Positions 1 through 64,000 of a stretch of DNA of 64,000 nt are shown piece by piece (positions within the stretch are counted from its first letter, which is position 1; each line of letters begins with the position of its first letter). Source of the stretch: an uncultured Alphaproteobacteria bacterium (GTDB lineage Bacteria > Pseudomonadota > Alphaproteobacteria > RF32 > CAG-239); assembly GCA_944391715.1 (NCBI GenBank), contig CALXUP010000001.1, forward strand, positions 100,676 to 164,675. The letters are read 5' to 3'. The notes under the pieces were generated by a model. The model was not told the origin of the DNA. It was given only the letters and a program-made list of their open reading frames with translations, and searched no databases. Position numbers and translations under genes: made by a program.

Positions 1-1958
1 CTTAGAGCTTTGGGACCGAAATTGGCAGACAGTTCGTTGTATTTGAAGTCTAACGAATCTTTATCGAGTTTGAAACGGTAGTTTAAATCAAGGTACTGAC
101 TGGGAGAGGCGTTAATACGTCCGACATAATCGCTGAAACGGCCGCTTTGGTCATCGCTGGTGCTGAAACTGCTGGTCTTGTCGAAATTGTAGCTTTGGGC
201 AATGAAGGCTGAAGTCCGGCCGGTGCGGTTGCCGTAAGCACTCCAGTTTAATCCGTAGCTGATGCGGCTGCCGGTATCATTGCGATCATAACCGGCATAG
301 CGGTCGATATCCAAAATGTTGGTGTCGTCAAGTTCAACGTCCTGGCTGTCGTCATTGGGTATTTTGTCCAGTTTGTTTCCGCCGTTTGGGGCGGCAACGG
401 CGACAATCGTCGGCTCGATAATCTGGCGTGATGTTTCAGTGGCACGGATGAACGGCAATTTCCATTCTAAGCCCAATTGTGGGAAAACGCGAGCAACTCC
501 GCCGTCAAAGGTTTCTCCTTTGTAGTTTTTATAGTCATCTATGTTATATAAGTCGGATTTTACGGAAGCCATTAAGCGGTATTTTTCACCATATTCGCTG
601 GTATAAGGCAATACCCAGGAATTTATCATGGAAATACGCTGGCTGGAATTTTCATCGTCCCGGCTGATGACTGCACCATTGAACGTATTTTTGTTGTAAG
701 CGCCGTAAGGTCCGATTTCTCCGATATTTTCGTAATTGAACCACGGCATAATCAACGGTTTGTCGATTTCTTTTAAATCGTAGCTTAGAAGTTTATAGGT
801 GTAAGCTTCAATGGCAGCATAGTTTCGAAAATCAAAACCTTCGAGTTTGGCACTTGATGTCAGCCAGGCATCGTCTTTTTTGGGCAAAGACATATCTTTC
901 AGATATGCTCTGTCAGATGCATAGTTGATGTCAAGATTGCCGACCCAGTAATCGTTAAGTTCATAACGTCCGGTCATAAATAAACTGCCGCGCTGGCGGT
1001 CATCATCGTCATCTTTCAGGTAGGTTCCGGTCGCTTCAACTTCTCCGTTGGTAAAATACTGGCTATAGGTACCACTTTGAACAATTCCGTGGTCGCTGCT
1101 TAAAATCGGCGAGTAGAGAAAATTCTGGTTGGGGGAAATATCCCAAAAGTATTTTGGCTGAATAGCGGCTCCGAGATAAGAGTTGCTACGGAAACTTGGC
1201 ATTAAAAATCCACTGCGGCTTTTTACCGTCGGATCAGGATGCGAGAAAAACGGTGTGTAAAATATTGGAACACCTTTGAGCTCTATGGTTGCATTTTGGT
1301 AGTTAACATTTTTGGCTTCGGCATCATGTTGGACTTTGGTGGCTTTTATCTGCCAGAGGGGATCTTTGCCGGCACAGACGTCGCAAGGCGTGTAAACGGC
1401 GTTTGTCATCAGCTTGTTGTCTTTGGCAAGCCGGCGGAATTTGGTTGCGGCAATGCGGGCCTTGTTTTGCATAATAACTTTGATGTTATCCATTGACCCC
1501 TGGGTCATTTGATCCGTTAATTCAACATAATCGGAGAAAACAACGTTTCCGTCTTTTTCAACCAAAATGACGTTGCCGGTAGCAGTTACAATATCTTCTT
1601 TTTGATTGTAAATGACTTTATCGGCAATAAGGGTCAGATTGTTTCTGATGATGTTGACATTGCCTGTAGCAGTTACAACTTGCATTTCCTGGTTATTTTC
1701 AACTTCATCAGCGCTGAAATATATTTCGGTTTCTTCTTCTTTGTTTTTTTCTTCCGGTGTACTCAGTACCGACGTTATATTCATTTGAGGAGCTATGCTG
1801 GCCTGATAAGTCGGTTTTTCCGGCTTTTGCAAAACAGTTCCCGCTTCTTTTTTCAGCGGGTCTTTTTTATTTATCGAATCTTCCTCGGCAGAGGCATTGT
1901 TGCTTATGCAGGATAGTAAGGCCAGAGTGCATATCCAGAGAAGGCTTTTTTTAGGCAT
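1..1958 (-). CDS. lptD: LPS-assembly outer-membrane protein LptD (OstA), C-terminally truncated by the window edge. The ATG is at 1956-1958 on the minus strand, and the N-terminus MPKKSLLWICTLALLSCISNNASA is a signal peptide.
   Basis: Hand translation of the minus strand gives an uninterrupted ~650-aa Y/N/D/G-rich beta-barrel-like protein. It lies immediately downstream of an LptF/G-family permease (2-bp gap), the usual lptG-lptD arrangement. It is absent from the ORF track only because it runs off the window. Confidence 0.8.
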   Translation of the reverse strand, partial: MPKKSLLWICTLALLSCISNNASAEEDSINKKDPLKKEAGTVLQKPEKPTYQASIAPQMNITSVLSTPEEKNKEEETEIYFSADEVENNQEMQVVTATGNVNIIRNNLTLIADKVIYNQKEDIVTATGNVILVEKDGNVVFSDYVELTDQMTQGSMDNIKVIMQNKARIAATKFRRLAKDNKLMTNAVYTPCDVCAGKDPLWQIKATKVQHDAEAKNVNYQNATIELKGVPIFYTPFFSHPDPTVKSRSGFLMPSFRSNSYLGAAIQPKYFWDISPNQNFLYSPILSSDHGIVQSGTYSQYFTNGEVEATGTYLKDDDDDRQRGSLFMTGRYELNDYWVGNLDINYASDRAYLKDMSLPKKDDAWLTSSAKLEGFDFRNYAAIEAYTYKLLSYDLKEIDKPLIMPWFNYENIGEIGPYGAYNKNTFNGAVISRDDENSSQRISMINSWVLPYTSEYGEKYRLMASVKSDLYNIDDYKNYKGETFDGGVARVFPQLGLEWKLPFIRATETSRQIIEPTIVAVAAPNGGNKLDKIPNDDSQDVELDDTNILDIDRYAGYDRNDTGSRISYGLNWSAYGNRTGRTSAFIAQSYNFDKTSSFSTSDDQSGRFSDYVGRINASPSQYLDLNYRFKLDKDSLDFKYNELSANFGPKAL

Positions 1959-3096
1959 CGGCAATCTCCGGCGGATGGCGGCGTTTGGCAAACATTCCCG
2001 GTGTATAAAACAGCAGCAGGTAAACGCAGACGATAAAGGGAAGGATGAGGTTGATATACATCAACGGCAGCAGGCTGAGACTTTTGGCCGCAAGGTTGCC
2101 AAACGACAAATCCATAGCCTGTAGGAGAACCATGGCGATAATGCTGACGGAGATAATCCGGCTTTGTCCGCGGCGGTTGAAATTGCCGACCAGTAATCCG
2201 GTACAGCCCAAAAGAGCAAAAACGATATTATAAAAAGGGTTGATAATCCGGCGGTGTCCTTCGACAACGTAACGGCGTTGATCTTTGGGGGACAAAGAAG
2301 GATCGTTTTGGGCGTTCAAAAGTTCAAAAAAGCCTTTTTCCCGGGCGCTGGTGTCTTTGTCTTTTTTGTTGCCGCTCAATCCGAAATCTACGGAATAACG
2401 CTCAAAAGCCAAAGAAGAAAACTGGCTGCCGTTTTTGCTGAGCTCCTGGCGGGAACCGTTGACCATGATGATTTTGGGGCCTTTGTCGGTGTAAACAACA
2501 CGCCCTTTTTCAGCGGAGATGGTCGTCCGGTTTTGCGGATTACGTTCGTCATTTACCAAAATGCCGGACATTGAGCCGTCTTTTTCATGCGTGGTAATAA
2601 ATACGGTCAGGCCGTTTTGCAAATCAGTGAATTCGCCTTCGCGGAACATCAGGTGTGAAACGTCGTTTTTTATTTGCCATTCCAGTTCGTTAAAAGCCTT
2701 TTCGGCTGCCGGAATTCCGTAGTTATAGGTATAAACGTTGATGACGTATAAGAATATTCCGATTATCAGCGCCGGTTTGGCTCCCTGCCACGGGCTGATG
2801 CCGGCCGATTTGATGACAACAAGCTCCCGGTCGCCGAGCATCCGGTTATATACAAACAATACCGCAACAAAAGCGCATATCGGAGACAACAGCACAAACA
2901 AGCGCGGCATCAGCAGTGAAGTCAGTTTTACAAAAATTCCGACGGGGATGCCTTTGTTGGTGATCAAATCTACAAAGCGCAACGACTGCGTCAGCCATAA
3001 GATGGAGAGCAGCGAAAAAGTTACCAGCAGAAACCCGATAAAAATTTGTTTTACTATGTAGCGGTTTAGTTTTTTCATAAGCGGAATTATAAACAA
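1951..3096 (-). CDS. LptF/LptG-family LPS export permease (YjgP/YjgQ). Probably the lptG-like member, since it abuts lptD.
   Basis: 381-aa multi-TM protein. The N-terminus MKKLNRYIVKQIFIGFLLVTFSLLSILWL matches the family and a periplasmic beta-jellyroll insert is present. Synteny with lptD. Confidence 0.85.
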   Translation of the reverse strand: MFIIPLMKKLNRYIVKQIFIGFLLVTFSLLSILWLTQSLRFVDLITNKGIPVGIFVKLTSLLMPRLFVLLSPICAFVAVLFVYNRMLGDRELVVIKSAGISPWQGAKPALIIGIFLYVINVYTYNYGIPAAEKAFNELEWQIKNDVSHLMFREGEFTDLQNGLTVFITTHEKDGSMSGILVNDERNPQNRTTISAEKGRVVYTDKGPKIIMVNGSRQELSKNGSQFSSLAFERYSVDFGLSGNKKDKDTSAREKGFFELLNAQNDPSLSPKDQRRYVVEGHRRIINPFYNIVFALLGCTGLLVGNFNRRGQSRIISVSIIAMVLLQAMDLSFGNLAAKSLSLLPLMYINLILPFIVCVYLLLFYTPGMFAKRRHPPEIADA

Positions 3097-3154
3097 AATT
3101 ATTAATAAAAAAACAATTTTTTTTATCTTTTTTGTGTCTTTTCAGGTTTTTTTG

Positions 3155-4063
3155 CTATTTCTTGGAAACTTTTTCCGGCAAGCGGTTGTAAATCAGGCCG
3201 CTTAACCGTTCGGGAAGAACCGAAACCAGCCAGGCACCGAATCTGAGCGGCCAGGGAAAAGATATGAGTCCGATGTTTTTTTCAATCCGTTCCGCAATAA
3301 CGGCTGCGGCTTTTTCCGCCGGCATAAAAAACGGCATCGGGCAGGTGTTTTGGTCGGTAATCCGGGATTTTACGAATCCGGGGCAAATGACGCTGACATT
3401 TATGCCCAGAGGTTTCAAACGTCCCCGCAATGCAGCACCCCAAGCCTTGACGCAGGCTTTTGAGGCCGAGTAGGAAGGACAGGCCGACAAGCCGTGGTAT
3501 CCGGCAATCGAGCTGACGATTGCAATGGCTTTGCGGTCGCTTTTATATAGTTCACAACCAATGTCGCCAAGATATTTTTTGCTGAACATATCGCGGAAAA
3601 AGGCTCTTTTTTTGGCTTTTGTCCGGGCAATAAACTGATCCAGAGAAGAATTCTGGTTTTGTCTGGAAAGGCGTTCCCGACGGTCTTGATAAATTTTAAC
3701 GGCGGGAAGCACCGTGTTGATGACGCCGAAAATATTGATGTTAAATGTATTGTATATATTTTCTTCCGTTTCGGTAACGGCCGCGACTCCGGCGTTGGCG
3801 ATAACCAGATTGATGTCGGCGATTTTTTCGCATTGTTCCATCCAAGTCTTTGTTTGCAGTCGGTCGGTAACGTCTATGACGGAAGCATATACGGCAGTTT
3901 CATATTTTTGGCAAAGAACGCGAGTTTCATTGAGCCTTTCTTCGTTTCGTCCGCAGATAAAGAGGTTTTTGGCGCCGTTTTGGGCATAATAAAGCGCTAA
4001 AGCCCGGCCAATTCCGCTGCTGGCGCCGGTAATCAGAATATTTTGGCCTTTTTTAATCATATC
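3155..4063 (-). CDS. Short-chain dehydrogenase/reductase (SDR) family oxidoreductase. The likely start is the internal M at 4063 (MIKKGQNILITGASSGIGR).
   Basis: TGASSGIGR glycine-rich NAD(P) motif near the N-terminus, plus SDR catalytic signature context (S...YxASK: YSASKACV). Confidence 0.85.
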   Translation of the reverse strand, partial: DMIKKGQNILITGASSGIGRALALYYAQNGAKNLFICGRNEERLNETRVLCQKYETAVYASVIDVTDRLQTKTWMEQCEKIADINLVIANAGVAAVTETEENIYNTFNINIFGVINTVLPAVKIYQDRRERLSRQNQNSSLDQFIARTKAKKRAFFRDMFSKKYLGDIGCELYKSDRKAIAIVSSIAGYHGLSACPSYSASKACVKAWGAALRGRLKPLGINVSVICPGFVKSRITDQNTCPMPFFMPAEKAAAVIAERIEKNIGLISFPWPLRFGAWLVSVLPERLSGLIYNRLPEKVSKK

Positions 4064-4151
4064 TTCCTCAAAAAGTAAAAGCTTGTTAATGATTATCAGG
4101 TATATTATCAAAAAATTTTTAACAGGAGATTATATTTTGTATATATCCAGT

Positions 4152-5042
4152 ATGACCGGTTTTGCAAGAAAAAACAGCAGTTATTCCGCCGGTAAAATTG
4201 AATATTCCTGGATTTGGGAAATAAAGTCCGTTAACGGAAAAGCTTTGGACGTGAAAGCCAAATTGCCGGCGAATCTTGAAGGTTTGAGCCTTTTACTGAA
4301 AAATGCCGCCGGTGAGGTATTGCACCGGGGCAGTATCAGTGCCTTTTTGGAATTGTCGGCTGCCGGGAGTGAGCAGAATATCCGGATTAATAAAGATCTG
4401 ATGCGTGAGTTGGCGGCAGCAGCGGCGGATTTGTATGAAGAGAGCGAAGGCAGGCTGGAAAAGCCTTCCGCTTCGGATATTCTCGGTATTAAAGGCGTGG
4501 TGGAAATTGAGGAATATCTGCCGGATGAAGAAGAGCAGGAGAAACTGCAACAGGCTTTGCTGCAGTCTTTTACCGAAACTTGCCGGGATCTTCAAACGAA
4601 TCGGGAAGCTGAAGGAAACAGGATTAAGAATGTATTGTCGGGGATTTTGAGACAAATCCGAGAAAATGTCTTAAAAGCAGAAGAAATTGCTTCCGGTTTG
4701 CCGGATGTTTTGAAACAAAAATTAAAAGAGCAGATTTCTTTATTGCTGGAACCTTTGGAAGGAATCAGCGAAGACCGTTTGGCGCAGGAAGTTGTTTTGC
4801 TGGTGAACCGCAGTGACGTGAGAGAAGAACTTGACCGTCTGAAAGCTCATATCCGGGCGGCGGAAGAAATGTTGGAGCAAGGCGGCGTTGTCGGTCGGCG
4901 GTTGGATTTTTTATGCCAGGAACTTAACCGGGAAGCCAATACGCTGTGTTCAAAATCAGCGGATACCGGGCTGACGAATCTGGGAATGGATTTGAAGGTT
5001 CTGATTGAACAATTCAGGGAACAAGTGCAAAATATCGAATGA
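4152..5042 (+). CDS. yicC: YicC-family stress-induced protein. The ORF opens at 4083 but the family-typical start is MTGFARK at 4152.
   Basis: The N-terminus MTGFARK... is typical of YicC_N, the C-terminal half is coiled-coil, and it sits immediately upstream of gmk (classic yicC-gmk pair). Confidence 0.8.
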   Translation: MTGFARKNSSYSAGKIEYSWIWEIKSVNGKALDVKAKLPANLEGLSLLLKNAAGEVLHRGSISAFLELSAAGSEQNIRINKDLMRELAAAAADLYEESEGRLEKPSASDILGIKGVVEIEEYLPDEEEQEKLQQALLQSFTETCRDLQTNREAEGNRIKNVLSGILRQIRENVLKAEEIASGLPDVLKQKLKEQISLLLEPLEGISEDRLAQEVVLLVNRSDVREELDRLKAHIRAAEEMLEQGGVVGRRLDFLCQELNREANTLCSKSADTGLTNLGMDLKVLIEQFREQVQNIE

Positions 5043-5049
5043 GGTTAAT

Positions 5050-5715
5050 ATGTCTGAAGTTATAGAAAGATTGAAACAAGTCCGTAAGGGGGCAATGTTT
5101 ATTATTGAAGGGCCTTCGGGAATCGGCAAAGGAACGGTTGTCAAAGAGCTGTTAAAGCGTGACAGCAACATCAAGTTTTCCGTTTCGGTAACAACCCGGG
5201 AAAAACGGGTCGGAGAGCAAGACGGCGTGGATTATTATTTTATCAATGACCAGCAGTATGACGAATTTTTGGTGCAAGATGCTTTTTATGAATATGTCAA
5301 TTCGGAATACGGTCCGCGTTACGGGACGCTGCGTTCCGAAGTTGACAGTTTTATCAATGTCGGACAGGACGTGTTGTTTGACATGGACTGGCTCGGTGCC
5401 CGCCAGATGCGCGAAAAAGCCAAAGACGACGTGGTAACGATTTATCTTCTCCCTCCGTCGATTAAAGTTTTGCGTGAACGGCTGGAAAAGCGCGGGACAG
5501 ATTCAAAAGAGACAATAGAAAAGAGAATGAGCGTTCTTTTGGACAAGATGAGCCATTGGAATGAGTTTGATTATGTGATTGTAAACGAGAATCTGGAAGA
5601 TACGGTGTTTAAAATCCAAAAGATTATTTCCGGAGAAAGAATGAAGAGAGTCCGCCAGATAGGGCTGCCCGGTTTTGTTAAAGAACTGGTGGAAGAGGCC
5701 AAAGGCGGAAAATAG
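5050..5715 (+). CDS. gmk: Guanylate kinase
   Basis: P-loop EGPSGIGKGT, the TTREKRVGEQDGVDYYFI GMP-binding motif, an RBS-like GAGG 9 nt upstream of the ATG at 5050, and synteny with yicC. Confidence 0.9.
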   Translation: MSEVIERLKQVRKGAMFIIEGPSGIGKGTVVKELLKRDSNIKFSVSVTTREKRVGEQDGVDYYFINDQQYDEFLVQDAFYEYVNSEYGPRYGTLRSEVDSFINVGQDVLFDMDWLGARQMREKAKDDVVTIYLLPPSIKVLRERLEKRGTDSKETIEKRMSVLLDKMSHWNEFDYVIVNENLEDTVFKIQKIISGERMKRVRQIGLPGFVKELVEEAKGGK

Positions 5716-5718
5716 CGT

Positions 5719-6303
5719 TTATTGTCCGGTTTCTTCTTCCGGCGGAATGTATGCTTTAATCTGCTGCCGTTGTTCGGGTTTCATAACCTTATAAACAGCG
5801 GCGGCATTTTTTTCGGCTTCCGGAACTTTCAGAAAAATGGCTTGTTGATATAGATTAAATGCGTGAACCAAATCCTGAGGGATTCCGATGCCGCGGGCGT
5901 TCATCCAGGCATAAATCTCAACGGCGTGCGGGTCATTGTCGGCAACGCGCATCAGAATCTCGTCCAGCTCAACCGGTGTGACGCGGTTTTCTTTGACGGC
6001 GCGGATTGCATTGTCCCATTTACGCTGGCGGGCAATTCTGGCTTCTTCTTCAATTTTATATTTATCTATTAACGGGATTTGATAGGGTGAGATTGCCGGT
6101 TCTTCAGCTTTGATGGCAAGCGGCGTTTCGGTAATGCCGTCTTCAATTAAAACATCGGGAATTTTGCGGTTTTTTACATAAAGCGGCAGATAGCCTTCGT
6201 TATCGGATTTTACCAAGTCGCGGTAAATCTCGTCCAAACTGGTGCTGTGCGCCGGTTTGACGAACAAAAAGGCGAGAAGTGTAAGAAATGCCAGCTTTTT
6301 CAT
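5719..6303 (-). CDS. Secreted hypothetical protein with a Sel1/TPR-like repeat
   Basis: N-terminal signal peptide MKKLAFLTLLAFLFVKPAHS. The segment YAWMNARGIGIPQDLVHAFNLYQQAI resembles a Sel1 repeat. Confidence 0.55.
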   Translation of the reverse strand: MKKLAFLTLLAFLFVKPAHSTSLDEIYRDLVKSDNEGYLPLYVKNRKIPDVLIEDGITETPLAIKAEEPAISPYQIPLIDKYKIEEEARIARQRKWDNAIRAVKENRVTPVELDEILMRVADNDPHAVEIYAWMNARGIGIPQDLVHAFNLYQQAIFLKVPEAEKNAAAVYKVMKPEQRQQIKAYIPPEEETGQ

Positions 6304-6429
6304 TTTCCTTGTGTCTTTTTCCTTAATTTTATTGTAATACTACTCAAGACTTGCTACATATTAAAGCAATATTTATGGCTTATAAACAAGGCGCAATATG
6401 ATTTTTTATCAGGCCGCCGGGAGGTAAAA

Positions 6430-7359
6430 ATGAAAAAAATTTATAATTCGATTACGGAAATGGTCGGGCGTACACCGTTGCTCAAACTTTCCCGTTTGGC
6501 AAAGAAATATAAACTGAAAGCTCGTCTTTTGGGAAAATGTGAGGCTTATAACCCGGTATTTTCAATTAAAGACCGGGTGGCCAAACAAATGCTTGAAACG
6601 GCCGAAAAATCGGGAAAAGTCAATGCGGAGACCGTTTTTGTGGAGGCAACATCCGGCAATACCGGGATTGCTTTGGCGGCCATGTGTGCGGCAAAAGGGT
6701 ATAAGCTGGTGATTACCATGCCGGAGAATATGTCAAAAGAACGAATTATGTTGATGCGTCTGTTTGGAACGGAAGTGATATTGACTCCGGCGGAAGACGG
6801 AATGGCTGGTGCTATTGCCAAAGCTGATATGCTGGCGGAAAAGAATCGGAACGTTATTTTGCTGAGGCAATTTGAGAATCAGGCTAATCCGGATGCGCAC
6901 AAGTTTGGAACCGGTATTGAAATTTTTGAGGATACCGGCGGCGAAGTGGATGCGGTTGTTATTGCAGTCGGTACGGCCGGGACTTTAAACGGTGTGGCAT
7001 CAACTTTGAAGAGTTATAATCCGGAGCTTTTTGTGGCAGCTGTTGAGCCGAAAAGCAGTGCGGTATTGAGCGGAGGAGAAAAGGGCGCGCATAAAATTCC
7101 GGGTATCGGCGCCGGTTTTGTTCCGAAATTTTATGATGCGGGGTTGGTTGATGAAATTTTTGACATTTCTGATGAGGCGGCGGCCGAAACGGCCAAAGAA
7201 TGTGCCCGGACGGAAGGGCTGCCAATCGGCATTTCCGCCGGTGCGGCGCTGGCAGCAGCTCTTGAACTCGGACAGCGTGATGAGATGAAAGGCAAAGTAA
7301 TTGTTGCTATTTTGCCTGATTCTGCCGAAAGATATCTTTCAACCGGATTTTTGGATTAG
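6430..7359 (+). CDS. cysK: Cysteine synthase A (O-acetylserine sulfhydrylase). The real start is MKKIYNS at 6430; the listed ORF opens earlier.
   Basis: PLP-lysine motif SIKDR, a glycine-rich loop, full-length similarity to the CysK/CysM fold, and an RBS GGAGG upstream of 6430. Confidence 0.9.
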   Translation: MKKIYNSITEMVGRTPLLKLSRLAKKYKLKARLLGKCEAYNPVFSIKDRVAKQMLETAEKSGKVNAETVFVEATSGNTGIALAAMCAAKGYKLVITMPENMSKERIMLMRLFGTEVILTPAEDGMAGAIAKADMLAEKNRNVILLRQFENQANPDAHKFGTGIEIFEDTGGEVDAVVIAVGTAGTLNGVASTLKSYNPELFVAAVEPKSSAVLSGGEKGAHKIPGIGAGFVPKFYDAGLVDEIFDISDEAAAETAKECARTEGLPIGISAGAALAAALELGQRDEMKGKVIVAILPDSAERYLSTGFLD

Positions 7360-7369
7360 GAAGCAAAAT

Positions 7370-8296
7370 ATGTTATTTCACAGGGTTGCAATTGTCGGTA
7401 TCGGGCTGATCGGCTCGTCTTTGGCAAGAGTTCTTAAACATAACCGTTTGGCGGAAACAATAGTTGTTTACGACAAGAATCCGGAATATGGAAAAAAAGC
7501 CGTGGAAATCGGCGTTGCGGATGAAAATTCGGAAAGTGCGGCCGTAGCCGCTGCCGGAGCTGATCTTGTTGTTCTTTCAACCCCGGTCGGTGCTTATGGC
7601 GAAATCAGCAAAGAGATTATGCCGGTTTTGAAAAAAGGAACAATTGTTACCGATGTCGGTTCGGTTAAAAAATACGCCATTGCAGAAATAGAAAAGCATA
7701 TTCCGGCAGACAGAGGCATTGTTTATATTCCCGGGCATCCGGTAGCCGGTACGGAAAAATCCGGGCCGGAAGCCGGTTTTTTGGAATTGTTTGAAGGGCG
7801 CTGGTGCATTTTGACGCCCGGAAAATTTGCAACACCGGAGGCGCTGGAAAAAATTTCTGAAATGTGGCGGGCAGCCAAAATGAAAATTGATACCATGACG
7901 CCCGAACATCATGATAAGGTGATGGCGGCGGTTTCGCATCTTCCGCACCTGATTGCCTTTTCCATTGTCGGGACGGTGGCTGATTTGGAGGGCTATGAAC
8001 AGCAGGAAATTATTAAATATTCTGCTTCCGGTTTTCGGGATTTTACCCGTATTGCCGGTTCTGATCCGACAATGTGGCGGGATATTCTGCTGAATAATAA
8101 AGAAACAATTTTGGAGCTTATTCAACGCTTTGTTGAAGATTTGATTGCTTTGGAACGCAATATCCGCTGGGATGAAGGAAACAAACTGTTTGAGCTTTTT
8201 TCCCGGACGCAGAAAATCCGCAAAGAGGTTATTGAGGCCAAGCAAGACCAGCCGGAAATTGAGAAGAAGATTTTGGCCGAAATTAACCGCGAATAA
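7370..8296 (+). CDS. tyrA: Prephenate/cyclohexadienyl dehydrogenase (TyrA family)
   Basis: Rossmann motif VAIVGIGLIGSS at the N-terminus and a prephenate dehydrogenase C-terminal domain pattern (HDKVMAAVSHLPH). Confidence 0.85.
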   Translation: MLFHRVAIVGIGLIGSSLARVLKHNRLAETIVVYDKNPEYGKKAVEIGVADENSESAAVAAAGADLVVLSTPVGAYGEISKEIMPVLKKGTIVTDVGSVKKYAIAEIEKHIPADRGIVYIPGHPVAGTEKSGPEAGFLELFEGRWCILTPGKFATPEALEKISEMWRAAKMKIDTMTPEHHDKVMAAVSHLPHLIAFSIVGTVADLEGYEQQEIIKYSASGFRDFTRIAGSDPTMWRDILLNNKETILELIQRFVEDLIALERNIRWDEGNKLFELFSRTQKIRKEVIEAKQDQPEIEKKILAEINRE

Positions 8297-8360
8297 TAGT
8301 CTTGATAAATAAAAGATTATTTTATATTCTGAACAGAAACGAACTAACGATTGGATAACA

Positions 8361-9467
8361 ATGAACCCGCAGTCTATTCTTGGAAGATATCTGACCAAAC
8401 AGATTATTTACAATTTTCTTGCCGTTTTGCTGATGGTAATCGGAATTGTTATGCTGTTTGAAGTCGTTGAACTGTTGCGCCGGGCTTCCGGCCGGGACGA
8501 TGCGTCTTTCGGCCTGATTATGGAGATGGCTTTTACCAAACTGCCGAAAACCGTGGAAATGGTTTTTCCGTTTGTGATGATGATTGCGGCCATGATTACG
8601 TTTTGGAAACTCAGCAAAAGTAATGAATTTGTGATTATCCGGAGTGCGGGCGTGTCTATCTGGGGTTTTCTGGCGCCGGTTCTTTTGGCAACGTTTTTGG
8701 TCGGGGTGGTCAATGTTACGGTGGTTAATCCGATTTCTGCCCGGATGAATGAATTGTACGAGACGCTGAATTATCGTTTTAAAACACGTAATCCGAAAGC
8801 TGTTCTTTTTTCTGAAAAAGGGTTGTGGCTGCGGGAGGCAATCAGCGCCGATAAGTTTCTTTATCTGCAGGCAAAATCCGTCCGGCAGGAACAAGATACA
8901 TTATTTTTGCGCGGCGTAACGATTTTGGAGATGAGCAGGGAATCGCAGAATTTGCGCCGGATTGAGGCTTATGCCGCCAATTTGAAGGATGATGTGTTTG
9001 AACTGATTAACGTTAAAATTTATGAGCCCGGAAAGCCAACCGTGTCGCAAGACAGGCTTATGTATAAAACAACCTTGACAATAGAAAGGATAAAAGAAAA
9101 TTTTGTTGAGCCGGAATCTATCTCTTTTTGGGATTTGCCGGATACAATCCATTTTTATGAGATGTCGGGCTTTTCGGCGCAAAAACACCGACTGCGTTAT
9201 TTGTCCCTGCTGGCCTCGCCTTTTCTGCTTTGTTCCATGGTTTTGGTGGCGGCGGTTTTTGCCTTGCGGCCGAATAACCGGCGCGGCGGTGTGATGTATC
9301 TGATTGTCGGCGGGCTTTCTACCGGTTTTATCGTCTATTTTATGTCGCAAGTAATTTATGCTTTCGGAATCAATAATATTATCCCCGGTTTTTTGGCGGT
9401 TTGGACGCCGGCGCTGATTGTGATGATGATTAGCGTGTCGGTTCTCCTCCATCTCGAGGACGGGTAA
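8361..9467 (+). CDS. LptF/LptG-family LPS export permease, the second paralog
   Basis: 368 aa with the same YjgP/YjgQ architecture as 1951..3096 (N-terminal TM bundle, periplasmic domain, C-terminal TMs). Its stop codon is abutted by a MITE-like repeat. Confidence 0.85.
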   Translation: MNPQSILGRYLTKQIIYNFLAVLLMVIGIVMLFEVVELLRRASGRDDASFGLIMEMAFTKLPKTVEMVFPFVMMIAAMITFWKLSKSNEFVIIRSAGVSIWGFLAPVLLATFLVGVVNVTVVNPISARMNELYETLNYRFKTRNPKAVLFSEKGLWLREAISADKFLYLQAKSVRQEQDTLFLRGVTILEMSRESQNLRRIEAYAANLKDDVFELINVKIYEPGKPTVSQDRLMYKTTLTIERIKENFVEPESISFWDLPDTIHFYEMSGFSAQKHRLRYLSLLASPFLLCSMVLVAAVFALRPNNRRGGVMYLIVGGLSTGFIVYFMSQVIYAFGINNIIPGFLAVWTPALIVMMISVSVLLHLEDG

Positions 9468-9698
9468 AAACTGCGCAATACGGACGCCTAATACAGAAAA
9501 GGAAAATCCGGCTAAGTTACGTACGTCTATGTACGCGCCTGTCGCCGGATTTTCCTTTTCTTATTATCCGTCTTAGGTATCTAGGCGCGCTGCGGTTGCT
9601 AACGCTTTCCTAGCTTGCCAAGATGTTCCAAAGAGCTTGCAGACAAAAACAACCGGAGCAGCGGTTGTTTTTACTTAGCGCTTCTATCGCAGTTTTTA
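9465..9698. mobile_element. Complete MITE-like palindromic element, long form (R1+R2 modules, ~234 bp), bounded by the TIRs TAAAAACTGCG / CGCAGTTTTTA. Its first TAA is the lptF-like stop codon.
   Basis: Near-identical to the copy at 17832..18064. The 11-bp terminal inverted repeats are read directly. Internal hairpins sit at 9497-9558 and 9646-9673. Confidence 0.8.
9646..9673. terminator. Bidirectional rho-independent terminator-like hairpin carried inside the repeat (aaaaacaaccg-gagcag-cggttgttttt)
   Basis: 11-bp perfect stem and 6-nt loop, with A-run and T-run flanks giving U-tracts on both strands. The same hairpin recurs at ~9849-9876 and ~18017-18044. Confidence 0.6.
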
Positions 9699-10040
9699 CA
9701 GCGGCTTGAAGAGACGTTTGTTATGGAAAGTTTAAAGCTAACCTGTCGCTAAAATTCTTTTTTCTTATTATCTGACTTAGGCATCTAGGCGCGCTGCGGT
9801 TGCTAACGCTTTCCTTGCTTGCCAAGATGTTACAAAGAGCTTGCAGACAAAAACAACCGGAGCAGCGGTTGTTTTTGCTTAGCGCTTCTATCGCGTTTTT
9901 TACAGCGGCTTGAAAGGAGATTTAGTATGGAAATTTTTTAGGTGGCTAAGTTACGTACGTCTATACGCGCCTGTCGCCTTAAAGTTTTTTTCTTATTACC
10001 AGTCTCATTTTCTTTGTTTTTTACAGTGGCTTGAAGGAAG
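9699..10040. repeat. Degenerate tandem partial copies of the same element (R1 3' half, a second R2 module, then fragments of R1/R2), filling the convergent intergenic space.
   Basis: Recognisable blocks ttaggcatctaggcgcgctgcggttgctaacgc... and ggctaagttacgtacgtctatacgcgcctgtcgcc are shared with the other loci. Confidence 0.75.
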
Positions 10041-10044
10041 GTCG

Positions 10045-11412
10045 TTAACTTTCCAAAATGTTTAAGCTCTGGCTGGTTTTGGCGATATCGGTGGTTATTT
10101 TACGGGTTTCTTCAATATTATCAGCGTTTTCAAAGATATAGAGTGCATCGTGAAAATATTCCAAAGCTTCTTCCAGCAATGCTTTGTCTCCGGCGTTTTT
10201 GCCCAGGCGGTAATAGATTTCGCCGATGTGTTCCTGGCTTTTGGCCCATTCCATCGGTGCCCGCCGTTCGGTTATGACTTTTTGCTGGTTTTTATAGCTG
10301 GCAATGGCAAGTTCCGAGATTTCCTCGCTTTTGGTAAAGTTGCCGAGAAGGCCGAGCATATAGCCCAATTCGCCTTGGATTTGCGCCCAGAATTCCGGAA
10401 ACAAGGCAAGCGTATAAATTTTTTCCGCTTCCCGCAGTTGAAAAACGGCATCGCGCAAAGCCTGAATGTCTTCTTTATACAGCCAGTAGCTTAAAAACAA
10501 ATGGGATAATTTATAAGATATATAGCCGTAATCATACGGGTAATTATATTTGCTCAAATATCTTTGCGCCTGGCGGTAATAGTTAATGGCTTCCCGGAAA
10601 TGACGAGCCGATTGTTTGGGGATGTATTTGGTCGAGCAGTCATAGAGCTGTCCGAGGTGGTTGTAGATACAGCCGAGATGGATTGGTGCGGTTATCAAAT
10701 CCTGATGTTTCAGCGCCGTGTCGAAAAGGTTTTTTACGATTTTGAAGTCTTTGCCCTGGCCGCGGTCAAAACAATAACTGAGGTAAATGATACCCAGAAA
10801 GTTCATTATATAAGGCATATATTCGATGGAGAGGTTTTTGGCGGAATCGTCCTTTGAAAGAGAATTGATTATCCTTTTCAGCAAATATCTTTTTTGGATT
10901 TTCTTTTCTTTTGAAAAAGTATTGAGCGAGCTGACAACGGCGCCGTAAATCAAATTGCCGACGGCGGGCGGAATTTTGTTTCCGGAGGATAATAAATCAG
11001 CCGGGATGTATAAACTGTCCAAGAGTGAAACAAAAGCGCAGTCTTCGTTTTCATATTGTTTTTCGGTCTGAAAATTCAGACGGATCCTGCTGCCTTCGCG
11101 ATATCCCCAAATTAAAACGTCGGCCTGTGTCTTGTCCAAAATGGTTTGTCCCCGGTCAATCAGATCAAACAGTGTCCGGCTTTCCAGATTGAGAAAGGTT
11201 TTGGAGAAAGGTTCATCAAAATATGAGACTTCCAAACCGTCTTTGCCGCTTAACAGGCGTGCGATGACTTCACCGCTGTTGCTTTCTATATTTTCGGAAA
11301 ACTCAACGACGACGACCTTGAATTTTATCAAATCTATGGCATTGACCGCCAAATTCAGATTATCGGGGCGGGTATGAAAAATTTTATGAAAAAAATCGGT
11401 CAGCCGCATCAA
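10045..11412 (-). CDS. Hypothetical 455-aa protein with a TPR-like C-terminal half and an unrecognised N-terminal domain
   Basis: Long ORF with good coding texture and an ATGA start/stop overlap with the upstream gene. The C-terminal region is rich in helical repeats with Y/L/A periodicity (YYRQAQRYL, YYRLGKN). Confidence 0.6.
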   Translation of the reverse strand: MMRLTDFFHKIFHTRPDNLNLAVNAIDLIKFKVVVVEFSENIESNSGEVIARLLSGKDGLEVSYFDEPFSKTFLNLESRTLFDLIDRGQTILDKTQADVLIWGYREGSRIRLNFQTEKQYENEDCAFVSLLDSLYIPADLLSSGNKIPPAVGNLIYGAVVSSLNTFSKEKKIQKRYLLKRIINSLSKDDSAKNLSIEYMPYIMNFLGIIYLSYCFDRGQGKDFKIVKNLFDTALKHQDLITAPIHLGCIYNHLGQLYDCSTKYIPKQSARHFREAINYYRQAQRYLSKYNYPYDYGYISYKLSHLFLSYWLYKEDIQALRDAVFQLREAEKIYTLALFPEFWAQIQGELGYMLGLLGNFTKSEEISELAIASYKNQQKVITERRAPMEWAKSQEHIGEIYYRLGKNAGDKALLEEALEYFHDALYIFENADNIEETRKITTDIAKTSQSLNILES

Positions 11413-12503
11413 TTTCTTTTATCCTTATTTATATTGTCTTTAATGTCTTCAAAATTGCTTTTGATTTCGTTTATGACATTTCGGTTGATTTCGCGAAAAC
11501 TTTGATTAGCGGTTTGCCAGTGTTTCAGTTTGCTTAAATACCAGGCCGTGATTACGGCGCTTAATACCGGGATGGAATAGATATTCGGAGAATAGGCTTC
11601 GAAATATCCGAGAACAATCATGACAATTTCCAGGCGCAGAATGTTGTTGGCGATGTTATCGGGAGAAAGCCCGGAAATATTGGCCTGGAAATAAGCAGTG
11701 TTTGCCGTGATATCGGAATATTTGTCTCTTAAAGCCAGAGCTTGCAGTAAGGCCCAGGAAACTTCGATGATGAAAAACATATTGAAAATTATCAGACAGG
11801 GCGCTGCGCCTTCCGAGGCAGAGCGGAATATTAATCCGCCAAGCAAAAATCCCAGAGCCGTGCAGCCGGCGTCGGAAAGCTGCAAGCGGGCGGGATACCA
11901 GTTGAACAAGAGAAAGGCTCCCGTAACGGCAGCCAGAATCAGCGCCAGAGCGCCGAGCAGATGCGGAAGTGCAGCGGCCAGGGATAAGGTAAATATACCG
12001 AGTGCAACAGCAACCGTATGAAGACCGGCAACACTTTCGACCCCGTTTAAAAAACGGTACAAAAAGCTAAAAGCGAACCATAACAATACAGAGAGGAGCA
12101 GGCTTAACGGCGCCGGAATTTGAGGAAGCAACGGTTGGCTCTCCGGCATAAGGAAGGTCAAAACTGCCGTTCCGGACAGCACGGTCAGGGCGGCATATTT
12201 GGCTGAAAAACGTGAAGAAACATAAAAAATCAGAGCGGTTGCCGCGAGCAGAATCGGAAGTTCAAGCACGGAATATCCGCTGATAAAGTCATTGTCTTGT
12301 CTGAAAACAAATGCTGCAATCAGACCGAAAACGGCGAAAAAAACAAAAATAACGGCAAAAGGCGGAATTTGCCGTTCAAGCCGGGAAATTCTCTGTTGGT
12401 TCAGGACATAAAAACCGGCAAAGCTTAAGAAAAAGCTTGCAACAGCACAAATTGTCAAGAATGTATTGTCAAAATTCATTGCCTGTTTTCTCCGGTTTTC
12501 CAA
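11409..12503 (-). CDS. GT4-family (MraY/WecA-like) polyprenyl-phosphate sugar-phosphate transferase homolog. It is divergent, with an eroded catalytic motif.
   Basis: Multi-TM protein. LFNWYPARLQLSDAGCTALGFLLGG matches the MraY/WecA block FNxNPAKxFMGDxGSxxxGF. The upstream DGxDGL block is replaced by VESVAGL. Confidence 0.6.
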   Translation of the reverse strand: MENRRKQAMNFDNTFLTICAVASFFLSFAGFYVLNQQRISRLERQIPPFAVIFVFFAVFGLIAAFVFRQDNDFISGYSVLELPILLAATALIFYVSSRFSAKYAALTVLSGTAVLTFLMPESQPLLPQIPAPLSLLLSVLLWFAFSFLYRFLNGVESVAGLHTVAVALGIFTLSLAAALPHLLGALALILAAVTGAFLLFNWYPARLQLSDAGCTALGFLLGGLIFRSASEGAAPCLIIFNMFFIIEVSWALLQALALRDKYSDITANTAYFQANISGLSPDNIANNILRLEIVMIVLGYFEAYSPNIYSIPVLSAVITAWYLSKLKHWQTANQSFREINRNVINEIKSNFEDIKDNINKDKRN

Positions 12504-12548
12504 ACTATTGTAGTCGATTAATTTATTTGTTCAATAATCAATGTATTT

Positions 12549-13457
12549 TTATGCGGAGATATCTTTGGGAAGGATTTTTTTCAATGCCGGGATTGCAATA
12601 TCGTGGCGGCGGGCAAAATCCGAAACGGCCATATTGATGTTGTTGATTTCCCGGCGGGACGAATCTCCCGGCGTTTGAGTGTCATAAACATAATTTATCG
12701 GCGTGTTATATATTTTTTTTAATATTTCGGCGTTATCCAAAGAGACATTTTCGGCGGCGGCCAGGGAGCATATTTCATTGACGGCGTCTTCAATGTTGTT
12801 TTGTTTTTCTTTGTTCTTCAGTATGTTGAATATGCTTTGGCGGTAAAAGGCGGAAGCCAGGGCCGAGACGGCGTAGACCGAAAAAGCCTGCCAAAATACC
12901 TGGTTTTTGTCTTCGCAGGTTTGGCAGAGAATCTCGGAACTATGAAAATAACTTAATGCTTTCAGGGAATATTCCAGAGTGTTAAACGGTTTGGAAAGGG
13001 TAATCTGCGGTTCTCCGCCGAGAATGAAAATCTGGTTGTCTTTTGAGAGCAGCCAGCCGTCAAAATATGCCCGAATCGTACTGTGCCGCAACAGGCTTTC
13101 GATAATTCTGAAATCGGGGAGCATTGAAAATACAACAACCGGCGCATTTGAAAAATGAGATGACGAAAGCAGCATCAGTTCGGATTTTAAGTTGCGGCTT
13201 TGGGAGGTGATTATCAGCATTTTGGCTTTTTCGGAGGAATAATGCCGGCAGGGAACGTTTGTTTTTTGTTTTTTCAGGCTGTGTTCTTCCCGCAGGCTGA
13301 TTTCAATTTCGGAATCGCAGCTGTTTCGCGGCGCGATTATAACGGCATTTTCTCCTTTGGCGATGAATTTGGCGGCAAGATATCTGCCGAGAGGCGTGTT
13401 GCCGAGGATATATATCGGTGGTTTTGATACGGATGTTGTTTCTTGAGGTACGGGCAT
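12549..13457 (-). CDS. Ketopantoate reductase (PanE/ApbA) family protein, divergent
   Basis: C-terminal block SSRREINNINMAVSDFARRHDIAIPALKKIL aligns with the ApbA_C motif RRTEIDYINGYVVRLGRRHGVATPVNRAL. The N-terminal Rossmann glycine loop is degenerate (IYILGNTPLGRYLAA). Confidence 0.5.
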   Translation of the reverse strand: MPVPQETTSVSKPPIYILGNTPLGRYLAAKFIAKGENAVIIAPRNSCDSEIEISLREEHSLKKQKTNVPCRHYSSEKAKMLIITSQSRNLKSELMLLSSSHFSNAPVVVFSMLPDFRIIESLLRHSTIRAYFDGWLLSKDNQIFILGGEPQITLSKPFNTLEYSLKALSYFHSSEILCQTCEDKNQVFWQAFSVYAVSALASAFYRQSIFNILKNKEKQNNIEDAVNEICSLAAAENVSLDNAEILKKIYNTPINYVYDTQTPGDSSRREINNINMAVSDFARRHDIAIPALKKILPKDISA

Positions 13458-13460
13458 GGT

Positions 13461-14756
13461 TTATTTTGTCCTTTGCATTTTGGCAATGAAGAAAGAATCG
13501 GCTCCTCCGTAAGACTGCAAATGATACGGAAACGTGCGGATAAAGCCTTCGGCGGTAAATATTTCAGCAGGCATTGTACCGGAAAAATCGTTTGGCGACA
13601 ACGGAAACAGCCGGAATTCGGAATTGTTTTGCAGAAAAGCGGTTATTTGCCGTTCTCCTTCCTCTTTGGCAATGGAACAGGTGCAATATGTCAATTCTCC
13701 GCCGGGGCGCAGAACCCAGGTCGTTCGGTTGAGGATTTCTTTTTGCAGACCGGCCATTTTTTCAATATCCCGGGTATTTTTGATATGAACGATTTCCGGA
13801 TGGCGACGCAAGGTTCCGGTTGCCGAACAGGGGGCATCAAGCAAAACGGCGTCGTAACGGTCAGACGTTTCTTCCAGATATTTTGCGGCATCGGCACAAA
13901 TAATCCGCGGGGCCGGCAAGTTTAGACGACGGATGTTTTCAGCCAGTCTTTTCAAACGTTCCTCCGAAATGTCAAGCGAAACGACTTCCGCACCGGCAGC
14001 CAGAAGCTGGGCGGTTTTTCCGCCGGGTGCCGCACAAAGGTCCAAAATCTTTTTTCCGGCCGGGGCGCTTATGGTTTTGGCGGCGAGAGAGGCCGAGAAA
14101 TCCTGAACCCACCATTCGCCTTCCTTATAACCGGGAAGTTTTTCTATTTTTCCGTTGTTTTCCAGGCGGACGGAACCGTTCGGCAACAGTATTCCGTTTA
14201 ATTTTTTTGCCCACTCCGCCGCGTTTTCTTTGATCGTCAAATCAAGAGGCGGTTCATTCAGTGAGGCGGCTTCGATTAACGCCGTTTGTTTTTCGCCGTA
14301 GTCTTTTTCCAGGAGTTTTCGGAAACCGTCGGGAAAAAATATGCCGTTATCCGCTTTCAGGAGTTCTTCTTTGGCGGCGGCAATTTTGCGTAAAACGGCA
14401 TTGGCAAAACCGGCGACGTATTTGTCGTTTTGCTTTTTTATCAGGTTGACATAGCTGTTGAGTACGGCGTAATCAGGCGTATCAAGAAAAAGGATTTCGG
14501 CGGCGGCCAAAATCAGCGCATAACGGGCAAAGGCGTGTTTGGCCGGGAGTTTTTTGGCGGCAAAAGTCGAAATGACTTTTTGCAAGAAGACCAACCGGCG
14601 CAAAGCAGTGAGCACCAGCATATTTAAAAAAGCCGTATTTTGCTGTTCGGCAGGAGAAGAAATGTTTTTTATCTCGCTGAAAAAACAATGTTTTTCCAAT
14701 ATGTCCTGCAAGGTTTCGGCAGCCTGTTGACGCGGATCGATCATCCTTTTTTCCAA
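13461..14756 (-). CDS. rsmB: 16S rRNA m5C967 methyltransferase RsmB (Sun)
   Basis: NusB-like N-terminal domain and the SAM-binding motif DLCAAPGGKT, with catalytic cysteines in the PCS/TCS context (DAPCSATG, YCTCS). Confidence 0.9.
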   Translation of the reverse strand: MEKRMIDPRQQAAETLQDILEKHCFFSEIKNISSPAEQQNTAFLNMLVLTALRRLVFLQKVISTFAAKKLPAKHAFARYALILAAAEILFLDTPDYAVLNSYVNLIKKQNDKYVAGFANAVLRKIAAAKEELLKADNGIFFPDGFRKLLEKDYGEKQTALIEAASLNEPPLDLTIKENAAEWAKKLNGILLPNGSVRLENNGKIEKLPGYKEGEWWVQDFSASLAAKTISAPAGKKILDLCAAPGGKTAQLLAAGAEVVSLDISEERLKRLAENIRRLNLPAPRIICADAAKYLEETSDRYDAVLLDAPCSATGTLRRHPEIVHIKNTRDIEKMAGLQKEILNRTTWVLRPGGELTYCTCSIAKEEGERQITAFLQNNSEFRLFPLSPNDFSGTMPAEIFTAEGFIRTFPYHLQSYGGADSFFIAKMQRTK

Positions 14757-14890
14757 TATGTTTCGTTTTGTCGGTATTTTAGCGGATTGCCGCGGAAATA
14801 CAAGTGTGAAATTTTTATTTTGGACTCTTGTTTTTTGGATGATTTTATTATAACCTGAGCAAAGCTTTGTTTTTTTAAGGAATAGGACAG

Positions 14891-15325
14891 ATGAAAAAAA
14901 CGCTTTTGACTTTGTTGGCGGTTGTTGTTATGACCGGCGGCTGCTCGTATTTTTCGTGGATGAATCCCTGGGCTGACGATAAAAAACCGGAAAAGGTTAA
15001 CGAATTACCGGTAAATGAATTTTTATGGCAGGCTGCTTTGGACCGGATGAGTTTTACACCTTTAAAAACAAGGAATCCGGGAAAAGGGCTGATTGTAACA
15101 GACTGGTTCAGAATGGAAGGGTATCCGCGGGAGTTGTTTATGGTCAAAGTTCAGGTGTTGACCAAGGAACTGCGCAGCGACGGCGTTAAAGTCAGCGTCG
15201 AGAAAAGAGTGTTGCGCGACGGGAAATGGTATGACGAAGAGGCCGGCAGCCGACTGCAAAGCGGAATGGAAAACAGAATCCTCCTGAAAGCAAGGGAGTT
15301 ATACAGAGCAAGTTTATATAAATAA
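14891..15325 (+). CDS. DUF3576-like lipoprotein
   Basis: Signal peptide plus lipobox (LAVVVMTGGC). A small protein immediately upstream of leuS, the conserved position of DUF3576 lipoproteins in alphaproteobacteria. Confidence 0.65.
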   Translation: MKKTLLTLLAVVVMTGGCSYFSWMNPWADDKKPEKVNELPVNEFLWQAALDRMSFTPLKTRNPGKGLIVTDWFRMEGYPRELFMVKVQVLTKELRSDGVKVSVEKRVLRDGKWYDEEAGSRLQSGMENRILLKARELYRASLYK

Positions 15326-15356
15326 AAATTTTGAAAAACAGAATTGAGAACAAAAA

Positions 15357-17834
15357 ATGACTGACAGATATAATGGAAAAGGCTCATTTGAGGAATGGGC
15401 AAAAGAATGGGAAACGGAAGACCGCTATAATTTTAAAAAAATTGAAAAAAAGTGGCAGAGCATCTGGGATGAAAACAAGGCTTATAAGGTAGAAATCGAC
15501 AAGAATAAGGAAAAATATTATGTTCTGGTCGAATTTCCTTATCCGTCCGGCGCCGGTCTGCATGTGGGACATCCTCGCTCTTATACGGCATTGGATGTGG
15601 TAGCGCGCAAAAAGAGAATGCAGGGTTTTAACGTTTTGTATCCGATGGGCTTTGATGCTTTCGGTCTGCCGGCGGAGAATTATGCGATTAAAACCGGCGT
15701 TCATCCGGCAGTTTCCACTAAAGCCAATATTGAAAACTTTACCCGCCAGCTGAAGTCAATCGGATTCAGCTTTGACTGGGACAGAGCTTTTAATACCTGT
15801 GATCCGGAATATTATAAGTGGACGCAGTGGATGTTTATCAAACTTTTTGAAAAAGGTTTGGCATATAAAGACAAAATGGCAATCAACTGGTGCCCGTCCT
15901 GCAAAGTCGGTCTGGCTAATGAAGAGGTTGTCAACGGCTGCTGCGAACGTTGCGGTGCGCAGGTTGTTCGTAAGGACAAAGAGCAGTGGATGGTGGCAAT
16001 TACCAAATATGCCGACCGTTTGATTAACGATTTGGATGATTTGGATTTTATTGACCGGGTTAAAGCACAGCAGATTAACTGGATCGGGCGTTCGGAAGGT
16101 GCCGAGCTGGATTTTGATTTGGTTGACGTTCACGGTAATTCTTTGGACGGAAGAAAGCTTAAAGTCTTTACAACGCGTCCGGATACGGCCTTTGGCGTGA
16201 CTTATATGGTTATGGCGCCGGAGCATGCCTTTGTATCCGAGCTGATGCCGCAATTTGAAAATCCGGAAGAAATCAGAGCTTATGTGGCGGAAACGGCCAA
16301 AAAGTCTGATTTGCAGAGAACGATGGATGACAGCAAAACAGGTGTTGAACTGAAAGGGATTAAAGCAAAGAATCCGTTTAACGGAACGTTGATTCCGGTA
16401 TTTATTTCCGATTATGTGCTGACCGGTTACGGTACCGGCGCAATTATGGCGGTGCCGGCTCATGACCAACGCGACTATGATTTTGCCAAGGCTTTTAATC
16501 TGCCGATTATTCAGGTTCTGGCCGGCGGCGATATTGCCGAAAAGGCTTGGGAAGAAGACGGTGCACATATTAATTCCGGCTTTATGGACGGCATGAATAA
16601 AGATGAGGCGATGAAGGCTGCAATTGCTTTTGCCGAAAAGAACGGTTTTGGCAAATCGAAGGTTAATTTCAAACTGCGTGACTGGGTATTTTCACGTCAG
16701 CGTTATTGGGGCGAGCCTATTCCGATGGTCTATTGCGAGCATTGCGGCTGGCAGCCGGTTCCGGAAGACCAGCTCCCTCTGACTTTGCCGGAAGTTCCAG
16801 ATTATCTGCCGAATGATAACGGCGACTCTCCTTTGGCAAAGGCCACCGACTGGGTTAATACAACTTGTCCGAAATGCGGAGCTCCGGCACGCAGAGAGAC
16901 CGATGTTATGCCAAACTGGGCGGGTTCGTCATGGTATTTTCTGCGTTATTGTGATCCGCACAATGACAAAGAGTTTGCCTCTAAAGAAGCGTTGGATTAC
17001 TGGATGAATGTCGATTGGTATAACGGTGGTATGGAGCATACGACTTTACACCTGCTTTATTCGCGTTTTTGGCATAAGTTTTTGTATGACTGCGGTTATG
17101 TGCCGACCAAAGAACCCTATCAGCGCCGGACGTCGCATGGTATGATTTTGGCTGAGAACGGCGAGAAAATGTCAAAATCGCGCGGTAATGTGATTAATCC
17201 CGATGATATTGTTAATAATTACGGGGCAGACAGCTTCCGTCTGTATGAGATGTTTATCGGGCCGTTTGACCAGGTGGCAATGTGGTCCGATGACAGTCTG
17301 AACGGTGTATACCGTTTTGTCGGCAAGGTGTATAACCTGTTTAAGAAGGTTAATAAAAGTGCCAAGCCCTCGGCTAAAGATATTCAGATGATGCACAAGA
17401 CCATTCTTGAAGTTACCGAAAGAATTGATCAGATGAAGTTTAACACGGCGGTTTCTTCTTTGATGACCTATGTAAACCATTTGTCTTCTTTGGATGAGAT
17501 TGCTCCGGAGCTTTATGAAAATCTGCTGCTTTTGATGTGTCCGTTTACGCCGCATCTGGCAGAGGAAATGTGGGCAAGAATGGGGCATACGTCATTGATT
17601 ATTACGGAGCCCTGGCCGAAAGGCGATGCCAAACTGGCTGAGGAAAATACCGTTACTTATGCCGTTCAGATTTGCGGCAAAATGCGCGGTACAATCGATT
17701 TGCCGAAAGACGCACCGCGCGAAGAGGTTGAAAAAGCCGCATTATCGCTTGAAAATGTTAAGCGGCAGTTGGAAGGCAAAGAGGTTAAAAAGGTTATTGT
17801 GGTGCCTAATAAAATCATCAACCTTGTTGCGTAA
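15357..17834 (+). CDS. leuS: Leucyl-tRNA synthetase
   Basis: HIGH motif (HVGHPRSYT), KMSKS motif (KMSKSRGN), class I editing-domain context and leuS-lptE-holA synteny. Confidence 0.95.
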   Translation: MTDRYNGKGSFEEWAKEWETEDRYNFKKIEKKWQSIWDENKAYKVEIDKNKEKYYVLVEFPYPSGAGLHVGHPRSYTALDVVARKKRMQGFNVLYPMGFDAFGLPAENYAIKTGVHPAVSTKANIENFTRQLKSIGFSFDWDRAFNTCDPEYYKWTQWMFIKLFEKGLAYKDKMAINWCPSCKVGLANEEVVNGCCERCGAQVVRKDKEQWMVAITKYADRLINDLDDLDFIDRVKAQQINWIGRSEGAELDFDLVDVHGNSLDGRKLKVFTTRPDTAFGVTYMVMAPEHAFVSELMPQFENPEEIRAYVAETAKKSDLQRTMDDSKTGVELKGIKAKNPFNGTLIPVFISDYVLTGYGTGAIMAVPAHDQRDYDFAKAFNLPIIQVLAGGDIAEKAWEEDGAHINSGFMDGMNKDEAMKAAIAFAEKNGFGKSKVNFKLRDWVFSRQRYWGEPIPMVYCEHCGWQPVPEDQLPLTLPEVPDYLPNDNGDSPLAKATDWVNTTCPKCGAPARRETDVMPNWAGSSWYFLRYCDPHNDKEFASKEALDYWMNVDWYNGGMEHTTLHLLYSRFWHKFLYDCGYVPTKEPYQRRTSHGMILAENGEKMSKSRGNVINPDDIVNNYGADSFRLYEMFIGPFDQVAMWSDDSLNGVYRFVGKVYNLFKKVNKSAKPSAKDIQMMHKTILEVTERIDQMKFNTAVSSLMTYVNHLSSLDEIAPELYENLLLLMCPFTPHLAEEMWARMGHTSLIITEPWPKGDAKLAEENTVTYAVQICGKMRGTIDLPKDAPREEVEKAALSLENVKRQLEGKEVKKVIVVPNKIINLVA

Positions 17835-18064
17835 AAACTGCGCAATACGGACGCCTAATACAGAAAAGGAAAATCCGGCTAAGTTACGTACGTCTATGTA
17901 CGCGCCTGTCGCCGGATTTTCCTTTTCTTATTATCCGTCTTAGGTATCTAGGCGCGCTGCGGTTGCTAACGCTTTCCTAGCTTGCCAAGATGTTCCAAAG
18001 AGCTTGCAGACAAAAACAACCGGAGTAGCGGTTGTTTTTGCTTAGCGCTTCTATCGCAGTTTTT
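17832..18064. mobile_element. Complete MITE-like palindromic element, long form. Its first TAA is the leuS stop codon. The right TIR variant is CGCAGTTTTTG.
   Basis: About 98% identical over ~230 bp to 9465..9698. The same TIR and internal hairpins are read directly. Confidence 0.8.
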
Positions 18065-18195
18065 GCAGCGGCCTGAAGGGGCTTTGTTATTGCAGATGTT
18101 TTTCTTATTTGTGGGCTTTTCCGTAAAAAATTATGGACTTGTGGCGGAAATGCGGTTAAATTTGCTGTAAGTTAATTTTTTATAAAAGGACGAAT

Positions 18196-18744
18196 ATGAA
18201 AAAAGCAATCGGCGGGTTTTTGGCGTTATTTTGTATATCAGCCTGTGGTTTTGAGCCTCTGTATGCGCAGAGAGAAGATCCTTCGGGATGGTATTTCAGC
18301 GGAAATTTTGATACTTCAGTAACATCTGAAATGGCTAAAGTTAAAGTCGAGCCGATTGCCGATCGTTTTGGTCAGGAAATCAGAAACGAGCTTTTGGATT
18401 TGATTACGCCGAGAGGAATGCCTAAAAATCCGCAATATCGGCTGTTTGTAACCCTCCAGGATGAAGAAATCACGCAACAGGCGTTGCGTCGGGATATTAC
18501 GGCGACCCGCGAACGTGTTCGTTATTCCGTAAGATATGAACTGGTTTCGACAACAAGTAATGAAACGCTGGTAAACGGGGACAGTGTGTCTTTTGTGAGT
18601 TATGATATTTTAGCGAACCCTTATTCGACGACCATGGCGAAGAAAAAGACGCAGTCAGATGCGGCAAAAATTATTGCAAATGACATAGTTTTGCGGTTGG
18701 GTGCTTATTTTCACCGTGAAATGGGAATGCGGGGGAACTATTAG
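18196..18744 (+). CDS. lptE: LPS-assembly lipoprotein LptE (RlpB)
   Basis: Lipobox (LFCISAC), ~180 aa, and the conserved position between leuS and holA. Confidence 0.75.
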   Translation: MKKAIGGFLALFCISACGFEPLYAQREDPSGWYFSGNFDTSVTSEMAKVKVEPIADRFGQEIRNELLDLITPRGMPKNPQYRLFVTLQDEEITQQALRRDITATRERVRYSVRYELVSTTSNETLVNGDSVSFVSYDILANPYSTTMAKKKTQSDAAKIIANDIVLRLGAYFHREMGMRGNY

Positions 18745-19772
18745 TGATTTATAAACAGGCGCAAATTGAGAAATTCTGCAAAAAGCCCGATGAACAGATA
18801 AAATGTTTTCTGGTCTATGGCAGTAATGAAGGTTTGCAAGCTGAGTATGTGAAGAATCTGACCAAAAGCATTAGTCCTGATATTTATGATCCTTTTCAGG
18901 TCGTATATTTTAATTGTTCTGACATTCTTTCTGATATCGGCGCTTTGGCAGCGGAATATTCCAGCCAGTCGTTGATGGGCGGCCGGCGGGTGATTGTTAT
19001 TAAAGATGCCGATAATAACTTGACCAAACATTTGAAAGCTCTTTTGGATAATTCGGTCTCGGATACTTTGATTATTGTTTCTTCCGGAAGTTTGAATAAA
19101 AAGTCTTCTTTGGTTGCTTTGGGAGAATCACGGGAAGATATGGGGGTGATTGCCTGTTATGATGACCGGGACGAAGACGTGTTTTCTACTGTACGCGGAA
19201 AATTGAGCGAAAACGGCTACAGTATTAACAATGAGGCTTTGCAGCTTTTGTGTTCCCGCCTTTCCAATGACCGAAAAACCAATCTCGGTGAGATTGAAAA
19301 ACTGATAACTTATATGGGAGATAAAAAGGCTGTCGGCAGTGATGATGTTCGGGCGGTTATTTCGGATGCATCTGCGTCCAGCAGTGAAGATGTCTGTTAT
19401 TTTACGGCCGGCGGAGATAAGGAAAAGGCGCTGCGGGCTTATCAGAAGATGATTAATGAAGGGAATGAGCCGATTTCGATTGTGCGGACGCTGACTTATC
19501 ATTTTAATAAAATTCTGACGGCTTTGTCTTATATGGAAAGCGGCGACAGCGTGGAGCGGGCGATGGGACGGCTGATTCCGCGGATTATTTTCTTTCGTGA
19601 AGGAAGTTTCAAACGCCAGCTGAATATTTGGAACAAAAATAATGTTCTTGGTGTTATTGAGCTTTTGTATAAATGTGAACGGGATTGTAAAACGACAAAT
19701 ATGCCGGTTGAGGAGATTGTCAGTTATACGTTGATGCAGATATCTTCCAAAGCGGCAAGATTAATCCGTTAG
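18744..19772 (+). CDS. holA: DNA polymerase III delta subunit HolA (GTG start overlapping the lptE stop)
   Basis: About 340 aa with a clamp-loader delta N-terminal domain pattern (LVYGSNEGL...RVIVIKDAD), and synteny. Confidence 0.8.
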   Translation: MIYKQAQIEKFCKKPDEQIKCFLVYGSNEGLQAEYVKNLTKSISPDIYDPFQVVYFNCSDILSDIGALAAEYSSQSLMGGRRVIVIKDADNNLTKHLKALLDNSVSDTLIIVSSGSLNKKSSLVALGESREDMGVIACYDDRDEDVFSTVRGKLSENGYSINNEALQLLCSRLSNDRKTNLGEIEKLITYMGDKKAVGSDDVRAVISDASASSSEDVCYFTAGGDKEKALRAYQKMINEGNEPISIVRTLTYHFNKILTALSYMESGDSVERAMGRLIPRIIFFREGSFKRQLNIWNKNNVLGVIELLYKCERDCKTTNMPVEEIVSYTLMQISSKAARLIR

Positions 19773-19826
19773 GTTTTTAGTTCCCGGTATAGGTAAAATA
19801 TCGTTAATGTTTCAGCAGAAAAGGTT

Positions 19827-20900
19827 TTAGTTTTCTTTTCGGCAAAAACGGTTAAAAAATAAAGCCAGCTGCCGGATGAAAAAGATTGCGGCGATTGATG
19901 AAAAATGGAAGAACATAGCGCAGGCTCCAAAAATGGCCAGAACAGGGATCCATTTTCCCGAAAGTTCAAAATCCGAATAAAATACCGGAATTCCATAGCA
20001 TAAAGTTATGAATACATAAAGCATCAGCAGAAAGTAGATTATTCTTATTATCGGGCGGAGAATAAATTTTTTGAATTTTCCGCAGGGCTTGTTTTTTATG
20101 AATTTGCGTATTTTTTGCCACTGATACGGGGCAAAAATGTTTCCGCCGTATATTAAAAACATAATGCAAATAATATTGAGGAACATAAAATTTAGAAAAG
20201 CCTGACTACTGAAGGAAGGTGAGGCAAAAAAGGCGTCATTTATGAAATTAACAACGGCATTTTTATGCTCTATTCCCGGATTGCTGAGGTAAAGCGCATT
20301 TTGGCAATAAAGGATTATGTAAGCGAAGAACCCCAGAAAAAGAAGAAAACGGTCAATGAATACCTGATCGACAAATTTTCTGATTTTTAGAAGATGCTTT
20401 TCTTCTTCCGTGGAAAGCCGTTCAATTTTTCCGATGTTGGCAATGATGAAGAATTTATTGAAAAAAGTTTGTTTTATTTTTCTTCTGAATGAGATTTTTG
20501 TGCCGGTGTTTTGCTCTTTTGCTTGTTTCAGGGCACGGTTTATTACTGAATAAGTTTTGAAAAATAAAGTTATCTGCGGCAGGCAGTAAGGGGTAATTGG
20601 AGATTTTTTCCAGGTGATAACGGCAAAGGCATATACGGAAAACAGCATAATCATCATTGCCGGTGCCGAAGGATGTTTTTGGTACAGGGCGGATCCGGCA
20701 AAAAATGTCAGATAGGCAAGCCAGGCAAGGCATATTAATTTGAAAAGGATTCCGTTGTTTTGTTTGTTTTCAATATGTCTCAGCAGTTTTTTCAGCGGAT
20801 TGCCGGCCGCCAGCCGATCGGAGATTCTTAGTCCCGGAATCTGTTTTTGGAATTGTTCAAAATTTTCGGGCAGAAAGTCTTCGGGTGTTATGTCGGTCAT
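19827..20900 (-). CDS. Hypothetical polytopic membrane protein (357 aa) with no recognisable family, in a low-GC islet
   Basis: At least 8 predicted hydrophobic helices and an ATGA overlap with the upstream ORF. AT-rich codon usage distinct from the flanking genes. Confidence 0.55.
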   Translation of the reverse strand: MTDITPEDFLPENFEQFQKQIPGLRISDRLAAGNPLKKLLRHIENKQNNGILFKLICLAWLAYLTFFAGSALYQKHPSAPAMMIMLFSVYAFAVITWKKSPITPYCLPQITLFFKTYSVINRALKQAKEQNTGTKISFRRKIKQTFFNKFFIIANIGKIERLSTEEEKHLLKIRKFVDQVFIDRFLLFLGFFAYIILYCQNALYLSNPGIEHKNAVVNFINDAFFASPSFSSQAFLNFMFLNIICIMFLIYGGNIFAPYQWQKIRKFIKNKPCGKFKKFILRPIIRIIYFLLMLYVFITLCYGIPVFYSDFELSGKWIPVLAIFGACAMFFHFSSIAAIFFIRQLALFFNRFCRKEN

Positions 20901-21862
20901 TGCGTTTTTCCTTTTCCGTTTGTTGTTCGGAGATCGACGGCAAAAATCCTGTTATAAAGTTTGACGTAGAGTTTTGACGGATTTTTTCTCCGGTCGGCGC
21001 TCAGATGAAGAATTTGTTCCGGGTGTTCCGGGGCGGAGGATATTGTAAATTTTTGCGGATAAGGCGGGCAGCCTTCGTAAAAGCCTTTTTGTTTTTTATA
21101 TTTTTCCGGAATGTCTGCCAGTTTTATAGTATCTGAGAACTTTGGATAGGTGTCAATAAAACGGATGTAATTGGTTCCGCAATAGGTAAAGCGGTCTTTT
21201 TGCGGGCAGAAGTTCATTATGGAAACCGTGAAGAACCCTTTTTTATCTTTTAACGGAACGACCTCGTAACCGGCAGCATAAAGCCTGTAGTCTTTCTGGT
21301 CTTTGGTAATGAGCAGGTCAGAAGAGAACATCGGTCTGAAGAAAGGATATTTCCAGTAAGAAACGGCAATCGGAGATAAAATATTTTCGATTTTCGGCTG
21401 GCATTTATTTTTTGAATCAGGAAAGGTGATTTTTTGCAGTGAAAAAAACGGAAATTCCGTTTGGGGAAGATGCAGTTTTAATTTTTCGTACTGATCCGTG
21501 CGGGTAAGTGTGCCGGCAAAACCGCTGTTGATGATGCCGAAATTGTTTTCTTTTTTCAAATTTGTAAAGTCGGAGATTTCCGTATATGTGTTGGTTAATG
21601 TTATGGGCGATATGGACGTTGTTTCTTTTGTTGACGGCCGTTGTTGAAGTAATTCCGAGCTTTTTCGGGCATAATGGGAATCTTTATATTGATTGTCGAT
21701 GCAGGCGGTCAATTTATCTAAGGAAAGAGTGCTGCTGCACCAGAAAAGCGGTTGGGCTTCGAAAAAAAATTTATAATATTTGTTGTACAATTTGACATTT
21801 ATGACAATAAGCACGAGGACAAATATGAGAATAAGGATGCGGCGGAAATTGCTCAGAGGCAT
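20897..21862 (-). CDS. Hypothetical protein (321 aa), N-terminal membrane anchor plus an extracytoplasmic domain, unknown family
   Basis: TM helix ILILIFVLVLIVINV followed by a soluble Cys-containing domain. Translationally coupled to 19827..20900. Confidence 0.55.
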   Translation of the reverse strand: MPLSNFRRILILIFVLVLIVINVKLYNKYYKFFFEAQPLFWCSSTLSLDKLTACIDNQYKDSHYARKSSELLQQRPSTKETTSISPITLTNTYTEISDFTNLKKENNFGIINSGFAGTLTRTDQYEKLKLHLPQTEFPFFSLQKITFPDSKNKCQPKIENILSPIAVSYWKYPFFRPMFSSDLLITKDQKDYRLYAAGYEVVPLKDKKGFFTVSIMNFCPQKDRFTYCGTNYIRFIDTYPKFSDTIKLADIPEKYKKQKGFYEGCPPYPQKFTISSAPEHPEQILHLSADRRKNPSKLYVKLYNRIFAVDLRTTNGKGKTQ

Positions 21863-21964
21863 ACATTTCTCCTTTTTATAAAGGCGTTATATTGTTTGTA
21901 GTATAAAAAGGAGCTTATTTAAAAACAGTTAAAGGTTGTAAAAGGATAAGATTTTGATTGTAAT

Positions 21965-21999
21965 AAAAAAGCCCGCCGGGAAAATTCTCGGCGGTTTGT
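21965..21999 (-). terminator. Rho-independent terminator downstream of the DUF378 gene (hairpin ccgccg/cggcgg, then a T-run on the minus strand)
   Basis: 6-bp GC stem, 10-nt loop, U-tract on the minus-strand transcript. Confidence 0.55.
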
Positions 22000-22002
22000 T
22001 TT

Positions 22003-22209
22003 TTATTCTCCTATTTTTTCCCGACAATAAGGTAAATCCAGAATTGCAATAACAGCCGAAATTCCGACCAGCATATAAATAATCTGGGTCAGAATACCGG
22101 CCTCTCCAAAGATGAAAGAAACAAGATTAAATCCAAAGAACCCGATCAGTCCCCAGTTGATCCCTCCGATGATGGTTAAAATTAGAGCGATTTGCCGTAC
22201 AATGTTCAT
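22003..22209 (-). CDS. DUF378-family small membrane protein (68 aa from the internal start MNIVRQ at 22209; the ORF as listed opens at 22314)
   Basis: The GGINWGLIGFFGFNLV motif is typical of DUF378. An RBS GGAGAA precedes the internal ATG. Confidence 0.65.
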   Translation of the reverse strand: MNIVRQIALILTIIGGINWGLIGFFGFNLVSFIFGEAGILTQIIYMLVGISAVIAILDLPYCREKIGE

Positions 22210-22291
22210 TTTGCTTCTCCTGTAAATAAAAGTTGGCATTTTCTGCCAGTATGATATATATGCCATAAATGTTTTTTCAACGGAGAGAACC

Positions 22292-22990
22292 ATGTACAGC
22301 GAAAAATTTGCCAAAGCGGTTGAGATGCTGCAAAAAGATTTTGCTTTGGAAAGATCTATTGATGAAAAAATTTGTGCCGATCGGGACGGAAGGCCAATTC
22401 CCTGGTATACATTTCCGGCGATTGAGTATTTATCGCAATTTGATTATCGAAACAGAAAAATTTTTGAATACGGCTGCGGTTCTTCTTCGCATTTTTGGGC
22501 GGAGAGAGCCGAAAAGGTCATTAGTATTGAAGATAATCCGAAGTGGTTTGAGAAATGGCAGGCAGAAATGACGGAATCTAATCTGGAGGTTCGCTGGCGG
22601 GATGAAGGCGAGATTTATGAAAATGCCATTTTTGAACAGGAAGATTTGTTTGATGTTATTGTGGTTGACGGTAAAAGACGGGCGGAATGTTGTGCGGCGG
22701 CGGTGCAAAGACTGACTAAGGGCGGAATGATTATTCTTGATGACAGCGACAGGGTTAATACCAGCCAGGAATATCGAAAAGCGATTGCCATTCTTCGGGA
22801 AAGCGGATTGATTCAGGTGGATTTTTATGGTTTTTGCCCAATGAATTGTTATACCAAAACAACCAGTCTGTTTTTGAGCCGGGATTTTGATTTTGAATCA
22901 AAATATGAGGTTCAGCCGATAAACGGATTGGGAAATTTATGGTCGATGAGCCGACGAGAAAGAAAGGATTTTTATAAGAAAATGGCATAA
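22292..22990 (+). CDS. Putative class I SAM-dependent methyltransferase
   Basis: Motif I-like IFEYGCGSSSHFWA and an acidic motif II/post-I (VISIEDN), followed by VIVVDG...GGMIILDD, typical of the Rossmann MTase fold. A terminator follows. Confidence 0.55.
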   Translation: MYSEKFAKAVEMLQKDFALERSIDEKICADRDGRPIPWYTFPAIEYLSQFDYRNRKIFEYGCGSSSHFWAERAEKVISIEDNPKWFEKWQAEMTESNLEVRWRDEGEIYENAIFEQEDLFDVIVVDGKRRAECCAAAVQRLTKGGMIILDDSDRVNTSQEYRKAIAILRESGLIQVDFYGFCPMNCYTKTTSLFLSRDFDFESKYEVQPINGLGNLWSMSRRERKDFYKKMA

Positions 22991-22992
22991 AA

Positions 22993-23031
22993 AACAGGAT
23001 TGCGGTTTTTTACCGGAATCCTGTTTTTTTT
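22993..23031 (+). terminator. Rho-independent terminator after the methyltransferase gene
   Basis: Hairpin caggattgcgg/ccggaatcctg followed by TTTTTTTT. Confidence 0.6.
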
Positions 23032-23316
23032 GTATCAGTCATCATATCTGTTAACATTGCGGTATTTGTATATATCATACCACATTATCAGATATACAAA
23101 CACTGTAAATACGACCCAAATTAATCCTGTAATTTGCCAGCCGTTTAATGAAGCTAAAAAGTCGACCATAGTATTTTTTTATTTAATGGTTAATGAATTC
23201 AAAAAATTTATAAAAAAATGTATGCGAATTTTTGTTTCATAAAAGCAATATAATTAAAGTTAATAATAAATTTTGTGCTTTCCAATATATGCCAGAACGT
23301 CTTTGTAGTCAACAGA

Positions 23317-23961
23317 TTATTGAGCAAGGCCGGCAATCTCGGCCCGGAGTTCTTCCAGACCCAGCTTTTTTTCAGAGCTGGTTGCCAAAAGCCGGATATG
23401 AGCAGCACCGTGCTTTTTGATGTTTTCCTGAGTATCAAAAATAACTTTTTGCAGCTCTTTGGCGGAAATTTTATCTGTTTTGGTTAAGACAATCTGATAT
23501 GTAACGGCAGCGGCATCGAGCATTTTCATAATTTCTTCATCGACTTTTTTGATTCCGTGGCGCGAATCTATCAGCAGAAAAACGCGTTTCAGGTTTACCC
23601 GTCCCTGCAGATAGGCAAAAATCATTTTCTGCCATTGTCTGACCATATTTTCCGGCGCCTGGGCAAAGCCATAACCAGGTAAATCTACCATCAGCAGTTT
23701 GTTACCGAGATTAAAATAATTCAGCTGTTGGGTACGACCGGGTGTGTTGGAGGCTTTAGCCAGATTTTTTTGGCCGGTCAGGGCATTAATCAGGCTTGAT
23801 TTTCCAACGTTTGAACGTCCGGCAAAGGCAATTTCACCGAGTTCGGAAACCGGAAGCTGGTCTAAACGGGCTGCACCGAGCATAAAAGTGCAGGGGCCGG
23901 AGAGAAGCTTTCTTCCGGCGTCTATTTGTTCAGGGCTCAATTCTTCTGTTTTTGTTTCCAT
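23317..23961 (-). CDS. engB: Ribosome-biogenesis GTPase EngB/YihA
   Basis: G1 motif GRSNVGKSS, G3 DLPGYG, G4 TKTD, and the conserved position upstream of yidC. Confidence 0.9.
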   Translation of the reverse strand: METKTEELSPEQIDAGRKLLSGPCTFMLGAARLDQLPVSELGEIAFAGRSNVGKSSLINALTGQKNLAKASNTPGRTQQLNYFNLGNKLLMVDLPGYGFAQAPENMVRQWQKMIFAYLQGRVNLKRVFLLIDSRHGIKKVDEEIMKMLDAAAVTYQIVLTKTDKISAKELQKVIFDTQENIKKHGAAHIRLLATSSEKKLGLEELRAEIAGLAQ

Positions 23962-23964
23962 AAA

Positions 23965-25659
23965 TCAGACTCCGACTTTGCGCATAATGGCTTTTTGCTG
24001 GATGATGGAGAGCAGGTTGCTCAATGTCCAGTATATAACCAGTCCTGAAGCAAAATGTCCGAGCATAAAGGTGAAGATTAACGGAAGCAGAGCAAAAACG
24101 CGCGCTTGATCTTTATTGGCCGGTGCGGGATTCAGCTTTTGCTGGATATACATGCTGATGCCCATCAGAATCGGCCAAATGCCAATGTCCAGGATTCCGG
24201 GAATCGGAAGATGCGACCAAACCGAAATTGTCAGCGGATCCGGTGCGGAAAGGTCTTTAATCCAGCCGATAAACGGTGCGTGGCGAATCTCGATAGAGAT
24301 ATTCAGTACTTTATACAGAGAGAAGAATACCGGAATTTGGATCAGAACCGGCAGGCATCCGGCAGCGGGATTGATTTTTTCTTTGCGATAGAGGTTCATA
24401 ACTTCTTGCTGCATTTTTACCTTATCGTCTTTATATCTTTCTTGAATTTCCAGCATTTTAGGCTGAACTTTTTTCATTTTAGACATACTTTCGTAAGACT
24501 TGTTGGCAATCGGATACATCAGCAGCCGGAGCAGGGCGGCAAAGAGCAGAATCGCCCATCCCATATTGCCGATAATATGATATAAAAAGTCCAGAATGTA
24601 GAAGAACGGTTTGGTCAGGAAGTAGTACCAGCCGAAATCAACTGCCAAATCGAATTTGTCGATATTATATTTTTTGGTGTAGTTATCCAGCAGTTTGATT
24701 TCTTTGGCGCCGGAATAAAAGCGAATATTCTGGGTTCCGATGGAGCCCGGAGCGATGTTGGCAGCATCGCCGAGGTAGTCAACCTGATAAACGTTGTCCG
24801 CGGTTTTGCCGAACTTGACTTTGGCGTTTTGATTGTTGCCGAAGACCAGAGAACTGAACCAGTACCGGTCGCCGAATCCGACCCAGCCGCCGTTGGTTTT
24901 GAATTCTTCCTTTTCTCCTTGTTTTTTTAAGGAGGAGTATTTGATTTCTTTCAGCGAAGAATCGATGACGCCGAGCATTCCCTCATGAACAACGGCGTTT
25001 TGGGAACTTTGGTTTTGGTCGATTGTCCGGCTGATCAGCCCGTAAGGATAAAGGGTGATTTCTTTTCCGGTGTTGTTCTCGACAGACTGCTCAATATTGA
25101 ACATATAGTTTTTATCGAGGCTGATTTTACGGATAAAGCGCAGGCCCTGTCCATTGTTATATTCCAATACAAGCGGGGTTTCCGGTGTCAGTTCTTTGGT
25201 TTTGGCCTGCCATTCGGTTGAGTTGTCCGGTAATTTTAAATTCCGGTCATTGGAGAGCCAGCCGAACTCAGCATAATAGGGTTCGATTGTCCGGGTCGGA
25301 GACAAAAGTTCAACATCCGGGCTGTCTTTTTCCAGTCCGACTTTGTACTTGGAAAGGTAAAGTTCATCAAAACGGGCACCTTTCAAGCGGATGCTGCCGT
25401 GAACGGCATCATTGGAAAATTTTATGCGTTTTTCAGAAGCGACGGCTTCGGCCGTGGTCAGGGGCTTTTCATCAATTATGATTTTGCCTTCGTTTTGCGA
25501 ATCAGACAGTTTTTCTTCTGCAAGGCTGATTTCCGGTTCTGCTTTGTTTTGCGGGGCTGCAGGCGTTGTCGGAAACAGATAGTTGGTAACGAAAATGGCA
25601 ATAACGGATAGTATAACGGCGAGAAACAAGCCTCTGGTTTCTTCTTTCATAATGTGCAA
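23965..25659 (-). CDS. yidC: Membrane protein insertase YidC
   Basis: About 560 aa, a large periplasmic P1 domain, then the conserved C-terminal 5-TM core (PxxxKMQ...YKxxKINPxxGCLPxLIQIPVF). Confidence 0.95.
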   Translation of the reverse strand: MHIMKEETRGLFLAVILSVIAIFVTNYLFPTTPAAPQNKAEPEISLAEEKLSDSQNEGKIIIDEKPLTTAEAVASEKRIKFSNDAVHGSIRLKGARFDELYLSKYKVGLEKDSPDVELLSPTRTIEPYYAEFGWLSNDRNLKLPDNSTEWQAKTKELTPETPLVLEYNNGQGLRFIRKISLDKNYMFNIEQSVENNTGKEITLYPYGLISRTIDQNQSSQNAVVHEGMLGVIDSSLKEIKYSSLKKQGEKEEFKTNGGWVGFGDRYWFSSLVFGNNQNAKVKFGKTADNVYQVDYLGDAANIAPGSIGTQNIRFYSGAKEIKLLDNYTKKYNIDKFDLAVDFGWYYFLTKPFFYILDFLYHIIGNMGWAILLFAALLRLLMYPIANKSYESMSKMKKVQPKMLEIQERYKDDKVKMQQEVMNLYRKEKINPAAGCLPVLIQIPVFFSLYKVLNISIEIRHAPFIGWIKDLSAPDPLTISVWSHLPIPGILDIGIWPILMGISMYIQQKLNPAPANKDQARVFALLPLIFTFMLGHFASGLVIYWTLSNLLSIIQQKAIMRKVGV

Positions 25660-25750
25660 CAGCTCCTTTTGACTTTATCTTTCAGTTTTTTGCAATAAAA
25701 AATATTTTATAACATATTTAATCTATATTCCGGCGCAAAGCAAGCAATTA

Positions 25751-25996
25751 TCAATGATTATGCGGTTTTTCTTTTGGCGGAACAGGGTCGTATCCGCTGC
25801 CGCCCCAGGGGTGGCAGCGCAGTATTCTTTTTGTTCCGAGCCACAGGCCCTTGAAAATGCCGTGAATCCGAAGTGCCTCAATCATATATTGCGAGCAGGT
25901 CGGACGATAGCGGCAAACCCCGGGAAAAAGCGGAGAAATGAGGAATTGGTAAAGCTTAATCAGCAGAATCAGCGGCAGGGTCAGGAGTTTTTTCAT
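25751..25996 (-). CDS. yidD: Membrane protein insertion efficiency factor YidD
   Basis: 81 aa with the family motif YQxxISPLxxxxCRYxPTCSxY. Confidence 0.9.
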
Positions 25997-26369
25997 TGGC
26001 CGACTTCTCTTTTTTTAATATTTTATTGATGCGTTTCAGCGCGATAATCATTTCTTCTTTAAGCTTGGCAAAATTGCAGGAGGCCGTATTATGACGTCCG
26101 ATCAAAACATAAGAAACGCCGGGCAGGGAATGGCGGGGAAAAATCTCCCGGGCAGCGGCGCGCAGACGGCGTTTGGTCCGGTTGCGGACATGGGCTTTGC
26201 CGATTTTTTTTGTTACGGTATATCCCAAACCGGCGCCGCCGGAAATTGGTTTTACGGCAGGAATATGAAAAGCCGCCTGCAGAATCAAAGAAGATGATAC
26301 CATTTTTTGACCTTGCGAGGCGACTTTTACAAAATCTTTGCGTTTTTTTAAGATAAAAACTTCAGTCAT
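25956..26369 (-). CDS. rnpA: RNase P protein component
   Basis: Basic ~120-aa protein with the RNR-like motif ([13 protein letters not shown]), positioned between rpmH and yidD. Confidence 0.85.
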
Positions 26370-26388
26370 AGTTTGCTTTCAAAGAAAA

Positions 26389-26523
26389 CTAAGCAGAAAG
26401 TCTTTTACGTCCTTTCAAACGACGGGCAGCCAGAACTTTGCGGCCGCCGACAGTTGCCATACGGGTACGAAAGCCGTGACGGCGTGCTCTTACCAGCTTG
26501 CTGGGTTGATATGTACGTTTCAT
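26389..26523 (-). CDS. rpmH: 50S ribosomal protein L34 (44 aa)
   Basis: Hand translation gives [44 protein letters not shown], the canonical L34 sequence. It is below the 60-aa cutoff of the ORF track. Confidence 0.95.
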
Positions 26524-26740
26524 TTTGTTTCTCCGGTTTTTTAGTTATTTATTTAAAATTTTCAAAGCAAAACGCAGTGAAAATTCTCGGGTTACAGCCT
26601 CTTATAGACAGTTTTTGCCGGCAAGTCAATGATTTTTTTGAAAAAATTTGTTCTTGGTCTGGATATGCGAAAGTTTTATATATTTTGTTTTGTCGAGAAA
26701 ATGATTTACATTTTTTTATTTTCTGTTATCTGAAAATATT

Positions 26741-27670
26741 ATGAGTAAAGGTTATCTGCAAAAATTTATAAAAGTTGATGAAGTTCATACAGTTGCTTAC
26801 AGAGAATATGGCAGACCTGATGGAATTCCGGTTCTTATGCTGCATGGCGGACCAGGCGGCAAAATTGATTTTCGTATTTTGGATTTGATTGATTTAAATT
26901 TCTTTCGGGTCTTTACGATTGATCAGAGAGGTTGCGGGTTAAGTACTCCTAAAGGTGAGTTGCGTGCCAATACATTATTTCATCTCATATCTGATATAGA
27001 GAATATCCGGCAAAAGGAAAAACTAGGAAAATGTATTATTTTTGGACGTTCTTGGGGAACGGTGCTGGGATTAATGTATGCGTTAAAATATCCTCAAAAT
27101 TGTTTACATTTAATATTGCGTGGAATTTTTTTAGGACGAAATACGGATGAATTGTGGACGTTTGAACAATCAAAAGTTAAGTTTCCGCAACAATGGGCTG
27201 AATTTAGTGATGGTTTGACTTCTTTTAGGCCTTTGAATGAACAATTTTATGAAAAGGTTTTTTCGGAAAATAAAAAAATTGCATTATTTTATAGCTCTAA
27301 AATGACGCATTATTTTGATATCTTGGCGACTAATAATGTTGATATTCCGGTAGAACCTGAATCTGAAGAGAATTTAATTGCTAATAAAATTTTTCTTCAT
27401 TATAGTGTGCATCATTATTTTTTTGACGATGTTTTTTGGGAACAACATCTTGGAGAGCTTGATGTTAATGGTATTCATGGCGTTATTCTTCACGGTGGTA
27501 AAGACAATGATTGTTTGGTGGAGCAGGCTTATTATTTGCATAGCAAATGGAAAAAATCTACTTTGATTGTTGAACCTGATGTTTCCCATTGTGATAATCA
27601 ACCAGAAATTAGAAAACAAATTCAGAATATTTTTACGACATTAAAAATTTATTTTAGCCATCGTCTATAA
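26741..27670 (+). CDS. pip: Proline iminopeptidase (S33 prolyl aminopeptidase, alpha/beta hydrolase)
   Basis: LHGGPGG oxyanion motif and the GRSWGTVL nucleophile elbow (GxSxG). Very AT-rich compared with its neighbours. Confidence 0.8.
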   Translation: MSKGYLQKFIKVDEVHTVAYREYGRPDGIPVLMLHGGPGGKIDFRILDLIDLNFFRVFTIDQRGCGLSTPKGELRANTLFHLISDIENIRQKEKLGKCIIFGRSWGTVLGLMYALKYPQNCLHLILRGIFLGRNTDELWTFEQSKVKFPQQWAEFSDGLTSFRPLNEQFYEKVFSENKKIALFYSSKMTHYFDILATNNVDIPVEPESEENLIANKIFLHYSVHHYFFDDVFWEQHLGELDVNGIHGVILHGGKDNDCLVEQAYYLHSKWKKSTLIVEPDVSHCDNQPEIRKQIQNIFTTLKIYFSHRL

Positions 27671-27686
27671 ATACTTTTCAAAAAGA

Positions 27687-27733
27687 ATCAGTCTCTTGGG
27701 ATTTTTTTATCCGGTGGGAGACTGATTTTTTTA
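27687..27733. terminator. Bidirectional terminator-like hairpin between pip and the BI-1 gene
   Basis: 9-bp stem atcagtctc/gagactgat with a long loop, followed by TTTTTTT. Convergent gene ends flank it. Confidence 0.4.
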
Positions 27734-27758
27734 TCTTCATTAAAATGCTTGATGCAAA

Positions 27759-28487
27759 TTATTTTCTGTCGCCGATTAGCTGCAACAGGTGAATAAAGAT
27801 GTTGATGAAATCAAGATACAAAGACAAAGCACCGGCAATAGCTTTTTTGGAGGCTGTTTCGCTGTCTTCGTAATCAACGTACATGGCTTTGATGTTTTGA
27901 ATGTCATAAGCCGTCAGTCCGGTAAAGACCAAGACGCTTATGAAAGAGATGGCATAGGACATTCCGGTGCTTTTCAAAAAGAAAGCATTTACCAGTGAGG
28001 CAATGATTATGCCGATCAAGCCCATGAACAAAAAGCTTCCCATTCCGCTCAAGTCGCGTTTGGTTGTGTAGCCGTAAAGGCTCATGGCGCCAAAAGTTGC
28101 AGCCGTAATCAGGAAAACGCGGGTGATGCTTTCTCCGGTATACAACAGCAGAATCGGGCAAAGAGATACGCCCATCAGTGCGGAATAAAGCCAAAATACC
28201 CCTTTAACCTGGGCGGCAGTGCCGCGGTTGATGACCCAGCCAAAGGCAAAGACGATAACCAGCGGCGCGAGAAAAGCAAGCCATCCGAATCCGGAAAGGC
28301 TGGCGCCTTGCGGCGTGATGTTATAAAAAATGCGCAAAATCGAGGGATTGCTGATCATCAGCCAAGAGACCAGAGCCGTAATGCAGAGGCCGCCGGCCAT
28401 ATAATTGAATACCTTCATCAGGTATTGACGCAGACCTTCATTGACAACTGTCGTTTCGACAGGGGCAGTGTAAATTTTGTTTTCCAT
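27759..28487 (-). CDS. Bax inhibitor-1/YccA-family membrane protein
   Basis: 7-TM ~240-aa protein with a BI-1 family pattern (conserved C-terminal region and an acidic tail). Confidence 0.8.
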   Translation of the reverse strand: MENKIYTAPVETTVVNEGLRQYLMKVFNYMAGGLCITALVSWLMISNPSILRIFYNITPQGASLSGFGWLAFLAPLVIVFAFGWVINRGTAAQVKGVFWLYSALMGVSLCPILLLYTGESITRVFLITAATFGAMSLYGYTTKRDLSGMGSFLFMGLIGIIIASLVNAFFLKSTGMSYAISFISVLVFTGLTAYDIQNIKAMYVDYEDSETASKKAIAGALSLYLDFINIFIHLLQLIGDRK

Positions 28488-28567
28488 TAAGATATTTCTC
28501 CATGTTAAGTTATATCTGTTTTTAAATATAGAAATTCTTTACGGATTAATCAAGCTTGGCGGGAGAG

Positions 28568-29278
28568 TTATTCGTATATATACAATTCTTTGCCGTGTTC
28601 TTTCAGCCAGGCGCGGCCTTTCTCGCAACGAGGATTCAAAAAAGCGACGCAGTTCCAGAATTCTTCGGAATGATTCGGGTGGCGCAAATGGGCGACTTCG
28701 TGTGCAATCAGATATCTGATGACATAATCGGGAGCCAGAGAAATCCGCCAGTTGTAGTTGATGTTATTACGGTTTGAGCAGCTGCCCCAGCGGCTTTTGG
28801 TGTCTTTGATGCTCACGTCGTTGACCCGGCAGCCGATTTTTGCCGCCAGGCGCTGGGAGGCCTGATAGAATTTTTTTTGAGCCTGTTCTTTGATAAAATC
28901 GCGCAAGCGGCGGTGCAAAAATTCCCTTCCGCCGGAAACACAGACGGAATCGCCGTCAAAGAAAACGCCGGCGCGGGCTTTGGGCATGTGTCTGATTGTG
29001 TAGGTTTTGCCGAAAAGAGAGATTTGCTCGCCGTTTTGAAATTTTCTTATCTGCGGAAGCTTTTCTAAGCAGGAATCTATCCATCCCTGATTGCTGCGGA
29101 CAAATTCCAATGCGCGTTTGCTTGAACAATAGCGCGGAATGGTTAAAACAGGAATCCGTTCCTTGTTGTCTATTTTTAATATTAATTTGCTGGCGCGGGG
29201 CGACTTGACGACTTTGATGTCGTAGCCCAGAGCTTCGGCATAATTAAAGGTCCGGCCAGTCAATAATGTAATTTTCAT
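28568..29278 (-). CDS. YgjP-like metal-dependent hydrolase (DUF45 / M48 superfamily)
   Basis: WGSCS...HEVAHLRHPNHS..FW signature (HExxH zinc motif). Confidence 0.8.
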   Translation of the reverse strand: MKITLLTGRTFNYAEALGYDIKVVKSPRASKLILKIDNKERIPVLTIPRYCSSKRALEFVRSNQGWIDSCLEKLPQIRKFQNGEQISLFGKTYTIRHMPKARAGVFFDGDSVCVSGGREFLHRRLRDFIKEQAQKKFYQASQRLAAKIGCRVNDVSIKDTKSRWGSCSNRNNINYNWRISLAPDYVIRYLIAHEVAHLRHPNHSEEFWNCVAFLNPRCEKGRAWLKEHGKELYIYE

Positions 29279-29783
29279 AATCTTCTATTCCTGTTTCGGA
29301 GACGGTTTCTTTATCTTTTAACGACATTTTGGCCTGATGGACGCTGTCGGCGCGGCCGGTTTTCAGCGGATGCCAGTCCGGCAAATCGAATCCGTTGTCC
29401 AACAGCCAGTAAGCGCAGGTTTTGGGCAGCCAGCGGGGTTTTTCTCGAATGGCAGCGAGGTCAATGTCGCGGCAGTCGGGGACTTTTTCAAAGCGGTGAT
29501 AATAAATCCGGCACAAACAGCTTTGACAGTCCAAAAAGCGGCAGCGGGTGTTGGTAAACTTTATTTTTCCTTTTATTTCCAATTTGTTCAGACAGCATTT
29601 TCCGCAGCCGTCGCACAAAAGTTCCCATTCTTCTTTGCTCATTTCCGATAGTTTTTTCTTTTTCCAGAACTCAGGCTCGAATCGGGAAAGGTCTTCGTAT
29701 CGGGATTGAGGATCATAGCTGTTTTCTAAATTGTAATCTTTATTGCTCATTTCCGTCCTCGATAATATGGTCTTCAAGCTCAT
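29244..29783 (-). CDS. YcgN/UPF0260-family Cys-cluster protein, paralog 1 (possibly starting at the internal M at 29750)
   Basis: WELLCDGCGKCCLNKLE...CRFLD...C motif set diagnostic of UPF0260. Confidence 0.75.
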   Translation of the reverse strand: MSLKTILSRTEMSNKDYNLENSYDPQSRYEDLSRFEPEFWKKKKLSEMSKEEWELLCDGCGKCCLNKLEIKGKIKFTNTRCRFLDCQSCLCRIYYHRFEKVPDCRDIDLAAIREKPRWLPKTCAYWLLDNGFDLPDWHPLKTGRADSVHQAKMSLKDKETVSETGIEDYENYIIDWPDL

Positions 29784-30177
29784 CTTCTTTGACTTCGGTT
29801 TCCGGAATGCAGTGGTTTTTGATTGTATATTCGTCGGGAAGCCGTCCGTTGTTCAATAACGGATGCCAGGCCGGCAGTCCTTTGCCTTCTGCCAGGCAGC
29901 GATAGGCGCAGGTTTGCGGCATCCAGCTGATTTTATCGACATTTTCTTTGGTCAGTTTCAGGCAGGTCGGAACCAGTGTACAGCGCTCCTGATAGCGGGT
30001 GCAGCGACAGTTGCTCCGGTCAAAGTAGCGGCAGACGACATCCGTATAAAAGATTTCTCCGCTGTCTTCATCTTCCAGTTTGAGCAGGCAGCATTTTCCG
30101 CAGTTCATGCAAACGGCTTCCCACTCTTCTTCCGTAAAATCGGCGAGTTTTTTATGTTCCCAAAAGCGTTCCTGCAA
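29740..30177 (-). CDS. YcgN/UPF0260-family Cys-cluster protein, paralog 2
   Basis: WEAVCMNCGKCCLLKLE...CRYFD..C..C, the same family as the neighbouring gene (tandem paralogs). Confidence 0.75.
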   Translation of the reverse strand: MQERFWEHKKLADFTEEEWEAVCMNCGKCCLLKLEDEDSGEIFYTDVVCRYFDRSNCRCTRYQERCTLVPTCLKLTKENVDKISWMPQTCAYRCLAEGKGLPAWHPLLNNGRLPDEYTIKNHCIPETEVKEDELEDHIIEDGNEQ

Positions 30178-30242
30178 ATTTTTTCCTCTTTTTTAATGAA
30201 TTTCCGCTATAATACAATAAATGATTTCAAGGAGAAAGCAAA

Positions 30243-30626
30243 ATGTTCGGATGGCTGGCAAAAATGTTAATCTCTACCCCGATACAAGGCTCGGGATGCG
30301 CCTGTTGCGAAGGAAAAAAGAAAAGACTTGAAAAAATGCAGGAGGCGATAGCGGAAAGGCGGATTTTGGAAGAACCGGTTGCCGAATCGGGGAAATTGAG
30401 TTTTAGCTCCGGCAGTTTTTCGGCGCATTTTAATCCGGACGGCAGCGGCGAGTTTGAATATTATGCTAAGCCTCAGGCCGAAGATTCCTGTTGTTGCGGT
30501 GGCGGGGACGGATGTTCGTGCGGCGGAAACTGCGGAGATGACGATGTTTGCCATTGCGGGCGCGGCGATGACTGTTGCAAGAAAACCGGCAAAAAGCATG
30601 CCGTCTGCAAATGCGGAAAGCATTGA
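30243..30626 (+). CDS. Small protein with a Cys/Gly/Asp-rich metallothionein-like C-terminal tail
   Basis: C-terminal 45 aa: CCCGGGDGCSCGGNCGDDDVCHCGRGDDCCKKTGKKHAVCKCGKH (15 Cys). A GGAG RBS lies 8 nt upstream and a TATAAT -10 is nearby. Confidence 0.6.
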   Translation: MFGWLAKMLISTPIQGSGCACCEGKKKRLEKMQEAIAERRILEEPVAESGKLSFSSGSFSAHFNPDGSGEFEYYAKPQAEDSCCCGGGDGCSCGGNCGDDDVCHCGRGDDCCKKTGKKHAVCKCGKH

Positions 30627-30647
30627 TGACAAATTGAGGGCGAATTT

Positions 30648-32123
30648 TTAATCTCGTGCCTGTTCAGGTAGGTATTCGTCTTTGGCAAGGTTGCCGAATT
30701 GGGCAAATTCTCCGTTCCAGAAAAGCTGGACGGTTCCAGTTGAGCCGTGGCGCTGTTTGCCGATGATGACTTCACCGATATTTTTGGTACGGCGAACGCG
30801 TTCTTCCCATTCTTCCTGACGTTTTTGGAAATGTTCCGGCGTTTCTCCGGCTTTTTGTTTGGGTTCTTCGTTTTGAATGTAATAATTTTCGCGGTAGACA
30901 AACATAACGATATCGGCGTCTTGCTCAATAGAACCGGATTCACGCAGGTCGGACATGACGGGGCGTTTGTCGTCACGCTGCTCGACTCCGCGGTTTAACT
31001 GCGAAAGAGCGATAACCGGCACATTTAATTCTTTGGCGAGAATTTTTAAACCGCGGGAGATTTCGGAAAGTTCCTGAACGCGGTTGCCTTCGTTCTTTTT
31101 GCTGCCGGAACCGGTAATCAGCTGGATGTAGTCTATGACGATTGCTCCGAGCCCTTTGTTGCGGCGCAGGCGACGGGCACGTGTCCGGATGGTGTTGATG
31201 TTTAAACCCGGGGTGTCGTCAATATAAAGCGGAATTTGTTCCAGTTCCTGTACGGCGGCGGCAATTCGCATAAATTCGGCCTTGTCGAGTTCACCGTTGC
31301 GCATTTTTTTGCCGTTGGTCTGGGTAACGGTGGAAAGAATACGGCTGGCCAGCTGGTCAGCGGACATTTCCAGCGAAAAGAAAGCGACTCCGCGCATTTT
31401 GGGATCCAGGTTTTTATTATTGGCCATATATTCGGCAACATTATAAGCGATATTGGTAGCCAGAGCGGTTTTGCCCATGGCCGGACGGCCGGCGATGATT
31501 ATCAGGTCTGATTTGTTCAAGCCGCCGATCATATAGTCCAAAGCATCCAAAGAAGTCGGGAGTCCGGAGATTTTTCCGTCTTTTTCATAGGCTTCGGCAA
31601 TCAGGTGCAGAGAGTTGTTCAAAGCTTCGGAAAAGTCGATAAAACCACCGCGGGTATCGCCCTGATTGGAAAGCTCAAACAGTTTTTTCTCCGCGTTTTC
31701 TATTTGCTCAAATGCGTTGGTGTCCAGGTCTTCTTTGGTCGCTTCGTTTACGATTTCAAAACCGGTATTGATGAGTTCCCGGCGTAGGTATTTGTCGTAA
31801 ATAAACTGGGCATAATATTCGGCATTGGTCAGCGGAGAGGAACTGTCGGCCAACTGTATCAGATATTTGTAGCCGCCGACTTCGTCCAGTAATCCTTCCT
31901 GTTCGAAGTAATTTTTTAATGTGATGACGTCGGCGATGTGGCCTTTGCTGATGAGCTTGGAAATAATGTCATAAATTTTGGCATGGACAGGGTCGGCAAA
32001 ATGTTCTGGCCTTAAAAATTCGGAAACTTTTTCAAAGGCTTTGTTATTGGCGAGCAGGGCACCGAGCAGAGCTTGTTCGGCTTCAATATTCTGCGGCAGT
32101 TTTGCGGTATCAATGTTTTCCAT
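30648..32123 (-). CDS. dnaB: Replicative DNA helicase DnaB
   Basis: Walker A GRPAMGKTA, the DnaB N-terminal domain and the RecA-like C-terminal motifs. Confidence 0.95.
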   Translation of the reverse strand: MENIDTAKLPQNIEAEQALLGALLANNKAFEKVSEFLRPEHFADPVHAKIYDIISKLISKGHIADVITLKNYFEQEGLLDEVGGYKYLIQLADSSSPLTNAEYYAQFIYDKYLRRELINTGFEIVNEATKEDLDTNAFEQIENAEKKLFELSNQGDTRGGFIDFSEALNNSLHLIAEAYEKDGKISGLPTSLDALDYMIGGLNKSDLIIIAGRPAMGKTALATNIAYNVAEYMANNKNLDPKMRGVAFFSLEMSADQLASRILSTVTQTNGKKMRNGELDKAEFMRIAAAVQELEQIPLYIDDTPGLNINTIRTRARRLRRNKGLGAIVIDYIQLITGSGSKKNEGNRVQELSEISRGLKILAKELNVPVIALSQLNRGVEQRDDKRPVMSDLRESGSIEQDADIVMFVYRENYYIQNEEPKQKAGETPEHFQKRQEEWEERVRRTKNIGEVIIGKQRHGSTGTVQLFWNGEFAQFGNLAKDEYLPEQARD

Positions 32124-32231
32124 AATTTATGACAGTCCTGATGTTTTTTAATCTGACTTTTTATAGCGGAGATTTTTGCAAAATACAAAGAATTTTGGCG
32201 GAGATTTTGCACAGCCTGTTAATTATGGGGA

Positions 32232-32258
32232 TAAAAAAAGAACCTCCGGAGAGGTTCT
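32232..32258 (-). terminator. Rho-independent terminator downstream of rpmB
   Basis: Hairpin gaacctc-cgga-gaggttc followed by a U-tract on the minus-strand transcript. Confidence 0.6.
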
Positions 32259-32284
32259 TGTCTGAAATCTTCTGAGAGAAGCGT

Positions 32285-32578
32285 TTATTCAGCAGCAGCT
32301 GCCTTGCTTTTTGCAATTGATTTTTTGATTTTGATTGCTTCTTCAGTCAGTTTTGTATTAGAAGTAGCTTCCAAGTAAGCATCCAGACCGCCGTTGTGCT
32401 CAATAGAGCGCAGCGTTTTGGAGCAAACTTTAAGTTTGAAGATTTTGCCCAATGTTTCACTCAGCAAGGAAACATTCTGCAAATTCGGCAAAAAGCGGCG
32501 GCGGGTTTTGTTGTTAGCGTGGCTAACGTTGTTTCCGCTCATAGCGCCGGTTCCTGCGATATCACATTTTTTAGCCAT
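32285..32578 (-). CDS. rpmB: 50S ribosomal protein L28
   Basis: N-terminus MAKKCDIAGTGAMSGNNVSHANNKTRRRFLPNL matches the L28 signature. Confidence 0.85.
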   Translation of the reverse strand: MAKKCDIAGTGAMSGNNVSHANNKTRRRFLPNLQNVSLLSETLGKIFKLKVCSKTLRSIEHNGGLDAYLEATSNTKLTEEAIKIKKSIAKSKAAAAE

Positions 32579-32727
32579 TGTTATAATCCTTTGTCTTAAC
32601 CATAAAATAAACCTGTTGGCTTGTTAATAACTACAATTTTGCTAGAAGTCAAGAAAAAATTGAGATAAATGACTTTTTTTGTAGAATTATTGAAAATTTT
32701 GTTGTAATACTATTCGCGACAGTTTGT

Positions 32728-32804
32728 GTACCCGTAGCTCAGTTGGATAGAGTATCGGCCTCCGACGCCGAGAGTCGTGGGTTCGAATCCCTCCGGGTAC
32801 GCCA
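32728..32804 (+). tRNA. tRNA-Arg, anticodon CCG
   Basis: Cloverleaf read by hand: a 7-bp acceptor stem GTACCCG/CGGGTAC, the D-arm GCTCAGTTGGATAGAGT and the anticodon loop CU-CCG-AC with U33 and A37. The T-loop is TTCGAAT, with discriminator G and an encoded CCA. It closely parallels E. coli tRNA-Arg(CCG). One U-U mismatch sits in the T-stem. Confidence 0.85.
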
Positions 32805-32809
32805 TAAAT

Positions 32810-32841
32810 AAAAGCCACTCCTTTAGTGAGTGGCTTTTATT
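32810..32841 (+). terminator. Rho-independent terminator after the tRNA
   Basis: aaaagccactc-ctttagt-gagtggctttt hairpin followed by a T-run. Confidence 0.7.
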
Positions 32842-32899
32842 TATGTTGGGTGCCGGCGGATTTGAACTTACAGTTTTGTTTTCCGGTATCTTGTCTATA

Positions 32900-33406
32900 T
32901 TAAACCGGAAAATTGTTCAGATAAAAACTGGCAAGGAGCAGGAGGATGAGCGGTAAAACAACTTTTTCAAACGGAAAATGAGCATGTCCGCCGTTTCCGG
33001 CCTTCATCCACTGATAAAATTTTTGCGAATAAATATAAATGAGCATCCCGAGCAGAGCGCTGAACAAAATCGGATCAAGATAAAAAACATACCAGATAAT
33101 ATGCGGCTGATAATTGACCTCGCTAATATAGATAAAGCCAATCATCCCCACGGAAATCAGCATTAAAAGAAAATCACGCCCCCAAAAATGCCAGTTTTTA
33201 CTGTCGAAAAATTTGATGCACCAATAGCCGAGAAGTGTCAGCAGAGCTCCTGCCCACAAGCCGACGACAGAGTCTTCTATACCAAGTTTCCGGGCAATGC
33301 CGATTGATGCGCCAATGGCAACGGTACAGACGGCGCAGGCCGGATTAGCAAAGGCCTGTACCGGATACAAGATAAAAGCCAATAAGGATAATGTAAGATT
33401 TTTCAT
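32900..33406 (-). CDS. Hypothetical membrane protein (168 aa) with a signal peptide and a CxxC pair near the N-terminus
   Basis: A signal-like N-terminus (MKNLTLSLLAFILYPVQAFA) and four hydrophobic segments. No family recognised. Confidence 0.5.
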   Translation of the reverse strand: MKNLTLSLLAFILYPVQAFANPACAVCTVAIGASIGIARKLGIEDSVVGLWAGALLTLLGYWCIKFFDSKNWHFWGRDFLLMLISVGMIGFIYISEVNYQPHIIWYVFYLDPILFSALLGMLIYIYSQKFYQWMKAGNGGHAHFPFEKVVLPLILLLLASFYLNNFPV

Positions 33407-33566
33407 AATTGCCTCTTTTGTAATATATCAATTATAATACATATATTATATGCTATATATTATAATTGTCAAGATATAATTTTGTGACGCTTTCTCCTTG
33501 ACTCTTATGCAAAGAGCGGTAATTTTGTAATGTTTAACAGAATTATTAATTAACAAAAGTATCATT

Positions 33567-34277
33567 ATGGAAATTTATAAGGAAAATTTACCGCCTTGTT
33601 GGTGGGACGGGCGTTTTGGGAAATTTAACATAAAATGTTCTCTGTCGTATAGGATTTTGGCATTGGAAAAGGGTGCGGAAACTATGTGGCAGGAACGGCA
33701 ATGGTTTATTTTTACGGATAAGCTGACGCGAGTTTCTCTGCGTTCTTTTGTCATGATTGAAAAAGAAACTTTTACCGGGCATCCTTTTTTCAAACTGGTT
33801 ATTGAAAATGAGCCGGTTTCTGAAAGCGATTTTCCGGAAGATTCTTTGGTGTATGAAAGTTTTTATCAAGATCCGGTCGGATACGGTGCAACAGTCGGCA
33901 AGAACTTCTACAGCAGCTTTAGCGCCTTAATGCTTCCGCCCTTTCAAAATCAAACGGGATATTGTATTGGCGGTATATATTTTCGAACGGAACTTGATGA
34001 AGATTTTCAAAAAAAGAAAACAGATCGTTATCTGGTTACTCCGAAAGAATTTTGCGCAAAGGTTTCATGGAAACATCTGGTGAAATATGCCAAGCCGTAC
34101 AATGCTTGTTTTGCTGCAGCGCGGGTAAAGAAATATCCGGACAAGATTTTTGCCGGACGGAGAGTTGTTCCGTTGTATATTGCGGATATTTGTGTCGGGG
34201 CAGAGCTCCTTGGCAGTAAGGGAAAGCCAAATTGCCGAGAGTATATGTCTTTTGAAGACTATTTGTCCTTATTGTAA
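33567..34277 (+). CDS. Hypothetical protein (236 aa), no recognisable domain, low GC
   Basis: Long ORF with coding-like composition, AT-rich relative to its neighbours, preceded by a very AT-rich promoter-like region. Confidence 0.5.
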   Translation: MEIYKENLPPCWWDGRFGKFNIKCSLSYRILALEKGAETMWQERQWFIFTDKLTRVSLRSFVMIEKETFTGHPFFKLVIENEPVSESDFPEDSLVYESFYQDPVGYGATVGKNFYSSFSALMLPPFQNQTGYCIGGIYFRTELDEDFQKKKTDRYLVTPKEFCAKVSWKHLVKYAKPYNACFAAARVKKYPDKIFAGRRVVPLYIADICVGAELLGSKGKPNCREYMSFEDYLSLL

Positions 34278-34321
34278 ATAAAAAAAAGCCGGGAGTTTTT
34301 TACTTTCCGGCCTTTTTATTT

Positions 34322-35179
34322 TTAAGACAATTTTCGGAGGAGGATTTTGAGCTTTCCTTTTAACGTCAACCTTGCTTTCTCCCATTGGACAAACGAATAA
34401 AGAACCGGATAGAGCTTGTCATTGATCTGAAAAACACAATGATAATTTTTCAGTTTATATTTTCCTTCGTCAACCAGGTCAGCACATCCCTTAGATACAG
34501 CATAAAGCTTGGCATTGCCGCTTTCATCCAAAAGAAGATAAGCATTGTCAAAAGTAATAATGTTTTTTCCTTCTGCAAAAAATTTATAAGCCCCGACTTT
34601 GGGAACAAAACCGTAAATTTTCATCTTGTTATTACAATCATCAACGGTTATCAACTCTGCTTTAGCAGGACTGTCGTAACGATAAATATCAAAATATCCA
34701 TCACTTCTTTCAATAACAATCGTTTCATCACAGATAAAAAACGGTTTGCTATACTGTTTTTGAATAAGTTTAAAAGGGTCTGCTGTTAAAAAAGACATAG
34801 TATAATTTTCTTCCGGATAACTTTTCAGATAGAAACATTGTTTCGTTTTAAAAGAACCATAATTTTCGGCTTTTCCCAGACATTCATCTTTGCCCGAAAC
34901 GTTTTTCCGTCTCAGATACCAAAGCCCGTCTTTTTGATATATCAGGCATTTGTCATATTTTTTGATATCAGAACAGTACTGCGGGGTTTGATGCAGTTTG
35001 TCATCCTCAATCCAGAAAAAGCGAAAATTTTCCTCTGAATCTCCCGCTTTTGCCTCCGTCAAAGATTGATCAACCGTAACAGTAATACCCTCGTCCAGCT
35101 TTTCAAACTTTTCCAATTTACTGTCCCATAGCCACAAAATATTCAGGCCGGCAGCTTTTGTAATAATAAAATGTTTCAT
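34322..35179 (-). CDS. Hypothetical protein (~286 aa from MKHFII at 35179), no recognisable domain, low GC
   Basis: Long ORF convergent with 33567..34277. Cys-containing soluble protein. Confidence 0.5.
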   Translation of the reverse strand: MKHFIITKAAGLNILWLWDSKLEKFEKLDEGITVTVDQSLTEAKAGDSEENFRFFWIEDDKLHQTPQYCSDIKKYDKCLIYQKDGLWYLRRKNVSGKDECLGKAENYGSFKTKQCFYLKSYPEENYTMSFLTADPFKLIQKQYSKPFFICDETIVIERSDGYFDIYRYDSPAKAELITVDDCNNKMKIYGFVPKVGAYKFFAEGKNIITFDNAYLLLDESGNAKLYAVSKGCADLVDEGKYKLKNYHCVFQINDKLYPVLYSFVQWEKARLTLKGKLKILLRKLS

Positions 35180-35310
35180 GACATAAAAATATTTAATTTG
35201 ACATAATTTTATTTTGCCCGATGAAAGTAGCATAACGTGCCGGAGAAGTCAACAGATGCTTGAAACCGGAGAAGCGGGGGCTATATCTTTGTTGTTTTAA
35301 GGAGGGGAAA

Positions 35311-36285
35311 ATGAAAAAATTGTTTCTGATGAAAGGGGTTCGGGAGTTTATTGACAAGCTGGAAACCGGTAACGGCAAGCCGCTTTACGAACTTACGCCA
35401 GAAGAGGCCAGGAAAGTTTTGCTTGTGGCTCAGGATATTGACGTTGAAATTCCGGAAACCGATATTGAAACGTTTGAGATAACGTTGGAGAACGATCATC
35501 GGATTTTGGTAAAAATCGTGCGTCCGAAAGGGTGCGGGGAGAGATTGCCGGTCGTGTTTTATATTCACGGCGGGGGCTGGGTTATGGGAGATGATCACAC
35601 CCATGCCCGTTTAGTGGCGGAGTTGGCGGTGAAAATCCGGGCTGCCGTTGTTTTTCCGGTTTATACGCCTTCTCCGGAAGCGCAATTTCCCGCAACGACG
35701 GACGACTTGTTTGCCGTATTGCAGCGTATTGTCCTTTCTGCCGCTGATTATAATATTGATGCATCCCGCCTAGCCGTGGCCGGGGACAGCGTTGGCGGCA
35801 ATATGGCTATAGCCATGTGTCTGCTGGCAAAGGATAACGGAAATAATCCTAAAATTGCGTGTCAGGCGTTGTTTTATCCGGTAACGGATGCTGCTTTTGA
35901 AACAGAATCGTACTTAAAATTTGCCGATGGTCCCTGGCTGACCAAGAAAGCGATGGAATGGTTTTGGATGCAATATGCTCCGAATGAAAAAGACCGGCAG
36001 AATATTCTGGCCAGTCCGTTGCGGGCAAAGCCCGATGAGCTGGAAGGTCTGCCTCCGACTCTGGTTATTACGGATGAAAATGATGTTTTGCGCGACGAGG
36101 GCGAGGCTTTTGCTCATCGACTTAACACGGCCGGTGTTGATGTCGTTTCTTTGAGATTTGCCGGAACGATTCATGATTTTATGATGTTGAATGCGCTGGC
36201 AGATACCGCGCCGTCGAAAGCAGCGGTTTTGATGGCGGCGGCTTATTTGCGGCAAGGATTGGAGAATGAACCGGCAGAAAAATAA
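35311..36285 (+). CDS. Alpha/beta-hydrolase fold-3 esterase/lipase
   Basis: HGGGW oxyanion motif, the GDSVGG nucleophile elbow, and a GGAGG RBS 6 nt upstream of the ATG at 35311. Confidence 0.85.
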   Translation: MKKLFLMKGVREFIDKLETGNGKPLYELTPEEARKVLLVAQDIDVEIPETDIETFEITLENDHRILVKIVRPKGCGERLPVVFYIHGGGWVMGDDHTHARLVAELAVKIRAAVVFPVYTPSPEAQFPATTDDLFAVLQRIVLSAADYNIDASRLAVAGDSVGGNMAIAMCLLAKDNGNNPKIACQALFYPVTDAAFETESYLKFADGPWLTKKAMEWFWMQYAPNEKDRQNILASPLRAKPDELEGLPPTLVITDENDVLRDEGEAFAHRLNTAGVDVVSLRFAGTIHDFMMLNALADTAPSKAAVLMAAAYLRQGLENEPAEK

Positions 36286-36300
36286 ATATATTATTTTCTT

Positions 36301-36330
36301 AAAAAGCTCCCTTTTGCAAGGGAGCTTTTA
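36301..36330. terminator. Bidirectional rho-independent terminator between convergent genes
   Basis: agctccc-ttttgcaa-gggagct hairpin flanked by an A-run and a T-run. Confidence 0.7.
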
Positions 36331-36332
36331 TG

Positions 36333-36902
36333 TTATTGCAGGGTTATGATTTTTTTGGAAATTTGTTCTGCCATTTCTGCCAAAAGCAGGCTTTGAGCAG
36401 AGACAAATTCTTCATAGTTGTCTCCGGCCGGCCGAGACAGGCTTGTCTGTCCTCGGTAGATGATTTGTCCGTTACGATTTAGAATATACCACCAGGCTTC
36501 CAGTGTGGCATTTTTATCAAATTCGCCGTCCAGTCGGTTGATTTCCAGCGATATGGTGTAATTGTAGTTGTCGCTTATGATGCTGCTCGGTTTTATGAAC
36601 GATTTGGGCAGCAGATAAGCCATATCGGAGGCCAGTGTCCGACGGACGATGCCTGATAAGGGTGAACTCCAGCGGTTGAATTCCGATATATTGTATTCGA
36701 CCGTGTTTTCAATTGTTACAATTTGCGGACGCTTGATATATTCGGGAATCTGGACTTCCTGAATGCCGATGTTTAAGCGTGTCTGGCTTATCGGATCGGC
36801 CGGGACGGTTTTGAGCATGTAAAACTGAGACGGCGGGCTTTCCGTGAACCCGATACAGCCGCAAAGAAGAAAAAAGGCACACAGGCTTATTAATCTTTTC
36901 AT
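36333..36902 (-). CDS. ABC-transport auxiliary lipoprotein (DUF330/YmbA/PqiC-like) of the MCE operon
   Basis: Lipobox LLCGC, ~190 aa, last gene of the permease-ATPase-MCE operon. Confidence 0.65.
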   Translation of the reverse strand: MKRLISLCAFFLLCGCIGFTESPPSQFYMLKTVPADPISQTRLNIGIQEVQIPEYIKRPQIVTIENTVEYNISEFNRWSSPLSGIVRRTLASDMAYLLPKSFIKPSSIISDNYNYTISLEINRLDGEFDKNATLEAWWYILNRNGQIIYRGQTSLSRPAGDNYEEFVSAQSLLLAEMAEQISKKIITLQ

Positions 36903-37675
36903 TTCTCTTTTCCTTTCAAAAGGGCTTCCGGATGGCGTTCCAGGTAGTCTGTCAGGTTGCGGAAAGAATCGGACGCCTCGCGAATGCTGGTCATGGTTTG
37001 GTTGAGGTTATACAAAGTTCCGGTTACGGCGCGCGGGTTGTTGCCCATTAACGTATCAATTTTGTCAATGATGCTTTCAACCTGCGGCATTTGAGCGTTC
37101 AGGTTTGTAAAGAATTTGTTGAAGTTGTCAATGCTTTGTTTGACCGGCAGGCTTTGCAGGTCTCTGGACAGTTCGGCCAGCGACGACAAGGTTGTCGGTA
37201 CGACCAGATAACCCTGGCGGTTGGTTTGAGCAAAAGCCGAAGCATTGGGTAAAATGGTGAACTCGATCATCAGCTGGCCGGTTACGTAACTTTTGGTGGT
37301 TAAGCGGGCGCGGAGGCCTTTTTCTATCATTTTTTCGAGAAGTTTTTTCTTGTCGCGGTATTCTGCAATGGCTCTGATGTTCTGGTTACTCAGTTCAGCG
37401 TAGACGGCAATGCTGAAATCCATTGAATCCGGATTGGCAAAAATGCCGATTTTGGTGACGTTTCCGATTTCTACTCCTTTAAATATAACAGCGGAGCCAA
37501 CGTTTAGACCTTTAACGGATTCCTCAAAATACATTACGACGGTGTTTTGCTTATTACCGGACAGGCGGGTTTTGACATATATGCCGGCCGTGATGACAAT
37601 GATGGCAATACCGGCGGCAATAAAAAGGCCGATCAGGGGTTTGTTGGGTTGTTTAGGCATTTTTTTCTCCTCCAC
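36899..37675 (-). CDS. MCE-family substrate-binding protein (MlaD-like)
   Basis: N-terminal TM, then an MCE domain (VKGLNVGSAVIFKGVEIGNV). Confidence 0.8.
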   Translation of the reverse strand: MEEKKMPKQPNKPLIGLFIAAGIAIIVITAGIYVKTRLSGNKQNTVVMYFEESVKGLNVGSAVIFKGVEIGNVTKIGIFANPDSMDFSIAVYAELSNQNIRAIAEYRDKKKLLEKMIEKGLRARLTTKSYVTGQLMIEFTILPNASAFAQTNRQGYLVVPTTLSSLAELSRDLQSLPVKQSIDNFNKFFTNLNAQMPQVESIIDKIDTLMGNNPRAVTGTLYNLNQTMTSIREASDSFRNLTDYLERHPEALLKGKEK

Positions 37676-38417
37676 GCGTTAAAAATTCGCGAAGTTTGGG
37701 GTTTTGGGTGTTTTTTAATAGTTCTTTGGGATTGCCGCGGCCGGAGATCCCTTTGGTATCGGCATCCAGAAAGATTGAATTGTTACCAATGGCGAATATT
37801 GAATCGAGTTCGTGCGTAACAACGACAATGGTTGTGCCCAAGCTTTGATTGAGGTCCAAAATCAGATCGTCAAGCAGTTTGGAGCTTATCGGGTCAAGCC
37901 CGGCAGAAGGTTCGTCAAAATAAACGATTTCCGGGTCGAGAGCCAGGGCGCGGGCAAGTCCGGCGCGCTTTTTCATACCGCCGCTGATTTCCGAAGGGTA
38001 GTAGTCTTCAAACCCGGTCAGTCCGACAAGTGCCAGTTTCAAAGATACAAGTTCGTTGATTAATTTTGGCGAATAAGCGGTGTAGCGTTGCAGCGGCAAA
38101 GCGATGTTTTCTGCCAAAGTCATTGAACTGAACAAGGCTCCGCTCTGGTATAATATACCGCAACGTTGCATAATTTGGTTACGTTGCTGCGGCGAAGCTT
38201 TGGTAAAATCAGTGCCGCCGATGCGAATTTGTCCGCTAAACGGCTCCAATAATCCGGTCAGGGCTTTCAACAGGGTGCTTTTGCCGCCGCCGCTGGCACC
38301 CATAATGATGAAGATGTCGCCTTTGTTGACTTGAAAACTGATATCTTTCATCAGGGTAAAGTTTCCGTATCCCAAAGTCAGGTTGTTTACTTCTATTTCC
38401 GGCTGCTGTTTACTCAT
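37653..38417 (-). CDS. ABC transporter ATP-binding protein (MlaF-like)
   Basis: Walker A GASGGGKST, the signature LSGGMKKR and Walker B IVYFDE. Confidence 0.9.
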   Translation of the reverse strand: MSKQQPEIEVNNLTLGYGNFTLMKDISFQVNKGDIFIIMGASGGGKSTLLKALTGLLEPFSGQIRIGGTDFTKASPQQRNQIMQRCGILYQSGALFSSMTLAENIALPLQRYTAYSPKLINELVSLKLALVGLTGFEDYYPSEISGGMKKRAGLARALALDPEIVYFDEPSAGLDPISSKLLDDLILDLNQSLGTTIVVVTHELDSIFAIGNNSIFLDADTKGISGRGNPKELLKNTQNPKLREFLTRGGEKNA

Positions 38418-39520
38418 ATTCCCAAAACCTTAAAGATAAATGTAAGTATGCCGGTAACAACAATCATCCAGACGATTGCCGAAACAACGGCTTTGGTGGC
38501 GGCCATACCGACGCTGTCAGCATTGCGGCCGCTGTTGACGCCGTAATAACAGCCACAAAGCGAGATAATCATTCCGTATAAAAAACCGTGGAAGACGCCG
38601 ACCAGAAAATTGTCCAACTCAAAAGTATCAACCGAGTATTTGATATATTCCTGCAGAGAGATGTCAAGCATGACAGTTCCGACGAAAGTTCCGCCGAAGA
38701 TACCCATAAAATCGGCCAGAACCGTTAATACCGGCATGGTAATAAGAAGGCTTAAAGTGCGGGGCAGAACAAGAAAATCGGTAACCGGGATACCCATGGT
38801 TTTTAGGGCGTCTACTTCTTCGTTTACCTGCATCGTGCCGATGGCTGCGGCATAAGAAGCACCGGTGCGGCCGGCCATGATGATTCCGGCCATGATGGCA
38901 CCCATAATTCTGGTCATGCCGATGGTTACCAGACTGGCAACATAAATCTGCGCACCGAAAGTTTGCAGTTGGATGGCGCCGACAAAGGCCAGGATCAGCC
39001 CGACCATAAAACTGACCAGAGAAACAATTGCAACGGCGCGGTAACCGCAGTCTTCCAGGGCGAATAAAAAGTCTACCGGGCGCATAACGGCTTTTCCGGT
39101 CAGAAAACGCCCGATAGAGCTTAAAAGTCGTCCGAGAAATTTTAAACCGCTGACAAAACCCGTATATATGTTCAGTCCCCAACCGCCCAAGGCTTCCAGC
39201 CATGGTGTGGTACGGTCTGGCGGTGAAGGCGGGTTGCGGTCAACTTCCAAAGCCAGGGAAACCAAACGATGCAGGTTTTCGGGGAGAGAAGAGAAGTCAT
39301 AAGATATTTTCTGTCTTTCTGCACGTTTGGCAAGTTCATACAAAATTACGACCAGCGTGGAGTCCCAGCGTCCCAGACCGGATGTTTTTACCAAAATGTT
39401 TCTGGCTTTGGCAGCAGCGTTAAACAGAGCAGTTTTTTCAGTTTCATTGTCATAGCCCGAAAAATTTCCGCTGAGTTCCAGTTCCAAAGTTTGTTTTGTT
39501 AAATTAAATGTTAACGGCAT
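38414..39520 (-). CDS. MlaE-like ABC permease with a fused N-terminal STAS (anti-sigma-antagonist-like) domain
   Basis: The C-terminal 260 aa match the MlaE/TGD1 permease pattern. The N-terminal ~110 aa are a soluble alpha/beta domain with STAS-like features. Confidence 0.75.
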   Translation of the reverse strand: MPLTFNLTKQTLELELSGNFSGYDNETEKTALFNAAAKARNILVKTSGLGRWDSTLVVILYELAKRAERQKISYDFSSLPENLHRLVSLALEVDRNPPSPPDRTTPWLEALGGWGLNIYTGFVSGLKFLGRLLSSIGRFLTGKAVMRPVDFLFALEDCGYRAVAIVSLVSFMVGLILAFVGAIQLQTFGAQIYVASLVTIGMTRIMGAIMAGIIMAGRTGASYAAAIGTMQVNEEVDALKTMGIPVTDFLVLPRTLSLLITMPVLTVLADFMGIFGGTFVGTVMLDISLQEYIKYSVDTFELDNFLVGVFHGFLYGMIISLCGCYYGVNSGRNADSVGMAATKAVVSAIVWMIVVTGILTFIFKVLGI

Positions 39521-39608
39521 TTTGTTCTCTGAAAAAATTTTTTATTAGTATAAGATAATTCTTGGCAGGAATTTATCAAGACAGTATAATTTCTGGGGAT
39601 AAAAAGGT

Positions 39609-40301
39609 ATGAAAGCATATAAAGAACAAATCAGGGAAAATTTGGAGCAGCTGGCAGAAGACGGATATCGGAAATTTTCGGCGGCGCTGCTTCCGGGGGT
39701 TGAAAACGTTTTGGGTGTCAGACTTCCCAAATTGCGGAAACTGGCGCAGAAAATTGCGGCTGACGATTGGCAAGGCTATTTGGCCGACCCGGACGGGACT
39801 TATATGGAAAGTCTTATGCTGCAAGGAATGGTTATGGGATATGCCAAAGCGGAATGGGAGATTGTCCGGCCGTATATTGAAAATTTTGTGCCCAAAATTA
39901 ACAGTTGGTCTGTGTGCGACTGTTGTTGCTCGAGTTTTAAAGTTTTGAAGAAAAATCAAGAGGCCGGATGGATATGGCTGCAAAAATATCTGCTTTCGGA
40001 CAAAGAATTTGAAATCCGTTTCGGCCTGGTGGCGTTGCTTTGGTTTTTTATTGAAGAAAAATATCTCGGGCAGATATTTGAGATATTGGATAAAGCTGAG
40101 CCGGCAGGATATTATGTGAAAATGGCAAAGGCCTGGCTGGCGGCGGAATGTTTTATCAAATTTCCGGTACAAACGGCAGATTATTTGGAGAAATCAGGCC
40201 TGGATGACTGGAGTTTTAACAAAACTCTGCAAAAAATCTGCGAATCTTTCCGTGTTTTGCCGGAGGTTAAAGAACGAATCCGCAAAATGCGCCGAAAATA
40301 A
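39609..40301 (+). CDS. DNA alkylation repair enzyme (AlkD/AlkC-like HEAT-repeat glycosylase family)
   Basis: Size and helical-repeat pattern, with the conserved RLPKLRKLAQKI...DW motif region of pfam08713. Confidence 0.6.
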   Translation: MKAYKEQIRENLEQLAEDGYRKFSAALLPGVENVLGVRLPKLRKLAQKIAADDWQGYLADPDGTYMESLMLQGMVMGYAKAEWEIVRPYIENFVPKINSWSVCDCCCSSFKVLKKNQEAGWIWLQKYLLSDKEFEIRFGLVALLWFFIEEKYLGQIFEILDKAEPAGYYVKMAKAWLAAECFIKFPVQTADYLEKSGLDDWSFNKTLQKICESFRVLPEVKERIRKMRRK

Positions 40302-40343
40302 TCCGAATGAACTGCCGCTTTTTTTCGGCGGGAGAGACCGTGT

Positions 40344-40982
40344 TTATGTTAAATGAAACGGAAATGAAGACTGCGGGCAGAGCATTTCAACGTGTTTTTC
40401 CTGATTTAGTGTTTTAAGGGCTTTGTATTTTGTCATTGCCTTGAAGTATCCGGAGAACATTCCGGTAACCAGTACAGCAATGATAAGAAGTAAAGGAACG
40501 ACGTACATCAGGGTGAAAATAATCCGGGCGCCGACAGTGGCTTTTTCTGCCGTTTCAGGATGTTCTCTGGTGTCGCGGAGTAAAATATACAAGATATATA
40601 AGCTTATTAAAAGTTGAATAGTTTTAGCGCCGACGGCAGGTAAGACAAAAGGAACGCCGAAAGAGATTATTTGTAGCAGAAAAAGCGTCCAAATACTTTT
40701 GCCGGCATCATTGAAACGCCGGATTGTTATCGCGGCCATCGGAATCAGCATGAAAAGGCCATAGAGAACAGCTATGATAGTTAAAAGGGGAACTGTACGA
40801 GCGAAATATATTAATAAGAAGATAAATAAAATGTTTATCAGTGTGAAAGACCAAAATTCTTTACGGGCAGCATAACCGGAAATGTTAAAATAGCGGCGAA
40901 AAGCGTTTAGATAAGATTGCCATATTCCAGTTGGAACAGAGGTTGTCATTAATCGTCTCCCTATAACTATTTGTTTTACCAT
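40344..40982 (-). CDS. DUF805-family inner membrane protein
   Basis: ARKEFWSFTLINILF matches the DUF805 signature (RKEYW...L), and hydrophobic helices follow. Confidence 0.65.
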   Translation of the reverse strand: MVKQIVIGRRLMTTSVPTGIWQSYLNAFRRYFNISGYAARKEFWSFTLINILFIFLLIYFARTVPLLTIIAVLYGLFMLIPMAAITIRRFNDAGKSIWTLFLLQIISFGVPFVLPAVGAKTIQLLISLYILYILLRDTREHPETAEKATVGARIIFTLMYVVPLLLIIAVLVTGMFSGYFKAMTKYKALKTLNQEKHVEMLCPQSSFPFHLT

Positions 40983-41067
40983 ATGATAAAAGGATTGGGA
41001 GAAATGTCAATTTTTTTTTAAAGTAAGGGGAACTTTTTGATATATTTTAATTTTTAGAAATTTATGG

Positions 41068-41328
41068 TTATAATTTCAGACAATTGTTTATGTTTATGCC
41101 TTTGCTGCGGCAGATGGTTTCGCGGTCGCTGTCGGGCAGGTCTTCAAAGTCGCCGTAATTGAGCATATCTTTTTCAAATTCTTCTTCATCGTCCAGGCCG
41201 GCGGCCGTATCAATCAGTTTTTCTTCGGCAATGGTTTTTACAAAAAAGTTTTTTTCGTCGTCTTCCTGAAACGGACGGTTGGAAACATCTTTGATTTCTA
41301 CTTTGTCTCCCGGAGCCGGTGTGTACAT
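41068..41328 (-). CDS. Small acidic hypothetical protein (86 aa)
   Basis: ORF only; D/E-rich; no family recognised. Confidence 0.35.
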   Translation of the reverse strand: MYTPAPGDKVEIKDVSNRPFQEDDEKNFFVKTIAEEKLIDTAAGLDDEEEFEKDMLNYGDFEDLPDSDRETICRSKGININNCLKL

Positions 41329-41423
41329 TTTATTCTCCTTTTATTTGGGGTTATATTGGCTATATAGGGGCCGGAAGTAGAATCTCAACCTGTCTTTCCG
41401 GTCAGTATGGAGGATTAAAAACG

Positions 41424-42131
41424 TTATTTGTTTAAATCAAACAACAAAATATTGCTTTGCCGGTCAATGCCGTGGATTTGAATTTCGGTATTTTCGTCCC
41501 ATATGGCATAGCCGTCGCCGGCTACCAGCGGTTTGTTGTTCAAAGCAACGGAACCGGAGGCGATTTGCAGCCAGACGGCGCGGTCTGCAGAAATTTTGTA
41601 GCTGACGGATTGTTTTTCATCAAGCAAAGATTGCCAGATGCGGGCGTCCTGATGAATTTGGATTGAATTGTTTTCTTTATCTGGCGATACAATTAAGCAC
41701 AGACGGTTTTTTAATTCAGGTTCGGAGAAATTTTTTTGTTCATAATCCGGCCGCAAATCCCGTAAGTCCGGCATAAGCCATATTTGCAGAAAATGCGACG
41801 GTTCCGTGGCGGAAGGATTGAATTCACTGTGCAAAATGCCGCTTCCGGCTGTCATCTTTTGGATTTCTCCCGGGCGGATAACCGAGCCAGAGCCCAGGCT
41901 GTCTTTATGTTCCAAAGCACCGCTCAGTACGACCGTGATGATTTCCATGTTGTTATGCGGGTGCATTTCAAAACCCCGCCCGGGCTCAACAATATCGTCA
42001 TTAATAACGCGGAGGTCGCTGAACCCCATAAATTGCGGGTCATAATAGTTTCCGAAAGAAAAACTGTGATAACTGTCGAACCATTCGGTTTGAGTATGGC
42101 CGCGTTCGTCGGCCGGTCTTAAAAAATGCAT
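41424..42131 (-). CDS. Pirin-family protein (bicupin). The start is at the internal MHFLRP.
   Basis: HPHxxxE metal motif (HPHNNMEIITVVLSG) and pirin N/C cupin pattern. Confidence 0.8.
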   Translation of the reverse strand: MHFLRPADERGHTQTEWFDSYHSFSFGNYYDPQFMGFSDLRVINDDIVEPGRGFEMHPHNNMEIITVVLSGALEHKDSLGSGSVIRPGEIQKMTAGSGILHSEFNPSATEPSHFLQIWLMPDLRDLRPDYEQKNFSEPELKNRLCLIVSPDKENNSIQIHQDARIWQSLLDEKQSVSYKISADRAVWLQIASGSVALNNKPLVAGDGYAIWDENTEIQIHGIDRQSNILLFDLNK

Positions 42132-42211
42132 CTCTTTCTCCTTTGTTTTTGACGGATATAAGACGAGGATGAACTTTTTCAAGCTTATAACCATAAAGAC
42201 TATTGACTTTT

Positions 42212-42228
42212 ATACCGTGCCGGGGTAT
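42212..42228. promoter_or_regulatory. CsoR-type operator-like inverted repeat 1 (ATACCGTGCCGGGGTAT), lying in the spacer of a sigma70-like promoter (TTGACT at 42204-42209, TATATT at 42226-42231)
   Basis: 5-bp arms ATACC/GGTAT around a G/C core. A -35/-10 pair with a 16-bp spacer is read directly. Confidence 0.55.
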
Positions 42229-42238
42229 ATTGTAATTG

Positions 42239-42253
42239 TACCCTATGGGGGTA
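42239..42253. promoter_or_regulatory. CsoR-type operator-like inverted repeat 2 (TACCCTATGGGGGTA), just downstream of the -10
   Basis: Closely resembles the G/C-rich pseudo-palindromes bound by CsoR-family repressors. Positioned at about +1. Confidence 0.6.
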
Positions 42254-42276
42254 TGTGTCAAAATAAGGAGAAAAAG

Positions 42277-42462
42277 ATGAGAAACTGCAATAATCCGAAA
42301 TGTAAAAATCCGAACTGTACCTGCGGCGATAACTGTACATGTGATGAAACGCATCAGTGCGGAGAAGGCTGCGGATGCAACGAGCATTGTACCTGTGGCG
42401 ATGACTGCCATTGCAATGAAGAGCATAAATGCAGCGAGAAATGCTCTTGTCATAAGGGGTAA
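42277..42462 (+). CDS. Metallothionein-like Cys-rich small protein (61 aa; true start MRNCNNPK at 42277)
   Basis: 17 Cys in 61 aa in repeated CxCG[DN]xC units, AAGGAG RBS 8 nt upstream. Directly followed by a csoR-family gene. Confidence 0.75.
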   Translation: MRNCNNPKCKNPNCTCGDNCTCDETHQCGEGCGCNEHCTCGDDCHCNEEHKCSEKCSCHKG

Positions 42463-42466
42463 AAAG

Positions 42467-42757
42467 ATGACGGAAGGTCAAAGTTTTTCGGAACATCCGA
42501 ATCACGAATCCGAATTGCCGCGGCTGAACAGAATCCTCGGTCAGTTGGAAGGCGTAAAAAAAATGATTGCCGAACACCGGTATTGTCCGGAGATTTTAAT
42601 TCAGCTAAAGGCAATCCGGTCGGCAATCCGCGCCGTGGAAAGCAATATTCTGAACCGGCATTTGCAGGCTTGTGTGACACAGTCGTTTGACAGCGAAGAG
42701 GCCAAGGCCGAAAAAATTGCGGAATTGAAAATGCTTTTTGACCGTTTTGAAGAATAA
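42467..42757 (+). CDS. csoR: CsoR/RcnR/FrmR-family metal-sensing transcriptional repressor (96 aa; true start MTEGQ at 42467)
   Basis: LNRILGQLEGVKKMIAEHRYCPEILIQLKAIRSAIRAVESNILNRHLQAC carries the family W-X-Y-Z ligand positions (Cys in the RYC motif, then His and Cys downstream). Confidence 0.8.
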   Translation: MTEGQSFSEHPNHESELPRLNRILGQLEGVKKMIAEHRYCPEILIQLKAIRSAIRAVESNILNRHLQACVTQSFDSEEAKAEKIAELKMLFDRFEE

Positions 42758-42852
42758 TTACCGGGGCTGCGGCGGCAGCCCTTTTCTATTGATTCCCGTT
42801 AAGCTTTTTGCTATAATATTTCTAATATAAGCGAACAGCGGAGAAAGATTTT

Positions 42853-44424
42853 ATGAGCAAGAATGCCAAAGATATTCCCAATGATGCGGTCTCCCGTTTT
42901 TTGGCACAGGAGTATGCCAGATATAATATGACGCCGCAGGTTATTAAAATTAATAACCGGTCGGTGATTATTCCGTGTTTTTATATCAGAAATTTTTTAA
43001 CAATAGCCGATGCAAAGGAAAATTTTATCAGAGGCTATTTTAGCCGGCAATACAGGGATATTAAACGTTATAAAGAAGAGGGCATTACACCGCGTAAGAT
43101 TTTGTTTAACGGCGGAACTTTTGTTGTCCCCTTTAATAATCGTGACAGTGATAAAACGGACAGTGAGATGGTCGGCGAGATTATGCGTGCGGCTCATCGC
43201 GATTATCGGCGGGCGGCGGTTTATACCCGAAAGACAAACGAATGCGGAATCGGGGATGAGCGCCTGACTGAGCTCGGTTTGGACAATATTGAGGCAATGT
43301 CGGAAGCTTATAACCGTTATCTTGTGGAAAATGCAAAAGAAAAAGCTGCCGCATTTGCCGCGTTTTTGGCCAAAGGTGCCAGGTCGGCGTTTAACGGTGC
43401 AAAAATTTTGCTGGAAAATTCCGGCGGAACACGGAAAGTCAGACTTGAAACCCGGCGTTTTTGCGATTTGGCCAAGAAGACGGTTGTCGGAGCCGCTTTG
43501 ACAACTTTGACGCTGGGCGGCGGAATGTATGCAAGCCAGCAGTTGCAATCCAAACAAAAAGAAAAAGACAAGACGGAGAACTTCATCAGAGCTGAGAATC
43601 TGCCAGAAAATGAGGATATGGCAGAGTTTGCCGGGACAGAAGAGCTTTGGGAGGAAGAAGAAATTGTTCCGGAAACGAAGGAAGAGGCCAAACCGGTTGA
43701 AAAAGCCGTAGAAACCCCGAAAGCAAAAGAACATAAAAAGCCTGTGGCGGATGTTTCAAAAACGGGAAGACTTCCGGAAGAAATCAGAAAAAAATACGGT
43801 TTGGATGACGAAAAATTTCAGCGCTTTATGGGGATTATTTTCAAGCACGAAGGCGGTTATCGTAATGTGCCGTGGGATTATCCGACGCAGATGGGGATTA
43901 CCAGCGTTACGTTGAACAGCTTTTGGCGGAATAATAAGGAACTGGCCAGAAAACTTGATTTTCCGACGGCAAAAAATATTAAAAATCTGAATAAAGAGCA
44001 GTGTGAGCTGATTTATAAACGCGATTTTTATGACCATTACCGAATCGGCGATTTTAAAAATGAAAGCATAGCCTTGTTGTTGTTTGACATCCGGGTTAAC
44101 CATTCGTCAAAGACGGCGGCGGAAATTATTGCCAACGGGATTTATCAGGCGCGCGGACGCAAAAATGTTCGCAGTACGGATAAAATTCTGGAACTGGCCA
44201 ACGGTATTTCTGACAAGGCTTTGAATGAACAGTATTTTTATGACCATATGGTCAAAGCCCGGGTCGATTTTATTAATAAGAATCATAAAAAGAACGGCAG
44301 AAAAAGTAATGATTATAACGGGTTGATGAACCGGGCCAATAAGTTTAAGGGCAAATTTATGGCCACAAACCGCCAAAACAAAAACAGTTTGCGACTGGCG
44401 ATGAACAATGTGCGCGGCAGATAA
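42853..44424 (+). CDS. Membrane-anchored protein with a C-terminal GH108 lysozyme-like plus peptidoglycan-binding (PG_binding_3-like) module. The N-terminal 230 aa are unknown.
   Basis: HEGGYRNVPWDYPTQMGIT matches the GH108 N-terminal signature (EGGYxNxPxDxGGxTxxGIT). A hydrophobic segment TVVGAALTTLTLGGGMYA and an E/K-rich linker precede it. Confidence 0.7.
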   Translation: MSKNAKDIPNDAVSRFLAQEYARYNMTPQVIKINNRSVIIPCFYIRNFLTIADAKENFIRGYFSRQYRDIKRYKEEGITPRKILFNGGTFVVPFNNRDSDKTDSEMVGEIMRAAHRDYRRAAVYTRKTNECGIGDERLTELGLDNIEAMSEAYNRYLVENAKEKAAAFAAFLAKGARSAFNGAKILLENSGGTRKVRLETRRFCDLAKKTVVGAALTTLTLGGGMYASQQLQSKQKEKDKTENFIRAENLPENEDMAEFAGTEELWEEEEIVPETKEEAKPVEKAVETPKAKEHKKPVADVSKTGRLPEEIRKKYGLDDEKFQRFMGIIFKHEGGYRNVPWDYPTQMGITSVTLNSFWRNNKELARKLDFPTAKNIKNLNKEQCELIYKRDFYDHYRIGDFKNESIALLLFDIRVNHSSKTAAEIIANGIYQARGRKNVRSTDKILELANGISDKALNEQYFYDHMVKARVDFINKNHKKNGRKSNDYNGLMNRANKFKGKFMATNRQNKNSLRLAMNNVRGR

Positions 44425-44427
44425 AAT

Positions 44428-44458
44428 AAAATCCCGTTGAAACGGGATCTTATTTTTA
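44428..44458. terminator. Bidirectional terminator hairpin between convergent genes
   Basis: atcccgtt/aacgggat stem followed by CTTATTTTT. Confidence 0.55.
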
Positions 44459-44460
44459 AT

Positions 44461-44727
44461 TTATTGCGGACGTCTGTTTTCCTGTTTTAAGAAAACACTT
44501 TGGTTGCTGTCCTGACGGCCTTCGATTTCCAGTTTGGGGTTAACGAAAGAAGTTGATCCTTTTTCATAAAAGTAAAAATCGCGGCGAATGGCGGCTTTAT
44601 CTTTTATAGAAAGTTGATTCCATTCTTTTTCGTTCATGCCGTAGGGATAGGTTTCTTTGACTTTGGTTTCGGAAACAGCGCAGGCACTGACGGCAAACAG
44701 TAATCCCAGCATTAATAATTTTCTCAT
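44461..44727 (-). CDS. Small lipoprotein, hypothetical (start MRKLLMLG)
   Basis: Lipobox AVSAC after a signal peptide; ~88 aa. Confidence 0.45.
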   Translation of the reverse strand: MRKLLMLGLLFAVSACAVSETKVKETYPYGMNEKEWNQLSIKDKAAIRRDFYFYEKGSTSFVNPKLEIEGRQDSNQSVFLKQENRRPQ

Positions 44728-44956
44728 CTTTTCTCTCCTCAAAATCATACATTAATTATATTAACACGCCGGAGGGTTGATTCCAAAATAAATCTTTTTC
44801 TTTTCCAACAATATTTTTATAACCGGCCGAAAGAATGATATTTGCCGATTCTTAACCTATTGTTTAGAAAGAAATAATAAGATAACGGGCAGAACCACGG
44901 CGGGAATCCGTTTGGTTTCCGTTGGTTTGTTGGTATCAATCTATAAGGAAAATCAT

Positions 44957-47368
44957 ATGTTTGGTTTGAAAAATTTTAAGACTTTCGCCGGTGCCCTGAT
45001 GCTGGCGCTGGTCGGGGTGGTTCAAGGGGCGTATGCTTCAGAAATCGACCTCAAAATTCCGTCTTTGGACGTGGAATACAATATCTTCGGTTATTCCGTC
45101 CTGGGATCGCAGATTTTGTTTTATGGTATGAGCATCTGTGTTCTCGGTATGCTTTTTGGTTTGTATGAATTTCTTAAAATCAAAAAAATGCCGGCTCACG
45201 AAGCCATGCTGAAAGTATCGGAACTGATTTATGCGACCTGCAAAACCTATATGAAACAACAAGCTAAACTGCTTTTGCTTCTGGAATTGTTTATTGCGGT
45301 TTGTATTTTCTACTATTTCTATTATCTCAACGCAACGCCGATGCCGAAAGTGCTGACAATTCTTTCCTGGTCGGTTCTCGGTATTCTCGGGTCTTATTCG
45401 GTGGCCTGGTTCGGTATGCGCATTAACAATTATGCCAATGCCCGCACAGCCTTTTCTTCTTTGGAAGCCAAGGCTTATAAGGTTATGAGCCTGCCGCTGC
45501 GTTCCGGCATGTCTATCGGTGTTTTGCTGATTTGCGTTGAGCTGATTATGATGATTGCCATTCTTTTGTTTGTGCCGAAAGAAAGCGCAGGCGCCTGCTT
45601 TATCGGATTTGCCATCGGTGAATCTTTAGGTGCGGCGGCTTTGCGTATTTGCGGCGGTATCTTTACCAAGATTGCCGATATCGGTGCGGATTTGATGAAG
45701 ATTATTTTCAAAATCGGTGAAGATGATGCCCGCAATCCGGGTGTGATTGCCGACTGTACCGGTGATAATGCCGGCGACTCCGTCGGTCCGACCGCCGATG
45801 GTTTTGAGACTTACGGCGTTACCGGTGTGGCTCTTATCAGCTTTATCGTTCTGGGTGCCGGTATGATGTATGCCCCGAACGGTGATTTGACCCTGATGCC
45901 GAACGGTGTTGATTTTCAGGCTCGTCTGATTGTCTGGATTTTTGCAATGAGACTCCTGATGATTATTACTTCGCTGGTTTCTTACTGGCTTAATAACAAA
46001 GTTTCTTCCGCCCTTTACGGCAAAAAGGAATTTTTTGATTTTGAAAAACCGTTGACCAGCCTGATTTGGTTTACTTCCATTATCTCGATTGCCGTTACTT
46101 TCGGCGTTTCTTATGTGATGATCGGTGATCTCAGCCCGGATTTGTGGTGGAGACTTTCTCTGATTATCAGCTGTGGTACTTTGGCTGCGGCTTTGATTCC
46201 GGAATTTACCAAAATCTTTACTTCGTCAAAATCCCAACATGTTCAGGAAATTGTCAAATCCAGTCGTGAGGCCGGTGCTTCTCTGAACATTATTTCCGGT
46301 ATCGTTGCCGGTAATTTCTCGGCTTTTTGGCAGGGTATAGTTATGGTCGGCCTGATGGTGGTTGCGTTCTTTACCGCCCAATCCGGTTTGGACAGCTTTA
46401 TGGTTTATCCGACAGTCTTTGCTTTCGGTCTGGTAGCTTTCGGTATGCTCGGCATGGGGCCGGTTACGATTGCCGTAGACAGCTATGGCCCGGTAACCGA
46501 TAATGCCCAGTCTGTTTTTGAGCTTTCTCAGATTGAAGGTATTAAGAACGTTGACAAAGATATTGAGAAAAAATACGGCTTTAAACCGAATTTTGAGCAG
46601 GGCAAACATTTGCTCGAGGCCAATGACGGCGCCGGAAATACCTTTAAAGCAACGGCTAAGCCGGTGCTTATCGGTACGGCCGTTATCGGTGCTACAACGA
46701 TGATTTTCTCAATTATCCTGTTGCTTAACCTGAAACTGAATCTGCTGGATCCGCAAGTCCTGTTCGGCCTTATTCTCGGCGGTGCGGTGATTTACTGGTT
46801 CTCCGGCGCTTCAATGCAGGCGGTTTCGACCGGGGCTTATCGTGCAGTTGATTTTATTAAAAAACATATCAAACTGAGCGGTAAGAAAGCGGCTTCGCAG
46901 AAAGACTCTCAGGAAGTGGTCAAGATTTGCACAATTTATGCGCAAAAGGGTATGTTTAATATCTTTATCGTAATCTTTTCCTTTACGATTGCTTTTGCCT
47001 GCTTTGATGCAAATCTGTTTGCAAGCTATCTGATTTCAATTGCCGTATTTGGTTTGTTCCAAGCGCTGTTTATGGCAAATGCCGGCGGTGCATGGGATAA
47101 CGCCAAGAAAGTGGTTGAAGTTGATTTGAACGAGAAAGGTACGCCGCTGCATGACGCTACCGTTGTCGGCGATACGGTCGGTGATCCGTTCAAAGATACG
47201 TCTTCCGTTGCTCTCAACCCGATTATCAAATTTACAACCTTGTTTGGTTTGTTGGCGGTTGAGATGGCCGTAGCGGCTCCGAGATGTGTATCTCTGGGGC
47301 TGGGTATTTTCTTCTTATTGTTGGGGTTGGTATTTGTATATCGGTCTTTCTACAAGATGAAAATATAA
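44957..47368 (+). CDS. hppA: Membrane-bound proton-translocating pyrophosphatase (H+-PPase)
   Basis: About 800 aa and 15+ TM. The conserved GDNAGD and DxxGDxxGD motif region (CTGDNAGDSVGPTADGFETY) is present, and an AAGGAAAA RBS precedes the ATG at 44957. Confidence 0.9.
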   Translation: MFGLKNFKTFAGALMLALVGVVQGAYASEIDLKIPSLDVEYNIFGYSVLGSQILFYGMSICVLGMLFGLYEFLKIKKMPAHEAMLKVSELIYATCKTYMKQQAKLLLLLELFIAVCIFYYFYYLNATPMPKVLTILSWSVLGILGSYSVAWFGMRINNYANARTAFSSLEAKAYKVMSLPLRSGMSIGVLLICVELIMMIAILLFVPKESAGACFIGFAIGESLGAAALRICGGIFTKIADIGADLMKIIFKIGEDDARNPGVIADCTGDNAGDSVGPTADGFETYGVTGVALISFIVLGAGMMYAPNGDLTLMPNGVDFQARLIVWIFAMRLLMIITSLVSYWLNNKVSSALYGKKEFFDFEKPLTSLIWFTSIISIAVTFGVSYVMIGDLSPDLWWRLSLIISCGTLAAALIPEFTKIFTSSKSQHVQEIVKSSREAGASLNIISGIVAGNFSAFWQGIVMVGLMVVAFFTAQSGLDSFMVYPTVFAFGLVAFGMLGMGPVTIAVDSYGPVTDNAQSVFELSQIEGIKNVDKDIEKKYGFKPNFEQGKHLLEANDGAGNTFKATAKPVLIGTAVIGATTMIFSIILLLNLKLNLLDPQVLFGLILGGAVIYWFSGASMQAVSTGAYRAVDFIKKHIKLSGKKAASQKDSQEVVKICTIYAQKGMFNIFIVIFSFTIAFACFDANLFASYLISIAVFGLFQALFMANAGGAWDNAKKVVEVDLNEKGTPLHDATVVGDTVGDPFKDTSSVALNPIIKFTTLFGLLAVEMAVAAPRCVSLGLGIFFLLLGLVFVYRSFYKMKI

Positions 47369-47492
47369 AAACTGCGCAATACGGACGCCTAATACAGAAA
47401 AGGGAAATCCGGCTAAGTTACGTACGTTTATGTACGCGCCTGTTGCCGGATTTTCCTTTTCTTATTATCCGTCGCGTCTATCGCAGTTTTTA
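47366..47492. mobile_element. Complete MITE-like element, short form (R1 module joined directly to the right TIR, 127 bp). Its first TAA is the hppA stop codon.
   Basis: TIRs TAAAAACTGCG / CGCAGTTTTTA. The body is ~95% identical to the R1 module at 9465 and 17832. Confidence 0.8.
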
Positions 47493-47760
47493 CAGGGGTT
47501 TGAAAGGGCGTTTAGTATAGAAAGTTCTTAAGGCTAATCATGTACCACTACGTACACTCCTGTCGCTTTAAAGGTTTTTTCTTATTACTAGCCTCATTCT
47601 CCGTGATTTTTGGTAAAAACAGCGCTCTGTGGTCACCTAATACAGAAAAAAGAATTTTAGCTAAGTCATGTATGCTTTTATACACTCCTGTCGCTAAAAT
47701 TCTTTTTTCGTATTATCCGTCTTAGGTATTTAGGCGCGCTGCAATATGTTCCGAAGATAC
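47493..47760. repeat. Degenerate and partial copies of the same family, including a second left arm TAAAAACAGCGCTCTGTGGTCACCTAATACAG at 47614 and a truncated R2 5' end
   Basis: Shared blocks cctaatacagaaaa, cctgtcgc...cttattatccgtcttaggtat. Confidence 0.7.
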
Positions 47761-47775
47761 GGGGTTAATTATTAT

Positions 47776-48288
47776 TTATTTTGTCTGATGCTGATATTCG
47801 TTTAAGGCGTTGCGGAGAATATTGACAATCTCTTTGGGATCATCTTGAAAAATAAAGGTAGGAATTCGAATATGGTTTCCGAATAACGGCTTGTCTATTT
47901 TTTTATAAAATTGTTGGAATTTTGATAGTCTTTGTAAAATATTACTGAGGTCATAAACATTAATTTCTATCATTTTATTATTTTTATAGGTTATCAGTTC
48001 TATATTTATAATTTCGGAATAGTGGATAAAGCCATATTTGCAAAGGTTATCGATAATTCCTTGCGGGGTTATGCTTAAGATAGATTTTTTTTGATTTCCG
48101 AACTGTAAAAATTTTAAGCACTGATATGAGGAAAATAAACAAATAACGCCACAGAAAATGATATCTATGTTTTTTTTAGGATTTCCCGCGTAAAGAAAAA
48201 GAAGGATGCCACAAGAAAGAGCTGCTAAAAATGTTATAAAACTGATAGTGTAACAACGGAATTTAGAAACTTTGAATTCTCTCGTCAT
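47776..48288 (-). CDS. Hypothetical small membrane protein (170 aa; two N-terminal TM helices plus a soluble domain, possibly a bacterial PH-like domain)
   Basis: ORF with an AT-rich composition and two hydrophobic helices. No confident family. Confidence 0.45.
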   Translation of the reverse strand: MTREFKVSKFRCYTISFITFLAALSCGILLFLYAGNPKKNIDIIFCGVICLFSSYQCLKFLQFGNQKKSILSITPQGIIDNLCKYGFIHYSEIINIELITYKNNKMIEINVYDLSNILQRLSKFQQFYKKIDKPLFGNHIRIPTFIFQDDPKEIVNILRNALNEYQHQTK

Positions 48289-48323
48289 TGATTTTTCCTT
48301 GTTATTGGGATTGAAAAGTCGGA

Positions 48324-50609
48324 TTATCCTTCCAGAATTTCCCGTTTGCCGGCATGGTCGGGGGCGCTGATAATGCCGTCTTCTTCCATGCGTTCAATTA
48401 ATGTTGCCGCTTTGTTATACCCAATTCTCAGACGGCGTTGGACATAGCTGATGGAGGTTTTTTTATCGTTTTTGACAAGGGCAACGGCCTGAGCGTACAA
48501 ATCGTCTTCCCCGCCGCCGGCGCCTCCGCCGAAACTGCCTTTGTCAAAAACGGCACCGCTGTCTTTTTCGTTCAGCTGTCCTTCGGTTACGCCTTCAACA
48601 TATTCCGGTGCTTTTTGCGCTTTTAAGAACTCGACGATGCTTTCAATCTCACTGTCTTTAACGAATCCGGCGTGAACGCGCAACGGGCGTTGGCCGGCCG
48701 GCATATAGAGCATATCGCCCATGCCGAGCAGTTGTTCGGCGCCTTGTTCACCCAGAATGGTGCGGCTGTCGATTTTGGAAGTAACCTGAAAACTGATGCG
48801 GGTCGGGAAGTTGGCTTTAATCGTACCGGTGATGACGTCGACGGACGGCCTCTGGGTGGACATAATCAAATGCAGTCCGGCAGCACGCGCCATTTGAGCC
48901 AGGCGCTGGATAGCCGCCTCAACTTCTTTGCCGGCAACGAGCATCAGGTCGGCCATTTCATCAACAATGATAACAATATATGGCAGCGGCGTGAGATCCA
49001 GGTCTTGCTCTTCATAAATCGGAGCGCCGGTTTCGGCATCGAATCCGGTTTGTATCGTCCGCTTAATCTTTTGTCCGCTGGCTTTGAGCTCGCGCAGTTT
49101 CTGGTTATAACCGGAGATGTTGCGGACATTGAGCTGAGCCATGGCACGGTAGCGGTCTTCCATTTCCTTAACAGCCCATTTTAAGCCGATAACGGCCTTG
49201 GCCGGATCGGTTATCACCGGCGTCAACAGGTGCGGAATTCCGTTATATAACGAAAATTCAAGCATTTTCGGGTCAATCATAATGAGTTTGCATTCATCCG
49301 GGCGCATTTTGTAAAGCAGTGATAAAATCATCGTGTTAACACCGACGGATTTTCCGGAACCGGTTGTTCCGGCCACCAACAAGTGCGGCATTTTGGCCAG
49401 GTCGGCATAAATATTTTTGCCGCCGATGTCTTTGCCGAGCGTAACGGTTAATGCCCCTTTGGCATTTTTGAATTCCTCGCAGTCAAGCAATTCTCTTAAA
49501 TAAACAATCTCGCGGGTCGGGTTCGGCATTTCTATTCCGATGGTGTTGCTGCCCGGAACAACGGCAATACGAACGGAAACGGCGCTCATTGAGCGGGCAA
49601 TGTCGTCTGCCAGGCTGATGACGCGAGCGGTTTTGGTGCCGGGAGCGGGCTCCAGTTCATAAAGGGTAACGACCGGTCCGGGGCGGATTTTGACGATTTT
49701 GCCGTTAATGCCGAATTCCTGCAAAACGTTTTCCAAATCGAGTGCAATCTTGTCCAGTTCTTTCTGGCTGACATTATGGGTGCTCTTTTCTTTGGGTTTG
49801 GAAAGGATTTCCAGGCTTGGATACTGATAATCATCGCCGGCGGGCTCCGGTGTGTAGGGTTTGGACTTTTCAAAGCCCGGTTCCTTTTTATCTTCTTTGT
49901 CCTTGGTTGTTTTTTCTTTTTTGCGGCGCGGAGCTTTGTCTTTTGCCGTTTCTTTCAGTTTTTCTTCACGGCGGTGCGGCGCAAAGCTGAAAATGTAACG
50001 GAAGGCAGCGGCTGTCCATAAAGCGCCGGTTTTAATCCAGCCGGCCAGGCGGCGGCCGAAATCCAGCCAGTTGCGGCAGGTAATGCCGGCAGCAAAGTTG
50101 AAGAAAAAGACGGAGAACAGCAGCAAAACCGTGCCGAAAATCCAATCGGCATAGCCGTAGACGTAAAACTTTTTGAAGAGGGTCAGAATATGGCTGGCAA
50201 AAAGCGCGCCGACGGTTCCGCCGAGCCGGAAAGTGCCGGTAAAATCAGGCAGCAGGCTTAAGAACATGGAAAAGCTCAAAATGCCGAAAAGGAGAGAGAA
50301 AGTACGGTAAACCGGAAATTCTAGTTCTTTGGCGCGCACCAACTGCCAGCCCCAGATTATTATTGCACAGAGAAACGGAAAAAGCGCAATGCCGAAGTAG
50401 TTGAAAATAAATGCGGCCGTGTTTGCCCCGCCGCTTCCCAACAGGTTTTTGACCGGTGTGGCAGAGGCGGACAAAAAGGAGTTGTCGCCGATGTGGCAGA
50501 AAATGCAGCTGAGAAAAGCGTAGAGCGGGAAAATAATTAATGCCGCTCCGAAAATGCGCCACAAAATTCTGACGATAATGTTTTTTTCTTTTTTCTTTTT
50601 TCTTGCCAT
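48324..50609 (-). CDS. ftsK: DNA translocase FtsK
   Basis: N-terminal 4-TM domain, a Pro/Lys/Glu-rich linker, the FtsK motor with Walker A GTTGSGKS and a C-terminal gamma (winged-helix) domain. Confidence 0.95.
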   Translation of the reverse strand: MARKKKKEKNIIVRILWRIFGAALIIFPLYAFLSCIFCHIGDNSFLSASATPVKNLLGSGGANTAAFIFNYFGIALFPFLCAIIIWGWQLVRAKELEFPVYRTFSLLFGILSFSMFLSLLPDFTGTFRLGGTVGALFASHILTLFKKFYVYGYADWIFGTVLLLFSVFFFNFAAGITCRNWLDFGRRLAGWIKTGALWTAAAFRYIFSFAPHRREEKLKETAKDKAPRRKKEKTTKDKEDKKEPGFEKSKPYTPEPAGDDYQYPSLEILSKPKEKSTHNVSQKELDKIALDLENVLQEFGINGKIVKIRPGPVVTLYELEPAPGTKTARVISLADDIARSMSAVSVRIAVVPGSNTIGIEMPNPTREIVYLRELLDCEEFKNAKGALTVTLGKDIGGKNIYADLAKMPHLLVAGTTGSGKSVGVNTMILSLLYKMRPDECKLIMIDPKMLEFSLYNGIPHLLTPVITDPAKAVIGLKWAVKEMEDRYRAMAQLNVRNISGYNQKLRELKASGQKIKRTIQTGFDAETGAPIYEEQDLDLTPLPYIVIIVDEMADLMLVAGKEVEAAIQRLAQMARAAGLHLIMSTQRPSVDVITGTIKANFPTRISFQVTSKIDSRTILGEQGAEQLLGMGDMLYMPAGQRPLRVHAGFVKDSEIESIVEFLKAQKAPEYVEGVTEGQLNEKDSGAVFDKGSFGGGAGGGEDDLYAQAVALVKNDKKTSISYVQRRLRIGYNKAATLIERMEEDGIISAPDHAGKREILEG

Positions 50610-50671
50610 GTTTTTTATGTCCGTTTCTTTTCCCTCGGCCGGATTATATGCCTGAAATCCTCAAAGAATTC

Positions 50672-51100
50672 TTAATTTTGGCAATAAATTTCGTTGGTTT
50701 TTTCTTTTTCTATTGCGGCTTTGATGCGGGAAATTATCTTTTGTTTTTCTTCCGGAGCGTAGGGTTCCGAATGGTTGTTCCAAACGGTGGTCGGCCAGTC
50801 GGGATCACCTTCTTTGCGGCAGAGAATGTGGATGTGAAGCTGCGGCGTTTTATTGCCGATCATTGCCACGTTGGTCTGGTCATGCGGAAACAGTCCGGCC
50901 ATAACCTTTTCACAGAGCGCCATCTCGCGCATCAGCTGCAGGCGGTCTTCCATGCTCAGAAAGGTCATATTTTTGACGTTTTCCCGTTTGGGAACCAGAA
51001 AGATCCACGGATAAAAGCGATTGTCTTCAAACAAAACGGTGCAGAGTTTCAGGTCGGTAATGTGGGCTTTTTGCGCCAGTCCGGGAACGAGCTTGAACAT
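50672..51100 (-). CDS. HIT-family (histidine triad) protein
   Basis: HxHxHxx motif (QLHIHIL) near the C-terminal third; ~140 aa. Confidence 0.8.
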   Translation of the reverse strand: MFKLVPGLAQKAHITDLKLCTVLFEDNRFYPWIFLVPKRENVKNMTFLSMEDRLQLMREMALCEKVMAGLFPHDQTNVAMIGNKTPQLHIHILCRKEGDPDWPTTVWNNHSEPYAPEEKQKIISRIKAAIEKEKTNEIYCQN

Positions 51101-51202
51101 ATTATGTCTTCCTTTGCGATAGTATAAAATGGGTTTTTGTCTTGACTTTATGACAATAATCGATAAACCTTAACGCGATATTAATAGAATAAAGAGGTTT
51201 TA

Positions 51203-52147
51203 ATGAAATATGCTTTTGTGTTCCCGGGCCAAGGCTCGCAATTTGTGGGCATGGGCAAGGAATTAGCAGAGAATTTTAAATCGGCCAAAGATGTTTTTCA
51301 GGAAGTCAACGAAGCCCTTTCGCAGGATTTGTTTAAGATTATGTCTGAGGGGCCGGAAAGCGATTTGACGCTGACGACCAATGCTCAGCCGGCGTTGATG
51401 GCTCATTCTATGGCCGTGGTCAGAGTTTTGGAAAAAGAATTTGGCGTTCAGCTTAAAGATAAGGCCAGTTTTGTGGCAGGACATTCACTGGGTGAGTATT
51501 CCGCAGCCTGTGCTGCCGGCGTATTCTCACTGGCAGATACGGCCAGACTGCTCAGAACGCGCGGTGATGCCATGCAGAAGGCCGTGCCGGTCGGTGTCGG
51601 CGGAATGGCCGCCGTTATCGGCGTTTCTTTCAAGGACGTTGTGGCTCTGGCAGAAGCTTGTTCCGAGGGCGGATATACCTGTGTGGCGGCAAATGATAAT
51701 GCCGACGGACAGGTTGTGTTGAGCGGGCATATTCAGGCAATTGAAAAAGCTGTTGAAATTGCACCGGAATTTGGTGCCAAAAGATGTATCAAGCTGCCGG
51801 TCAGCGCACCTTTTCACAGCCCGTTGATGGGGCCGGCTGCTGAGGTTATGGCAAAGGCATTGGCCGAAGTAGAGGCTCATAAACCGCAGATTCCGCTGAT
51901 TGCCAATGTTTTGGCCGAGGCCGTTACGGACGAAAAAGAGATTGTCAAACATTTGGTTGAGCAGGTTACCGGATCTGTCCGTTGGCGCGAAACCGTTATT
52001 TATATGAAAGAGCAAGGCGTGACCAATGCCGTTGAGCTTGGCGCCGGTAAGGTTCTTTCGGGAATTATTAAGAGAAGCGACAAAGAAATCAGCGCTGTAT
52101 CGGTCGGTTCGCCTGCCGAAATTGAAGAACTCGCAAAAAGTTTTTAA
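51203..52147 (+). CDS. fabD: Malonyl-CoA:ACP transacylase
   Basis: GQGSQ and GHSLGEYSA active-site motifs. Confidence 0.95.
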   Translation: MKYAFVFPGQGSQFVGMGKELAENFKSAKDVFQEVNEALSQDLFKIMSEGPESDLTLTTNAQPALMAHSMAVVRVLEKEFGVQLKDKASFVAGHSLGEYSAACAAGVFSLADTARLLRTRGDAMQKAVPVGVGGMAAVIGVSFKDVVALAEACSEGGYTCVAANDNADGQVVLSGHIQAIEKAVEIAPEFGAKRCIKLPVSAPFHSPLMGPAAEVMAKALAEVEAHKPQIPLIANVLAEAVTDEKEIVKHLVEQVTGSVRWRETVIYMKEQGVTNAVELGAGKVLSGIIKRSDKEISAVSVGSPAEIEELAKSF

Positions 52148-52168
52148 CTCGTTATATGGAGAAAACAA

Positions 52169-52906
52169 ATGTTTAGATTAGATGGAAAAATTGCCCTGAT
52201 TACCGGTGCTGCCGGCGGTTTGGGGGATAAAATCGCCCGGACGCTGCATGCTCAGGGGGCAACATTGGCTTTGACCGATATGCGCGAAGAGCCGATGCTT
52301 AAACTGAAAGAAGAGCTCGGTTCCAATGTTGAGGTCTTTACGGCCAACCTGACGAATCCGGATGATGTTAAGTCTTTGGTAGAAAAAGTTGAGGCAAAAC
52401 TCGGCCGGATTGATATTTTGGTTAACAACGCCGGTTTGACCCGCGATAACCTTTTTATCAGAATGAGCGACGAAGACTGGCAGCTGGTTTTGGATGTTAA
52501 CCTTTCCGCCGGTTTCAAATTGGCAAAAGCTGCCGTTCGCGGTATGATGAAACGCCGTTACGGTCGTATTATCGGCATTGCCTCGGTTGTCGGCGTTACC
52601 GGAAATGCCGGTCAGGCCAACTATTCTGCCTCCAAGGCCGGTATGATTGCCATGAACAAATGTCTGGCTCAGGAAGTCGGCTCACGCGGCATTACCGTAA
52701 ACTCGATTGCGCCGGGCTTTATCCGCACGCCGATGACTGATGTTTTGCCGGAAGATGTTAAAAAAGCTCTGTTGGCGAAAATTCCGGAAGGCAAACTCGG
52801 TGAAGCTCAGGATATTGCCAATGTTGTAGCATTTTTGGCTTCCGATGAGGCGCAGTATATTACGGGACAGACTATTAATATCAATGGCGGAATGGCCATG
52901 ATTTAA
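52169..52906 (+). CDS. fabG: 3-oxoacyl-ACP reductase
   Basis: TGAAGGLG cofactor motif, the NNAG motif and the YSASKAG catalytic tetrad context. Confidence 0.95.
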   Translation: MFRLDGKIALITGAAGGLGDKIARTLHAQGATLALTDMREEPMLKLKEELGSNVEVFTANLTNPDDVKSLVEKVEAKLGRIDILVNNAGLTRDNLFIRMSDEDWQLVLDVNLSAGFKLAKAAVRGMMKRRYGRIIGIASVVGVTGNAGQANYSASKAGMIAMNKCLAQEVGSRGITVNSIAPGFIRTPMTDVLPEDVKKALLAKIPEGKLGEAQDIANVVAFLASDEAQYITGQTININGGMAMI

Positions 52907-52917
52907 AACTTGCAAAA

Positions 52918-52996
52918 GGCCGGTCATGCTTGTTTCTTTTCTCCTCGTGTACCTTTTTTGTACACGTCGTCGAAAAAAAACGGCGCAGCACCGGCC
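52918..52996. repeat. R3 palindromic module copy a (~79 bp; outer stem GGCCGGT/ACCGGCC, inner stem CGTGTAC/GTACACG)
   Basis: Directly repeated ~85% at 53149..53228; nested inverted repeats read directly. Confidence 0.7.
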
Positions 52997-53010
52997 TTTA
53001 TCAAGTTTTT

Positions 53011-53136
53011 TAAAACCGCGCTCTGTGGTCACCTAATACAGAAAAAGGAAATCCGGCTAAGTTATGTACGTTTATGTACGCGCCTGTCGCCGGATTTCCT
53101 TTTTCTTATTATCCGTCGCGTCTATCGCGGTTTTTA
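53011..53136. mobile_element. Complete MITE-like element, short form, with covarying TIR variant TAAAACCGCG / CGCGGTTTTTA
   Basis: Body ~90% identical to 47366..47492. Both TIR arms carry a compensatory T->C and A->G change relative to the other copies. Confidence 0.8.
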
Positions 53137-53148
53137 CAGCGGCTAAAA

Positions 53149-53228
53149 GGGCTGGTCATACTTGTTCCTTTTCTCCTCGTGTATCTGTTTGGTACACGTT
53201 GTTGGAAAGTAACTGCGTAGCACCAGCC
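53149..53228. repeat. R3 palindromic module copy b, followed by a degenerate left-arm fragment (aaaactgtgttttgtggttacctagtatat)
   Basis: Sequence similarity to 52918..52996. Confidence 0.7.
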
Positions 53229-53261
53229 TTTTATAAAACTGTGTTTTGTGGTTACCTAGTA

Positions 53262-53296
53262 TATAAAAAACTCCGGAAGTGTTTTCCGGAGTTTTA
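53262..53296 (-). terminator. Rho-independent terminator downstream of grpE
   Basis: actccgga/tccggagt hairpin with a U-tract on the minus-strand transcript. Confidence 0.6.
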
Positions 53297-53315
53297 CATT
53301 CTGAATTATTAACAG

Positions 53316-53915
53316 TCAGTTGCCGCCTTTGGTAACGACGACCATTGCCTCGCGCAAAATGCGGTCATTAATCATATACCCGGTTTGCAGTTCGGCAACA
53401 ATGGTACCGGCCGGTTTTTCTTTGTCTTCAACTTCCTGAATAACTCTTTGGTAATTTGGGTCAAAGACTTTTCCCAGGCTTTCTACTTTTTGAATGCCGA
53501 ATTTCTTAAAGACTTTCATTAACTCCGTTTCGGTCAGTTCAACACCTTTCAGCAGGTTTTTTGCCTCTTCGCATTTGGACTTTTCTGCATCCGGCAAGGC
53601 TTCAATCGCGCGGTGCAGGTTGTCGGCAACGTTCAGAAGGTCTTTAGCAAAAGATGAAATGGCATATTTGGTGTTTTTTTCAATTTCCTGAGCGCAGCGT
53701 TTTTTGGTATTTTCCGCATCGGCGTAAGCTCTTAAAAACTCATTTTTCAAAGAGAGGTTTTCGGCTTTCAGTTTTTCAATTTCCTGACTGAAATCAATGG
53801 CTTCTTCCTCTTGTTCTTCAATGTCTTTTCCGGTGGTTTCTTCGGTGTCTTCAATATCTTCCGGAGCTTGGATTTCCTCAGGATTTTGGTTATCAACTAT
53901 TTTTTCTTTTTTCAT
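53316..53915 (-). CDS. grpE: Nucleotide exchange factor GrpE. The start is at the internal MKKEKIV at 53915, with a GAGGAAAAG RBS.
   Basis: Acidic N-terminal tail, a coiled-coil, and the C-terminal GrpE signature (FDPNYQRVIQEVEDKE...TIVAELQTGYMINDRILREAMVVV). Confidence 0.9.
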   Translation of the reverse strand: MKKEKIVDNQNPEEIQAPEDIEDTEETTGKDIEEQEEEAIDFSQEIEKLKAENLSLKNEFLRAYADAENTKKRCAQEIEKNTKYAISSFAKDLLNVADNLHRAIEALPDAEKSKCEEAKNLLKGVELTETELMKVFKKFGIQKVESLGKVFDPNYQRVIQEVEDKEKPAGTIVAELQTGYMINDRILREAMVVVTKGGN

Positions 53916-53971
53916 CTTTTCCTCTTTAAAATTTAGGATATTGATTGTATATATAAGATATTTAGTAATTA

Positions 53972-56083
53972 TTGGCAGACAAGTCAATAGCAGAAGTCTC
54001 TGATGTCCAAAATATGGGGGATAAGCTGCATTGTGTCTGCCGGGTTGAGAGAGTAAAAATGAAGCACAAACCTGTGAAAGGAAAAATGGGTTCAAGTTTG
54101 TTGTCTAAACATAATTATCAGGACTATTTGAAATTTTTGCCGGAGCGCGTTGATAAGATTGAAGAATATCTAAAAGGGGTTGCAAAAGAGCAATGTATGT
54201 CTTTGAAAAAATGGCCGCAGATTGAAAAAATCGAAGCCTGGATGATTTCTTCCGAGACGGCAACCTTTATGAAAGTCGGGGGGCTTGGTGTTGTCGCCAC
54301 CGAACTTCCGGAAGCTTTTAACCGGGTGTTTGCTCCCGGAGGCGACAGAATTAGCGTTGTTACCCCCCTTTATACCGGCGATACTTCTCACAAAAAAGCC
54401 ACTCTCCGCAAAAATGTTTATACAGGTGCCGAAAATCGTTCGGTCAATATCACAAAAATTGGTGAAATTAATGTGCCGTTTGTCGGCAAAAACCGAGTTG
54501 TCCGCCGGTTTAGCGTGAAGGTTTATTCCGCTGACGACGGACGCTGCAGTTATATCTTTCTGGCTAACCGGCGCTTTTTTACCATTACAACGGATTATCG
54601 GAATCCGGGATGTCTGGACGGCTGCTATGTTTTTAATAAGCTCGGCGTTAATGAGGTTGAGCGTTTTGCATTTTTTTCAAAATGTGTTTTTGTTTTGCTT
54701 GAAAACATTTTGTCGGGAAAATTTCCGCAGCTTAATGTGCCAAACATTCTGATAGCCAATGACTGGCATAGCGGCGCGTTGGCCGGTTTGTGCAAATATC
54801 TGGCGGCTTATCGCGGTGCACAGGGACGGATGGATAAAGTTTTGGCAGACAAAATCTGCAATATTCCGATTATTCATCTGATTCATCATATGGGATATCA
54901 GGGCTGGGATTATGAAAATACCGTCAAAATTCTTAATTCCCTTTACGAAGACGCTGTTAAACCAATCCTTTTGTCGGCAGAACCTTGTCTGAAAAACAAT
55001 CCCCGCATTGAGAAAACTCTGGTTGTCAGCGATACTTATAATCAGGCCGGCTGCAATCTTCAACTGGCCGACCGCTTGGTGACGGTTTCAAAGAATTATG
55101 CGCAGGAGGTTTCTAAAAAAGAGTTTGGTTATGATTTTGCCGAACTGCTTGCTCAGCGTCAGAAAAACGGAAATTTCTTTGGCATTGTCAACGGGTATGA
55201 CAAAAAGCTGATCGCTCCGCTGGCCGATAAACTTGAGCGGATTAACCGTTATTTTGACGGAACCGATTTCAGATGTTATAGCGAAAAGGATGTCGGGGTC
55301 AAAAAGCATAATAAAAAAGAGTTTATCAAGCTGATTTCCAAGTTGGCGGCAGATGACGGATTTAAGCAGAAGACGTTGCCGCTGGTGGATTTTTATAAGT
55401 TTGACGATATTTCATCTTTGGCTGACAAATGTGCCGATATTCCGATGTTTTGCGCGACCAGCCGTTTGGTAGAACAAAAAGGTTATGATATTGCCGCGGA
55501 AGCGATTATCAAATTTTTGTCCGCGCGTAAATACCGGGAAGCGCCGATTTGGGTTTTGGGCGGTGCCGGAGATGCTCGTTATTTTGAATATTTGATCAGG
55601 TTGAAGGACTATGTGGCGGCGAAGGATCCGGAAGCGGCAAAGCGGATTTTTGTTTTTCGCGGTTATAAAGACGAATTTGCCTATGTTATTCAGCTGGCCA
55701 GCGATTTTTATATGATGCCCTGCCGTTTTGAGCCTTGCGGGCTTACCCAGATGGAAGCAATGGCAAAAGGAACATTACCGGCTGCAATGTCAACCGGCGG
55801 ATTGGTCGATACGATAGAAGACGGGGTTGACGGTTTCCGGACGCTGGTATTTTACGGCGAAAACGAGCAGGTTTTCGGGACGGAGAAAGATGCCAAAAAA
55901 CTCAAAAACAATGTTGACGCTTTTGCCGACGTTTTGAAAAAAAGTACGGAGGTTTTTGAACACGAGGCGGATAAGCTGCAGCAAATGGCTGTCAGAGCTA
56001 TGGAAAAAGATTTTAGCTGGGATGTGGAGAACGGCAGCGTATATAAATATTATCATTTGTTTAAAACCGGCAAGATAGCATAG
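53972..56083 (+). CDS. GT5-family glycogen/starch-synthase-like glycosyltransferase (GlgA-like), atypically long at 703 aa. The start is uncertain (alternatives at ~54059 or ~54196).
   Basis: N-terminal KVGGLGVVATELPEAF (GlgA KxGGL motif), NDWHSGALAG (GlgA DWH motif) and a C-terminal GT1 domain EPCGLTQMEAMAKGTLPAAMSTGGLVDTI. Large insertions between the motifs. Confidence 0.7.
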   Translation: MADKSIAEVSDVQNMGDKLHCVCRVERVKMKHKPVKGKMGSSLLSKHNYQDYLKFLPERVDKIEEYLKGVAKEQCMSLKKWPQIEKIEAWMISSETATFMKVGGLGVVATELPEAFNRVFAPGGDRISVVTPLYTGDTSHKKATLRKNVYTGAENRSVNITKIGEINVPFVGKNRVVRRFSVKVYSADDGRCSYIFLANRRFFTITTDYRNPGCLDGCYVFNKLGVNEVERFAFFSKCVFVLLENILSGKFPQLNVPNILIANDWHSGALAGLCKYLAAYRGAQGRMDKVLADKICNIPIIHLIHHMGYQGWDYENTVKILNSLYEDAVKPILLSAEPCLKNNPRIEKTLVVSDTYNQAGCNLQLADRLVTVSKNYAQEVSKKEFGYDFAELLAQRQKNGNFFGIVNGYDKKLIAPLADKLERINRYFDGTDFRCYSEKDVGVKKHNKKEFIKLISKLAADDGFKQKTLPLVDFYKFDDISSLADKCADIPMFCATSRLVEQKGYDIAAEAIIKFLSARKYREAPIWVLGGAGDARYFEYLIRLKDYVAAKDPEAAKRIFVFRGYKDEFAYVIQLASDFYMMPCRFEPCGLTQMEAMAKGTLPAAMSTGGLVDTIEDGVDGFRTLVFYGENEQVFGTEKDAKKLKNNVDAFADVLKKSTEVFEHEADKLQQMAVRAMEKDFSWDVENGSVYKYYHLFKTGKIA

Positions 56084-56089
56084 CCGTAA

Positions 56090-56821
56090 TTGTTAGGACT
56101 AAAAATTATGAGACATTCACAAAGAAAAAATGACGAAATCAGAGATGTGGAAATTATTCCGAATTTTAATCCGTATGCCGAAGGCTCCTGTTTGATAAAA
56201 TGCGGCGGGACGCATGTGGTTTGTACGGCCAGCGTGCAGGATAAGGTTCCGGCCTGGCTTAAGGGACAAAACCGCGGCTGGATTACGGCAGAATATGGTA
56301 TGCTGCCGCGTTCTACCCAAGTACGCGTGCCCCGGGAGACAACCAAACCGTCCGGGCGGACGCAGGAGATTCAGCGCCTGGTCGGCAGAGCGCTGCGTTC
56401 GGTGGTGGATTTGGAAAAATTAAAAGATATGTCCTTTTGCATTGACTGCGATGTTATTCAGGCTGATGGCGGAACCCGGACGGCTTCGATTACCGGCGGT
56501 TTTGTTGCTTTGTATCTGGCAATTGAGAAACTGCGCAAAGAGGGCAAACTTTTGGTTAATCCCATCAGGGAGTTTGTTGCGGCTATTTCTTGTGCCATTC
56601 ATAACGGAGAAGAAATTCTGGATGTGGATTATCTGGAAGATTCTTCGGCGCAGGCGGATATGAACTTTGTTTTGACCGAAAGCGGAAAAATTGTTGAAAT
56701 TCAGGGAACGGCAGAGGAAAAGCCTTTTGACGAGGCGCAATATGCCAAACTTTTCGGTCTGGCGAAAAAGGGAATTGCCGAGCTGATTGTCAAACAAAAA
56801 GAAGCTTTGGAGATTAAGTAA
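56090..56821 (+). CDS. rph: Ribonuclease PH
   Basis: [16 protein letters not shown] and the conserved PH-domain pattern, with rph-rdgB synteny. Confidence 0.9.
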
Positions 56822-57430
56822 ATGAATTTGCAAAAAATTGTCATTGCCTCGCATAATCAGGGCAAGGTTGCCGAGATTCGCAAGATGCTGGCACCTTTTC
56901 GGGTTGAGGTTGTTTCAGCCGATGAACTGAATCTGCCGGATGTTGAAGAGACCGGAACGACTTTTGAAGAAAATGCACGTCTGAAAGCGGAAACACTGGC
57001 AAAAATTTCCGGTTTTCCATGTCTCGGCGATGATTCCGGTTTGTGCGTTGATGCTCTGGACGGACGTCCGGGCGTCTATTCAGCCCGTTATGCTCCGAAA
57101 GATGCTAACGGTAAACGTGATTTTGACAAAGCGATGGACAAGCTTGTCGGCGAGTTGCAAAGCTGCGGAACGTCTGACTGGTCGGCACATTTTTCCTGTG
57201 TTCTGGCTTTGGCCGTTCCCGGGCAGGAAACAAAATTTTTTGAAGGCAGGGTTAACGGCAGAATCGTTCCCGAAAAAAGCGGTGACAAAGGGTTTGGTTT
57301 TGATCCGGTGTTCGTGCCTGATGGTTTTGACAAGACTTTTGCCAATTTTTTGCCCGATGAAAAAGCCAAAGTTTCTCATCGCGGTCGGGCGTTTGACAAG
57401 ATGATAGCAGCGTGTTTTGCGAAGGAATAG
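56822..57430 (+). CDS. rdgB: Non-canonical purine NTP pyrophosphatase (dITP/XTP pyrophosphatase, Ham1 family)
   Basis: IASHNQGKVAE N-terminus, DDSGLCVDALDGRPGVYSARY and FGFDPVF motifs. Confidence 0.9.
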   Translation: MNLQKIVIASHNQGKVAEIRKMLAPFRVEVVSADELNLPDVEETGTTFEENARLKAETLAKISGFPCLGDDSGLCVDALDGRPGVYSARYAPKDANGKRDFDKAMDKLVGELQSCGTSDWSAHFSCVLALAVPGQETKFFEGRVNGRIVPEKSGDKGFGFDPVFVPDGFDKTFANFLPDEKAKVSHRGRAFDKMIAACFAKE

Positions 57431-57433
57431 AAA

Positions 57434-58171
57434 ATGCCGGAAAAAATTATTCAAGCTTTTATTTTAGCGGCCGGGCGCGGCAAAAGAATGTTGCAACTGA
57501 CGGATGACAAGCCTAAACCGCTGGTCGAAGTTGCCGGAAAGGCTCTGATTGATTATAATGTCGAGCGTTTGCAGGAAGCAGGGATAAAAGATTGTATTGT
57601 TAATCTCTGTTATAAAGGCGAGATGATTAAAAATCATTTGCGGCAAAAGGGAGGCTTGAATTTTATTTTTTCGGAAGAAGAAGAGGCTTTGGAAACCGGC
57701 GGCGGTATAAAACATGCTTTGCCGAAAATGCGGCGGGAGGCCTTTGTGGTCGTTAACAGTGATGCTTTGTGGACAGAGGCGCCGGGGCATTGTCTGATTC
57801 AAGATATGATGAATGCCTGGGATGGTGAAAAATATGATATGATGTTAATGCTGCAACCGCTAGAAAATGCTTATGATACGGCCAGAAACGGCGATTATAA
57901 CATTAAAGCCGACGGCTCTTTGGAACGTCGGCGCGACCGGGAAGCTAAAGCCGCATATTTATACGGCGGTGTTTTGATTGTTCATCCGCGGGTTTTTGAT
58001 AATGAGCCGGAGGGGCGTTATTGGCTGATAGATATTTTTGACCGTTTGGAACGGGAAAAACGGCTGGGGTATTATATTCATCAGGGAAAATGGTTTCATG
58101 TCGGCAATCCGGAAGCGACGGCAATTGCCGAGGATTATTTTACCAAACTAAAACGGCGCTCCTGTGCGTAA
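57434..58171 (+). CDS. Nucleotidyltransferase (MurU / sugar-1-phosphate NTP-transferase-like)
   Basis: N-terminal LAAGRGKRM motif and KPLVEVAGKALIDY, typical of the NTP_transferase fold. Confidence 0.7.
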   Translation: MPEKIIQAFILAAGRGKRMLQLTDDKPKPLVEVAGKALIDYNVERLQEAGIKDCIVNLCYKGEMIKNHLRQKGGLNFIFSEEEEALETGGGIKHALPKMRREAFVVVNSDALWTEAPGHCLIQDMMNAWDGEKYDMMLMLQPLENAYDTARNGDYNIKADGSLERRRDREAKAAYLYGGVLIVHPRVFDNEPEGRYWLIDIFDRLEREKRLGYYIHQGKWFHVGNPEATAIAEDYFTKLKRRSCA

Positions 58172-58884
58172 GCATATTGGTTGGGAAGCAGAAAGATTGT
58201 GATTGTGCCGTTGGTGTGTTTGGTCAGGTCAAATTCATCGGCAACGATTTTTTCAACGTCAATGCCGAATTTGTCATCGAAATAGTCTCTTAAGGCAAAA
58301 GCTTTGTCTTCGTAGGAGAGTTTTTTTATCTTGTAAAATTGTTTGTTTTTATCAAGCCGCTGGCGGATACTGAGGATTTCTTTTCCGCGGGAGAACAAAT
58401 CGCCGAGCTGAATCAGCCGGTCATAATCGTTATATTCGATTTGTGACAGAAAGCCTTTGGTCTGGTTGAATAATGCCGGGCTGTAAGTCGGATAATCTCC
58501 CGGTTTGATGTCTTTATCGATAAAATTGTGGGTTAAACATATCGGAGCAGCTCCCGGATAACCGAGTTTGGTCAGGTAGCGGTAGCCTTCAATGCCGTGC
58601 GGCACCATGGTTACCGTTTCATCTTTAACACGTCCGACATCATGCAGGAGGCCCAAAATATAGGCTGTTTCGGGGTTTATTTCGCCGCCGGTTTCACGGG
58701 CGATGGCGCGGGCGATTTTGGCAACGTTGAAAACATGAACGCCGTGCTCATAAATGATTTTCGGGTTTGAGCCGTTGCGGATGCGTGTCTGCAGATATTC
58801 TCCGGCAATGCGAAGAGCCGCCAGCTTGGACGGGAGGCGGTTGTTTTCATAGTCGTTTATTTTTGAGTTGAAATCTTGTTGCAC
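58135..58884 (-). CDS. HD-domain phosphohydrolase
   Basis: H...HD motif (LGLLHDVGR) with downstream His/Asp ligands; ~250 aa. Confidence 0.75.
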   Translation of the reverse strand: MQQDFNSKINDYENNRLPSKLAALRIAGEYLQTRIRNGSNPKIIYEHGVHVFNVAKIARAIARETGGEINPETAYILGLLHDVGRVKDETVTMVPHGIEGYRYLTKLGYPGAAPICLTHNFIDKDIKPGDYPTYSPALFNQTKGFLSQIEYNDYDRLIQLGDLFSRGKEILSIRQRLDKNKQFYKIKKLSYEDKAFALRDYFDDKFGIDVEKIVADEFDLTKHTNGTITIFLLPNQYAYAQERRFSLVK

Positions 58885-59028
58885 TTAACTTTCCTTATCT
58901 GCTTTTTTTTATTCCATTCTTGCGGCAAAGGCAACCCTTTGTTTGGAAATTTTAATAAATTGTGCAGTATATTCAGGTTTTTTGTGTTTGGGGTTGACTA
59001 ATCGGGAATCTGTCTTAAACTTGCCGGT

Positions 59029-61908
59029 ATGAAAAGAAAAATTTATAATATTCCCGCCAGCTGCGGCTTTGTTGACGTTCTTGCTCGAAAATTTTTGCAA
59101 GAATATCAAAATGACAGAACGGCTTTGGCCGATGTCTTGTTTTTGCTGCCAAACCGCCGGGCCGTTAAGGCTCTGGCTGAGGCTTTTGTGCGGGAAGAGG
59201 GGCTCTCTCCGATGCTTTTGCCGCGGATGATGCCGCTCGGCGAGGCAGAAGAAGACGAGTTGTTTTTGACCGGTGGCGGCGGCCGGCAGTATTTGGCCGG
59301 GATGTTTCCGGCAGTCAGCGCAACAGAACGCAATCTTTTGTTTGCCAAGATTATTATGGTCAAGCCCGGCGATTTCGGAATGGAAAAAATGTCTTTGAAC
59401 CAGGCCTGTTATCTGGCGCAGGAACTTTCCGGGCTGATTGATCTGGCTGAAAATGAACAGCTTGACTTTTTGGAGCTGGAAAAGCTTGTGCCGGCGGATT
59501 ATGCCGAGCATTGGCAGGAAACTCTGAAATTTTTAAAGATTATTACCGAATATTGGCCGTTGATTTTACAAGAAAGGCAGGTTATTGACCCGGCCGAGCG
59601 ACGCAATCGGTTGTTGGAGGCGCAATGCGACATCTGGCAGCAGAACCGTCCGGCAAAAAGGATTGTTATTGCCGGAACAACGGCAACTTACCCGTTGATG
59701 AAAAAGCTGGTTAAGACGGTTCTTGATTTGCCGAACGGAGAACTCTGGTTATCGGCGCTGGACAGGAAACTTGACGATGAAAGCTGGAATGCCGTTGATG
59801 AAACACATCCGCAGTTTGAGCTTAAGCAGCTGTTGGAATATCTGGATATGCCGCGGGAATTGGTTGTTGACGTTTGCCCAGCCGAAAATACGCAACGGGA
59901 ATTATTTGTTTCAGAAGTTATGCGTCCGGCAAAGGTAACGGAGCGTTGGCTTGACATCGGGCAAAAAGGGTTGGACCGGCAGGCCTGGGAGCAGGTTAAT
60001 CTGTTAAATTGCACGGACTTGCGCGAAGAGGCACTGGCGATTGCTCTGATTATGCGCGAGGTTTTGGAAACGCCGGGAAAAACGGCGGCACTGGTTACGC
60101 CGGACAGAAATTTGGCCCGACGGACAGCGGCGGAATTGGAACGTTGGGATATTCAAGTGGATGATTCCGCCGGCCGGCCGTTAAGCCTTACGCCTGTCGG
60201 TATTTTTCTGCGGCTGGTTATTCAAGCGGCCGAAAACAAATCGCGGCTTAAGTTGTTAGCGTTGCTGAAACATCCGTTGCTTCGAATGGGCAGAGAAGCG
60301 TCGGATATCCGTCTTTACGTCAGAGATTTGGAAAAATGGTGGCGGAATGCCATAGCCGATGACGGCAGGCTTGAGGCTTTTCTTCATGAAACGTCTGAGC
60401 AACTGGCAGATTTGTCAGAGATGCTGAAAAATACAAAGAGCTCTTTGAAAGATTTGCTGGCATGTCATATAAAAACGGCTGAATTGTTGGCCCGGACGCC
60501 GGAGCAGGACGGTGAGCAGATTTTATGGCGGGGAGATGACGGTGAGGCGGCCGCACAGTTTGTTGCCGATTTGTATGAAAATGCCGAAGTTTTAGGCGAG
60601 ATTGAGACTTCTGATTACAGCGGTCTGCTGGAGGCTTTGATGACCGGGGTTAACGTTCGTCCGAAATTCGGAGGGCATCCGCGGTTGAAAATCCTCGGCC
60701 CGATAGAGGCACGGTTGAACAGTTTTGATGTTGTCATTGTCGGGGAGGTCAATGAAGGAAGCTGGCCCCGGCAGGTTTCTTCCGATCCGTGGATGTCCCG
60801 TCCGATGAAAAAAGATTTTGGCTTTCCTTTGCCGGAAAAGGCAATTGGGATTGCAGCGCTGGATTTTGCCCGTTTGTTATGCGGCAAAGAGGTTTATCTT
60901 ACGCGTGCCGAACGAGTCCAGGGAACACCGATGGTTAAATTGCGCTGGTGGCTGCGTTTGGAAACGGTGTTGAAGGCCTTAGGGCAGAAAATCGTTGAGC
61001 GGGAGCTTAAACCTTATGGCTATTGGGCAGAAAAACTTGACGAACCTGATGAATTTATCCGATTGAGACCGCCGGCTCCGCGGCCTCCGGTCAGACTGCG
61101 GCCGGATGCTTTGTCGGCAAGCGCGATTGAAAAATGGATGCGCGATCCTTATGAAATTTATGCCCGCTATATTTTAAAGCTTAAACCCTTGGAAGAAGTG
61201 GAGCAGAAACTTGATTTTTCCGATTACGGAACAATTGTTCATGCCGTTTTGCAGGCTTTTAACGAAAAATATCCCGGCCAGTTGCCGGAAAATGCCCGTG
61301 AAGAGCTGATGAGTCTTGGGGAGACTTATTTTGCCGAAAATCAGGTTGCACAGGAAACAAGGGCTTTCTGGTGGCCTAATTTTGAAAAATCGGTTGACTG
61401 GTTTTTGCGGCAGGAAAAATCTTACCGGCCGCAGATTGTGCAGGTTAATACCGAGGTTCCCGGTGCTTTGACGATTAAAACGGCCGGACGGGATTTTACG
61501 CTGAAAGCGATTGCCGACAGGGTGGACATTACCAAAGACGGAAAATTTAACATTATCGATTATAAAACCGGCCGGGCCAGAAAAGCAAAAGAAGTGCGAA
61601 CCGGAAAGGCGCCTCAGCTGCCGATAGAAGGCATTATTGCAGAGGGCGGCGGTTTTGAAAATCTTTCTGCCCGGAAAGTGGATAAATTGCTTTATTGGCA
61701 GCTCGGGCGGCAGGAAACGGAAATTTCCGGCGATACAGAGCAGGTTCTGAGCGATAATCTTGAAATCCTCCGCCAATATATCAGTGATTTTGAGTTTGAA
61801 ACAACAGCCTATGTCTGTCAGCCGAATCCCAAAAATATCCCGGAATATTCGGATTATGAGCATTTGGCAAGAATAAAAGAATGGTCGGTGAAAGACAATG
61901 ATGATTGA
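59029..61908 (+). CDS. addB: Double-strand break repair nuclease AddB (alphaproteobacterial type)
   Basis: 959 aa. C-terminal RecB-like PD-(D/E)xK nuclease motif (NIIDYKTGRA...QLPIE). The downstream gene overlaps by 11 nt and is addA. Confidence 0.85.
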   Translation: MKRKIYNIPASCGFVDVLARKFLQEYQNDRTALADVLFLLPNRRAVKALAEAFVREEGLSPMLLPRMMPLGEAEEDELFLTGGGGRQYLAGMFPAVSATERNLLFAKIIMVKPGDFGMEKMSLNQACYLAQELSGLIDLAENEQLDFLELEKLVPADYAEHWQETLKFLKIITEYWPLILQERQVIDPAERRNRLLEAQCDIWQQNRPAKRIVIAGTTATYPLMKKLVKTVLDLPNGELWLSALDRKLDDESWNAVDETHPQFELKQLLEYLDMPRELVVDVCPAENTQRELFVSEVMRPAKVTERWLDIGQKGLDRQAWEQVNLLNCTDLREEALAIALIMREVLETPGKTAALVTPDRNLARRTAAELERWDIQVDDSAGRPLSLTPVGIFLRLVIQAAENKSRLKLLALLKHPLLRMGREASDIRLYVRDLEKWWRNAIADDGRLEAFLHETSEQLADLSEMLKNTKSSLKDLLACHIKTAELLARTPEQDGEQILWRGDDGEAAAQFVADLYENAEVLGEIETSDYSGLLEALMTGVNVRPKFGGHPRLKILGPIEARLNSFDVVIVGEVNEGSWPRQVSSDPWMSRPMKKDFGFPLPEKAIGIAALDFARLLCGKEVYLTRAERVQGTPMVKLRWWLRLETVLKALGQKIVERELKPYGYWAEKLDEPDEFIRLRPPAPRPPVRLRPDALSASAIEKWMRDPYEIYARYILKLKPLEEVEQKLDFSDYGTIVHAVLQAFNEKYPGQLPENAREELMSLGETYFAENQVAQETRAFWWPNFEKSVDWFLRQEKSYRPQIVQVNTEVPGALTIKTAGRDFTLKAIADRVDITKDGKFNIIDYKTGRARKAKEVRTGKAPQLPIEGIIAEGGGFENLSARKVDKLLYWQLGRQETEISGDTEQVLSDNLEILRQYISDFEFETTAYVCQPNPKNIPEYSDYEHLARIKEWSVKDNDD

Positions 61909-64000
61909 GCAGGAAAGAGAAAATCGCGGCAGACGGGCGACCGAACAGCAACGCCGGGCGGCGAATCCGCAAAAGTCTGTCTGGGTGCAGGCTTCGGCCG
62001 GTACCGGAAAGACCAAAGTGCTTTCCGACCGGGTTTTGCGTATTTTGCTGGGCGGCGGGAATCCGGGGCGGATTTTGTGCCTGACTTATACCAAAGCGGC
62101 GGCGGTCGAAATGAGTTCGCGTATTTCCGAAAGATTGAGCAAGTGGGCGGTTATGCCGCAGAAAGAGCTTTTTGCGGAATTGGAGGCCTTGCTCGGCAAA
62201 CTGCCGGAAGATAAAGAAAAGCTTGAAAAACTGGAGGCTTCCGCCCGTCGGTTGTTTGCTGTTTTGCTGGATACGCCGGGCGGGATGAAAATTCAGACCA
62301 TTCATTCTTTTTGTCAGGAAATTTTAAAGCGTTTTCCGCTGGAGGCTCATATTTCTCCTTATTTTGAGGTGATGGACGACCGGGCGGCGGCGGAAGCACT
62401 GGCAGATATTCAGTCGCAGCTGCTGAAGAAAATCGAGGCGGAGCCAGACAGCCGCGCCGGTCAGGCATTGAGCTTTTTGACCCGGAAAGTCAGCGAATTT
62501 TCTTTTCCGGAGATTATGAATACGATTGCGGCGAACCGGAATAAAATTGCCCAAATGTTTGAGCAATATAAAAATGCGGAAAATGTTTTTGCAGAATTGA
62601 TGACGAGGCTTAATCTGCCGGAGAATTGCAGCGAGGAAGCGGTTAAAAGGGAATTTATTGCGGGGTTTGAGCGTGATAAAGCCGTCCGGTTAATGCAGGG
62701 TTGGGCAGTCGGCGGAGTAAAGGAAAAAGAAAAAGCCGAAACTTTGGCCGGGCTGTTGGAACGGCCGTTGCAGGAAGACGATTTTGACGCGTATGCCGGA
62801 TGTTTTTTTAACAAAGACGGAACCATTCCGGCGAAAGCGGCAACAAAAGCGGTTTTGGCGGCGGATCCGGAGTTTGAGAATGTCTTTTTGGGTGAGGCGG
62901 ACAGGCTTGACGGGCTCAAAAGAAAGATGGCGGCCGTGCGTCTGGCTTCCAGCACAAAAGCGATTTTGTTTTTGGCAGAAGATTTGATTTCGGCCTATAC
63001 CCATTTTAAACGCGTCCGTTCCAAGATGGATTATGAAGATCTTATTGTTACGGCCCGGCGGCTGCTGGAGAATAAAGGTGTGCCGCAATGGGTGATGTTT
63101 AAGCTGGACGGCGGTATTGACAATATTTTAATTGACGAAGCACAAGATACTTCGCCGGATCAGTGGGCTATTATCCGGGCATTGACGGAACAGTTTTTTG
63201 ATGATGTCGGTGCCGGAAATGTTCGGAAAACGGTGTTTGCCGTCGGGGATAAAAAACAGTCGATTTACAGCTTTCAGGGAGCCGATCCCAAAGGTTTTGC
63301 CGAGATGCAGACATATTTTTCCGAAGCAGTAAACCGTGAAATTCCGGGCGGCTTTGATAAGATAAATCTGGAGGTTTCTTTCCGGTCAACGGCGGCAGTT
63401 TTAGAGACGGTTAATCATATTTTCCGCAATTCTCCCGGACGAGACGGCGTGGCAGACGAGGGTGAAGATATTACGCATATTCCTTTTCGGGCAGGAGAGG
63501 CCGGCAGGGTTGAACTTTGGCCGCTGACTGAGCCGGAAGAGGGTGAAAACCGCGATGTCTGGCTGCCGTCCATGGAACGTATCAGTGTCGAATCGACCAG
63601 TTCCCGTTTGGCCAGGCAGATTGCCGAACGGATTAAAACAATGGTGGAAAGCCGGCAAGAACTGAAGTCTCAGAAACGTCCGGTCAGATACAAAGATTTT
63701 ATGATTCTGGTGCAACGCCGCAACAGCTTTGTCGAAGAACTGGTCAGAGCCTGTAAAAATGCCGATGTTAATATTGCCGGGGTTGATAAGATTAAGCTGC
63801 TGGAGCAAATTGCCGTGCAGGATTTGGTTTCTCTCGGCAAGTTTCTGCTGTTGCCGACAGATGATTTGACACTGGCTGAAGTATTAAAATCTCCGTTGTT
63901 CGGTCTGGATGACAAGGATTTGGAAAAATTGTGCTGCGAACGGGGAAAAGGAGTCAGTCTGTGGAGCCGGCTGAAAGATGAGCCGGAATATGCCGAAACT
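61898..64000 (+). CDS. addA: Double-strand break repair helicase AddA (UvrD/Rep superfamily 1), truncated at the window end
   Basis: Hand translation from ATG 61898: MMIEQERENRGRRATEQQRRAANPQKSVWVQASAGTGKTKVLSDRV (Walker A ASAGTGKT), plus the later motifs TIHSFCQ and IDEAQDTSP. It runs off the window and is therefore absent from the ORF track. Confidence 0.85.
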   Translation, partial: MMIEQERENRGRRATEQQRRAANPQKSVWVQASAGTGKTKVLSDRVLRILLGGGNPGRILCLTYTKAAAVEMSSRISERLSKWAVMPQKELFAELEALLGKLPEDKEKLEKLEASARRLFAVLLDTPGGMKIQTIHSFCQEILKRFPLEAHISPYFEVMDDRAAAEALADIQSQLLKKIEAEPDSRAGQALSFLTRKVSEFSFPEIMNTIAANRNKIAQMFEQYKNAENVFAELMTRLNLPENCSEEAVKREFIAGFERDKAVRLMQGWAVGGVKEKEKAETLAGLLERPLQEDDFDAYAGCFFNKDGTIPAKAATKAVLAADPEFENVFLGEADRLDGLKRKMAAVRLASSTKAILFLAEDLISAYTHFKRVRSKMDYEDLIVTARRLLENKGVPQWVMFKLDGGIDNILIDEAQDTSPDQWAIIRALTEQFFDDVGAGNVRKTVFAVGDKKQSIYSFQGADPKGFAEMQTYFSEAVNREIPGGFDKINLEVSFRSTAAVLETVNHIFRNSPGRDGVADEGEDITHIPFRAGEAGRVELWPLTEPEEGENRDVWLPSMERISVESTSSRLARQIAERIKTMVESRQELKSQKRPVRYKDFMILVQRRNSFVEELVRACKNADVNIAGVDKIKLLEQIAVQDLVSLGKFLLLPTDDLTLAEVLKSPLFGLDDKDLEKLCCERGKGVSLWSRLKDEPEYAET

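Follow-up and report, generated by a model that had tools for sequence, protein, structure and literature searches.

An uncatalogued, lineage-specific family of non-coding, structure-selected hairpin repeats in gut Alphaproteobacteria

Introduction

REP sequences are 21-65 nt long, carry a 5' GT[AG]G (or CGTC) tag and occur as inverted doublets (PMC6006769, PMC3733652). They are handled as single-stranded DNA, mainly from the lagging-strand template, by Y1 enzymes related to those of IS608 and ISDra2, which are excised and inserted at the lagging-strand template via single-stranded-DNA hairpins (PMC6006769). A different kind of repeat, the pneumococcal SPRITE of about 105 bp, resembles a Rho-independent terminator (PMC3184786).

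The gut Alphaproteobacteria considered here are known almost solely through metagenomes, and next to nothing has been described of their non-coding DNA; a search of the literature on repeats in this clade returned nothing specific. We analysed a 64,000-nt stretch of DNA from one such genome, hereafter the window, in which a first-pass annotation had proposed four intergenic loci carrying a previously uncatalogued family of MITE-like palindromes. The repeats constitute an uncatalogued, lineage-specific family of non-coding hairpin elements that are selected for their structure. The family is a new relative of the bacterial REP/ERIC/MITE repeat class, and its status as a cut-and-paste MITE is not demonstrated.

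Results

Hairpin units and nested modules fill four intergenic sites

Direct reading of the sequence bore out the repeats, stems and 11-bp inverted termini proposed at the four loci, as well as the hairpin of the R2 module (AAAAACAACCG-GAGCAG-CGGTTGTTTTT). As described, the repeats do not code, are dispersed and have a nested, modular build; their termini are inverted, and long and short forms occur. The list of units was incomplete: a covariance model gives seven, all on the + strand (matches beginning at 9465, 9896, 17832, 47363, 47504, 47615 and 53007), to which a further family, D6, is added (Table 1). The two long forms and the two short forms were recovered at the coordinates first assigned to them. 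The long forms are 97% identical over 255 nt rather than ~98%, and the main stem is 18 bp rather than 16 (AGAAAAGGAAAATCCGGC / GCCGGATTTTCCTTTTCT, 100% complementary).

Table 1. Repeat units, modules and neighbouring features at the four sites of the window.
Feature	Coordinates	Strand	Evidence and remarks
Long-form unit	9465..9698	+	From the TAA stop of LptG; model match 108.7 bits
9465 unit, P1 5' arm	9465-9475		
9465 unit, main hairpin	about 9484-9571		
9465 unit, R2	9572-9679		
9465 unit, P1 3' arm	9688-9698		
Tail (ACAGCGGCTTGAAG...), 5'-truncated unit, second R2 (9776-9883), P1-like 3' arm	9699..9902	+	Direct repeat 9668-9922 (70%); R2 blastn match 96%
Divergent type B unit and tail	9896..10040	+	Model match 44.3 bits (9896-10027); strain alignment
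Long-form unit, nested R2 (17939-18046)	17832..18064	+	From the TAA stop of LeuS (15357-17834); 108.7 bits
Short-form unit, 127 nt	47366..47492	+	From the TAA stop of the H+-pyrophosphatase gene (44912-47368); 143.7 bits; predicted fold -61.2 kcal/mol, z = -6.8
Type B unit, diverged, own outer stem region	47504..47603	+	49.5 bits
Unit of the AAGAATTTTA-stem subfamily	47613..47747	+	94.2 bits; 17-nt inverted repeat, 100%
D-type unit: outer stem AAAACTTG/CAAGTTTT around a D6 hairpin (52914-52999)	52905..53009	+	From the TAA stop of FabG (52169-52906); repeat family, inverted repeat, fold
Short-form unit, 126 nt	53011..53136	+	137.8 bits
Second D6 (53146-53231) and 5' fragment of another unit (TAAAACTGTGTTTTGTGGTTACCTAGTATA)	53146..53262	+	Repeats, fold
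Ordinary terminator hairpin after the last D6/fragment	53263-53300		

In the predicted fold at 9465, helix P1 closes the hairpin plus R2. The truncated unit that follows is missing in strains with 146-nt or 263-nt spacers, and the type B unit beyond it stops 4 nt short of the stop codon of a convergent TPR-like gene (10045-11412, - strand). The 17832 unit is followed by a degenerate tail that reaches to about 18115, and the 47613-47747 unit is truncated at its 3' end within R2, of which the first ~25 nt are left. At the FabG site, other strains and species have the identical outer stem around a type A core instead of D6. The adjoining 53011 unit is chimeric, its P2 5' arm and P2 3' arm coming from different subfamilies.

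The family recurs in related gut genomes and is absent from the databases searched

A search of the genomes of relatives, suggested by the first-pass annotation, found many further copies. The motif CTAATACAGAAAA-N10-GCTAAGT occurs at 46 more loci in 17 genomes, the hosts being 17 species-level gut MAGs labelled Alphaproteobacteria or 'Azospirillum'. Covariance-model E-values go down to 1e-38, and the fold z-scores of the window loci range from -6.2 to -11. The proposal that the family is uncatalogued stands. At both gathering and permissive thresholds no Rfam family matched the repeats, the sole passing hit in the window being a tRNA; the best sub-threshold matches, to generic hairpin models, scored 22-26 bits where 70-100 were required. 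Neither 5,426 complete E. coli genomes nor plasmids gave a blastn match (11-nt words for the E. coli genomes), which argues that the repeat is not a homologue of ERIC. An exact-motif search of IMG/VR likewise returned no match. Among faecal-virome sequences, three scaffolds titled 'UNVERIFIED Bacteriophage sp.' match R2 or the unit; one of these carries T6SS VgrG3-like ORFs, suggesting that it is probably bacterial DNA.

Each unit is a single long hairpin maintained by compensatory change

A unit measures 127-133 nt and forms one long imperfect hairpin with five helices. The basal helix P1 pairs (G)TAAAAACNGCG with CGCNGTTTTTA(C), and P2, of about 4-5 bp, differs by subfamily (GACG/CGTC in one; GTCA/TGAC, GATG/CATC or GGTTA/TAACC in others). 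P3 (CTAATACAGAAAA / TTTTCTTATTAT, with a CA bulge) is invariant, P4 is hypervariable at 10-12 bp, and P5 is apical. Two internal-loop strands, GCTAAGT and CCTGTCGC, are likewise invariant. The element is asymmetric, in that a conserved 3' tail, ACAGCGGCYTGAAGG, follows P1 with no 5' counterpart.

RNAalifold predicted 43 pairs from 30 copies representing about 17 species. Among 36 distinct copies, 98.3% of cells were paired compared to 81.3% in shuffles, and 25 of the 43 base pairs showed double-sided (compensatory) change; sliding the partner columns by 1-3 reduced pairing to about 50%. The top strand has 22 G-T pairs against 12 A-C pairs, a weak lean toward top-strand folding. Energy was set aside as a means of picking the folding strand: the bottom strand gives the more stable fold in 35/36 copies, which speaks against the top strand, so that energy lends the top strand no support. 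An ORF starting from an ATG in the apical region was also rejected, since that ATG is missing in the TGTAT/ATACA subfamily. Between genomes with 57% identity at the four-fold sites of LptG, the unit is 92% and R2 93.5% identical, and this high identity between diverged genomes may reflect constraint or recent spread.

Covarying termini fit poorly with a transposase-bound end

The first-pass annotation had taken the family for a classical non-autonomous MITE, and such an element would have 11-bp TIRs, a TA target duplication and an IS630/Tc1-mariner-type DDE transposase elsewhere in the genome. Much of the build agrees with this reading. The terminal arms are 11-12 bp, the units 126-234 nt in long and short forms, and the only ORF is not conserved; copies are dispersed over many loci and species, empty sites exist in a relative, and folding into a long hairpin is typical of MITEs (PMC3184786). 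TA stands at both ends of the units, and where they follow in tandem the junction reads TTTTTA|TAAAAA (loci L023, L046). The 11-bp termini TAAAAACTGCG / CGCAGTTTTTA are present and extend to 12 bp at 9464-9475/9688-9699 (GTAAAAACTGCG / CGCAGTTTTTAC). They were described as perfect, which does not hold for the right end of the 17832 unit (CGCAGTTTTTG, 10/11 positions matching). The 53011 unit has the termini TAAAACCGCG / CGCGGTTTTTA.

Fixed ends and a TA duplication were not borne out. The TA at both unit ends sits within the basal stem P1, and because it is palindromic and inside the stem it is not distinguishable from stem sequence. In an alignment read by eye, the next base outward still pairs (G...C) in about 14/20 copies, which points to an inverted, not a direct, relationship at the unit ends. 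The empty sites of the relative are too diverged for a TA duplication to be demonstrable there. The termini themselves vary between copies with compensating changes (AAAATCCCG/CGGAATTTT, AAAAGTTCG/CGAACTTTT, GTGAAAATGCG/CGCATTTTCAC), and one FabG-site copy has TTTTCAGCCG/CGGCTGAAAA. Covariation between the arms, unlike the shared binding sequence expected of a transposase substrate, indicates selection on pairing rather than a fixed end for a DDE enzyme. The asymmetry given by the 3' tail also counts against a MITE, which would leave the invariant internal loops and the polarity of 58/58 loci unexplained and does not predict arrays that start at stop codons. Pfam scans and gene tables confirmed that the window is free of transposases, and none was found in the ~800 kb of sampled loci. 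Taken together, a classical MITE appears quite unlikely.

The notion that P1 is an earlier local terminator into which a core was inserted was rejected as a general rule, three unrelated loci having the identical 11-mer TAAAAACTGCG. At the FabG site, with its identical outer stem and different cores, the same idea is attractive.

R2 is a nearly invariant module with a frequently broken ORF

R2, of ~108 nt, often sits inside the unit, between the P2 and P1 3' arms, and D6 is a separate hairpin module beside the main unit. R2 is almost invariant across species and ends with a hairpin followed by a T-run; its covariation is not measurable because it hardly varies. A 28-codon ORF (9623-9709, MFQRACRQKQPEQRLFLLSASIAVFTAA) runs through R2, ends inside the conserved tail and is retained by a second copy, and the tail contains a promoter-like TTTACA-N18-TAGTAT. 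These features would be expected of a product acting in trans, either a small RNA present in many copies or a hydrophobic, type I toxin-like small peptide encoded by the ORF. We consider such a product highly improbable. In roughly half of the copies, among them the 17939 copy of the window, a TAG or TAA within the hairpin loop interrupts the ORF, which was rejected as coding on this ground. Rfam holds no match, R2 varies too little for covariation to speak for an RNA, and a promoter consensus scan of the elements gave matches at chance level (2 found compared to 1.0-1.6 in shuffles).

The elements share one polarity with respect to GC skew

The top strand of the element is the G-rich strand at 58/58 loci (mean element-oriented GC skew +0.145), and the coding majority lies on the element strand in 46/58. 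Across the window, GC skew is positive in sixteen of sixteen 4-kb bins irrespective of gene strand. Separate arrays within one locus always share their orientation, with R2 and D6 oriented likewise, and neighbouring units are direct in all arrays except L025, where a weak 55-bit match lies on the opposite strand. As a rule, the G-rich strand of bacterial DNA has the leading-strand sequence and thereby serves as the lagging-strand template, which is single-stranded during replication. We infer that GC skew marks the replication strand here. Replication-linked orientation bias is known in several IS families of other chemistries, some DDE families among them; the bias is thus not specific to HUH enzymes and would also be compatible with a MITE (PMC3971601).

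Array content varies between strains at sites that persist

LptG, LeuS, H+-PPase and FabG, the neighbour genes of the four sites, lie in conserved synteny. The sites are never empty in conspecific strains and are occupied in several species, with unit number and type varying, and by this comparison they are apparently old. Among strains with identical flanking proteins, the spacers measure 146/263/578 nt, 361-653 nt, 279-536 nt and 394-521 nt. Extra units lie exactly between the stop codon and the earlier first unit (L082, L057), and polymorphic units are flanked by TAAAAA or TAAAAACTGCG, sequences that also belong to the adjacent unit. Chimeric units (L001, L083) point to recombination between units; in strain L083 the type B unit at 47504-47603 has been deleted via recombination between unit loops. 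All of the differences seen within the species could also have arisen through deletion between short direct repeats (TAAAAA, TAAAAACTGCG). In a relative whose LptG protein is 83% identical, the syntenic 21 kb contained no copies with the covariance-model filters off, and its LptG site is 4 nt long and element-free.

Arrays start at stop codons and resemble terminators in layout

Arrays consist of head-to-tail units that fill the space 3' of a gene's stop codon, and 33/52 assessable arrays start between -7 and +5 nt from the stop of the upstream co-oriented ORF. In the L034 copy the stop is TGA, and the 3' arm carries a compensating TCAC. Of the cases that lie between co-directional genes, 16 have the element in sense and 1 in antisense orientation. 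An A-tract / stem / T-tract layout characterises P1 and the R2 hairpin and is shared by native terminators of the window (22988-23040; 36290-36330), in which the stop codon runs into the A-tract. In L105, the relative with the copy-free 21 kb, a native terminator occupies the otherwise empty LeuS site in place of the window's element. A terminator consensus scan called none within the elements.

These results would also be consistent with an element that acts mainly in cis as 3' UTR RNA (a terminator, or an mRNA-stabilising or protein-binding hairpin) and is spread by recombination or gene conversion without transposition machinery. The extensive covariation, the invariant loops and bulge, the excess of G-U over A-C on the sense strand, the conservation above neutral sites and the persistence of sites across species point the same way, as do the array starts, the 16:1 sense ratio and the exchange with a native terminator at LeuS. 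REP and ERIC, for comparison, are co-transcribed with upstream genes and influence mRNA stability (PMC3184786). Set against this is the behaviour of the arrays where transcription makes no demand on orientation. About 22 arrays lie between convergent genes, where either orientation would serve, yet without exception they turn their 5' end to the gene on the G-rich strand, and the L040 array is antisense to both neighbour genes yet agrees with the skew. The 16:1 ratio is itself near the expectation from replication polarity alone, with about 70% of coding on that strand. Some copying process is needed to account for near-identical units at unrelated loci (97% for 9465 compared to 17832), and the 4-nt spacer between the relative's convergent genes indicates that the element is dispensable. 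We therefore regard a purely RNA-level explanation of this kind as doubtful. The abutment on stop codons may be a by-product of very short ancestral spacers and selection against promoter hits.

A model for spread via single-stranded DNA

We give about even chances to a REP/ERIC-like, terminator-mimicking hairpin repeat that spreads via single-stranded DNA and recombination. According to this model, the top (G-rich) strand would fold into the hairpin, and a single-stranded-DNA enzyme, for which the best-fitting precedent is of the HUH/Y1 type, would copy or move units and so fix their orientation. TAA(A) directly after a stop codon would be favoured for insertion or retention, and homologous recombination and gene conversion between units would then reshuffle the arrays. 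Transcripts of the upstream gene on that strand would carry the unit as their 3' end, where its A-tract / stem / T-tract design would replace the intrinsic terminator or act as a protective 3' hairpin. A bolder version, which we think unlikely, makes the units portable terminators: an undescribed single-stranded-DNA enzyme would act on the lagging-strand template, recognising the ~130-nt hairpin there and inserting it beside TAA(A) at same-strand stop codons.

Pfam scans of the window found no integrase domain, and no IS630/mariner-type transposase was found there. A phmmer search with IS200/IS608 TnpA (approximate queries) against six-frame ORFs of >=70 aa found none in ~800 kb of loci, which amount to a few percent of each genome.

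Discussion

The family occupies several hundred bases 3' of many housekeeping genes. Strains whose flanking proteins are identical differ in the content of their arrays, which can thus serve directly as strain markers and probably also cause assemblies to break. The combination of covariation, invariant loops, stop-codon starts and full polarity offers a clean case in which to set single-stranded-DNA enzymes against copying by recombination, and the family permits testing whether structured repeats assume the job of terminators. If the units do prove to be portable terminators, they would represent a replication-coupled, stop-codon-targeting, non-autonomous class distinct from REP/RAYT, IS200/IS605 and DDE MITEs, with the unit in turn serving as the target of a second element, R2. 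If the enzyme is an ordinary RAYT or IS630 transposase, the family would be another member of a well-known class.

Among known systems, integron attC sites (Vibrio cholerae repeats) are likewise imperfect palindromes, of about 60-140 bp, located just past ORF ends, conserved in structure beyond sequence and folded from one particular strand. The core site of attC is GTTRRRY, which by eye the ends of the present units do not resemble; their neighbours are syntenic housekeeping genes rather than cassettes, and an integrase is absent from the window. SPRITE and intrinsic terminators share the A-tract, stem and T-tract directly after stop codons. The present stem, at about 43 pairs, greatly exceeds theirs in length and contains invariant internal loops, and the consensus scan called no terminator.

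REP/BIME/REPIN elements are also structure-selected extragenic hairpins that form mosaic clusters varying between strains, with several long-lived subfamilies coexisting per genome. The present unit differs in its size of about 130 nt, in being a single hairpin without a conserved tag and in its direct rather than inverted arrangement; a RAYT (Y1) gene was not found in the ~800 kb of loci, a few percent of each genome. IS200/IS605 derivatives (IS608, ISDra2) resemble the family in an orientation tied to the replication strand (judged here from the positive skew at 58/58 loci), in a putative recognition of hairpins instead of sequence ends, in the apparent absence of target duplication and in a putative insertion beside a short target. 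TAAA/AAAA is possibly a shared left flank of this sort in two unit polymorphisms. In contrast to the present unit-spanning hairpin with paired ends, they have two small subterminal hairpins without a TIR; tnpA/tnpB were not seen at our loci.

The Neisseria Correia and pneumococcal RUP MITEs are, like these units, small, non-coding and intergenic, with TIRs, long hairpins and deletion/insertion variants (PMC3184786). Here, in contrast, the termini covary, the tail is asymmetric and polarity is strict; a target-site duplication was not demonstrable and a cognate transposase was not found.

ERIC belongs to another host clade and has no sequence similarity to the family by blastn across the 5,426 E. 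coli genomes. The present units further differ in forming direct tandem arrays, in beginning at stop codons and in their strict strand polarity, features for which we know of no report in ERIC. Wilson and Sharp reportedly found in 2006 that ERIC copies persist at identical sites across species, with substitutions that preserve the stem. In architecture the resemblance is extensive. ERIC is an imperfect palindrome of about 127 bp in transcribed intergenic DNA, has longer forms that arise by insertion at a fixed internal site as well as shorter deletion forms, carries TA at each terminus, and lies at the 3' ends of genes, where it alters mRNA fate (PMC3184786).

Units of the family form long hairpins whose structure is under selection

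The four intergenic sites, after LptG (9465), LeuS (17832), H+-PPase (47366) and FabG (~52905), agreed on direct reading almost to the base with the first-pass annotation. The main stem, R2 hairpin and terminal inverted repeats that it described are present, the stem measuring 18 bp rather than 16 bp, with perfect complementarity, and the repeats 11-12 bp. The loci proved richer than first reported, with seven units, each on the + strand, detected across the window by a covariance model. The short form folds into a single long imperfect hairpin (-61 kcal/mol, z = -6.8) composed of P1, (G)TAAAAACTGCG / CGCAGTTTTTA(C); a short P2, GACG/CGTC; P3, CTAATACAGAAAA / TTTTCTTATTAT, with a CA bulge; P4, of 10-12 bp; and the apical stem P5, the internal-loop strands being GCTAAGT and CCTGTCGC. 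In the long form, R2 (~108 nt) separates the 3' arm of P2 from that of P1, and P1 closes a branched fold. Many copies carry the tail ACAGCGGCYTGAAGG 3' of P1 with no 5' counterpart, making the element asymmetric; diverged units whose 5' side begins with this tail were designated type B. One unit fetched from another record (L028:884-1090) has an extra ~75 nt in the apical loop directly after GCTAAGT, a further nesting level. At two places a sigma-70-like match directed toward the next unit spans the P1 end and conserved tail; such matches occur in the region at a chance-level number.

Features in the window
Feature	Position	Strand	Remarks
Long form	9465-9698	+	97% identical to the other long form over 255 nt
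Long form	17832-18064	+	
Short form	47366-47492	+	127 nt
Short form	53011-53136	+	126 nt
D6	52914-52999		~86 nt; flanks unit at 53011
D6	53146-53231		~86 nt; flanks unit at 53011
28-codon ORF, MFQRACRQKQPEQRLFLLSASIAVFTAA	9623-9709		Runs through R2, stop in conserved tail
Sigma-70-like match, TTTACA-N18-TAGTAT	9899-9928		
Sigma-70-like match, TTTACA-N18-TAGTAT	47489-47518		
Sizeable ORFs	19827-20900, 20897-21862		No Pfam match (E <= 0.01)
Sizeable ORFs	32900-33406, 33567-34277, 34322-35233		No Pfam match (E <= 1e-5)

The structure of the unit is under selection. RNAalifold analysis of 30 copies gave 43 pairs, and double compensatory changes were seen at 22 of these. In an alignment of 36 distinct copies, which was fitted to the model and hence favours structure, paired cells amounted to 98.3% compared with 81.3% in shuffles, and 25 of the 43 pairs had changed on both sides. 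No shuffle of this set reached any of five pairing measures, and sliding the partner columns lowered pairing to about 50%. An independent MAFFT alignment of 30 copies gave the same picture. P4 is hypervariable, yet its pairing is almost always perfect; neither P3 nor the loop strands vary across copies. P1 varies with compensation: the TGA stop of one copy pairs with TCAC, and in one FabG-site copy the A and T runs are exchanged between the arms. G-T pairs exceed A-C pairs on the top strand (22 vs 12), which points weakly to this strand as the one that folds. Folding energies favour the bottom strand, so energy cannot settle the folding strand.

R2 was present in 38 fetched loci, co-oriented with the units in all of them, and is so nearly invariant that covariation within it could not be measured. 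It usually follows the 3' arm of P2; four loci have it after the apical GTAC/ATAC, possibly owing to a second insertion site or to a deletion. The 28-codon ORF through R2 was rejected as a candidate, as about half of the copies, including that at 17939, have TAG or TAA in the hairpin loop. The second hairpin family, D6, has inverted ends (AAAGGCCGGT...ACCGGCCTTT) and an apical stem, CGTGTAC...GTACACG, that recalls P5. It was found in 23 fetched loci, again co-oriented with the main units in all.

Arrays turn over among strains, and a related species has empty sites

Among strains with identical flanking proteins, the spacer at the LptG site was 146, 263 or 578 nt, and the LeuS-LptE, H+-PPase and FabG-GrpE spacers were 361-653, 279-536 and 394-521 nt, respectively. 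Conspecific strains had no empty site at any of the four window sites. Two fetched variants (L001 and L083) plainly read as recombinants between units. In two others (L057 and L082), an extra unit of 128-129 nt is placed precisely after the stop codon and before the former first unit; each case is explicable either as an insertion adjoining TAAA(A) or as loss of sequence between short direct repeats. The FabG site has three unrelated first modules within one species. In other species the same sites are occupied, but by subfamilies that are not distributed according to relatedness. Two close relatives (84-87% identical at LptG four-fold sites) carry another subfamily at the LptG site, with a unit only 68-70% identical to that of the window; in a distant relative (57% at these sites) the unit is 92% and R2 93.5% identical to the window's. 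This mismatch points to either strong constraint or continuing exchange among loci and genomes.

One conspecific strain also has an unrelated 140-bp insertion between esterase and ABC_trans_aux genes (L086:1290-1430; empty counterpart at window positions 36285-36333). It contains several short GC-rich hairpins (CCCCCGATTTATCGGGGG, CCACGC..GCGTGG, CCCCCAGTTTACTGGGGG), is flanked by TATTACA / TATTGCA, and is absent from the window and L082, the other two of three sequences aligned. Its features resemble those of a genuine MITE-type insertion, including a target duplication of ~7 bp.

One related species (LptG 83% identical in protein) shows 21 kb of synteny with window positions 1-22,000. The model detected no unit in this stretch when run unfiltered at E values of up to 0.1. 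Either one lineage thus gained the family or the other lost it. In this species, the convergent LptG and TPR-like stops are 4 nt apart (TAA-TTCT-TTA; L075:2605-2614 and L105:11105-11114), with no terminator between them. Its LeuS-LptE spacer is 134 nt and contains an ordinary terminator hairpin; the window has the element there and no other terminator. By this comparison, the element is in the terminator's place, and the unit may itself function as a terminator. The native terminators of the window share a layout of stop codon running into an A-tract, stem and T-tract. Empty sites, which the first-pass annotation proposed to compare with filled ones, therefore exist in a related species; the TA duplication expected from that comparison could not be demonstrated.

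Arrays start at stop codons and follow GC skew

Gene calls came from a crude ORF caller. By these, 33 of the 52 arrays that could be assessed start between -7 and +5 nt from the stop of the upstream co-oriented ORF, and the TAA of TAAAAAC is usually the stop codon itself. There are many exceptions, in which the array starts ~94-126 nt past the stop, one module further out; at the FabG site of the window, the intervening module begins at the stop codon. The same caller placed the element in sense in 16 co-directional gene pairs and in antisense in 1. GC skew was positive in 58/58 loci oriented by the element (mean +0.145) and only 46/58 had a majority of coding on the element strand. Counts of loci are partly dependent, since several represent one site sampled in more than one genome, or adjoining pieces of a contig. 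Skew was still positive in six loci with 23-37% of coding on the element strand. Base composition is therefore a stronger regularity than gene sense for element orientation. An RNA-level role would permit either orientation between convergent genes, yet the ~22 arrays in such positions are all oriented in line with the skew.

In the window itself, every one of the sixteen 4-kb bins has positive skew (+0.075 to +0.204), an unusually strong and uniform bias that is independent of gene strand, about half of the genes being on the - strand. With no skew switch, the window includes neither origin nor terminus, despite the presence of rnpA, yidC and dnaB. In most bacteria, the G-rich strand has the leading-strand sequence and is the lagging-strand template. 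Since the element follows the skew, we infer that replication, rather than transcription, sets its polarity, just as we infer the link from skew to replication. The top strand would then fold on the lagging-strand template, where a putative enzyme acting on single-stranded DNA may handle the unit, with TAA(A) as its candidate target.

The family is restricted to one lineage

The motif CTAATACAGAAAA-N10-GCTAAGT occurred in 47 stretches of a species-representative genome collection, one of which, archaeal, is a chance match. The other 46 are in 17 MAGs, bearing out the expectation of further copies in relatives. Their record titles are uncultured Alphaproteobacteria, 'Azospirillum sp.' or proteobacterium, and their sources are human, mouse, ruminant and deer gut. 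Metagenome contigs added fifteen stretches with the motif, and IMG/VR had none. No Rfam family matched the repeat, nor did blastn match it in E. coli genomes and plasmids. R2 or a full unit was also contained in three human faecal virome scaffolds (MT838567.1, MT835812.1 and MT835910.1), labelled 'UNVERIFIED: Bacteriophage sp.' in GenBank. Two proteins encoded on the first of these have a C-terminal domain resembling T6SS VgrG3. The three scaffolds are probably bacterial DNA from the unit-bearing clade rather than phage.

Comparison with known repeat families

The core proposal of the first-pass annotation, a non-autonomous repeat family, holds. Its assignment to TA-duplicating IS630-type MITEs is unsupported, because no duplication could be demonstrated, the ends covary, the unit is asymmetric and its polarity is complete. 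These traits fit the REP/RAYT and IS200/IS605 systems, in which elements are read as single-stranded hairpins (PMC6006769). However, the tag and inverted doublets of REP/RAYT and the subterminal hairpin pair of IS200/IS605 are absent from the unit, and orientation bias is known also for other IS chemistries (PMC3971601). Closest in form is ERIC, of ~127 bp, which also has variants with internal insertions and lies at the 3' ends of genes (PMC3184786), although blastn of the unit against E. coli genomes revealed no sequence homology. We therefore place the family among the REP/ERIC/MITE repeats, as a new variant.

Follow-up and report, generated by a model that had tools for sequence, protein, structure and literature searches.

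The window (the whole 64,000-nt stretch of an uncultured Alphaproteobacteria bacterium analysed here) carries four loci with palindromic repeats of two types, R1 and R2, whose coordinates are listed in Table 1. All four loci are intergenic and lie at gene 3′ ends, and a BLAST comparison of the four with the whole window finds no copies elsewhere. Locus A separates lptG from a convergent 455-aa gene, locus C lies between hppA and a convergent 170-aa gene, and locus D between the convergent fabG and grpE; the fourth, locus B, lies between the co-directional genes leuS and lptE. The gene map agrees with an earlier sequence-only reading of this DNA, which had placed all four loci at 3′ ends and three between convergent pairs, except that the gene it names lptF is lptG: the LptG model scores 246.9 bits (cut-off 240), the LptF model 85 bits.

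Table 1. Repeat units, hairpins and neighbouring features in the window (strand given as + or -; a point marks features assigned to neither)
Feature	Position	Strand	Description
Locus A array, three tandem units	9465–10035	+	lptG stop TAA (9465–9467) is the first three bases of the array; stop of convergent 455-aa gene at 10045–10047
R1 hairpin unit of A1, 78 nt	9489–9566	+	arms TAATACAGAAAAGGAAAATCCGGC / GCCGGATTTTCCTTTTCTTATTA; 31-nt loop with its own 5-bp stem
R2 module, copy 1	9572–9682	+	CTTAGG...CTTAGCGCT; in the R1 right arm after CCGTC
R2 hairpin	9645–9672	+	AAAAACAACCG-GAGCAG-CGGTTGTTTTT
Right terminal inverted repeat and extension	9688–9711	+	CGCAGTTTTTA pairs with TAAAAACTGCG at 9465–9475; extension CAGCGGCTTGAAG
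R2 module, copy 2	9776–9886	+	hairpin 9849–9876
Locus B, one long-form unit	17832–18078	+	from leuS stop TAA (17832–17834); lptE downstream (18196)
Locus B parts	17856–17933; 17939–18049; 18012–18039	+	R1 hairpin; R2 module; R2 hairpin
Locus C array, three units	47366–47742	+	from hppA stop TAA (47366–47368); stop of convergent 170-aa gene at 47776–47778
Locus C R1 hairpins	47390–47467; 47638–47715	+	only the initial 21 nt of R2 remain at the array end
Locus D, one short-form R1 unit	53010–53144	+	hairpin 53034–53111; between fabG and grpE; no R2
pal86 copy 1, 86-nt palindromic repeat unrelated to R1/R2	52914–52999	.	between the fabG stop and the R1 unit; ΔG -41.9, z = -7.3
pal86 copy 2	53146–53231	.	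83% identical to copy 1
grpE's own classical terminator	53266–53296	-	A6-CTCCGGAA-loop-TTCCGGAG-T4; outside any repeat

R1 has a ~130-nt palindromic backbone made of 11-bp terminal inverted repeats and a 78-nt hairpin, in which 18–23 bp are paired around a structured 31-nt loop containing a 5-bp stem of its own (ΔG -37/-42 kcal/mol; z = -7.5/-8.0); the stems alone contribute -15 to -31 kcal/mol. The hairpin is thus present, and stronger than originally described. The hairpin unit begins TAATACAG, and CGTC is found in the flank (TCCGTCGCGTC) and not as an unpaired head. The short form (e.g. 47366–47495) consists of TAAAAACTGCG, ~13 nt, the 78-nt hairpin unit, ~14 nt and CGCAGTTTTTA, followed by CAGCGGCTTGAAG, a 13-nt extension that is conserved 3′ of the right inverted repeat in all copies. 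In the long form, R2 is nested in the right arm of R1, 3′ of CCGTC or CTGAC, and the region 9465–9720 folds on both strands as one structure (-96 to -100 kcal/mol; z ~ -6.3) whose 11-bp terminal inverted repeats lie at 9465–9475 and 9688–9698; TA is present at both repeat ends. The units are 130–235 nt long and non-coding, and are joined head to tail in arrays of R1 and R2 units in which each inner left end abuts the right end of the preceding unit. Near-identical copies occur at unlinked loci (9465–9711 and 17832–18078 are 98% identical), and the unit of locus A nearest to the convergent gene has arms that, judged by eye, do not pair.

R2 is a module of ~110 nt with a small hairpin at its end, A5-CAACCG-GAGCAG-CGGTTG-T5. 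The hairpin had been placed at 9646–9673, one base to the right of its actual position, with an 11-bp stem flanked by A5 and T5; the stem and the 6-nt loop are there as described, but the A5/T5 runs are themselves counted in the 11 bp, and the G+C-containing core has 6 bp, four of them G-C pairs (ΔG -7.7 kcal/mol on the + strand and -6.2 on the - strand). In its 47-nt context the hairpin has a ΔG of -14.8 (+) or -15.4 (-) kcal/mol (z = -2.6 and -3.1). With up to three mismatches allowed, the 28-mer occurs three times in the window (9645, 9849 and 18012, the last with one mismatch in the loop), against an expectation of 0.00 in dinucleotide-preserving shuffles. The R2 hairpin is confined to loci A and B, locus C retaining the first 21 nt of R2 and locus D none. 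In other copies (L010, L021, L025, L045–L049) R2 lies within the R1 loop, 3′ of GTAC or TATAC, and it is also found in non-R1 sequence beside a different small hairpin, namely in L015, downstream of its R1 units, and in two metagenome contigs. Those two short contigs were the only yield of a metagenome scan with the R2 pattern, and their use is that they show R2 outside R1. With two positions inside R1 and others outside it, R2 is a module in its own right.

Distribution, placement and orientation

A search with a degenerate R1 left-arm pattern, using one genome per species, gives 32 matches in 30 loci of six species, all known as metagenome-assembled genomes (MAGs) of uncultured (Alpha)proteobacteria; human gut, Hadza, mouse and water-deer rectum are among the samples named in the record titles. 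Spacers were classified on home-made, codon-usage-scored gene maps of the window and the 30 loci, from which the 170-aa gene is omitted with no effect on spacer class. The repeat-bearing spacers (n = 30) comprise 19 convergent, 11 co-directional and no divergent ones, as against 31, 144 and 45 among the other 220 (Fisher's test, P = 2e-8 for convergent enrichment and P = 0.004 for absence from divergent spacers); many loci are orthologous, and the independent spacers number about seven convergent and eight co-directional.

The first unit of nearly every array begins TAAAAAC, with a TAA that doubles as stop codon for the gene upstream. A TAA marks the left junction of every unit that opens an array, and it is itself the stop codon in 23 of 27 distinct contexts. 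Stop-fused arrays follow at least 11 different genes, including lptG, leuS, hppA, fabG, fliE and a kdsB-like gene; the hairpin foot is 22–25 nt from the stop codon in 23 of the 27 contexts and 28–30 nt from it in the other four. Four contexts with a native stop 2–6 nt upstream of the element's own TAA look like intermediates. LptG and LeuS are neither longer nor shorter at their C-termini than in a relative with empty sites, so the native stop was kept and no coding sequence was lost.

At all 34 loci (30/30 fetched and 4/4 in the window) the G-rich strand is the element's top strand. The G-rich strand was read from the surrounding 8 kb of each fetched locus, and these include cases in which most coding sequence is on the opposite strand and the top strand is still the G-rich one; the window has positive GC skew over its whole length. 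Orthology across species links many of the 34 loci, leaving about 11–15 independent ones, and for ~11 distinct anchor genes the orientation has P = 5e-4 if a 50% baseline is assumed and 0.017 if the baseline is 69%. The window has 30 genes on the + strand and 31 on the - strand, with 19 and 23 TAA stops respectively; given this even split, an element serving gene 3′ ends would be expected on - strand genes about half the time, and it is never anchored to one. In bacteria the G-rich strand is generally the leading-strand sequence, equivalent to the lagging-strand template, and it is taken as such here.

The arrays vary among close strains. In metagenome contigs encoding exactly the LptG, LptE or 170-aa protein of the window, the spacer after lptG is 145, 262 or 577 nt among strains with identical LptG, that between leuS and lptE ranges from 361 to 653 nt, and that after hppA is 279, 407 or 536 nt. 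Between one and four units, not all of one type, account for these lengths, and all strains share the same boundaries with the flanking genes. The lptG spacer of four of six strains contains a single chimeric unit, whose fold is no more stable than that of shuffled sequence (z = +0.97 and +0.77). Such chimeric R1 units are few, combine arms of different types and are obvious products of recombination within the loop. The leuS site keeps at least one intact R1 hairpin in every strain and species examined.

A related species with the same gene order (LptG 83% and LptE 65% identical) has no repeat at the lptG and leuS sites. At its empty lptG site, facing a 453-aa gene (L037), the two stops are 4 nt apart (GGT TAA TTCT TTA) and there is no terminator, so that the array replaced nothing there. 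At its leuS–lptE site (L053), a canonical terminator begins 13 nt downstream of the stop, with a stem of AGTCTCCGTA/TACGGAGACT (ΔG -15.8) followed by TTTTGTTTTT; beyond it, likeness to the window resumes in the lptE upstream region. This terminator is absent from the leuS site of the window, of all eight strain variants and of the two further species sampled there (L019, L025), where the array fills the space from the TAA. The arrays are therefore insertions relative to the related species, that of lptG between stops 4 nt apart, and comparison of filled with empty sites reveals no simple target duplication. LptG homologues of 66–74% identity are uninformative as empty sites, the downstream gene being a different one, and all hppA homologues found, down to 47% identity, carry arrays.

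Constraint on the hairpins and resemblance to terminators

Pairing in the R1 hairpin was examined in 38 distinct 78-nt units. Standard pairs fill 98.3% of the paired cells, compared with 87.9% when 3′ partners are shuffled and 47–55% when these partners are slid by one to three columns. Eleven pairs are changed on both sides (e.g. GGAAAATCCGGC/GCCGGATTTTCC, AGAATTTTAGC/GCTAAAATTCT, CTTTAAGGC/GCCTTAAAG and GGAAATTCTAGC/GCTAGAATTTCC), and the covariation score is 0.332 compared with 0.131 in shuffles, a value reached by none of 500; the shuffle control overstates significance because the sequences are related, whereas the slid controls and the count of distinct arm types are independent of relatedness. 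Compensatory changes thus maintain R1 pairing. In non-chimeric units, all single mismatches of the transition type are G·T on the top strand (11 cells, 8 distinct events) and none is A·C (8 against 0, binomial P = 0.004). A G·T on the top strand is an A·C on the other, and the fold accordingly appears to be protected on just one of the two strands, evidence against a function in both directions. By itself the G·T signature fits selection on RNA and on single-stranded DNA equally; it is the lock to the replication strand, and not this signature, that favours a DNA over an RNA explanation.

The sequence-only reading held that both hairpins would form Rho-independent terminators on both strands. 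Intrinsic terminators usually have a loop of 3–8 nt and a G+C-rich stem of about 5–14 bp. The R2 hairpin has this stem and loop form, and its A5/T5 runs are symmetrical; R1, with a 31-nt loop and an interrupted stem, does not have it. On both strands U makes up six of the eight nucleotides directly 3′ of the R2 core, and the same is true of the R1 stem; to this extent both hairpins resemble intrinsic terminators. A simple terminator scanner gave counts not above those in shuffled sequence and missed R2 because the extension of the stem uses up the T run; energies were instead computed directly. The convergent spacers of 21–88 nt in the window and the spacer 22991–23316 mostly contain textbook two-way terminators, with an A-tract, a 7–13-bp stem, a short loop and a T-tract, some of them directly after the stop codon. 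The cores of seven native terminators (six in the window and that of leuS in L053) have ΔG values of -8.8 to -20.5 kcal/mol, and the R2 core is weaker than all of them.

The best evidence that an array may supply termination is the leuS comparison. A stable hairpin and U-rich tract placed ~21 nt downstream of the stop in a leading-strand gene would probably terminate the transcript or protect its 3′ end, and it is plausible, as judged from sequence, that such activity is a side effect and probably one-directional. The suggestion that the element has been domesticated as a terminator accordingly has convergent enrichment and the replacement at leuS on its side, and against it an lptG site with no ancestral terminator and an orientation that follows the replication strand.

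Origin of the elements and relation to known families

The favoured reading, to which a probability of about 0.55 is given, is that R1 and R2 belong to a REP/BIME-like family spread as single-stranded DNA on the lagging-strand template, with termination as a side effect acting mainly in one direction. The orientation with the replication strand at 34 of 34 loci points to DNA-level mobility as the main reason for the hairpins. The elements would propagate and rearrange in single-stranded form at the replication fork, moved probably by a Y1 (HUH) transposase, and would insert just 3′ of a TAA on the G-rich strand, the TAA of the left junction being the target or part of it. In a genome with 3′ spacers of 4–90 nt, purifying selection together with deletion between A-rich microhomologies may have left the surviving copies at stop codons, and at leuS the array may have taken the place of the ancestral terminator. 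For the host, the effect would be to place a hairpin and U-tract ~21 nt past the stop of a gene on the leading strand, probably terminating or protecting its transcript. Points against movement as a single strand include the TA-bounded 11-bp inverted repeats, which fit a classical DDE-type MITE, and the preference for the TAA of stop codons over other TAA triplets, which such movement does not fully explain. Among ten small ORFs adjoining arrays, in ~300 kb around the repeats, there is no Y1/HUH or other transposase; they are kdsB-like, pgk, fliE, glmM-like or of no family. It is doubtful that the element goes further and acts as a strand-locked cassette targeting TAA stops (stop, ~21-nt spacer, hairpin and U-tract) that progressively replaces the native terminators of leading-strand genes in the clade; such a cassette is undescribed for REP, BOX, ERIC or Correia elements.

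Several of these observations have also to be weighed against selection for a host function. If the elements were kept as portable bidirectional Rho-independent terminators or 3′ stabilisers, with hairpins conserved for RNA function on both strands, their terminator-like form on both strands, the layout of A-tract, stem and T-tract shared with the native terminators of the genome, the convergent enrichment and the absence from divergent spacers would all follow, as would the compensatory changes in R1, the invariant stem and variable loop of R2, and the replacement of the canonical leuS terminator at a site that retains an intact R1 hairpin in all strains and species examined. This is nevertheless considered unlikely, since no array sits on a lagging-strand gene despite half of the window genes being available, the G·T-only mismatches leave the other strand with A·C and a two-way function unprotected, and the R1 loop is far outside the usual range. 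The ancestral lptG site moreover had no terminator and four of six strains have an unstructured chimeric unit there, grpE retains its own terminator beside the repeat, and the R2 core is weaker than every native terminator compared. An origin as classical MITEs of a DDE insertion sequence (e.g. IS630/Tc1-like, with a TA target), moving as double-stranded DNA and confined to 3′ ends by purifying selection only, with no host function, appears improbable. It would account for the terminal inverted repeats TAAAAACTGCG and CGCAGTTTTTA with TA at start and end, for a size of 130–235 nt without coding capacity in at least 32 copies in six species, and for the contrast of insertions with empty sites; the BOX, RUP and IS elements of pneumococci are likewise enriched between convergent genes, which has been read as tolerated insertion (PMC3049150). 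However, there is no clean TA duplication, the extension CAGCGGCTTGAAG follows the right repeat in every copy, no parent insertion sequence is seen among the ten small ORFs adjoining arrays, and double-strand transposition predicts neither the uniform orientation nor mismatches restricted to G·T.

The conservation of R2 raises the separate question of whether it is a small RNA gene or cis-regulatory RNA with its own terminator, and for that reason better conserved than R1. Across species, R2 copies are 84–99% identical and the R1 arms of these sites 70–97%; the module also ends in a terminator-like hairpin and is found independently of R1. In 20 complete distinct R2 copies, only one change (L025) affects the stem and A/T runs, and the loop is free to vary in its 3′ half (GAGCAG, GAGTAG, GAGCTG, GAGTAA, GAGCAA, GAGCTT). 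Such a gene is very improbable all the same: none of 31 predicted R2 pairs has a compensatory change, no promoter-like site is present within or just upstream of R2, and the module is cut short or missing at many loci. Rfam has no family for the repeats, with a tRNA as the only match at gathering thresholds and only chance-level matches over 9400–10100 at E <= 5. A peptide encoded by R2 (a 28-codon ORF that starts with the ATG at 9623 and stops at the TGA in GGCTTGAAG) was rejected, because TAG and TAA in natural loop variants break the ORF.

The reading as REP-like elements moving in single-stranded form is in keeping with several features of known families. The REP/BIME elements of Enterobacteria and the REPINs of Pseudomonas (RAYT/TnpA-REP Y1) are, like R1/R2, intergenic palindromes in mosaic tandem arrays of strain-variable copy number; the number of BIME copies per locus differs from one E. 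coli strain to another, for which a Y1-transposase model has been put forward (PMC3333891). REPs occur mostly in convergent or co-directional spacers within 20 bp of ORF 3′ ends (PMC3733652), and share with R1/R2 this position, proposed roles as mRNA 3′ stabilisers or attenuators, and strand-specific hairpins compatible with single-strand processing. REP hairpins are 20–40 nt in length, compared with 78 nt for R1, and have at their foot an unpaired GTAG or CGTC tag that R1 lacks (PMC3733652); BIMEs are built of alternating inverted pairs, whereas R1/R2 arrays run head to tail with a left end fused exactly to the stop codon. REPs located 15 nt or less from a stop codon are reported to stall ribosomes (PMC12306157), and the foot of R1, ~21 nt past the stop, is outside that range. 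An absolute replication-strand orientation as in R1 was not found described for REPs in the literature consulted, and the sampled loci contain no RAYT gene.

In the IS200/IS605 elements only the top strand is used, insertion takes place 3′ of a short target, and the lagging-strand template is preferred (PMC5027513). Like them, R1 has the lagging-strand-template orientation (34/34 loci) and a fixed short target 5′ of its left end with no target duplication; the single active strand of IS200/IS605 elements and the recognition of their hairpins in single-stranded form would, on the favoured reading, apply to R1 too. The TAA of R1 may be target or element. The left junction of IS608 is ~20 nt from the hairpin foot, comparable to the spacing in R1. 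IS200/IS605 elements differ in having two subterminal hairpins and tnpA, compared with one central hairpin, terminal inverted repeats and no ORF in R1; no tnpA was found in the sampled loci, and the presumed target of R1, unlike theirs, is only TAA.

Outside these families, the SPRITE elements of Streptococcus pneumoniae combine a long duplex with a U-rich tract, are strongly enriched near convergent 3′ ends and have been proposed as co-opted terminators, and the modular BOX elements (boxA-boxB(n)-boxC, with a variable number of modules) encode the stop codon of 36 genes (PMC3049150). Their host phylum differs from that of the R1/R2 hosts and no sequence relationship is evident; ~61–63% of pneumococcal repeats are on the leading strand, mirroring the coding bias, as opposed to 100% for R1 with an even split of genes. 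Like hypotheses having been published for REP, SPRITE and BOX, the domestication suggested by the sequence-only reading is of an established type, applied to an undescribed family. The Correia elements of Neisseria (CREE/NEMIS; size and inverted repeats described in PMC3049150) and ERIC of Enterobacteria are, like R1/R2, imperfect palindromes of 100–250 nt with terminal inverted repeats and with long and short forms arising by internal insertions. They are the families with which the sequence-only reading compared the element, and they differ from R1/R2 in hosts and sequence. Correia and ERIC elements are transcribed together with their neighbouring genes and are reported to affect the ends and the stability of transcripts; they are found in either orientation, and upstream of genes as well, where promoters can arise. 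We know of no description of stop-codon fusion or strand-locked orientation in either. Integron attC sites were rejected, as the ends TAAAAAC...GTTTTTA, judged by eye, misfit the core sites RYYYAAC...GTTRRRY and the flanks are housekeeping genes in conserved synteny (lptG, leuS, hppA, fabG), and a CRISPR reading was rejected on sequence and gene context.

R1 and R2 stand out by the cleanness of their pattern, with exact fusion to stop codons, a single orientation at 34 of 34 loci and mismatches on one strand only. Small palindromic repeats are common and poorly understood, and almost nothing is known of them in uncultured gut Alphaproteobacteria. In practical terms, the number and type of array units differ at the same locus between close strains, including strains with identical flanking proteins. 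With filled and empty sites and many strain-level array variants in public metagenomes, R1/R2 form an unusually clean natural data set, which could be used to test whether REP-like elements move as single strands at the fork without an obvious transposase, and whether such elements take over native terminators.

The second palindromic repeat and the array ends

The fabG locus carries a further 86-nt palindromic repeat that is unrelated to R1 or R2 (the R1 backbone and its usually nested hairpin module). It has a predicted fold of dG -41.9 (z = -7.3) and is also present in several related MAGs with identities of up to 95% (e.g. L024:963-1047 and L028:7175-7261). The fabG stop in the window, TAAAACTTGC, is followed by this palindrome, whereas in the related locus L036 R1 lies directly 3' of the same stop with no palindrome between; the palindrome therefore appears to have been inserted into the R1 left terminus.

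The junction between a right terminal repeat and the following unit creates a promoter-like motif, TTTACA-18 nt-TAGTAT (or CATACT). These sites are consensus matches only (9/12 positions) and direct away from the upstream gene. All of the leuS-lptE arrays (window 18070-18110; L045-L051) terminate in an identical GGCCTGAAGGGGCTTTGTTATTGCAGATGTTTTTCTTATTTGTGGGC regardless of length, and this shared end looks like a unit with a deleted centre. Its small GGCC/GGGC hairpin, with TTTGTTATT after it, was flagged as terminator-like.

Features of the window (nt positions)
Feature	Window positions	Details
R2 loop	9656-9661, 9860-9865, 18023-18028	Further copies in L007-L036
Junction promoter-like sites	9899-9928, 47489-47518, 53133-53162	Consensus match
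455-aa gene	10045-11412 (-)	Convergent with lptG
Two-way terminators	22991-23040, 27690-27745, 34278-34321, 36300-36332, 44425-44460, 53266-53296	In convergent spacers
86-nt palindromic repeat	52914-52999, 53146-53231	Both sides of the R1 unit 3' of fabG

R2 modules outside R1 and variation of the R2 loop

Three R2 modules lack any surrounding R1 unit (L067:499-608 and L068:1262-1371 in metagenome contigs, and L015:130-290). Because R2 is found outside R1, and another, different small hairpin (CCCCTCTT...AAGAGGGG) comes next, a wider set of small modules is suggested in these genomes. Among the window copies and those in L007-L036 the R2 stem is invariant while the loop varies, many variants being C>T or G>A departures from GAGCAG (GAGTAG, GAGCAA, and GAGTAA). 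This pattern would be consistent with relaxed constraint, and also with deamination of loop bases left exposed while the DNA is single-stranded.

Convergent genes and native terminators

In L037, a related species with a repeat-free lptG site, the stop codons of lptG and a convergent 453-aa gene are just 4 nt apart (TAA TTCT TTA; L037:3605-3614), so each transcript must either end inside the other gene or depend on a factor such as Rho. The 455-aa gene of the window matches no NCBIfam family and its L037 homologue has a faint TPR match only; it adjoins a glycosyltransferase-4 gene in a conserved neighbourhood. Despite a positive GC skew throughout the window (1-64000), 30 genes lie on the + strand and 31 on the -, and gene-strand bias here is therefore weak.

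The terminators in convergent spacers of the window have the textbook two-way layout of an A-tract, a 7-13-bp stem, and a T-tract. The spacers themselves are mostly short, and several have an A-tract that begins a few bases or less from the stop codon. These terminators constitute a useful native reference set.

Follow-up and report, generated by a model that had tools for sequence, protein, structure and literature searches.

PNPT enzymes such as MraY, WecA and DPAGT1 are antibiotic targets, and to our knowledge PNPT proteins have so far been studied solely as enzymes. MraY and the other PNPTs are dimers. Pseudoenzyme partners are familiar from eukaryotes, in which NgBR/Nus1 works with DHDDS and Alg14 anchors Alg13 near Alg7, and TPR proteins of the LGN/Pins class bind extended or helical peptides in their groove. 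In the PanE/ApbA family of ketopantoate reductases (KPR), the catalytic residues of the E. coli enzyme are Asn98 (of the QNG motif), Lys176 (of WxKL) and Glu256. Our literature search on MraY/PNPT pseudoenzymes or inactive paralogs and on RF32 gut Alphaproteobacteria found no account of the module described here, which lies in a window of 64,000 nucleotides, the whole stretch of DNA that was analysed. The best explanation of the locus as a whole, to which we tentatively assign a probability of roughly 0.45, is that a PNPT-fold membrane protein (GT4L) serves as non-catalytic anchor of an LGN-like TPR protein (TPR455), with a degenerate PanE/ApbA-like protein (PanEL) as an optional accessory.

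Gene order, junctions and distribution of the locus

Four consecutive genes occupy the minus strand, as the original prediction stated, and Pfam and NCBIfam return the same families that it had named: rsmB (13461..14756), for the 16S rRNA m5C967 methyltransferase; PanEL (12549..13457; 302 aa); GT4L (11409..12479; 356 aa from its likely ATG), a PNPT-fold (MraY/WecA/DPAGT1) membrane protein; and TPR455 (10045..11409), a cytosolic protein of 454 aa. In the list of open reading frames the GT4-like frame runs over 11409-12503 and the TPR-like frame over 10045-11412, both on the minus strand. The GT4L frame stays open as far upstream as a TTG at 12503, and the ATG at 12479 is most likely its start because homologs begin MNF[DE].

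The gene junctions differ from those predicted. Instead of an overlap at 13457-13461, the rsmB stop codon (TAA, 13463-13461) is followed by ACC and then by the PanEL ATG at 13457, which leaves a gap of 3 nt. The minus-strand bases at 11409-11412 read TTGA and not ATGA; the GT4L stop codon (TGA, 11411-11409) shares one base with the TPR455 ATG (11409-11407), giving a 1-nt overlap of the form TGATG, and across loci the gap between these two genes lies between -4 and +9 nt. Nor do overlaps link all four genes into a single transcription unit, as had been proposed, since a 69-nt spacer (12480-12548) with a conserved sigma-70-like motif, TTGAAC-N16-TACAAT (12507..12534, minus strand), parts PanEL from GT4L. 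The total count in the consensus promoter scan that picked out this motif is not above chance, and the claim of a promoter is grounded in cross-species conservation and not in that count: TTGAA[CG]-N16/17-TA.A.. recurs in all spacers that we read out, those of loci at ~30% protein identity among them, and in loci that lack PanEL the motif directly follows rsmB, upstream of GT4L. To judge by this conservation, the motif is likely to be an internal promoter of GT4L-TPR455. The locus thus falls into rsmB-PanEL and GT4L-TPR455, each a tightly coupled pair, with the motif-carrying spacer between them. Rfam gave no credible structured RNA, either within the module or beside it.

The rsmB product has a NusB-like N-terminal domain (Pfam NusB, 2e-20) and a methyltransferase domain (Methyltr_RsmB-F, 7.5e-49), and, with the cysteine motifs DAPC309 (DAPCS) and TC359 (TCS) present, its sequence looks that of a catalytically intact enzyme. 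Its match to NCBIfam RsmB (6e-85) scores 285.7 against an equivalog cut-off of 375; because the score lies below this cut-off, orthology with RsmB is likely but falls short of formal assignment.

Throughout a deep clade of gut Alphaproteobacteria, each genome keeps the arrangement beside rsmB. GT4L stands directly upstream of TPR455 in 66/67 metagenome loci, and the same order was seen at each of the genome and contig loci that we examined, even where the downstream neighbours differ; rsmB lies upstream of the module in all 48 metagenome loci with enough upstream sequence. PanEL is missing from 14 of 54 loci, in at least four lineages, and there GT4L directly follows rsmB. The three-gene module that had been proposed next to rsmB is thus not upheld, and the invariant unit is GT4L-TPR455. 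In a single locus (L106, on a contig with 2x coverage) TPR455 is found without GT4L upstream, an exception that is probably an assembly artefact. The upstream neighbourhood leuS-DUF3576-rsmB is conserved in the clade as well. With a single clade represented and its whole neighbourhood conserved, the linkage of GT4L to TPR455 may partly reflect phylogenetic inertia.

Exhaustive searching with HMMER yielded 122 GT4L clusters below 1e-30; a word-indexed protein search, which understates family sizes, returned 13 GT4L and 12 PanEL relatives. The source names of the cluster members are only 'hypothetical protein' or 'ketopantoate reductase C-terminal domain-containing protein [Alphaproteobacteria bacterium]'. 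A defence system was considered and rejected: PADLOC has no match to PanEL or GT4L, and for TPR455 it gives only a spurious HerA match (E 0.022).

Retained folds and lost motifs in GT4L and PanEL

GT4L matches Pfam PF00953 at 5.8e-9, over profile positions 61-157 only, and its hhalign alignment to canonical relatives has a probability of 100% and an E of 1.3e-44 over 343 columns. The protein is a multi-helix PNPT homolog that retains the 11-helix fold of the family; its closest active relatives are O-antigen initiating transferases of the WbpL/WecA type, and not MraY. The strings that had been quoted from the locus (GNTPLG, NGVESVAGL and FNWYPARLQLSDAGCTALGF) are present, with the exception of 'FNxNPAR', which really reads FNWYPAR.

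Loss of the DGxDGL block of GT4L, reported earlier as its replacement by VESVAGL, is confirmed, but the erosion is wider and extends to the DD motif, the His motif and the Asp of GDxGS, a position that varies within the family. Where canonical proteins have NFMDGIDG in the NxxNxxDGxDG(L) motif of the TM5-TM6 loop, GT4L has RFLNGVES; the hhalign columns, which also locate the loop remnant NGVES (12033..12047, minus strand), set canonical N145 against R, D148 against N and D151 against E. The second Asp of this loop is kept in some GT4L relatives only, its position being variable across the family. The DD(xxD) motif of the TM3-TM4 cytoplasmic loop is absent, with D89-D90 replaced by S-S or a gap in GT4L and variable among its relatives, in agreement with the expectation that profile alignment would reveal missing Asp residues. 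At the Mg2+-binding Asp of (F/L)GDxGS (D267 of E. coli MraY) the window protein happens to carry D (QLSDAGC), in a column that is unconserved (N, E, L, S, P, T, K), and the His motif of loop E (HHH/HxxH) has gone from AHxxHxYQ to ANTAYFQ, with a family consensus of xNTxYYQA. Throughout ~120 GT4L clusters at 50% identity, the canonically invariant D89-D90, D148, D151, D206, H261 and H264 have either been replaced or vary; canonical matches from the same search retain all of these residues. We infer from these replacements that the catalytic activity of GT4L has been lost.

Other features also set GT4L apart from active members of the PNPT family (PF00953; MraY, WecA, WbpL, DPAGT1/Alg7). It lacks the N-terminal PNxRSxH..PRGGG block, it carries an extra conserved amphipathic helix at its C-terminus, and its gene is found together with rsmB and a TPR gene, whereas active relatives lie in a dcw or O-antigen cluster. 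Just six positions are at least 90% conserved in 80 sequences, and conservation in the TM helices and periplasmic loops equals or exceeds that in the cytoplasmic loops. Conserved polar residues include E223 (99%), N260 (87%), E239 (86%), N145 (83%) and N193 (79%). Because N145, N193 (in FNWYPA), E239 (canonical D242) and N260/T261 align with the former active-site region, changed chemistry or ligand binding is possible. The best-kept acidic residues, D64 and E223, are placed in periplasmic loops by homology-based topology.

PanEL resembles PanE/ApbA proteins (PF02558, PF08546; PDB 3hwr, 3wfi, 2ew2) in its two-domain layout and is homologous to KPR over its full length. ApbA_C is matched at 2e-6, over the Pfam cut-off, and NCBIfam TIGR00745 at 2.5e-10, far below its cut-off (40 vs 141 bits); the family profile matches 3hwr at E 1.3e-7 (residues 14-292 against 21-300 of 3hwr), as well as 3wfi, 2ew2, 2qyt and 3hn2. 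The degenerate Rossmann loop and recognisable C-terminal domain described earlier are both there, but that description understated the erosion, in that the catalytic Lys and Asn are gone too. In place of the GxGxxG or GxGxx[GA] NAD(P)H fingerprint the dinucleotide-binding loop reads GNTPLG (13386..13403, minus strand), and across the family its first Gly alone is invariant; an intact fingerprint is kept by just two relatives, L015 (GNGALA) and L084 (GSGALA). WAKL of 3hwr is matched by WQAF, with Ala in place of Lys, and WxKL is now FWQAF, and QNG aligns to S-M-L with loss of the Asn. Some relatives retain the Lys, and the window protein still has the Glu equivalent (in RREIN), though it is not invariant in the family. 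Eroded catalytic signatures in both enzyme-family proteins are thus borne out. PanEL differs from PanE/ApbA also in being optional in the clade and translationally coupled to rsmB, and is best read as an optional accessory.

TPR455, the GT4L tail and selection

TPR455 has 514 homologs, the best 120 of which share at least 62% identity with it. Pfam gives a weak TPR_10 match, and the AF2 model (pLDDT 87) shows an alpha/beta head and TPR helices, the N-terminus being disordered. According to AF2 secondary structure the head spans residues 28-140 (10990..11328, minus strand), and is followed by a tandem helix-turn-helix superhelix of ~8 LGN/Pins-like repeats (10051..10968, minus strand). As originally predicted, the N-terminal domain belongs to no recognised family: neither Pfam nor PDB sequence searches match the head at E up to 10, and its invariant polar residues are E42, E47, K70, D82, D85, R110, N112, Q114, Q118, E120 and D131. 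The superhelix resembles that of LGN/Pins-type scaffolds at a sequence identity of just 13-16%, and the alpha/beta domain distinguishes TPR455 from LGN/Pins and from LapB/YciM, BamD and Rap/NprR. Neither Pfam nor the AF2 model gives any sign of a rubredoxin domain like that of LapB or of a transmembrane anchor.

The C-terminal tail of GT4L, HWQTANQSFREINRNVINEIKSNFEDIKDNINKDKRN (11412..11522, minus strand), is predicted to be a cytoplasmic, amphipathic, Lys-rich helix. AF2 places the helix at residues 328-355, with a hydrophobic stripe of F328/I331/V335/I339/F343/I346/I350 and conserved N332, K340 and K347. Full-length profile matches include the tail in ~120 clusters, and we regard it as a candidate docking peptide for TPR455.

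Values of dN/dS are 0.085-0.146 for GT4L, 0.07-0.10 for PanEL, 0.006-0.022 for TPR455 and 0.016-0.031 for leuS, so that constraint on TPR455 is at a housekeeping level (~0.01) and that on GT4L and PanEL is looser (~0.1). Open reading frames are intact among relatives down to roughly 20-30% identity. A pseudogene or decay origin is ruled out by dN/dS of ~0.1 and by intact reading frames in many lineages. At the protein level GT4L evolves ~10x faster than TPR455, a gap that is unexpected for an intimate obligate interface and counts against our best explanation, as does the conservation of the GT4L tail, which does not exceed that of the remainder of the protein.

Competing explanations and implications

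That explanation would have GT4L and TPR455 form a translationally coupled pair with its own promoter, encoding a non-enzymatic inner-membrane module. GT4L would descend from a polyprenyl-phosphate sugar-phosphate transferase of the WbpL/WecA type and retain its PNPT fold; having lost the residues for Mg2+ binding, catalysis and nucleotide-sugar recognition, it would therefore make no lipid-linked sugar and would now be a membrane anchor, possibly a ligand- or lipid-binding subunit. Its cytoplasmic helix could then recruit TPR455, whose superhelix is of the type that wraps long peptides and which would be the functionally dominant and most constrained component. PanEL, coupled to rsmB and eroded in its cofactor loop and its catalytic residues, would be an optional accessory, dropped in some lineages. 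We infer that GT4L and TPR455 interact physically and that the module has an envelope or lipid-carrier-related role. A repurposed, non-catalytic GT4 homolog, as originally proposed, is thus also our best reading.

Inherited gene order might instead have kept together three proteins that act independently, GT4L and PanEL being slowly decaying relics. This is unlikely: the conserved leuS, DUF3576 and rsmB order, the strongly unequal rates of PanEL, GT4L and TPR455 and the tolerated loss of PanEL all fit it, but dN/dS of ~0.1 with intact reading frames at such low identity excludes decay, co-occurrence of GT4L and TPR455 is nearly complete (66/67), and their close spacing and own promoter-like motif persist while downstream genes change. 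Slightly less probable is a set of neo-functionalised enzymes, with GT4L as a transferase using a new catalytic set (e.g. E223, E239, N145, N193, N260/T261), PanEL as a reductase and TPR455 as organiser of the synthesis of a lipid-linked or membrane metabolite. Purifying selection on all genes, the highly conserved polar subset of GT4L (several members at former active-site columns) and the GxGALA or Lys of some PanEL relatives would suit such enzymes. Every essential Asp of MraY/WecA is gone, however, from positions that are variable and hold no new fixed residue, few GT4L positions are strongly conserved, and D64 and E223 would lie far from the cytoplasmic active site; moreover, PanEL is dispensable in a subclade, and in the most divergent modules Pfam recognises neither GT4L nor PanEL.

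We consider it doubtful that GT4L is a regulatory pseudo-subunit, which would pair with MraY or a WecA/WbpL enzyme in a heterodimer, or tie up undecaprenyl phosphate, and so adjust the balance between cell-wall and polysaccharide flux, TPR455 supplying the cytosolic signal input. The fully kept PNPT fold and the comparatively well-conserved TM helices and periplasmic loops agree with this idea, and dead paralogs that regulate active ones have a general precedent, for instance in the prozyme paper PMC5201418. However, no active PNPT gene of these genomes came to light in the window or in the loci, and the quick evolution of GT4L is at odds with a tight interface to a slow-evolving essential enzyme. 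A broader proposal, which we hold to be decidedly speculative, is that the MraY/WecA (PNPT) superfamily has in GT4L-TPR455 its first pseudoenzyme branch from bacteria: a dead paralog would still bind the lipid carrier or form dimers with an active PNPT, and its tail would couple the ultra-conserved cytosolic TPR455, with a head of a new fold family, to control over how gut Alphaproteobacteria use undecaprenyl phosphate or assemble their envelope. The likeness to NgBR and Alg14 would be one of concept only, that of a non-catalytic membrane protein recruiting or regulating cytosolic partners at a site of lipid-linked glycan synthesis; GT4L has no sequence or fold relationship to either.

If GT4L does keep the fold, has lost its catalytic residues altogether and is locked to a TPR protein conserved at a housekeeping level, this large family, spread through the clade, would show that the PNPT fold is reusable as a membrane scaffold or sensor. 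Automatic labels such as 'glycosyltransferase family 4' and 'ketopantoate reductase' inflate metabolic capacity in MAG-based reconstructions. TPR455 is probably an important protein of a common uncultured group of Alphaproteobacteria in the human and animal gut.

Layout, linkage and distribution of the locus

Four minus-strand ORFs lie in succession in the window, with sub-feature coordinates confirmed by translation: rsmB (13461-14756), the 302-residue ketopantoate reductase (PanE/ApbA)-like PanEL (12549-13457), the PF00953/GT4-like membrane protein GT4L (ORF 11409-12503, with a likely start at ATG 12479 giving 356 residues), and the 454-residue TPR455 (10045-11409). The four sit between two groups of core genes, one comprising lptG, tyrA and cysK and the other DUF3576, leuS, lptE and holA. 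Pfam and NCBIfam agree with the families named in the original prediction, with matches that are weak except for RsmB; in Pfam, PanEL matches ApbA_C at 2e-6, GT4L matches PF00953 at 5.8e-9 over profile positions 61-157 only, and the TPR_10 match of TPR455 falls under the cut-off. The proposal that the genes are chained by overlaps holds for GT4L and TPR455, which share one base (TGATG), but not for PanEL and GT4L, which are 69 nt apart, nor for rsmB, the TAA of which (13463-13461) is separated by ACC from the PanEL ATG at 13457.

Comparison of related loci shows that rsmB and PanEL are separated by -4 to +3 nt in 14 of 15 cases (the 216-nt distance in locus L013 probably reflects a mis-called PanEL start) and GT4L and TPR455 by -4 to +9 nt, while the PanEL-GT4L spacer spans 59-110 nt. 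In the window this spacer carries a promoter-like TTGAAC-N16-TACAAT on the minus strand (12534-12507), followed by GGAG and the GT4L ATG. When the spacers of the window (12480-12548) and of loci L001-L015, L083, L084, L135, L138, L144 and L156 are compared, TTGAA[CG]-N16/17-TA.A.. is present in every PanEL-GT4L spacer, even where protein identity between loci is about 30%, and is kept in loci lacking PanEL, there 3' of rsmB. Judged from these distances and the spacer motif, the locus consists of two coupled pairs, of which GT4L-TPR455 is an invariant bicistron with its own putative promoter.

All copies of the locus that were found, close and distant, come from MAGs of uncultured Alphaproteobacteria, with human, mouse, Hadza and water-deer gut among the sources; the metagenome contigs are mostly from human gut, and we infer that the clade belongs to the RF32-type gut order. 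NCBI names the members either 'hypothetical protein' or 'ketopantoate reductase C-terminal domain-containing protein'. The order rsmB-PanEL-GT4L-TPR455 is seen in 12/12 genome loci and is kept in distant contigs with different downstream genes. Among 80 metagenome loci retrieved via TPR455, counting those with enough upstream sequence, GT4L immediately precedes TPR455 in 66/67 and rsmB lies upstream in 48/48, so that the predicted recurrence of a three-gene module beside rsmB is borne out for GT4L-TPR455 but only in part for PanEL (40/54). Loci of the PanEL-less subclade, which comprises at least four lineages of the same gut Alphaproteobacteria (L135, L138, L144-L154, L155 and L156), read leuS-rsmB-GT4L-TPR455, with GT4L directly after rsmB. 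The sole metagenome locus in which GT4L does not precede TPR455 (L106:1-1156) lies on a contig of about 2x coverage, has 1.1 kb of AT-rich upstream sequence without a long same-orientation ORF, and may reflect either chimeric assembly or a genuine rearrangement.

Other features of the window were also recorded. A 204-bp tandem duplication, with copies at 9538-9733 and 9742-9937 that are 89% identical, lies in the interval between the convergent lptG and TPR455 (9468-10044) and contains a hairpin, AAAAACAACCGGAGCAGCGGTTGTTTTT, and a 21-mer, GGCTAAGTTACGTACGTCTAT; the lptG-TPR455 junction in relative L001 is only 4 nt. Hairpin and 21-mer recur at other intergenic sites (17877-17897, 18012-18039, 47411-47431 and 53055-53075), a pattern suggestive of a dispersed family of REP/MITE-like repeats. 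Three minus-strand ORFs of 300-357 residues (19827-20900, 20897-21862 and 34322-35233) lack Pfam matches at an E threshold of 1e-5; a 4-nt overlap joins the first and second in the manner of an operon pair.

Erosion of catalytic motifs in GT4L and PanEL

A word-indexed search returned 13 relatives of GT4L; exhaustive HMMER searching with the family profile gave 122 clusters (50% identity) below 1e-30, with full-length matches that include the C-terminal tail, and canonical enzymes rank beneath these. When motifs are tabulated for about 140 representatives, canonical matches and GT4L family members separate cleanly: the former contain DD, FMDGIDG, GDVGS and AHxxHxYQ, whereas the latter have none of these and are variable in the equivalent columns. 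The suspected loss of catalytic aspartates is confirmed by profile-profile alignment of 80 family members with 17 canonical relatives (probability 100%, E 1.3e-44, 343 columns): D89-D90 become S-S or variable, D148 becomes N, D151 becomes E or variable, and D206 of GDVGS is variable. In addition, canonical N145 is replaced by R, D242 by E (86% conserved), and H261 and H264 by A or other residues, and the N-terminal PNxRSxH..PRGGG block is absent. GT4L belongs to the PNPT superfamily (MraY/WecA/WbpL) by homology and fold, yet fails each catalytic-motif test. Since its canonical relatives score best against WecA models and lie in O-antigen-type clusters alongside GT1, epimerase and Wzy genes, its ancestor is, on this comparative evidence, a WbpL/WecA-type initiating transferase and not MraY.

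Across 76 diverse members the best-conserved GT4L residues are D64, P172, E223, S302 and W313, together with N145, N193, E239, N260/T261 and N299 and, in the C-terminal amphipathic helix, N332, K340 and K347. Homology-based topology predicts shortening of the former cytoplasmic catalytic loops and a position in periplasmic loops for D64 and E223, the two best-kept acidic residues.

Ketopantoate reductase structures align with the entire PanEL family profile (3hwr, E 1.3e-7). GAGAVG of the reductases has become GNTPLG, the QNG asparagine is absent, and WAKL reads WQAF, exchanging lysine for alanine, so that PanEL is a member of that family by homology only. Two deep relatives retain GxGALA and two different ones the lysine, a mosaic that fits progressive erosion. 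In L087, the most divergent module, Pfam matches neither GT4L nor PanEL.

Constraint and interpretation of the module

TPR455 has 514 homologs, the best 120 of which are at least 62% identical. In its AF2 model (pLDDT 87) the N-terminus is disordered and includes a short amphipathic helix. An alpha/beta domain (residues ~28-140) rich in invariant polar residues comes next, for which searches of Pfam and PDB sequences at E up to 10 detected no relatives, and the third part is an LGN-like TPR superhelix, of a kind that wraps long peptides. At about 84% LeuS identity, the corresponding values are about 70% for TPR455, about 53% for RsmB, 42-46% for GT4L and about 35% for PanEL. Values of dN/dS are 0.006-0.022 for TPR455, 0.016-0.031 for leuS, 0.07-0.10 for PanEL, 0.085-0.146 for GT4L and 0.10-0.15 for rsmB, and this purifying selection rules out pseudogene status for all five. 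TPR455 is the constrained core of the module, and the former enzymes GT4L and PanEL are far less constrained than this neighbor.

Relative to locus L005, nucleotide identity falls to 72-82% at ~11500-14500 (rsmB-PanEL-GT4L), against about 95% in the flanks, whereas identity to L004 is about 93% in trough and flanks alike. In the module dS is 0.8-1.6, compared with 0.2-0.3 in leuS, lptG, tyrA and cysK; window LeuS is nearer L005 and window GT4L nearer L004, and a trough also separates L010 from L014. This pattern suggests homologous recombination or allele replacement centered on the locus.

The most economical reading is that GT4L is a pseudoenzyme, a PNPT-fold membrane body lacking catalytic Asp or His, which would recruit TPR455 through its conserved cytoplasmic tail and perhaps also its remodelled pocket; PanEL, eroded and dispensable, would be an accessory coupled to rsmB. 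That PanEL, GT4L and TPR455 are mere conserved neighbors is unlikely, and a neo-functionalised enzyme seems slightly less probable. We give the least credence to GT4L acting as a pseudo-subunit that regulates an active PNPT. If GT4L is instead a pseudoenzyme with a tail-recruited TPR455, its ancestry would allow a guess that the module acts in envelope or lipid-carrier regulation. The literature searched describes no inactive PNPT paralog and gives no account of an rsmB-linked GT4L-TPR455 module; GT4L would represent a pseudoenzyme branch of the PNPT superfamily with a dedicated TPR partner.
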